Positions 1 through 25,396 of a stretch of DNA of 25,396 bases are shown here, piece by piece. Source of the DNA: Octopus sinensis. Lineage: Eukaryota. A model generated the notes under the pieces. It did not search any database. It was not told where the DNA came from and saw only the letters and a program-made list of their open reading frames with translations. The position numbers and the translations under genes were made by a program. The stretch lies in NCBI RefSeq assembly GCF_006345805.1, contig NW_021836098.1:1-25396 (forward strand), written 5' to 3'. The stretch's first letter is position 1. Every line of letters begins with the position of its first letter.

Positions 1-49
1 TCCAGAACAAGCTGGCCTTCTGTTAAAATTTGATGCCATTATCATTATT

Positions 50-81
50 ATAAGTATGATTATTATTATTATTATATTATA

Positions 82-134
<53 letters not shown>

Positions 135-150
135 CATTATTATTATAATT
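50..150. repeat. (ATT)n microsatellite
   Basis: Directly visible. Confidence 0.95.
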
Positions 151-153
151 ACT

Positions 154-345
154 GTGACGAGCTGGCAGAATTGTGAGGATGCAAAGCAAAATGTTGAGCG
201 GCATTTTGTCCATCTTTACATTCTGAGTTCAAATTCCACCTTTTCGGATCGATAAATTAAGTACTAGTTGAGTACTGGGGTCAGTGTAATAGACTGGCCC
301 CTTCCTTGAACTTGCTGGCCTTGTGCCAAAACTTGAAATCATTTT
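154..345 (+). mobile_element. SINE family A copy
   Basis: gagctggcagaa..ctgagttcaaattcc (B-box-like)..gataaattaagtactagttgag..ggccttgtgccaaaa, with an (ATT)-rich tail. Similar to 476-690 and to the tail at 1-40. Confidence 0.75.
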
Positions 346-475
346 TATTATATTAAATAAAACATAAAAGAATCATTGCTGTTGTTGTTGTTTTTTTTGC
401 TGCTGCTGCTAATATTATTATTATTGATGTTGTTATTGTTATAGTTATTGATATTCTTCTTATTATTATATTAAT

Positions 476-695
476 GTGATGAACAAGCAGAATTGTTACA
501 AAATGCCAGACAAAATACTTTTGCATCATTTCTTCCAAGTTTACATTTTGAGTTCAAATTCCACCAGGTTGATTTTGCCCCTCGTCCTTTTGGGATTGAT
601 AAAATAAGAACCAGTTAGGGCTGGGGGGTGACGTAATCAATTAACCCCCCCACCCAAAATTTCAGGCCTTATGCCTATAGTAGAAAGGATTATTA
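476..695 (+). mobile_element. SINE family A copy
   Basis: Colinear with 154-345 (gcagaattgtt..gagttcaaattccacc..gataaaataag..ccagtt..ggccttatgcc), ending in attattatt. Confidence 0.75.
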
Positions 696-722
696 TTATC
701 TTCAAAATTTACCAAAAAAATT

Positions 723-1150
723 TGGGGCATGGCTGTATGGTTAAGAAATTCACTTCAGAACCTTGTGGTCTCAGGTTCAGTCCCACTTTGCAGCACCTTA
801 AAGAATTAACTTCTTCTAATGTTCCAGGTTGACTCAAGCCTTGTGAGTGGGTTTCGTACATGGAACTGATAAATCCTATGGTATATACATGTGGGTGTAT
901 ATTCATGTATGCATATCTACATTTGTACATGTATGTGTATGCATGTGTGAGTGTGTGTGTGTGTGTGTGCATATGTCTGCTCACGTCTCCTTGTCTTGAC
1001 ATCTGCTGCGAATTATAAACAAATGTCACGTCAAACAAACAGAGTCGTTTGTTTGCAGTGTTCCACTAGAAAACATATCCAACCATTGTGCTGTTCATGT
1101 TGGAAGAACTTGGGGAAATATTCTCTTGCTTGAAACCAGGTGAGGATTGG
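723..1150 (+). mobile_element. tRNA-derived SINE (family B head) with internal (GT)n and a different 3' part
   Basis: ggcatggctgtatggttaag (A box) and ggttcagtccca (B-box-like); aagccttgtgagtgg is shared with 23398-23560. Confidence 0.6.
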
Positions 1151-1859
1151 TAAGCCTCATCGAGTGTAGTCATAGACTTGACTGAGTGGCACTCACAAGA
1201 ACCTGGCAAGAAACAAAACAAGATTATGAGAGAGAAAATACAAAAAAGAAAATACATCATCTGATGTATTATAAAGGTTTTGACATCCATTTTCCCTAAC
1301 TGGCATGGGTAGGACAGTTGACGAGGAAGCAGTGAACCAGAGGACATTGCTGAGCTCCAATGAAAGATTTGGCAAGATTTCTACAGCTGGATGATCTTCT
1401 TAACACCAGATGCACACACCATGTGTGTTTATGCGTGCATAAGAGTATATGAATGAATAAACATGGGTTTACTTATGTTTGATTGCACATCTGATTTTGT
1501 ATGCTAGCATGGGTTAGGTGAATATATTATTGTAGCCTTGTTTTACAGACAGACAGCCTTCTTATTGCTCACCCAAAACCATTTTGCAAGAACAAAAGTT
1601 CTTATTTCCCATGTCTTCCAAGGTGGGGGTGATTGGTTGACAGATGTTTCTGCTTGGAGCAACTTAAAAGAGATTGCAAACATAAACAAATGCACAGACA
1701 CCTACGCGCACACACACTCAGCTCGAGTTCACTGCTTCCTGTAGCAGAAACAGCTGGAAGCTAATGAAGGTGTCTACGTAACTCTTGTTCTTTTGTCGTT
1801 CATTGACATATTCATATCTATAAACATACATAGTACACATATTTATACACGGGTATGTG

Positions 1860-1927
1860 AAGGTATATATATTATATATATATACATATATATATATGAT
1901 ATATATATCATATATATATATATATCT

Positions 1928-1971
<44 letters not shown>

Positions 1972-1992
1972 ATATATATATATATATATATA
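1860..1992. repeat. (TA)n microsatellite
   Basis: Directly visible. Confidence 0.95.
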
Positions 1993-2006
1993 TCATCATC
2001 ACATCA

Positions 2007-2180
2007 TTTACCATCCGCTTTCCATGCTAGCATGGGTTGGACGGTTCAACTGGGGTTTGGGAAGCCAGAAGGCTGCACCATGCCCAGTCTGATCTGGCAA
2101 AGTTTCTACGGCTGGATGCCCTTCCTAACGCCAACCACTCCATGAGTGTAGTGGGTTCTTTTTACGTGCATCCAGCTGTA
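2007..2180 (-). mobile_element. SINE family C 3' part
   Basis: Near-identical to 24591-24765 (ccatgctagcatgggttggacggttc..ggatgcccttcctaacgccaaccactcc..tttttacgtg); the tail abuts (CAT)/(TA)n. Confidence 0.8.
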
Positions 2181-3456
2181 GAAAGAAAACCAGAAAATGT
2201 AACTTCAGGCAAGATATTCTTTGAACCATCCAACCAATTCCAGCATGGAAAGTGGGGGTAAAATGATGATCATCATACATACATACAGACATATGGATGT
2301 ATAATATACATATGTGCATCCGTGTGTATATATATACATGTATAAATATACATATGTGCATCCTTGTTATATATTATACACATTCATTCATATATATGTA
2401 TGCATGTGTATATAAATACATCTACAATTAGATTAAAGTCTAATTATTATGAAGGGTTTTGTAGGTTTTCTTCCCCAAAATAACCAAGTAGAATGGCACA
2501 AATGAAACATAAACATTCATTCCAATTTAATTTTACAATAGAAATATTTGCAATTATCTGCTTTTCTCTGTATAAACTTTGTTGTCAACAACAACAGCAA
2601 TACAACAACATAGCCTTATCCAGCTTTTCCCCAAAATATGTTGTTGTTTAGTCCATGTATATTCAAAGAGCTGACATCCTGAACAAGGTCTCTTTTATTT
2701 TTCATTCCTCCTGGGGTCAATAGAGTAACAGTCATTATTTCATAGACCAAGGAGGCGGTGGAGGATCATTCTGATGATGATGGGTCACCAGAATGTCATT
2801 AAACACACCCCACCAATATTTCCTAATCCACCTCATTAAACCCCCAATACTTCATAATAAACTACACCAAGTTATAACTCCTCACCTGACACAAAACAAA
2901 ACACACTTCACCTGCCAAACCCCTTTTTCATACAAACACATCTTTCTCATTGCTACCCAACATTGTCCCTTATATTAAAGATAATTAGGATGAACCTACC
3001 TTTCATTATATTGGGCTTATTCATTAACCAATCTTTATATCTCAATCAGCAACAAATAATAACGATCCTCTCAACATGCTGTCTATCAGTGTGTTATATG
3101 AAAGCCCATCTTTGGATAAGCTTTCAGTTAATCAATGTTGTGTATGATAATTGTGTGGATTATATTGAAATGTCGAGAGATTTACAGCATTTGTCAGGTT
3201 AAGAACAGTTTCATCTCCAGCTTTATTCGTATCTGTGAATCCAGGTAAATATGATGGAAACCAAGCCAACCATGACTGTCACATCATTTCCATGCATATA
3301 ATTATTAATAATACTTATATTCCTGATTTGTAGGGACGTGGTATTTCATTATGCAACCATAAATTCCTGTAAAATATATTAAATCGTTTAGAAGTCAACA
3401 CCACATTCTACTACTTTGTTAGCAGTGTTTTTCACATTATTCTATTGATATTCCAT

Positions 3457-3645
3457 AGAAATTATAGTTGGCTCTGATTTTTTTGCTAAAACTTTTCCTA
3501 TCGAGATGTCAGATGTAAACAAACAATGAGATAAACAATGAGAAACAAACAACAGATGTTTTTCTCTTTGATCTCATTGTTTGTTTCCGTCTGACATTTC
3601 GATATGAAATGTTTGTAGCAGGAAATCAGTCCTGGCTAAATTTCT
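3457..3645. mobile_element. Fold-back (palindromic) MITE-like element
   Basis: The arm 3457-3532 (agaaatt..ctgattt..gcta..atcgagatgtcaga..aaacaaacaatgagat) is the imperfect reverse complement of 3571-3645. The 38-nt spacer is also partly self-complementary. Confidence 0.65.
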
Positions 3646-3919
3646 ACCGATAATATCTGTAAAATAACCTCAACAAAATATTTATATTTCCTTCTTACTA
3701 CAAAACTTTTCACCATCACTTATATTCAGTCAATAAAGATAATGGTGTATTTATATCTTCAAGTTTTATTTCTAATGATTATTCCATTGAAAACAGTTTA
3801 AATGTTAACTTCACTGTCAAATAAACAATTTGTTTAATATATTTAATGAAATGTGTGTTTTCCTTGAAATTCTTTGAATGAATCAAGTAATATTATTTTA
3901 TCAAAAGCTTTTCACAAAA

Positions 3920-3945
3920 CTAATAAAGTTTTCATTTTATTTCAG
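3920..3945 (+). promoter_or_regulatory. Putative 3' splice site (branch point, pyrimidine tract, CAG) preceding the large coding exon
   Basis: CTAAT at 3920-3924, then ttttcattttatttCAG ending at 3945, 113 nt upstream of ATG 4059. A candidate donor CAG|GTAAAT lies at 3244/3245. Confidence 0.45.
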
Positions 3946-4058
3946 CTTTCATGTAAAAATTAGTGAATTTTGAAGAGATAAATTGTATTCCAAAGGAAGA
4001 AAAAAATCCACAGAAAAGATATATTTAACAGAAAAGATATAATTTCTATATTCATAAA

Positions 4059-7000
4059 ATGGAGAAGATTAATGAAGAAAACAAAATGTTGGCTCTCATT
4101 CCTGCCACAGTCTGTGATACAACAGCACATTTATAAGGAAACTACACCAATTCTTACCCAAATATTACATACACAAAACACAAAGAAAACAGAAGAACAG
4201 GAAAGAAAAGACACAAAGAAATCTAAAGAAACGAAAAGTCCATGTTACCAAGTTTCCTTCATATTGTGACATGTTACCGAACACTAATCAAAACAGACCA
4301 CATCAATACGTTTATAGATTATGTAAAGGATAAATGTAATCACATGGACCTCTCTGGTTTAAATGGATCTCAAATTTTACGTAATATCAAACGTAAAATG
4401 CCAAGATTTCTGGAAATTGCAGAACAAATAATGATTTTGTTCACCAAAACCTTGATTGGTTTCAACAAAGACTCTTTGACATTTATTCACCTGTAACCCA
4501 TACAACCACAAGACCATTGAACCACCAAAGTAACCACAAAATTTCGTCCTCTTCGGCCAGTTGTGACCAGAGAAGTAGAGATTGAGGAATCTGGTGAAGA
4601 CTTAAGCAACCCAATATCCAATATTGTTGTCATACAAGGGTATTGTAACATATTCCCACCACTTTATGACAATATGTTGTATACAAGAGACGGCAACAGA
4701 AACGATGTTCGTTGCTCATCTTCTGTCACTGATTTTACAAGAATCAGTGAAGACACAGTCCTCGCCACCCTGCCCTTCCGAAAAAATGATTCTTATTATC
4801 AACCCTTTAAGTTTGGAATCAAAAGAATTCAGCTAGGATTAATCTTGGTTTCTTATTTGAACATTCTACGCTTATAGGTGTAGAAATGTTTGGTCAGACC
4901 ATATACGTCATTGACTGGGAAGAGAATAGAATAAAATACGAATTCATAACCAAAAAACCCCTTCAGATATTGCTGTTGGAGCACAAAATAAACTCTTAGT
5001 ATCCTTTTCCAATATTAACAGGGTTACCTGTTACAATGTGGATGGTCAGCAGTTATTTGAGGTGGATACAAATTCCCTGGACATTCCAAGCCACATCTCT
5101 GTATACCAAAACCATTTTTATGTCCTTCAGGGACATATTATTTATCGGATATCAGGTACAGGTGCTGTGACAACAAGAGAAATTGGCATGAAATGCCGCC
5201 ATATTTCTGTTGGCAGAGAAAATATTTTTGTAACCAATTATTTTGATGTCCTTCATATCATTGGAACAAATGAAGACTTTTGGCCCAGGCAGTCACATAA
5301 CCCCCAGCTATGGACCCCAACATTGAACAGCTATATTTATATTGAGGATTGCTACAACATTACAAATATTCTACCTATGTCTACATCTTCTATATTAATA
5401 ATTTACAAAAACAAGAAAGCTAAATTATTCACTGATAATGGGGAAATAATTAACCAAAATAATTCAGTTTTCCTTGAGCTTCCTTCTTTCTGTTGTAGAA
5501 TAAACGCAAACAGATTCCTGGTATTTTATTGTGAAATGAAAGGATTTCAGTATATCACCTGTCCTGAACTAAGAAAAGGCCCTTTAATAAAGGTGCAAAC
5601 TGGTTACATGAAAATATGTCATATTGTATCAAATAAGTGTCTGGCTGTGACCACCACTAAAAACAAAAGCGAGGTCCATATCCTATTGATCAATGAAGAT
5701 AAAGTTGACATCGCAGAAAGAATTTCTCTGGGACATCATAATGTCAGCATTGCTGCAACTCCAATTAATTTTGTAGTCGTAGATGGAAACGAAAATAAAA
5801 TGGTATTTTATTCCACATGTGGTGAAGAACTTTTTCAAAAATACCTTCCATTCTATGGATACCCTCATCACATCTACTCTGATAATGTTTATTTCTATGT
5901 CCTCTTCAGGAGACACTCTATTCTCAGATGTTACGATCTATATGGACAAATGAAATGGCAGTGGGAACTGCCTTTCCCTGTTCACCCTCACATTGCTGTT
6001 TTCCAAGGAATTCTTTATGTCCCGGACACTCAACTCAACAGGGTTCTTCTTTACAAGTATCAAGACTGGTCGTCTGCTTGCCTTTTACCCATTAAAAATC
6101 CTTACATCAGAAATCTAAATCTACGTCTCAAAGAAAAGGAGAATGACCAAAAACTTGTCATAGGTGAAATATGTAATCTGTCCAATGGACAGTTGGTGGT
6201 GTCGGACATCAACCATGATTGCTTGTTGTACATTTCTGAGGAAGGAGACATTGTGTCCAGATTATCTCTGCCGTCTACAGCCACAGATATATGTCGATGG
6301 GATTCTAATCATATAGGGGTCACATTACCCCTACAGAAACAATTAAGGGTCATCGGAAACCTATCAAAGAGAGTGAGAAGTGTATCATTAAGGCAGCCTT
6401 ATGTACGGGTGTGTAAGATGGGTGAATGTGAAATTGTTTGTTATTGTGATAAACCATCACATTTAGACATTTTAGCCATCAATTATTATAATCAAGTTGA
6501 AGTAATTAAGACAATTAATATCCCTGTGTTTGTGAAATCATTATCAATAGACAAGAAAACAGAAAAGCTATTAATTGTTACTAGGGGAAAAGCTTTTCAG
6601 TACAACACTAGAATAGGTGGTGGTGGTCATCGTCGTCATCGTCTTCGTGGTGGTAAAACTAGATATAGTTATGCTAGTAGTATTAAGATGGTCCCCAGTG
6701 TTTTAATGTCCCAAGTGAAACGTCCCCTCAGTCTCCAAGGTGGATCTATTGACCAAACGTCTGTTTATCTGATAGACAGAAGCCGTATGTTTGCCATAAA
6801 CGATCAGAATTTGTTGGTTAATGATCTCGTTACTAATAATCAACTTAATTATTATATCGACCTGGTGGATGTATTTTCCAGACACATTTCTCTCAGTGAA
6901 ATTTTGTCTTCCACTTTATATCTACAGGACCTGACAGTTTCTGATAAAGCCAGACATATTCCTCTCCTAAACATTTGGGAGACAAAGAACCAGCGGGGAT

Positions 7001-9495
7001 TATCTCGTTGGTTCTTACTGAAAATAATCTGATTGCAGGATGGGACCAGACGAATGGAAACATTAAGATATTCACGTTGGATGGTCACCTTATGTATTCA
7101 ATCAAAGTGAATCATTGTTATTATATTAAAATGTGTCGATGGCATTCAAACACTCTGGTCATTATGAATTGGGATTATAAAGATGATAAATACCCACTGT
7201 TGACATTAAAAGTGGAATTTCCATTGTCGTTGGTAATTTACAAAACGAGAAATAATTATTATTGTGTGGCTTCTTTATCAAACAATCAACTGGTTTTGAG
7301 TAAATTGAGAGATGGAGGTCATTTGTATTTTGTTGATATTGATGAAATACATTCGAGTGTGAAGGAAATAAATAAAATAGACATACCTGAACCATTAATA
7401 ACGAGAGACGAAGATGGAGATTATTTTGATGACATCCTGGATATTAAAGTTACTGATGAAGATGTCATCATTGTCTTAAACACGAGATTCATCATTTTCT
7501 TCAACAGTGGTGGTCAATATTTACATTCAGTCAGACACTACATGGAGGATTATTTTGGTGATGTTTATGACAGGATGACAATTGATGACAGTTTTTTGTA
7601 CATTTATGGTCAGTGGCAGAAATCTTTTGGTTTATCTGAATATCGAAACATTTTGTGTTTGACCCAGAATGGGGAATACAAGAGAATATTTTTAAATGAA
7701 AGAATTTATAAAGATGAAGTAGAATTCTTCAGTATAGACTGTAAAGGACCAAGGTTTGTTGGAAGCCCCTGGAGTAGAAGGAATGAATTGTATGTTGAAG
7801 GGTTGTTTATGGTGAATCGAGACAGCTTCCCGGTTGCTCGTTTACAAACAGACGAATGTCCTGTTCAAGTAAAAGATTTTGATGTCTCTGAGGAAGGAAA
7901 GACAGTTGTGTGTGAAAAAGCCAATAATGGAAATGTTAAAATATTCGATGAAGACGGCCAGTTGCTACGTCACAGAAATGTTGCAAGTTTAGTTGGTGGT
8001 GTGTGTTTTACACAAGAATCACACATAATGGCCACGGTTCCTAAAAGGAAAGAAATATTTCAACTGAATGGAGAAGATTTGCAGACATCTCAAGTTTGCT
8101 CGAGTCTCATCCCTTATGGTGTAATATGGAGAAAAGTGGCGGGTATTTACTGGTGTGTACATAATGAATTGATTGAATGTCATTGCATAAAGATTGATGG
8201 GGACCAAGTGAACATTCTGGAATCTGTGTCATTATTAATCTTGATTCTGGTCTTCGTTTCCCTTCCATTACATCTGAAACGAACAAGGAAATATTCAGTA
8301 ATGAATTAATTAATAAATTGGAATACAGAGGAGAGATGGAGATGGAGGAAGAAGAAGAAGAGGTAAATCAGGTGAAATAATTGGTAAAGGTAGATTAAAG
8401 GTGAGATGTGGTAATTACATAGCAGAGATTAATAATTCAGGAATTGATGAAATATCAGTGAGGAGACTTCCATATAGGACAGCAATGGTCCCTTTTTCCA
8501 TTCCTGCATTCGAGGAACCTCTTGATTATGATTGTGGGGACATTAGGGACCGGAACAGTAAACTAATAAAGTTAGATGAGAATGTGAGTGTGTTGATTTT
8601 TCGAGAAAGTGTCACATTAATCAGAACAACAACAACAACAACAGTGGACATACTTCAACATGAACAACAAAAACGACCAGCACTGGATATATGTCGGTGG
8701 ACAGAGGAATGTTTCATTGTCGCCTTTGGGAGAGAAATGAGGGTCTTCAACAGGGATCTCCGTCGTTTAAAAACCATCAGAACTGAGAAATACTACAACA
8801 GGATTTATAAATACAACGACAATCAACTCGTGTGTGGTGGTCATTATATTAGAGACATAACTCAAGAAGAGAGACACGAGAAATACGAAAGAATGTGGGA
8901 GAACAAGTATTACTATATTTGCATTGACCCCGACATCTTTGACCCTTATTATGTGGATGTGGTTGATATCAAAGATGGGAAATGTAAAGATGAAGTGTGT
9001 TGTGGGAAGATGAGGAGACGGGGAAGGTTTGAGGGAGACAAAGGGGTGGATGGTGTGGGAATCACATCTTTTGGTGATGTTGTTGTTGTGAGGAGGGAGA
9101 TGGAGGATAAGGAGGACTCTGGAGATTGGGAAATTTTGTGTTTTGTGGAATGGTTCAGGGAAAAGTCTTTGGTGAGGAGGATAAGCATAGGAGAAAGAAG
9201 GTTTGTTGGTCAGGAATATTGTATTCCAAGACTTCGTCTGACCATAATTGGTGAATGTGTTTATATAACAGATTCAAGAAACAATATTTACGAAATACCT
9301 AGACATATTGAAGAGGAAACATCTGAAGATGATGAAATCCGGGGATTAAAAGATAATCCAAAATATTTACTCCTCAGAGGGGATGATAATGAAGTCGTTG
9401 AACTTCTTGGTTTGGATGTTTCAGACAATTCTTTGATGGTTTTTGGAATTATTCCTGGACGTCAATCTTTTGCTTTCTTTTATTTTGACAAATAA
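4059..9495 (+). CDS. Reconstructed single-exon gene (frameshifted in this sequence): ~1,800-aa protein with six tandem NHL/TolB-like six-bladed beta-propeller modules
   Basis: The stop-free stretches 4930-7032, 6948-8309 and 8317-9495, plus short bridging frames (4811-4999, ~8229-8380), join by single-base shifts. A blade motif recurs six times: VTDFTRI/FCCRI/DICRW/KMCRW/GVCFT/DICRW at 4725/5488/6286/7128/7998/8686. NHL-like strings include TPSDIAVGAQNKLLVSFSNINRVTCYNVDG and IAVFQGILYVPDTQLNRVLLY. The start ATG at 4059 (ataaaATGG) is tentative. Confidence 0.65.
4521..4999 (+). CDS. Frameshifted first part of propeller module 1
   Basis: ..VTDFTRISEDTVLATLPFRK, then a shift at A6 (4781-4786) to MILIINPLSLES, a shift at A4 (4821-4824) to KNSARINLG..GQTIYVIDWEENRIKYEFITKK, and a shift at A6C4 (4952-4961) to TPSDIAVG. 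Confidence 0.6.
4930..7032 (+). CDS. Propeller gene fragment: end of module 1, modules 2 and 3 (ORF track 5038..7032 extends upstream without a stop to 4930)
   Basis: 2.1 kb open frame in AT-rich DNA. Contains PSDIAVG..NKLLVS, LELPSFCCRINANRFLVFY and GEICNLSNGQLVVSDINHDCLLYISEEGDIVSRLSLPSTATDICRWDSNHIGVTLPLQKQL, which match the propeller pattern of molluscan TRIM/NHL-like proteins as I recall it. Confidence 0.8.
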   Translation, partial: NKIRIHNQKTPSDIAVGAQNKLLVSFSNINRVTCYNVDGQQLFEVDTNSLDIPSHISVYQNHFYVLQGHIIYRISGTGAVTTREIGMKCRHISVGRENIFVTNYFDVLHIIGTNEDFWPRQSHNPQLWTPTLNSYIYIEDCYNITNILPMSTSSILIIYKNKKAKLFTDNGEIINQNNSVFLELPSFCCRINANRFLVFYCEMKGFQYITCPELRKGPLIKVQTGYMKICHIVSNKCLAVTTTKNKSEVHILLINEDKVDIAERISLGHHNVSIAATPINFVVVDGNENKMVFYSTCGEELFQKYLPFYGYPHHIYSDNVYFYVLFRRHSILRCYDLYGQMKWQWELPFPVHPHIAVFQGILYVPDTQLNRVLLYKYQDWSSACLLPIKNPYIRNLNLRLKEKENDQKLVIGEICNLSNGQLVVSDINHDCLLYISEEGDIVSRLSLPSTATDICRWDSNHIGVTLPLQKQLRVIGNLSKRVRSVSLRQPYVRVCKMGECEIVCYCDKPSHLDILAINYYNQVEVIKTINIPVFVKSLSIDKKTEKLLIVTRGKAFQYNTRIGGGGHRRHRLRGGKTRYSYASSIKMVPSVLMSQVKRPLSLQGGSIDQTSVYLIDRSRMFAINDQNLLVNDLVTNNQLNYYIDLVDVFSRHISLSEILSSTLYLQDLTVSDKARHIPLLNIWETKNQRGLSRWFLLKII
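6948..8309 (+). CDS. Propeller gene fragment: module 4 and first part of module 5
   Basis: 1.3 kb open frame overlapping the previous one in the -1 frame. Contains IISLVLTENNLIAGWDQTNGNIKIFTLDG..KMCRW and VKDFDVSEEGKTVVCEKANNGNVKIFDEDGQLL..GVCFTQESHIMATVPKRKEIF. Confidence 0.8.
   Translation, partial: SQTYSSPKHLGDKEPAGIISLVLTENNLIAGWDQTNGNIKIFTLDGHLMYSIKVNHCYYIKMCRWHSNTLVIMNWDYKDDKYPLLTLKVEFPLSLVIYKTRNNYYCVASLSNNQLVLSKLRDGGHLYFVDIDEIHSSVKEINKIDIPEPLITRDEDGDYFDDILDIKVTDEDVIIVLNTRFIIFFNSGGQYLHSVRHYMEDYFGDVYDRMTIDDSFLYIYGQWQKSFGLSEYRNILCLTQNGEYKRIFLNERIYKDEVEFFSIDCKGPRFVGSPWSRRNELYVEGLFMVNRDSFPVARLQTDECPVQVKDFDVSEEGKTVVCEKANNGNVKIFDEDGQLLRHRNVASLVGGVCFTQESHIMATVPKRKEIFQLNGEDLQTSQVCSSLIPYGVIWRKVAGIYWCVHNELIECHCIKIDGDQVNILESVSLLILILVFVSLPLHLKRTRKYSVMN
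8317..9495 (+). CDS. Propeller gene fragment: end of module 5, module 6 and the true stop codon
   Basis: Open from 8317 to TAA 9493-9495. Contains ALDICRWTEECFIVAF, KYYNRIYKYNDNQLVCGG and GECVYITDSRNNIY. The sequence gatatatgtcggtgg (8686-8700) matches module 3 gatatatgtcgatgg (6286-6300) at 14 of 15 nt. Confidence 0.8.
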   Translation: MGIQRRDGDGGRRRRGKSGEIIGKGRLKVRCGNYIAEINNSGIDEISVRRLPYRTAMVPFSIPAFEEPLDYDCGDIRDRNSKLIKLDENVSVLIFRESVTLIRTTTTTTVDILQHEQQKRPALDICRWTEECFIVAFGREMRVFNRDLRRLKTIRTEKYYNRIYKYNDNQLVCGGHYIRDITQEERHEKYERMWENKYYYICIDPDIFDPYYVDVVDIKDGKCKDEVCCGKMRRRGRFEGDKGVDGVGITSFGDVVVVRREMEDKEDSGDWEILCFVEWFREKSLVRRISIGERRFVGQEYCIPRLRLTIIGECVYITDSRNNIYEIPRHIEEETSEDDEIRGLKDNPKYLLLRGDDNEVVELLGLDVSDNSLMVFGIIPGRQSFAFFYFDK

Positions 9496-9515
9496 ATATT
9501 TCCAGAAATATTAAA
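9491..9515 (+). terminator. Candidate polyadenylation signals of the propeller gene
   Basis: AATAAA at 9491-9496 overlaps the TAA stop; ATTAAA at 9510-9515. Such hexamers are common by chance in AT-rich DNA. Confidence 0.25.
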
Positions 9516-9877
9516 CTTCAATCTTCTTCTTCTTATTGTTGTTGTTGTTGTAAATGGCTTCGCCCGGGAATCGAACCTGCATCGCATACATTACATTCTA
9601 CACACTAACACTTATTGTTGTAACATTCCTCAACACTCTCTCTTTGTGTGTGTGTATATATTTATGTACAGTATATGTACATGTGTTTATATATATACAC
9701 ACATATTTAGGCATGTATGTATAGAAATAAGGCTATAAATATGTATGTTTGTGTGTGTGTATATACGCATGTATATATATGTATATATATATATATATAC
9801 GCATGCATGTATGTATAGGAATGTCTGGTCCGAAAGCAGAGACTTTCATAATCATTGATTCTCCATTAAAAGGCAGA

Positions 9878-10253
9878 CGACCACCGCCGCCGTATCCGCC
9901 GTCGTCGTCGTGGTGGTCGTCGTCGTCGTGGCCGTCTCCGCCGTCGTCGTGGCCGTCTCCGCCGTCGTCGTCGTCTCCGCCGTCTCCGCCGTCGTCGTCG
10001 TGGTGGTCGTCGTCGTCGTCGTGGTGGTCGTCGTCGTCTCCGCCGCAGTCGTCGTCGTCGTGGCCGTCGTCGTGGCCGTCTCCGCCGCCGTCGTCGTGGT
10101 CGTCGTCGTCTCCGCCGTCGTCGTCGTAGCCGTCTCCGCCGTCGTCGTCGTGGTGGTGGTCGTCGTCGTCGTCGTCGTCATCATCATCATCACCATCACC
10201 ATCACCATCATCATCATCGTCATCATCACCATCATCATCATCGTCATAATCAC

Positions 10254-10286
<33 letters not shown>

Positions 10287-10435
10287 ATCGTCGTCATCAT
10301 CATCATCATCGTCGTCATCATCACCATCATCATATCGTCGTCTCACCATCATCACCATCATCATCATCACCATCATCACCATCATCATCACCATCATCAT
10401 CATCACCATCATCATCATCATCGTCGTCATCAGCG
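9878..10435. repeat. Compound triplet array: (GCC/GTC/GTG)n grading into (ATC/ACC)n
   Basis: Directly visible. The ORFs at 9749, 9852 and 9910 are low-complexity by-products. Confidence 0.95.
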
Positions 10436-10579
10436 TCGTGTGTGCGTGTGTGCAGTCTGCATCTGACAGTTTTTAACGTTTAATAAGAATAGATTGTTGT
10501 TGTTGTTGTTGTTGCAGTGACATTCCAACTGCACACACGCACAAACATTGCCTTTCGTCCTCGTAGGGTTGTTGTTGTG

Positions 10580-10960
10580 GGTTCATAAAAAAAGAGAAAG
10601 ACACTTTAAGAAGCATTCAGTAAAAGCATTCCCATAGCTGGTCATTTTTCACGCTAGAAATAAAACCACTTTACTTTTCATATAAATTTGAAGGACACTT
10701 TAAGAAGCATCATAAATAAATTGACCTGTATATGGTCTCATTTCATGCTAGAAAGAGCCACAAAACCTTCACATTTTTGTCTCATCACAAATAAAAATCC
10801 AAGGACAATTTACAAACATCCATGTCAAATATTGTCCTATAGATGCCTAACATCATGCTAGAAATAACAGCCAAATACTCTGAAATTTGTATCGTTTTTC
10901 ATAAAAAAAGTGAAGGACACTTTAAGAAGCAACTCTAAAAATATTGTCCTGCGGCGGTTA
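10580..10960. repeat. Degenerate ~94-112-bp tandem repeat, about 3.5 copies
   Basis: gacactttaagaagca at 10600, 10694, 10804 (variant) and 10916; ca(c/t)gctagaaa recurs once in each complete unit. Confidence 0.7.
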
Positions 10961-12119
10961 AGTGTAAAATTTATAAAAGTATGCATTTATGAGTTTTTAT
11001 GTGTGTTTAAAAAACATAGCAAAGACGTGTGTATGTAGGTATATACATGTGTATAAAGGTATTTTTGTATAAATATGGGTATTTTTGAATGAAATTTGGT
11101 AGAAATAACTTTCAAACGATGTAGATTACGATTAAAAAGAAATTTGTTGGCAAAATGTTTTGTAAGGGTTCGAGGGAAAAGGTGTGTGATTTAAGGGAGA
11201 TTTGGCTGTTGTTTCTAGCACTCCCCCCTCCTTGTCTTTTTTTTTTTTCTCATTTTTTCCCTCAGAAACACATTTATGTTATAAAAAAATAAAAAGAATA
11301 TTTAAAAAATCTCTGATTATTTTTAGCCCCACTTCCTGGCCCCCGATTCTTTCTCTTTATATAATTGTAAAATATTGGAGAGCCTGAGAAGATTCTTGCT
11401 GGGATTTATCCACAGGGATTTAAATAAGAGCTTTGTAAAAGAGGATTTCTTTTGAGAGCATCCTTTTCTGTTAGAAAATGAAAGTGGAAGTTTCATTAAA
11501 AATATCCATTTTCCTGGAAGTTATGAGGAAACAAAGTCGATGGGGTGTTCATCTGTAGTTATGCCACAGGATGTATATATATATATATATATAACTGTAG
11601 AAATGTAGGTGTGTATATATATATTATATGTATGTGTGTTTGTGTATACATTTATTCATGTATATGTACAAGTTTAAAAAAGAAATATCAAAAGATGTTG
11701 GAATATTTGAGGTATTGGATAATTTCCGACTCTATTGTATAGGATTGCCGATACATTTATATAGGAATATAAATATACATCATTACTATACCCACAGGAA
11801 AGCAGAATATTATACATACATACATATTCATATATAAACTCAAATATATATACATATAATTATACATTATTATACGTAGACTTCTTGCACACATAGAAAA
11901 GACGACGGGTAAATCCATCTGTGACAACCCATGCTTAAGGGTATCTGGTGATATTTCGGGTCTGGTATCATACAAACTGCCCAGTCTGGAGTCTCTCTAT
12001 AACTTCTGCCGCTTCCCGTTCAATTGTTTCTATTTGTCGCTTAGCAACGCTAATTTGAATGACAAAAAACGTGGAGAAAAAGGCGGGAAAATGTATGTAT
12101 AGATGTATATATATGTATA

Positions 12120-12152
<33 letters not shown>

Positions 12153-12324
12153 ATAATCGGATGAGTATGAATATATATATATACACATAGAGAGATACAT
12201 ACACGGAATCTATCTATATATATATGTATGTATGTATATGTGGATGTGTATGAATATCTATATACATATATAGAGAGAGAAATATAAAGTCGAGAGACTG
12301 ATGTATATACGGAATCTATCTCTC

Positions 12325-12358
12325 AGACTAAGTGTATGTCTGTCTTTTTTTCTATCTG

Positions 12359-12391
<33 letters not shown>

Positions 12392-12560
12392 GTATCTATC
12401 TATCTATCTATCTTTCTCTGTCTGCATTTGTGTGCTTGTTTCTCTCTCTCTCCCTCTTTTCTCTTTCTATCTACCTCTCTTACAGTCTATATATTTGACT
12501 GTCTGTCTGTCTGTCTCTCCTTCTCTCTCTCTCTCTCTATCTATCAATCTATCATCTCTC
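12325..12560. repeat. (TATC)n / (TC)n / (TGTC)n microsatellite cluster
   Basis: Directly visible. Confidence 0.9.
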
Positions 12561-12977
12561 TCCTTCTCTCCATAATACGCTACGGTGTTATAATATGTAC
12601 ATTTCGCTATTGTGTGTGGCAAGATGGTGTTGGTCTGATGTGTACGTTTATAGTCGTTCACAAATCCATTGTGGGGTGCATTCGATTGCATTCTGTGGTT
12701 CCCCAGCCACATGGGAGAAGTGCAAAGGCAAGCCGAAACGATAATCGTGCTAAAGATAGCTTCCAGCACACTCTGCCTTCCCTATCAATTCTTTAAAACA
12801 TACTGAACGTGCACCGAGGAATTCCTTACGTAGACCCTGCGACTACAGTGCAGCCGCTGCGGACGACACCTGGTAACCGTATGTGGTGAAGGTGCACTCA
12901 ACGCACACGACTAGGGACATACCCAAAACAACGGGTGGACACGACATTTTAAAGTCTCCTATGTATTGTATGGATAT

Positions 12978-13200
12978 TCTTTATTTTTGTACTTAAGTCA
13001 TTTTGACTGAGGCCACGCTGGAGCACCGCCTTGAAGGGTTCATTTAATCAAAAACATCGACACCAGGACTTATTAAGCCTTGTACTTAACCTATCGGTCG
13101 TCTTTGCCGAACTACTAAGTGACATAGACGTAAACATAGAGACATCGGTTGTCAAGCGCTGGTGAGGGGAGGAGATAGACACACACACACACACACACAC
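12978..13200 (-). mobile_element. SINE family B 3' part
   Basis: The reverse complement matches 23855-24030 (gacaaccgatgt..agttcggcaaa..aataagtcctgg..ggcggtgctccagc). Confidence 0.75.
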
Positions 13201-13213
13201 ATATACCCAATAG

Positions 13214-14895
13214 GCTTGTTAGCAGAGTTACAGGCCGAAAGTTATCAACAATGTCCCCCTTGTTCGGATCCTTCCTCAATGGCATCACCACACCTTGGCT
13301 CACAGTTCTGCTGCCTGTTGCGTTAGACATCTTGCAAAATCTCACCAGACAAGTCTAGCATATGAATATAAATTTCGAAGGGCAAACCATCCAATCCCGG
13401 AGACTTCTCCTTCCTGCAAGTCTCCAGTGCATCTCTCGTATATCTTCCGCTGTTATTGGAATTTCGCATAATTCCACATCCTTGGCCAAGAGCTGCAGCA
13501 GTCCATCGAGGTAGGAGGTGGAGTTCACCCCCGCCTCCGAACCACTGTGCGCCTCGTATAGTTCAGCAAAGTGCTGCTGAAATTCCGTACAAATCTGCTT
13601 GGAATCGTGTAACAAGCACTCATCCCAACCCATCAAACACCAAATTGTAGTTTTAGGGCCATGTTGCACCTCGGCATACCAGTTGCCCACTAACTCTAAG
13701 GGGCGAGAAATCCCAAGGAAGTCCTCCAAGCGTGTCTGACATAATTGGATGTGTTCTATTAATTCATTACTTTTTGTACTTATAGCCATGAGATTAATAA
13801 TGTCTGGTTTATGGTCATTTGGTGGAATGAAGTGCGTCTGTTGTGTATGGAGGCTATGTTGTGTTTGTGATGGTTGTAGATGTGGTGGTGGTAGTGGTGG
13901 GGATGATGTTAGTGTTGCCTCTGTGTGTGTGTGTGTGTGTGTATGCATGGTGTGCTATTCTTACTGCACCTTCCCTCCTCCATTTTCTTGGACGTTTTTC
14001 TTTTCTGGTTATCGTTTGTGCTCTTCCGTCTTTTCCTTCCTTTCCCTGTGACTCTTTCACATGCCTGTCCCTCCTTATTTCTCTCATTTTCCTTAGCTGA
14101 ATAGGGGACGGGTATTTCTTCTGCAGGTATTTGTTTTACTGTTGGCGCTGTTAACAGTGTTGTCATTATTTTTGGTGGGGGGGGGGTTCCCTGTTGCTGC
14201 TGCTGCTGTGCATTCTGCCTGACATTATGCAGTTGTTTCCATTCCAGTCGATGTTGTAGCTGCAGCTGCTGCCGGGGCTGTTGTGGTTTTTGTGAATGTT
14301 CTTATGTCCAATTGTCTCTGTTGCTGCCCTTCTTGTGGTGTCTGTTGTTATTGTGGTTGCAGTGGTGTTAATGGTTGCTGTGGATCATTTTTTCCCCTTT
14401 TCTTCTTTCCCTCAGACTATAGACTCTGACCTGAATCACCACAGAAGTAACATCGTGGCCTTCTTCCTTCCACGATTACCTGAAGATGCTTGCCTCCAGG
14501 GATTTCTATTATGTCGGGAATTTTCTCTATAGTTTCTGGTTTTACTTGCAGTAGAATTTTTGACCCTGTCCCACCCTAGTTCATCCCTTGGGATTTTCTT
14601 TTATTTCTAGGAGGCTTCTAGAATCTTCCAGCACCACGGCTTTCACTACCCACCGGAAATCGATTTCTGGTGGTATTTTACTTATATTTATTTGGAGCAC
14701 TCTCTGTCCCAAATAGATAGCATTTAAAGAGAACTCTTCCATTTTTAATGGGACAGTTGAATGTTTATGTGTTAGTGATTCCGACTGGAATATGACCTTG
14801 ATGTAGCCAAACTTTGGGGCATGGCAAACAAAGCTGACATCTCCCAATATATTTTTCAGGCACAGCTCGGCTTGCTCTGATGGTAATTTTTCCAT
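13214..14895 (-). mobile_element. Decayed L1/Tx1-like LINE: ORF1 with zinc-knuckle remnant, joined to the pre-RT/RT start of ORF2 (endonuclease missing)
   Basis: ORF1-like MEKLPSEQAELCLKN..PKFGYIKVIF (14895-14581) and KIPDIIEIPGGKHLQVIVEGRRPRCYFCGDSG (14536-14417). ORF2-like CTEFQQHFAELY..CEIPITAEDIRE and SQGVVMPLRKDPNKGDIVDNFRPVTLL (to ~13214). Several stops and shifts. Confidence 0.75.
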
Positions 14896-16261
14896 GCTGA
14901 ATGATACCCAGCATGGTTTTTGACAAGGTAAGAGCTACCTGACCCAGCTCTTACAACATTATGACTGGGTGTTGAGGCAGTTACTCAACAAATCAAATCT
15001 GGACGTAATCTACCTTGATTTTGCAAAAGCTTTTGACAAGGTGGATCATGGTATGATATGCCACAAACTGCGTGACCTCGGCATAGCTGGAAAACTTGGA
15101 GTGTGGTTACATGACTTCCTGAAAGATAGGAGTCAGGCAGTAGTGTTTAATAGAGCCACCTCTATGATCACATAAATAGTGAGTGGTGTTCCACAGGGCA
15201 CTGACTTGGGACCGCTACTTTTTATAGTGGCCCTCTCAGATATGCCCTCAAATGCCCGGATAGCCACTCTGGCAAGCTATGCAGACGATACGAAAGTCTC
15301 GCAGAAAATACAGAACCCCAGCGATGTTGCACACCTGCAGCAGGAGTTGCACTCAATCTACAGATGGGCTGAGGATAATAATATGCAGTTTAATGCTGAA
15401 AAATTCCAGGCCCTGTGCTACCAGCATCCAAAACTGAATATTGAACTTACAGGATACACCGGTCCACATGGAATTTCAATCCCAGAGCCTAAGTCTGTGA
15501 GGGACCTGGGTATCGACATGGGTGAGGATACCTCTTTCCAAGTGCACATTACCAGGATGGCGACAAAGTGCAGACGACTGGCTGGGTGGATCCTAAGAAC
15601 ATTCAGAACCAGAGATAAGGAAATCATGATGGTCCTCTGGCGGACATTCGTCCTCAGCCGCCTGGATTACTGCTCACAGCTATGGTCACCCACCAGTGTA
15701 AAATAAACAGCGGACCTTGAAGCAATCCAGAGAAGATTCACAAAGAAGATCATCTCTTTGCAACAGCTCAGCTACTGGGAAAGGTTGGAACAGCAAAGAC
15801 TCTACTCCCTGGAGAGAAGACGGGAGAGGTGTGCAGTAATACATGTCTGGAAGATCCTGGAAGGAATTGTGCCAAAATTTGGCATTGTAAGCCACACCAT
15901 GCCAGAAGGGGCCGACACTACATAGTGCCAAAGATCCCAGCAATGCCACCGCGCTTCAGGACCTGTTACTGCAATAGCCTGGACCTCAGGGGCCCACAGC
16001 TTTTTAATATTCTCCCAAAGAGCCTGAGGAGCCTGCACAAAGTGGATGTAGGGGTTTTTAAATCAAAGCTGGACCTCTTCCTGTCGAGAGTCCCAGATGA
16101 GCCTACCTCACGGCAAAAGGTGCAAATGAGGATAAGCAACATCAAACTCCATTCTTCACCAAGTGCCACATATTAGAGGAGACTCTCAGTAATAACAGAG
16201 TAGCAAATGGCAGTGCTCCAGCATGGTCACAACTCTGAGCTGAAACTACAAAAAGAAAAAA
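14894..16261 (+). mobile_element. 5'-truncated CR1/L2-type LINE: reverse transcriptase pseudogene and 3' UTR
   Basis: QHGF*QGKSYLTQLL, VIYLDFAKAFDKVDHG, SGVPQGTDLGPLLF, YADDTK, LSRLDYCSQLWSP, RGPQLFNILP..FKSKLDLFL. In-frame stops at 14921, 15173 and 15704; A-rich end at 16250-16261. Confidence 0.92.
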
Positions 16262-16334
16262 TATGTTAATATATATTATATACATATATAATCAGTGTAT
16301 TGGCTTTAGAATAATCTTCTTTAGCCCTTAATTA

Positions 16335-16375
<41 letters not shown>

Positions 16376-16440
16376 TTGTACATATATATATATATATATA
16401 TTTCTTTGGATGCATATATGATTGATTGATTGATTGATTC

Positions 16441-16480
16441 CAGTTTCAGCTTATAGCTGTGGCCATGCTGGGGCACCGCC
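16441..16480 (-). mobile_element. 40-nt copy of the LINE/SINE 3' tail
   Basis: The reverse complement ggcggtgccccagcatggccacagctataagctgaaactg matches 16209-16247. Confidence 0.7.
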
Positions 16481-16864
16481 ATTTATATTATACAAATATT
16501 AATTCATTTAATGGGATTAATCGATATGCGGGTATTCTATTTCAGATAATACAAAATAACCTAATGAAATACAATTTTTCAACTGGAATTTTCAAAAGGT
16601 TTGTGACTGATTTCCAACATTTTCGGTTCCATGTTTTCTTGACAAAGATTTACACTACAGTGAAATGCAGGGTAAATATAATCTTCACAGTATTAGTAAA
16701 TGTGTATTAACCCATAATTTCTTAATCTGATAAGTGTGAGTGAGGAAAATTTCTAAGTGCAATTTTTCATTTCACGATTCTCAAAATATTTGCTGATTAT
16801 TTCAAACATTTACAGTCCTCGTCTTTTCCGATAAATCGATACATGCCTCTTGACCTTACAAGGT

Positions 16865-17470
16865 CAGCAAGTCCTCAGTGTGCTGCCACTACCTCATACA
16901 TCGGCACATGAGTGCCCTCACCTTCGCTGTCATTGTTGCACTCCGCCTTGCACCCAGGCTTGCTCATACACTCATTCATGCTTGCCTGCTCCTCACCATC
17001 ATATGCACCGCTGACAGCATCTCTGGTCATTCATCATTTTTCACATTCAGACTCCTCCTCACCTTCGCCTTGATGTCATGGCTATGACCTCATCCGCTGC
17101 CACAGCTGTGAAGACTACACCTCTGCCTTGCTTCTAGTCCAACAATATCCTCATTGTGTCCCCCAATGCATTCCCATGACCACCTCCACCAGTTGGCATG
17201 CTATGGAAGCTTGCAATCTGTTGCTGCCCTTCTGGCTGATTTCGTACTGGGGACACTGTTGCTCATGCTTATGCGCTCTATGATCAACCACCTGCTTCTC
17301 TTTACTTCCTCCTCACTGACCCTCGACCTTGACTCAACATCCCCTCCATGCTGGGCACCACCAGAGACCATTGTCAACACCTCACCACTTCCATATATGC
17401 TCACTGCTCCGGTTTTGTCGTTTTCTGTTGTTGAGGACCCGGTCAGGTTATGCTACTGATCTTGTGTTGC
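16865..17470. other. Relatively GC-rich, strand-skewed (C/T-rich on +) block, probably a decayed repeat
   Basis: Compositional contrast with the flanks; no recognisable protein motif in any frame. Confidence 0.3.
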
Positions 17471-17609
17471 ATTGCCACGGATGCAGCAGAAAGGCAAGAA
17501 GTAAAAAGAATATAACTGTGATATTATATCCCAGGATTCATGAAGCTTCCAGTCGTTGTGATACGTGCACCAGAAAATAAATAAAACAAGAAGAAAAAAC
17601 ACATTATTT

Positions 17610-17990
17610 ATAATAATAATAATAATAATGAAATTATTGTATACAGTGATCAGGTGCACCACAACTTGTCAGAAAGTGCATATAAAGTACATGCAGTAAT
17701 GTAGAAATGTCTGGAAAGCGAACAATGTATGAGTCAGATACATGCTTGCACGTGTATGGAGGGGAGAAAATCAGGTGTAGTGTTGGCGAATCTCAGGAAG
17801 CATGGAAGTTTTGAAGGATGCAGTGCTCCGACAACTAACAACTGATGCCGGCAGTTTGTTCCATGCTTCAGCAACTCTTAGCGTGAAAAAATGTTTCCGA
17901 AAGTCATGGGAGCTGTGCTGTTTTCTGACTTTGTAAACATGTCCACGGGTGTTAGACAGGTGGAGTTTGAAAAGGTGCTCAGAGTTATAA
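17610..17990 (-). mobile_element. CR1-type LINE 3' end with 3' UTR and (ATT)n tail
   Basis: NTRGHVYKVRKQHSSHDFRKHFFTLRVAEAWNKLPASVVSCRSTASFK fits the CR1 ORF2 C-terminal pattern (TRGH..K..R..FF..RV...WN.LP..VV...S...FK). Confidence 0.85.
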
Positions 17991-19738
17991 ATACATTCAC
18001 ACAAATGAAAGAAAACAACAGTGTCCCAGTGCAGCATAACTGAAAAAATTCTTGCAGGAACAAATGGACTTCATAACAAGAGGTAAATGACACTGGATAG
18101 TTATTGCTGTTCGTAACAGTAAAGCAGAAGCTAAAACTCTGGCTACTATTACTTGCACATCCCAAGGTTCTCTTATGACTTAACTATTTATAGAGAAGAC
18201 TGGTGACCAAAATAGGAGTTAGCAATGTATCAGCCCCAACAGGGGCCAGACAAAACTGGTGGCAATGGTGGAGGAGCACATAAAGGTTATAACCCTCAAG
18301 TCCACTCTCTAGCAGAATCATTCACCCATGACAGCGGGTGAATAAATTAATTGGGTTTAAAAGACTGTGTTCATTGAGGAGAATCTTTTGGTGAAAACCT
18401 TGTTAAAAAGTATCAGCAAGGAGAAAAGTTGTGACTTTAAGTAATGAAATATGGTAAGTAACACCCAAGATTGACTTTGAATCAAAATATATCAACTAAT
18501 ATTGAAGAAAATTATACAACAGTTGTGTTCAAATGAATCATCAAAAAATAATAGCATAAAAAAAGTGGTGTATCTTTAACTGACAAAAAAAAAAAGGTGA
18601 TTGTTTACACAAATGAAAATATTTTGGTCATTTTAAGATATTTAACATTATAAAAGTTGGTATCAGATGTAATAGTTCATGTAGCTTAATGGTACAGTAT
18701 GCTTATCTGTTTTTTAAATGATACGGTTTCTCTGTAGTGGCTTGGTATAAAGTTTTCTGCTTTCATTTTCTAAGAGTATTTTATCGATCTTAGCTGTTTT
18801 CACTTCTCCACTGCATTCGAGATTTCTTTTCTAGATTTTTCTAAAATTTTTCTGGAACAACTGAATAACAACATCAGGTTTAGTGAGAAAAATTACATCA
18901 ATATATCAAATTTAAACATTTTCACTCAATTTAAAAATTTTTAAGAAGTGAAAACCAACCAGAAAAGAATTTCACTTTTTCCAGAAAAATTTTAGAGAAA
19001 TGTTAAAGAGGTTTAAAGTTTGATTATTCTTAATCAGAAAACAGAATTTAGAAATCGATAAGTTGTAAGAAGTTTTGAAATTTGAATAAGTTTAAATGAA
19101 TCAAGTCAAGCGAAACACTGGAGAAGGAAAAATTATCCATAAATTTTTTTTGGAAAAATTACAGGAAAACAAACAGGTACAGATGCATTTTATGTGGTAG
19201 CAGCAGCAGAAGCCTGCAAGATGAAAACACTCAGCTGGAGAGGGACGCAGGGGACACGCCTGTATGCAAGGACAACCATGCTTTAACTTGGTTTGACATG
19301 TCCTCTCATACAATCAGGGTTCCAGTTCCTCTGCCAGAGTTCTCTTTCTGCTGGGTCAGCTCTTCTTTTGCCCTTCACTAATCCAACAGTGAATAGCATC
19401 TTGTGATTTTGGTTAATACAACTGCTTCCCTTACTTTGTGCAGTCCTTTACAAACAACAAACCAAATAACACACTCTCTTGCTTTAATAAAGGTGAAGGG
19501 TAAAGAGCCCCTTTGGTATTGCACCTAGAAAGTTGCCCTCCGGGGCACAAAGTCCAGGCAGGATGGGTTTATGCATACCAGTCCCTCCTCTCCATAGGGC
19601 AAAGAAGGGTAAAGAGCCCCTTTGGTCATGAATGACTAAGGGATTACGGTAGAATTAACAAATTTGATGTCATACAAACACAGAGGCATTGCGCACCATA
19701 TTGCAGTACTGCACACATACCCGGGGTGGGGCTGCTGT

Positions 19739-19739
<1 letters not shown>

Positions 19740-19775
<36 letters not shown>

Positions 19776-19806
19776 CTGTGTGACCAACGTTGAAATATGA
19801 TCTAGG

Positions 19807-19838
<32 letters not shown>

Positions 19839-20244
19839 TGTGACAGCAGAAGTGTTCCAAATATGTAAACAGTTCCATAATGGGGCCTAGCGAGTGTGTT
19901 TGTGTGTGTATGTTTATGTGTGTGTGTGTTTGTGTGTGTGTGTATTTGTGTGTGTGTGTGATTGTGTGTGTGTGTATTTGTGTGTGTGTGTGTGTGATTG
20001 TGTGTGTGATTGTGCAACAGCAGACCTGTTCCAGGTATGCTAGTAGCCCATCCATTCTCCCTGGCTGCCCCCTCATGGGGCCAATGTCAATGTCTGCTGC
20101 ACTCAAGTCTGGGAACCTGATTGACAGGAATGAAAGGCCAGCTTCTTACACTTTATTCGAAGATATCGATCTGCTTTGGTTGGGTTTTTTTTCTTTTTTT
20201 TCCATAATCTTAAACAGAAAGTGGTGTACAAATGCACATTCATA

Positions 20245-20275
<31 letters not shown>

Positions 20276-20283
20276 CACACACC
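19740..20283. repeat. Alternating (CA)n and (GT)n microsatellites
   Basis: (CA)n ~19740-19774, (GT)n ~19808-19837 and ~19895-20013, (CA)n ~20240-20283. Confidence 0.9.
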
Positions 20284-20446
20284 TCAGCAACACATGCCGG
20301 ATGGCACCAAAATTTGGTCATAAACAGAAACAGGTACTCACATCTGCAAATGTCTGGAAGGAGGTGCATCCTGGAAAAAGAAATAATGATAATAATAATA
20401 ATAATTATAATAATAATAATAATAATAATAATAACGATGATGATGG

Positions 20447-20480
<34 letters not shown>

Positions 20481-20497
20481 TGATGATGATGGTGATG

Positions 20498-20713
20498 ATC
20501 CCTAAAGATCTGAACGGAAGGATAGAGGAAATAGGCATAAAACCCAGTTTCGTACAGCTGCAGAAAACAGGGACAGCTAGGATACTTAGGAGGGTTCTTG
20601 GCATCTAAGGTTACTTGTTGTAATACTTTAGGGGGGTTCTTGGCATTTCAGGCAACTTGTTGGAGCACGATGTTAGGATTCTTTTCTTTTCCAACAGTCT
20701 AAGCTGTTGAGTG

Positions 20714-20714
<1 letters not shown>
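20498..20714 (+). mobile_element. 3' end of an R4/Dong-like (restriction-like endonuclease) non-LTR element
   Basis: 20498-20608 translates as IPKDLNGRIEEIGIKPSFVQLQKTGTARILRRVLGI*, matching the QKT(xLL)GTARILRxVL C-terminus I recall for R4/Dong-type ORFs. It is flanked on both sides by TAA-type repeats. Confidence 0.65.
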
Positions 20715-20757
<43 letters not shown>

Positions 20758-20940
20758 TATAATAATAATAATAATGATAATAATAATAATAATAATATAA
20801 TATAATAATAATAATGATAATAAAATAATAATAATGATAATAATAATAATAATAATAATAATATAATAATAATAATGATAATAATAATAATATAATAATA
20901 ATATATAATAATAATGATAATAATAATAATAATAATAATG

Positions 20941-20974
<34 letters not shown>

Positions 20975-21049
20975 TATAATAATAATATAATAATAAATAA
21001 TGATAAAATAATAATAATAATAATAAATAATAATAATAATAATAATATG

Positions 21050-21085
<36 letters not shown>

Positions 21086-21363
21086 TAATAATAATAATAA
21101 TAATGATAATAATATAATAATAATAATAAAATAATATAAAATGATAATAATAATAATAATAAGATAATACTAATAATAATAATAATAAATAATAATAAAA
21201 TAATAATAATAATAATAATAATAATAAGATAATAATAATAATAATATGATAATAATAATAATATATAATAATAATAATAATAATAATAATGATATAATAT
21301 AATATAATAATAAAATATAATAATAATAATGATAATAATAATAATAATAATAGATAATATATA

Positions 21364-21396
<33 letters not shown>

Positions 21397-21430
21397 AATA
21401 ATAATAATAATGATAATAATAATAATAATA

Positions 21431-21462
<32 letters not shown>

Positions 21463-21494
21463 TAATAATATATAATATGATAATAATAATAATA

Positions 21495-21563
<69 letters not shown>

Positions 21564-21825
21564 TAATAATAATAAAATAATAATAATATAATAATAATGA
21601 TAATAATAATAATAATATAATAATAATGATAATAATAATAATAATAATAATGATAATAATAATAAAATAATAATAATAATAATGATAATATAATAATAAA
21701 TAATAAAATAATAATATAATAATGATAATAATAATAATAATAATAATAATAATATGATAATAATAATAATAATAATAATGATAATAATAATAATAATTTT
21801 AATAATGATAATAATAATAATAATA

Positions 21826-21856
<31 letters not shown>

Positions 21857-22419
21857 AATATAATATAATAATTAATAATGATAATAATAATAATAATATA
21901 TGATAATAATAATAATAATAATAATAATAATATAATAATAATAATAAAATAATAATAATATAATAATAATAATAATAATAATGATATAATAATAATAATA
22001 ATGAAATAATAATAATAATAATAATAATAATATAATATGATAATAATAATAACTAATATAATAATCAATAATATAATAATAATAATAATAATGATAATAA
22101 TAATAATAAATAATAATAATAATGATAATAATATAATAATAATAATAATATAATGATATAATAATAATATAATAATAATAATAATGATAATAAAATAATA
22201 ATAATATAATAATATAATAATAATGATAATAATAATAATAATAATGATAATAATAAATAATAATAATAATAATAATATGATAATATAATATAATAATAAT
22301 GATAATAATAAATAATAATAATAATAATGATAATAATAATAATAATGATATAATAATAATAATAATAATAATATAATAATACTGATAATAATAATAATAA
22401 TAATATAATAATAATAATA
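20715..22419. repeat. ~1.7-kb (AAT)n array with GAT interruptions and 1-bp deletions
   Basis: Directly visible. ORFs 21799..22434 and 21872..22615 are artefacts. Confidence 0.97.
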
Positions 22420-22860
22420 TCTGCTCAATACCACAGACTTGCTTGTCAGTTACTTGACTGTAACTAGTTGAGCATGCCCCTTGGTAGCTGACGATATGTG
22501 CATCTCTGATCATGAGCAGAAGTACTGGGCGGGGGGTATCATAGCCATGTGTTGAGAGGAATTCTTTGGGGTTTGAATAATTCACCTGTGGAAACATGGG
22601 TATTTTGCTCATCATCTTTGAAACAAACCTTATTCAGGGACCTTTTGAGCAGGATGGGCTACTCAACCAGAAGAAAATTCTAACTGGGCCCCACCTGCAA
22701 GGTCAAGTGCTGTTTATCTTGATATGAGATCACCATGTCACGCACATATGGTTGTGATGCATGTGCCTGATGTACCCTTATCTGATGGGTAGTCATGATG
22801 GGTATACTGGGCTTTGTATATTTTACTCCAGTGTCACTTTGATGGCTTGCACTACTCTCT
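22420..22860 (+). mobile_element. Probable retroelement 3' end or non-autonomous repeat between triplet arrays
   Basis: Complex ~440-bp block bounded by (AAT)n and (AGT)n. It begins LLNTTDLLVSYLTVTS*, possibly an ORF terminus. The family assignment rests on recollection only. Confidence 0.35.
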
Positions 22861-23094
22861 AATCAATAGTAGTAGTAGTAGTAGTAGTAGTAGTAGCAGT
22901 AGTGGTGGCGGTGGTGGTGGTAATTGATTCTCGTGTGTTTTAGAGTTACATGAAATGAAGTGTGTTGTTCCCTGGCAAATGACAGCCGCTGACACAGACA
23001 GATATTTATAAATAGACAAACAAGGAAGTGAAAATGAAATTTGAAGGGAAAAAAGAAAAGCAACAACAGTGAAATGATTGAAAAGAATATTTGA

Positions 23095-23275
23095 AGAGAG
23101 GGAGGGAGAGAGGGAGGGAGAGAGAGGGGGTAGAGAGAGGGAGGGTAGAGAGGGAGAGAGGAGGGAGAGAGAGGGAGAGAGGAGAGGGAGAGAGAGAGGG
23201 AGAAGAGAGGGAGAGAGAGGGGAGAGAGGGGGAGGAGGGGAGAGAGGGGGAGGTAGGAGAGAGGGGGAGGTAAGA
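23095..23275. repeat. Purine-only (GA/GGA/GGGA) tract
   Basis: Directly visible. Confidence 0.9.
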
Positions 23276-23397
23276 ATAAGGCAAGTAGAGAAAAAACAAA
23301 AACAAAAAAAGTAACAGAAATGAAATGGGAAGCTGAATGAAGAGTCGGACTTTCCAAGCCTGCCATCACAACAACAATACAACGATATAAAGCTGAG

Positions 23398-24030
23398 AGG
23401 TGCAGGGGTGCTGTGTGGTAAAAAGCTTACTTCCCAACCACAAGGTACCAGGTTCAGTCACCTGTGTGGCACCTTGGGGAAGTGTCTTCTACTATAGCCT
23501 TGGGTTGACCAAAGCCTTGTGAGTGGATTTGGTAGATGGAAACTGAAAGAAGCCTGTCACGCACATATGTGTGTGTATGTATGTATGTATATCAAGGATG
23601 TATATTGCAGGTGTGCCAGGTGTGCACTGAACACCTGTCGACAGTGGAAAATTCATTATAAAATATTGACCTTACTCGTTAATTTAATCACAAATCTTAA
23701 CGCAAAACTTTTGTTAAGCTCCTGCTTGAAATTTGGTGGCACTGGGTGTGGCAGCACATCCAATACAATAATCACCATACGCCAGTGCGTATGTATGTAT
23801 ATGTAAGTATATATCTATGTGTCTACGTCTGTGCTTCCAACCCCCCCCCCACCAACACACAGCTTAACAACCGGTGTCGGCATATTTAGTCCCCGTAACT
23901 TAACAGTTCGGCAAAAGTATAAGTAGTAGGCTTTAAGGAGTAAGTCCTGGTGCCAATTTGTTTGACTAAAAGACTTCAAGGCAGTGCCCCAGCATGGCCA
24001 CAGTCTCACAACTAAACAAATAAAAGAATA
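23398..24030 (+). mobile_element. tRNA-derived CORE-like SINE family B, near full length with an AT-rich interior
   Basis: A box gctgtgtggtaa, ggttcagtc, CORE-like ggcaccttggggaagtgtcttct (23468-23490), and 3' tail ggcagtgccccagcatggccacag (23980-24003) followed by aaataaaagaataa. Confidence 0.7.
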
Positions 24031-24284
24031 AACAATAGTCGCATTAGTTTAAGAATGGGGGTCAGTGCCTTGACAGCGTCTCACTGCACCTGCCATCTGT
24101 TGGTGACTCCTTACAACTCATGCAGCACTCGGTGACAACCTTCCAAACGCATGGGTCTGTTTGGGAAGTTGTTGCTGTTGAGGGTTTTACAAAGTCAGAG
24201 TACAAATCCAGCCTCATCCTCTATTAATCAGATTTTATGATAAGCAGAGGAAATGCTGGGTCTATGCTTTGACATGTCAGTCCC

Positions 24285-24400
24285 CACATGGCTGCAGAGC
24301 AATGTGAAATGAAGGGTTCTGTTCAGGGACATGCCACCTGAGTCGAGGATCGAACCCACAATCTCATGTCATGCATACAGCAGCCTAACCACCGAGCCAT
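24285..24400 (-). mobile_element. tRNA-derived SINE head
   Basis: ggatcgaaccc is the reverse complement of a B box; taaccaccgagccat is the reverse complement of an A box. Confidence 0.6.
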
Positions 24401-24414
24401 ATCCTTTCCAACCC

Positions 24415-24510
24415 CATGGCTTCAGGTTCAATCCTGCTGCGCCGCACATTGGACCAGCCAAAGACTTGTGAGATGATTTGGTAGATGGAGACTGTAAGAA
24501 GCCCATCATA
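24415..24510 (+). mobile_element. Partial SINE family B head
   Basis: caggttcaatcc..ccaaagacttgtgagatgatttggtagatggagactgtaagaagccc resembles 23450-23556. Confidence 0.55.
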
Positions 24511-24590
24511 TATATCTATGTAAATACATATTTATATATACACATAAATACATAAATACATACATATATATATATAATCATCATCATCGT

Positions 24591-24861
24591 CGTTTAACGT
24601 CCGTTCTCCATGCTAGCATGGGTTGGACGGTTCGACCGGGGTTCTGGGAAGCCAGAAGGCTGCACCAGGCTCCAGTCTAATTTGGCAATGTTTTCTACAG
24701 CTGGATGCCCTTCCTAACGCCAACCACTCCGTGAGTGTAGTGGGTGCTTTTTACGTGCCACCTGCACAGGTGCCAGGCGGGGCTGGCAACGGCCACGGTC
24801 AGATTGGTGTATTTTATGTGCCACCCGCACGGAAGCCACGGACGGTGCTGGCATCGGCCAC
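24591..24861 (-). mobile_element. SINE family C 3' part (continues into the tandem array)
   Basis: Matches 2007-2180; a (GAT)n/(TA)n tail lies at the left end. Confidence 0.8.
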
Positions 24862-25396
24862 GAGTTGGATAGTGCTTTTTACGTACCACCAGACCAGGGA
24901 TCCTGGCTGGTTCAATTCGATTTCGATTTCGCTTGCCCCAACATGTCTTCACAAGCAAAGGGGGTTGGCAAGGGTGCCTGTCATACGGTCGCATTGGAGT
25001 ATTTTACGTGCCACGGCCACGAGTCGGATAGTGCTTTTTACGTACCACCAGACCAGGGATCCTGGCTGGTTCAATTCGATTTCGATTTCGCCTTGCCCCA
25101 ACATGTCTTCACAAGCAAAGGGGGTTGGCAAGGGTGCCTGTCATACGGTCGCATTGGAGTATTTTACGTGCCACGGCCACGAGTCGGATAGTGCTTTTTA
25201 CGTACCACCAGACCAGGGATCCTGGCTGGTTCAATTCGATTTCGATTTCGCTTGCCCCAACATGTCTTCACAAGCAAAGGAGGTTGGCATGGGTGCCTGT
25301 CGTACGGTCGCATTGGAGTATTTTACGTGCCACGGCCATGAGTCGGATAGTGCTTTTTACGTACCACCAGGCCAGGGATCCTGGCTGGTTCAATTC
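24862..25396. repeat. 159-bp tandem repeat, at least 3.4 near-identical copies, running off the window
   Basis: Unit starts gagt(c/t)ggatagtgc at 24862, 25021, 25181 and 25340. Confidence 0.95.

What the first reader, a model, noticed from the sequence alone, without database searches (positions are those of the whole stretch)
4059..9495. Hidden ~1,800-aa single-exon protein built from six tandem beta-propeller modules
Seen: five ORF-track entries and two unlisted bridging frames join into one reading frame with six modules of the same blade order. Blade 1 is I..I..l.ng.lvv.D..n..l.if...G. Blade 2 is VTDFTRI..VLATLP / FCCRI..FLVFY / TDICRW..IGVTLP / KMCRW..LVI / GVCFT..IMATVP / LDICRW..FIVAF at 4725, 5488, 6286, 7128, 7998, 8686 (spacing about 690-870 nt). 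Blade 3 is GYMKICHIVSNKCLAV / PYVRVCKMGECEIVC / YYCVASLSNNQLVL / PYGVIWRKVAGIYWC / YYNRIYKYNDNQLVC. Knowledge: TRIM-NHL proteins (Brat, LIN-41/TRIM71, TRIM2/3) and the expanded molluscan B-box proteins normally carry one C-terminal propeller behind RING/B-box/coiled-coil. Inference: this is a stand-alone six-propeller array whose modules are very divergent from each other. It could be a lineage-specific multivalent sensor or scaffold (innate-immune ligand or RNA binding) that annotation would fragment or miss.
Basis: partly seen in the sequence, partly recalled or inferred. Interest (0 to 1): 0.88.

Follow-up and report, generated by a model that had tools for sequence, protein, structure and literature searches.

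The report
Octopus six-propeller gene family member
This stretch is one copy, with a broken reading frame in this assembly, of an octopus-only family of about 1,800-residue proteins built from six tandem NHL-type beta-propeller modules; two modules evolve unusually fast, which suggests a so far undescribed binding or sensor protein.

Summary
But window 4059-9495 is not one open frame. It reads as an 1,803-codon protein only after 14 frame changes (15 segments), with no in-frame stop. Eleven shifts lie in a stretch (2700-4953) with more small indels than substitutions, which looks like assembly error.

Intact relatives show the protein is real. P0044 (1,798 aa, 91% identical) is one uninterrupted exon in Octopus vulgaris. 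At least 17 full-length models exist in three Octopus species and Argonauta. None was found elsewhere among 1.84 billion proteins.

AlphaFold models are all-beta and match multi-propeller proteins (LRP2, DDB1). The modules are homologous to the single C-terminal propeller of a cuttlefish RING/B-box TRIM protein (HHalign 97%). The only PDB sequences matching at E below 0.05 are TRIM-NHL domains. Module 5 is only about half a propeller.

The family is under coding constraint (dN/dS 0.2-0.6). Between two intact recent paralogues, modules 4 and 6 have dN/dS 2.3 and 3.2. Synonymous divergence is mosaic, which points to gene conversion.

Best reading: a lineage-specific intracellular multivalent binder or sensor; function untested. 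Intact paralogues are already annotated as "uncharacterized", and I found no paper on them.

The parts
3935..3945 (+). Putative splice acceptor (TTTTATTTCAG) about 115 nt upstream of the ATG. It suggests an upstream non-coding or mini 5' exon, with the whole protein in one last exon.
   Evidence: Read directly from the sequence. The paralogue models P0033 and P0034 take only their first 2 and 7 residues from a distant upstream exon. DNA homology to the older copy L003 starts at 3828. Not verified with transcripts.
4059..4559 (+). N-terminal non-propeller region (aa 1-164): hydrophilic, Lys/Glu-rich and partly helical. It is the most variable part between subfamilies. Five of the 14 frameshifts lie here (4128, 4232, 4426, 4488, 4532).
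   Evidence: Stitching against P0001 and P0005. AF2 predicts helices at P0008 residues 2-33. There is no Pfam hit, only weak coiled-coil-like PDB hits at E 0.2, and no similarity to the TRIM N-terminus. There is no signal peptide or TM segment.
4560..5349 (+). Module 1 (aa 165-424), propeller-like, containing VTDFTRI at 4725. Six frameshifts lie here (4638-4953).
   Evidence: AF2 on P0008 gives pLDDT 75-87 and 23 short strands, about six 4-stranded blades. HHalign M1-M2 is 90% over 185 columns.
5350..6144 (+). Module 2 (aa 425-689), propeller-like, containing FCCRI at 5488. It is open in frame 1.
   Evidence: AF2 gives pLDDT about 75-87 and 22 strands. HHalign M2-M4 is 86% over 179 columns.
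6145..6986 (+). Module 3 (aa 690-969), containing TDICRW at 6283. It is the most conserved module. It ends in a low-complexity Gly/Arg/Ser linker (about 6600-6700) of variable length between copies. A frameshift lies at about 6962.
   Evidence: Entropy profile. HHalign M3-M6 is 95%, M3-M4 87%, and M3 against the Sepia TRIM propeller 79%. AF2 confidence is low here (pLDDT 30-55). L001 has a 192-nt insertion at 6630.
6987..7841 (+). Module 4 (aa 970-1254), containing KMCRW at 7128. It is a hypervariable module.
   Evidence: AF2 gives pLDDT 77-91 and 23 strands. HHalign against the Sepia RING/B-box TRIM propeller is 97%, E 5e-11, over 202 columns. dN/dS is 2.27 between the intact P0044 and P0047. 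Variability is enriched in predicted loops (P 0.007).
7842..8234 (+). Module 5 (aa 1255-1385), containing GVCFT at 7998. It is a short module of about 11 strands and is nearly identical among paralogues.
   Evidence: AF2 on P0024 gives 11 strands at pLDDT 30-72. HHalign M4-M5 is 92% over 93 columns. dS is 0.05 or less even between paralogues whose M4 and M6 have dS 0.3-0.4.
8237..8400 (+). Predicted disordered linker (aa 1386-1439), Gly/Arg-rich. It is reached through frameshifts at about 8236 and 8337.
   Evidence: AF2 gives pLDDT 21-33 and coil. Frameshift-aware alignment to P0024.
8401..9492 (+). Module 6 (aa 1440-1803), containing LDICRW at 8683. It is a large propeller-like module with hypervariable patches and ends in the conserved C-terminus ...FAFFYFDK.
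   Evidence: AF2 gives pLDDT 74-93 over much of it and 27 strands. HHalign M4-M6 is 93% over 166 columns. dN/dS is 3.21 between P0044 and P0047.
9491..9496 (+). AATAAA hexamer overlapping the TAA stop codon (9493-9495); a possible polyadenylation signal.
   Evidence: Read from the sequence. Homology to the older paralogue L003 ends at 9691. Not verified with transcripts.

Best explanation
Window 4059-9495 is one member of an Octopoda-restricted multigene family.

Architecture and origin (shown):
- Each gene carries its whole coding sequence of about 5.4 kb in one exon.
- It encodes a soluble protein of about 1,800 residues that is probably intracellular.
- The protein has a hydrophilic, partly helical N-terminal segment of about 165 residues followed by six tandem homologous modules of the NHL (six-bladed beta-propeller) type.
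- Four of the modules look like complete propellers (M1, M2, M4, M6). M3 is modelled with low confidence, and M5 is about half a module followed by a disordered linker.
- The module descends from the single C-terminal propeller of cephalopod RING/B-box TRIM proteins. It was duplicated six times in series, and the RING and B-box were lost.

Family evolution (shown):
- The family grew by segmental duplication, mostly on one small chromosome.
- It stays under coding constraint and exchanges module-sized pieces by gene conversion.
- Amino-acid change is faster than silent change in modules 4 and 6.

Function (inferred):
- The protein acts as a multivalent binding platform.
- The conserved modules (M3, M5) give a constant framework or docking surface.
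- The fast-evolving modules (M4, M6) recognise changing ligands, either proteins or RNA, as NHL propellers do in TRIM-NHL proteins. This fits a sensor or restriction-type role in a genetic conflict.

State of the copy in this window: it is frame-broken in 14 places. At least the 11 breaks between 4128 and 4953 are most likely assembly errors, so the gene may be intact in the animal.

The confidence of 0.6 is for the whole statement. I put the architecture and family part at about 0.85-0.9 and the sensor function at about 0.3.
For: Stitched reading:
- 1,803 codons, 14 frameshifts and no in-frame stops.

Intact relatives:
- P0044 (1,798 aa, 91% identical) is a single uninterrupted ORF at L004:10001-15397.
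- P0047, P0074 and P0081 are also single ORFs.
- P0033 and P0034 have all but 2 and 7 residues in one exon.

Family size and range:
- More than 100 gene models clustered at 90% identity, including at least 17 of 1,700 aa or more.
- The exhaustive HMMER search of 1.84e9 proteins finds 32 hits. Family members come only from Octopus and Argonauta hians. The next best hits are a Sepia TRIM-NHL (E 8e-5) and weak bacterial WD40 proteins.

Six homologous modules:
- HHalign probabilities of 86-95%, in register.

NHL and TRIM origin:
- M4 against the Sepia RING/B-box/NHL protein gives 97%, E 5e-11. M3, M5 and M6 give 79-84%.
- The family profile against PDB hits only TRIM71, Brat, TRIM3, TRIM2 and Thin NHL domains.

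Fold:
- The AF2 models are all-beta with runs of 4-strand units. pLDDT is 75-90 in M1, M2, M4 and M6.
- Foldseek top hits are LRP2 YWTD arrays, DDB1, CPSF160 and Sevenless at E 1e-14 to 1e-20.

Selection:
- Long-range dN/dS is 0.24-0.57.
- Between the intact P0044 and P0047, M4 has dN/dS 2.27 (P 0.027) and M6 has 3.21 (P 0.010). Combined, P is 8e-4. M1-M3 and M5 have 0.3-0.5.
- dS is mosaic: M1 is 0.69 against 0.02-0.06 elsewhere, and M5 is always 0.05 or less.
- Variable sites in M4 are enriched in predicted loops.

Duplication mode:
- The window and L004 share more than 12 kb at 89-94% identity, including flanks.

Localisation:
- There is no signal peptide or TM-like segment.

Assembly error:
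- In 2700-4953 the window has 28 private 1-2-nt indels against 23 private substitutions, in coding and non-coding DNA alike. In 4954-9495 it has 6 against 94.
- dN/dS in the frameshift-dense part is still 0.15-0.29.
Against: - There is no expression, localisation or ligand data of any kind. Function is inferred only from architecture and substitution patterns.
- The dN/dS above 1 result rests on pairwise Nei-Gojobori counts from a few close paralogues. Gene conversion from divergent donors could inflate local dN without selection on this lineage. No recombination-aware codon model was run.
- AF2 confidence is low for M3, M5 and the linkers (mean pLDDT 61-63). Blade numbers come from strand counts, not from inspected coordinates.
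- Pfam's NHL model does not reach its threshold on any member. The best is P0081 at 18.5 bits against a cut-off of 20.
- The nearest O. vulgaris locus, L001, which is syntenic with the window, also carries 10 frameshifts and 2 stops. So this particular locus could be a real pseudogene.
- Three frameshifts (6962, 8236, 8337) lie outside the indel-rich stretch.
Confidence: 0.6

Rival explanations
1. The copy in this window is a dead pseudogene of the family. The frameshifts are real mutations, and nothing functional is encoded here, whatever the intact paralogues do.
For: - The window has 14 frameshifts.
- The syntenic O. vulgaris locus L001 is also broken, at different places: 10 frameshifts and 2 stops.
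- L001 against L004 gives dN/dS of about 1.0 overall.
- Many family gene models are fragments.
- Three window frameshifts (6962, 8236, 8337) lie in a stretch with an otherwise normal ratio of indels to substitutions.
Against: - There is no in-frame stop in 1,803 stitched codons.
- dN/dS is 0.15-0.39 for the N-terminus through M3, including the part with 11 frameshifts.
- Small indels outnumber substitutions (28 to 23) in 2700-4953, and the excess runs on into non-coding flank. That is not a natural mutation spectrum and looks like an unpolished long-read consensus.
- None of the window's frameshifts is shared with L001.
Confidence: 0.35
2. The protein is a constant structural or scaffolding component, for example cytoskeletal, ciliary or neuronal, like other multi-propeller proteins. 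It is not a variable recognition molecule. The fast change in M4 and M6 reflects relaxed constraint and gene conversion.
For: - Foldseek's nearest multi-propeller architectures (DDB1, CPSF160, IFT-A) are scaffolds.
- dN/dS in M4 and M6 falls below 1 (0.46-0.83) in older comparisons.
- Mosaic dS shows that conversion is active.
Against: - Scaffolds of that kind are usually single-copy and widely conserved. This family has dozens of young copies and no orthologue outside Octopoda.
- dN/dS of 2.3-3.2 exceeds the neutral expectation between two intact genes (combined P 8e-4).
- Variability falls in discrete patches within an otherwise conserved framework.
Confidence: 0.25
3. The ORF belongs to a transposable or otherwise selfish element, which would explain the many copies, the single exon and the dispersal to several chromosomes.
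For: - The family is multi-copy, with single-exon ORFs on at least 8 chromosomes or scaffolds.
- Older copies share only the ORF plus about 200 nt on each side (window 3828-9691 against L003).
- The window is rich in repeats and holds a LINE reverse-transcriptase fragment.
Against: - No member contains a reverse transcriptase, integrase, transposase or other mobile-element domain.
- No LTRs or terminal inverted repeats bracket the ORF.
- Young copies share more than 12 kb of flanks, as in segmental duplication.
- The divergent member P0081 has counterparts in all three Octopus species, grouped in one 90%-identity cluster.
- The protein is a propeller array related to a host TRIM gene.
Confidence: 0.04
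4. The ORF-track pieces are separate small genes, one or two modules each, and not parts of one protein.
For: In this window and in L001 the annotation-style ORFs are separate. L001 is annotated as three genes of 827, 121 and 477 aa.
Against: - Homologues read straight through every junction.
- Uninterrupted ORFs of 1,662-1,801 codons exist in P0044, P0047, P0074 and P0081.
- The junctions are 1-2-nt shifts, not intergenic spacers.
Confidence: 0.02

Closest known systems
Cephalopod and molluscan TRIM proteins with a C-terminal NHL-like propeller (for example Acanthosepion/Sepia pharaonis CAE1315789.1, P0095: RING, B-box, helical region, one propeller)
   Same: The propeller module is homologous. 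HHalign of M4 against the P0095 C-terminus gives 97%, E 5e-11, over 202 columns at 26% identity. It has the same motif order: 'vvsD..n..l..F..dGq', then 'GICLW....VVTLP', then 'Y.sVAS....LVCS'. It is also the only non-family animal protein found by the exhaustive search (E 8e-5).
   Different: The TRIM has one propeller behind a RING and a B-box (Pfam hits). The octopod family has six modules in series and no RING or B-box. Its N-terminus shows no detectable similarity to the TRIM N-terminus.
Canonical TRIM-NHL proteins (TRIM71/LIN-41, Brat, TRIM2, TRIM3, Thin)
   Same: They are the only solved structures whose sequences match the family profile, through the blade-1 motifs of M3, M4 and M5 (TRIM71 E 9e-4, Brat E 2e-3). 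From established knowledge, they have a six-bladed NHL fold, and Brat and LIN-41 use the top face of the propeller to bind RNA.
   Different: The match is marginal and limited to single blades. Pfam NHL is below threshold on all members. They have a single propeller and an E3-ligase N-terminus, are conserved across animals and are low-copy. RNA binding was not tested here.
LDL-receptor family YWTD propeller arrays (LRP2/megalin, LRP1, LRP4/5/6; also Sevenless/ROS1)
   Same: They are the best Foldseek matches (E 1e-20 and 1e-14). They contain several six-bladed propellers strung along one chain.
   Different: Those proteins are extracellular, with a signal peptide, a TM segment and EGF and LDL-A modules between the propellers. 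Here there is no signal peptide or TM, and no Ldl_recept_b or EGF Pfam hit. Sequence affinity is to NHL, not YWTD. TM-scores are low (0.12-0.17) because only the domains match, not their arrangement.
Intracellular multi-propeller scaffolds (DDB1, CPSF160, IFT-A subunits, EML and WDR90-type proteins)
   Same: They carry several propellers in one cytoplasmic or nuclear polypeptide and appear among the Foldseek hits (E 1e-13 to 1e-18).
   Different: They are seven-bladed WD40-like propellers, single-copy and ancient. There are no WD40 Pfam hits here. They are not expanded or fast-evolving.
Rapidly diversifying intracellular sensor families (TRIM5-type restriction factors, NLRs with variable repeat domains): a functional analogy only
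   Same: They are clustered and lineage-specific in their expansion. They combine a conserved framework with discrete hypervariable patches, dN/dS above 1 in the presumed binding part, gene conversion between paralogues and many broken copies.
   Different: There is no sequence or domain relationship. There is no NACHT, SPRY or LRR domain, and no effector domain was recognised. No immune function was tested.

Membership tests
TRIM-NHL proteins | N-terminal RING finger | tested here: not met
   Pfam finds no RING hit on the window pieces or on the full-length members P0044, P0042, P0036, P0074 and P0069. The Sepia TRIM P0095 does hit zf-C3HC4 in the same kind of search.
TRIM-NHL proteins | B-box zinc finger(s) | tested here: not met
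   No zf-B_box hit on any member. P0095 hits it at E 3e-7.
TRIM-NHL proteins | Coiled-coil between the B-box and the C-terminal domain | tested here: inconclusive
   The N-terminal 165 aa are partly helical in AF2. They give only weak coiled-coil-like PDB hits (E 0.2). HHalign to the P0095 N-terminus gives 0.3% probability.
TRIM-NHL proteins | One C-terminal NHL propeller | tested here: not met
   There are six homologous modules in series, not one.
NHL repeat / six-bladed NHL propeller (Pfam PF01436) | Sequence match to the NHL repeat model above the curated threshold | tested here: not met
   The best is P0081 at 18.5 bits against a cut-off of 20 (E 0.002). There is nothing on the window pieces or on P0044.
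NHL repeat / six-bladed NHL propeller (Pfam PF01436) | Homology to bona fide NHL propellers by profile methods | tested here: met
   HHalign of M4 against the propeller of a RING/B-box/NHL protein gives 97%, E 5e-11. M3, M5 and M6 give 79-84%. All PDB hits of the family profile at E below 0.05 are TRIM-NHL NHL domains.
NHL repeat / six-bladed NHL propeller (Pfam PF01436) | Six four-stranded blades closing into a propeller | tested here: inconclusive
   By AF2 strand counts, M1 has 23, M2 has 22 and M4 has 23 strands at pLDDT 75-90, which is consistent with six blades. M3 has 18 strands at low pLDDT, M5 has only 11, and M6 has 27. Coordinates could not be inspected. Foldseek matches propeller arrays.
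LDL-receptor class B (YWTD) propeller arrays | YWTD/Ldl_recept_b repeats with EGF modules, a signal peptide and a TM anchor | tested here: not met
   There are no such Pfam hits and no hydrophobic N-terminus or TM-like segment. The resemblance is in fold only.
WD40 propeller proteins | WD40 repeat matches | tested here: not met
   Only sub-threshold hits were found (ANAPC4_WD40 at 17.7 bits against 22.9 on P0042). Bacterial WD40 proteins appear only at E 5e-6 to 7e-4 in the exhaustive search, through single-blade matches.
Transposable element ORF | Catalytic domain (RT, integrase or transposase) and terminal repeats or target-site duplications | tested here: not met
   No such domain is present. 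No LTR or TIR lies around the ORF. Duplicated units include more than 12 kb of flanks.

The most novel reading that the evidence does not exclude
Octopods evolved, from the propeller of a TRIM gene, a new class of intracellular recognition molecules: one chain carrying six NHL-type propellers. Conserved modules (M3, M5) form a constant frame, and hypervariable modules (M4, M6) are diversified by positive selection. Modules are reshuffled between dozens of clustered paralogues by gene conversion. This would be a germline-encoded variable sensor array for viruses, transposons or foreign RNA in an animal without adaptive immunity.
Probability: 0.25. Interest if true: 0.85.

Novelty: new variant of a known kind. 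Interest (0 to 1): 0.6.

Why it matters
Cephalopod genomes are known for a few very large lineage-specific expansions, namely protocadherins, C2H2 zinc fingers and GPCRs. This would add another: dozens of 5.4-kb single-exon genes restricted to octopods. Its domain architecture, six NHL-type propellers in series with no other recognised domain, matches no described family that I could find in Pfam, in PDB or in the searchable literature.

The contrast between near-frozen modules and modules with dN/dS above 1, together with module-scale gene conversion, is the signature usually seen in recognition molecules caught in a genetic conflict. Octopus innate immunity and antiviral or anti-transposon defence are poorly understood, so this family gives concrete candidates to test.

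It also shows how a TRIM propeller can be freed from its ubiquitin-ligase part and multiplied. On the practical side, the family is a trap for assembly and annotation. Many deposited models are fragments or fusions with neighbouring zinc-finger genes, and the copy in this window carries what look like uncorrected consensus errors.

Tried and rejected
- Pfam on all window pieces and on five full-length relatives gave nothing above threshold.
- phmmer of the 700-aa piece against PDB gave only TRIM3 at E 0.79.
- Self-BLASTP of the stitched protein found no internal repeat. A first HHalign with shallow module profiles gave weak links for M1 and M2. The repeat became clear only with deeper profiles.
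- There are no DNA-level repeats between modules and no LTRs or TIRs bracketing the ORF. The modules are therefore old duplications, and the transposable-element reading is rejected.
- No tRNA gene is present.
- Searches for relatives outside octopods, by two word-indexed searches and one exhaustive HMMER search, found none. The exhaustive search used only an M4-M6 profile, so a remote relative of M1-M3 alone could have been missed.
- Literature searches for octopus with NHL, TRIM or propeller, and for six LOC identifiers, returned nothing relevant.
- I looked for transcript-derived family members among short hits, but all came from genome annotations. No expression evidence was obtained.
- An early BLASTN table mixed loci L002 and L003 because they share one file. 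This was corrected.
- The source assembly of the window was not identified. No deposited protein is 100% identical. The closest are O. vulgaris P0005 at 98% and O. sinensis P0015 at 96%.
Full report
**What the window is.** The window is repeat-rich animal DNA at 29-48% GC, with long microsatellites and a LINE fragment. Window 689-16667 aligns in six blocks at 93-98% identity with Octopus vulgaris chromosome OX597841.1:9255978-9278461 (locus L001). It is therefore an Octopus genome, from O. vulgaris or a very close relative. The exact assembly was not identified.

**Checking the observation.**
- The claim of one reading frame does not hold. The three forward frames each hold only pieces. The long open ones are 4930-7029 (700 aa), 6948-8306 (453 aa) and 8317-9492 (392 aa).
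- I aligned homologous proteins to the DNA with a frameshift-aware aligner. A continuous protein of 1,803 residues can be read from ATG 4059 to the stop after 9492, but only with 14 frame changes.
- Eleven of these lie between 4128 and 4953. The others are near 6962, 8236 and 8337.
- There is no in-frame stop along this path.

**Whether the long protein is real.** It is.
- Searches of the protein collection returned only Octopus proteins, all named "uncharacterized" or "hypothetical" and almost all without any Pfam domain.
- Many are fragments, but at least 17 are 1,700-1,925 residues long.
- The closest intact one, P0044 (1,798 aa, 91% identical to the stitched window protein), is one uninterrupted ORF of 5,397 nt about 300 kb from L001 on the same chromosome.
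- P0047, P0074 and P0081 are also single uninterrupted ORFs. P0033 and P0034 have all but 2 and 7 residues in one exon.
- A polypyrimidine-CAG acceptor at 3935-3945 and an AATAAA at the stop codon fit a gene whose whole coding sequence lies in its last exon. This is an inference, with no transcript data.

**Whether the window copy is broken or mis-assembled.** I polarised differences among the window, L001 and L004.
- In 2700-4953 the window has 28 private 1-2-nt indels, mostly deletions, against 23 private substitutions. The excess runs through non-coding flank and coding sequence alike.
- In 4954-9495 it has 6 small indels against 94 substitutions.
- More small indels than substitutions is not a natural mutation spectrum. 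In the same frameshift-dense part, dN/dS is only 0.15-0.29.
- I therefore think the 5' cluster of 11 frameshifts is consensus error.
- The other three frameshifts are undecided. L001 carries its own, different set of 10 frameshifts and 2 stops, so a real pseudogene at this locus cannot be excluded.

**The six modules.**
- Self-BLAST and DNA repeat finders see nothing, so the repeat is old.
- Profile-profile comparison of six slices of a family alignment, with 50-57 sequences each, links all of them in register:

| Pair | HHalign probability | Aligned columns |
|---|---|---|
| M1-M2 | 90% | 185 |
| M2-M4 | 86% | 179 |
| M3-M4 | 87% | 118 |
| M3-M6 | 95% | 70 |
| M4-M5 | 92% | 93 |
| M4-M6 | 93% | 166 |

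- Module 5 is short, with about 130 residues of beta structure. It is followed by a Gly/Arg-rich stretch of about 55 residues that AlphaFold leaves disordered.

**Fold.**
- AlphaFold2 was run on two deposited family proteins that together span the whole architecture. P0008 covers the N-terminus to M5, and P0024 covers M3 to the C-terminus. The alignments held 52 and 47 relatives.
- The models are almost entirely beta, made of runs of short strands. Mean pLDDT is 63 and 61.
- pLDDT is 75-90 in M1, M2, M4 and much of M6, but only 30-55 in M3, M5 and the linkers.
- Strand counts are 23, 22, 18, 23, 11 and 27 for M1 to M6. That fits six four-stranded blades for M1, M2 and M4, and says little for M3 and M5.
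- Foldseek against the PDB gives multi-propeller proteins as best matches for both models. These are LRP2/megalin, DDB1, CPSF160, Sevenless/ROS1 and IFT-A, at E 1e-13 to 1e-20.
- TM-scores are low, as expected when domains match but their arrangement does not.

**What kind of propeller.**
- A profile of the full-length family, searched against all PDB sequences, hits at E below 0.05 only NHL domains of TRIM-NHL proteins. These are TRIM71 at 9e-4, Brat at 2e-3, and TRIM3 and TRIM2. The matches run through the first-blade motifs of M3, M4 and M5.
- The exhaustive HMMER search, using an M4-M6 profile against 1.84 billion representatives, found 32 hits. They are family members from Octopus and from Argonauta hians (P0079, 1,913 aa), a divergent Octopus member (P0081) with a near-threshold Pfam NHL hit, one Sepia pharaonis protein (P0095, E 8e-5), and weak single-blade matches to bacterial WD40 proteins.
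- P0095 is a RING, B-box and NHL protein of 656 residues.
- Its C-terminal propeller aligns with M4 at 97% HHalign probability (E 5e-11, 202 columns). It aligns with M3, M5 and M6 at 79-84%, and weakly with M1 and M2.
- The modules are therefore serial copies of a cephalopod TRIM propeller.
- The RING and B-box are absent. The N-terminal 165 residues show no similarity to the TRIM N-terminus.
- There is no signal peptide or membrane segment, so the protein is probably intracellular. This is an inference.

**How the family evolves.**
- The window and L004 share more than 12 kb at 89-94% identity, including flanks, so young copies arise by segmental duplication.
- An older copy, L003 in O. sinensis, keeps similarity only from 3828 to 9691.
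- About 42 of the gene models retrieved lie on the 29-Mb O. vulgaris chromosome OX597841.1, at positions from 9.3 to 22.7 Mb. Others lie on at least seven other chromosomes or scaffolds.
- Over long distances dN/dS is 0.24-0.57, so the ORFs are maintained by selection.
- Between the two intact paralogues P0044 and P0047, dN/dS is 0.3-0.5 in M1-M3 and M5. It is 2.27 in M4 (62 non-synonymous against 7 synonymous changes, P 0.027) and 3.21 in M6 (49 against 4, P 0.010). Combined, P is 8e-4.
- The window copy shows the same pattern against P0044 and P0047.
- The changes fall in discrete hypervariable patches within a conserved framework. In M4 they are enriched in predicted loops (P 0.007).
- Synonymous divergence is mosaic. 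M1 has dS 0.69 where the rest of the same gene pair has 0.02-0.06. M5 never exceeds 0.05, even when the flanking modules reach 0.3-0.4. This indicates module-scale gene conversion, with M5 homogenised across the family.

**Interpretation.**
- Shown: a lineage-restricted, expanded, single-exon gene family; six homologous NHL-type modules derived from a TRIM propeller; coding constraint overall; and excess amino-acid change in M4 and M6.
- Inferred: the protein is an intracellular multivalent binder. M3 and M5 would act as a constant frame, and M4 and M6 as variable recognition surfaces. NHL propellers bind RNA or proteins in TRIM-NHL proteins (established knowledge, not tested here).
- A sensor or restriction role in a genetic conflict fits the evolutionary pattern, but nothing here tests it.
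- Rivals: this copy may be a true pseudogene (0.35, not exclusive of the family-level reading); the protein may be a constant scaffold with relaxed modules (0.25); it may be a transposable-element ORF (0.04; no catalytic domain, no terminal repeats, flanks duplicated); or the pieces may be separate genes per module (0.02; refuted by the intact ORFs).

**Novelty.**
- Beta-propeller arrays and NHL propellers are well known. The proteins themselves are already in public databases as uncharacterised predictions.
- I found no Pfam family, no solved structure and no paper describing six NHL-type propellers in series, or describing this octopod family.
- I rate it a new variant of a known kind, of moderate to high interest. 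The main weakness is the complete lack of expression and functional data.

Noticed in passing
window 2700-4953: This stretch has more private 1-2-nt indels (28, mostly deletions) than private substitutions (23) relative to two O. vulgaris loci. It runs across non-coding flank and coding sequence alike, and looks like locally unpolished assembly consensus.
   Followed up: yes
window 6600-6700 (aa about 846-870); L001 12562-12765: A low-complexity Gly/Arg/Ser linker lies between M3 and M4, and its length varies between copies. L001 and P0001 carry a 192-nt Ser/Gly-rich expansion here. The DNA resembles the CGT/TCA trinucleotide array downstream of the gene.
   Followed up: partly
window 7842-8234 (module 5) and the same part of P0033, P0034, P0044, P0047: Module 5 is almost identical among paralogues (dS 0.05 or less), even where the neighbouring modules have dS 0.3-0.4. 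This points to concerted evolution by gene conversion or to nucleotide-level constraint. The cause is not resolved.
   Followed up: partly
window 9900-10432: A degenerate trinucleotide array of about 530 nt, (CGT)n then (TCA)n, lies immediately downstream of the gene. It produces long artefactual ORFs on both strands.
   Followed up: no
window 9553-9590: A tRNA-like sequence (GGCTTCGCCCGGGAATCGAACCTGCATCG) lies just after the gene. It may be a tRNA-derived SINE fragment. ARAGORN calls no tRNA anywhere in the window.
   Followed up: partly
window 15179-15706 (+), with neighbouring ORFs 13355-16176: A reverse-transcriptase fragment (Pfam RVT_1, E 9e-11), which is a LINE-type retroelement remnant. 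The adjacent ORFs have no Pfam hit.
   Followed up: partly
window 20715-22419: A 1.7-kb (ATA)n microsatellite of about 583 units. GC falls to 3-11% across it.
   Followed up: no
window 24855-25396: A tandem repeat with a 159-nt unit, 3.4 copies at 97% identity, runs off the end of the window. A related 65-nt repeat lies at 24744-24890, and similar sequence recurs in L003 (one search printed these hits under L002 because the two loci share one file).
   Followed up: no
proteins P0029, P0112, P0085, P0114, P0076 (O. vulgaris and O. sinensis gene models): Some deposited family models are fused to C2H2 zinc fingers, a DUF4371 domain or ankyrin repeats. These are probably mis-joined neighbouring genes, which suggests the cluster is interspersed with zinc-finger genes.
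   Followed up: no
L002 18571-22943 (O. vulgaris OX597817.1): A degenerate family copy (55% aa identity to P0044, 5 frameshifts and 2 stops) lies inside the range of a deposited 20-kb multi-exon gene model (P0011). That model appears to splice around the defects.
   Followed up: partly
P0079 and P0098 (Argonauta hians): The Argonauta homologues (1,913 and 1,925 aa) start with a tandem peptide repeat, (ADNTRMV)n, that is not seen in the Octopus members.
   Followed up: no
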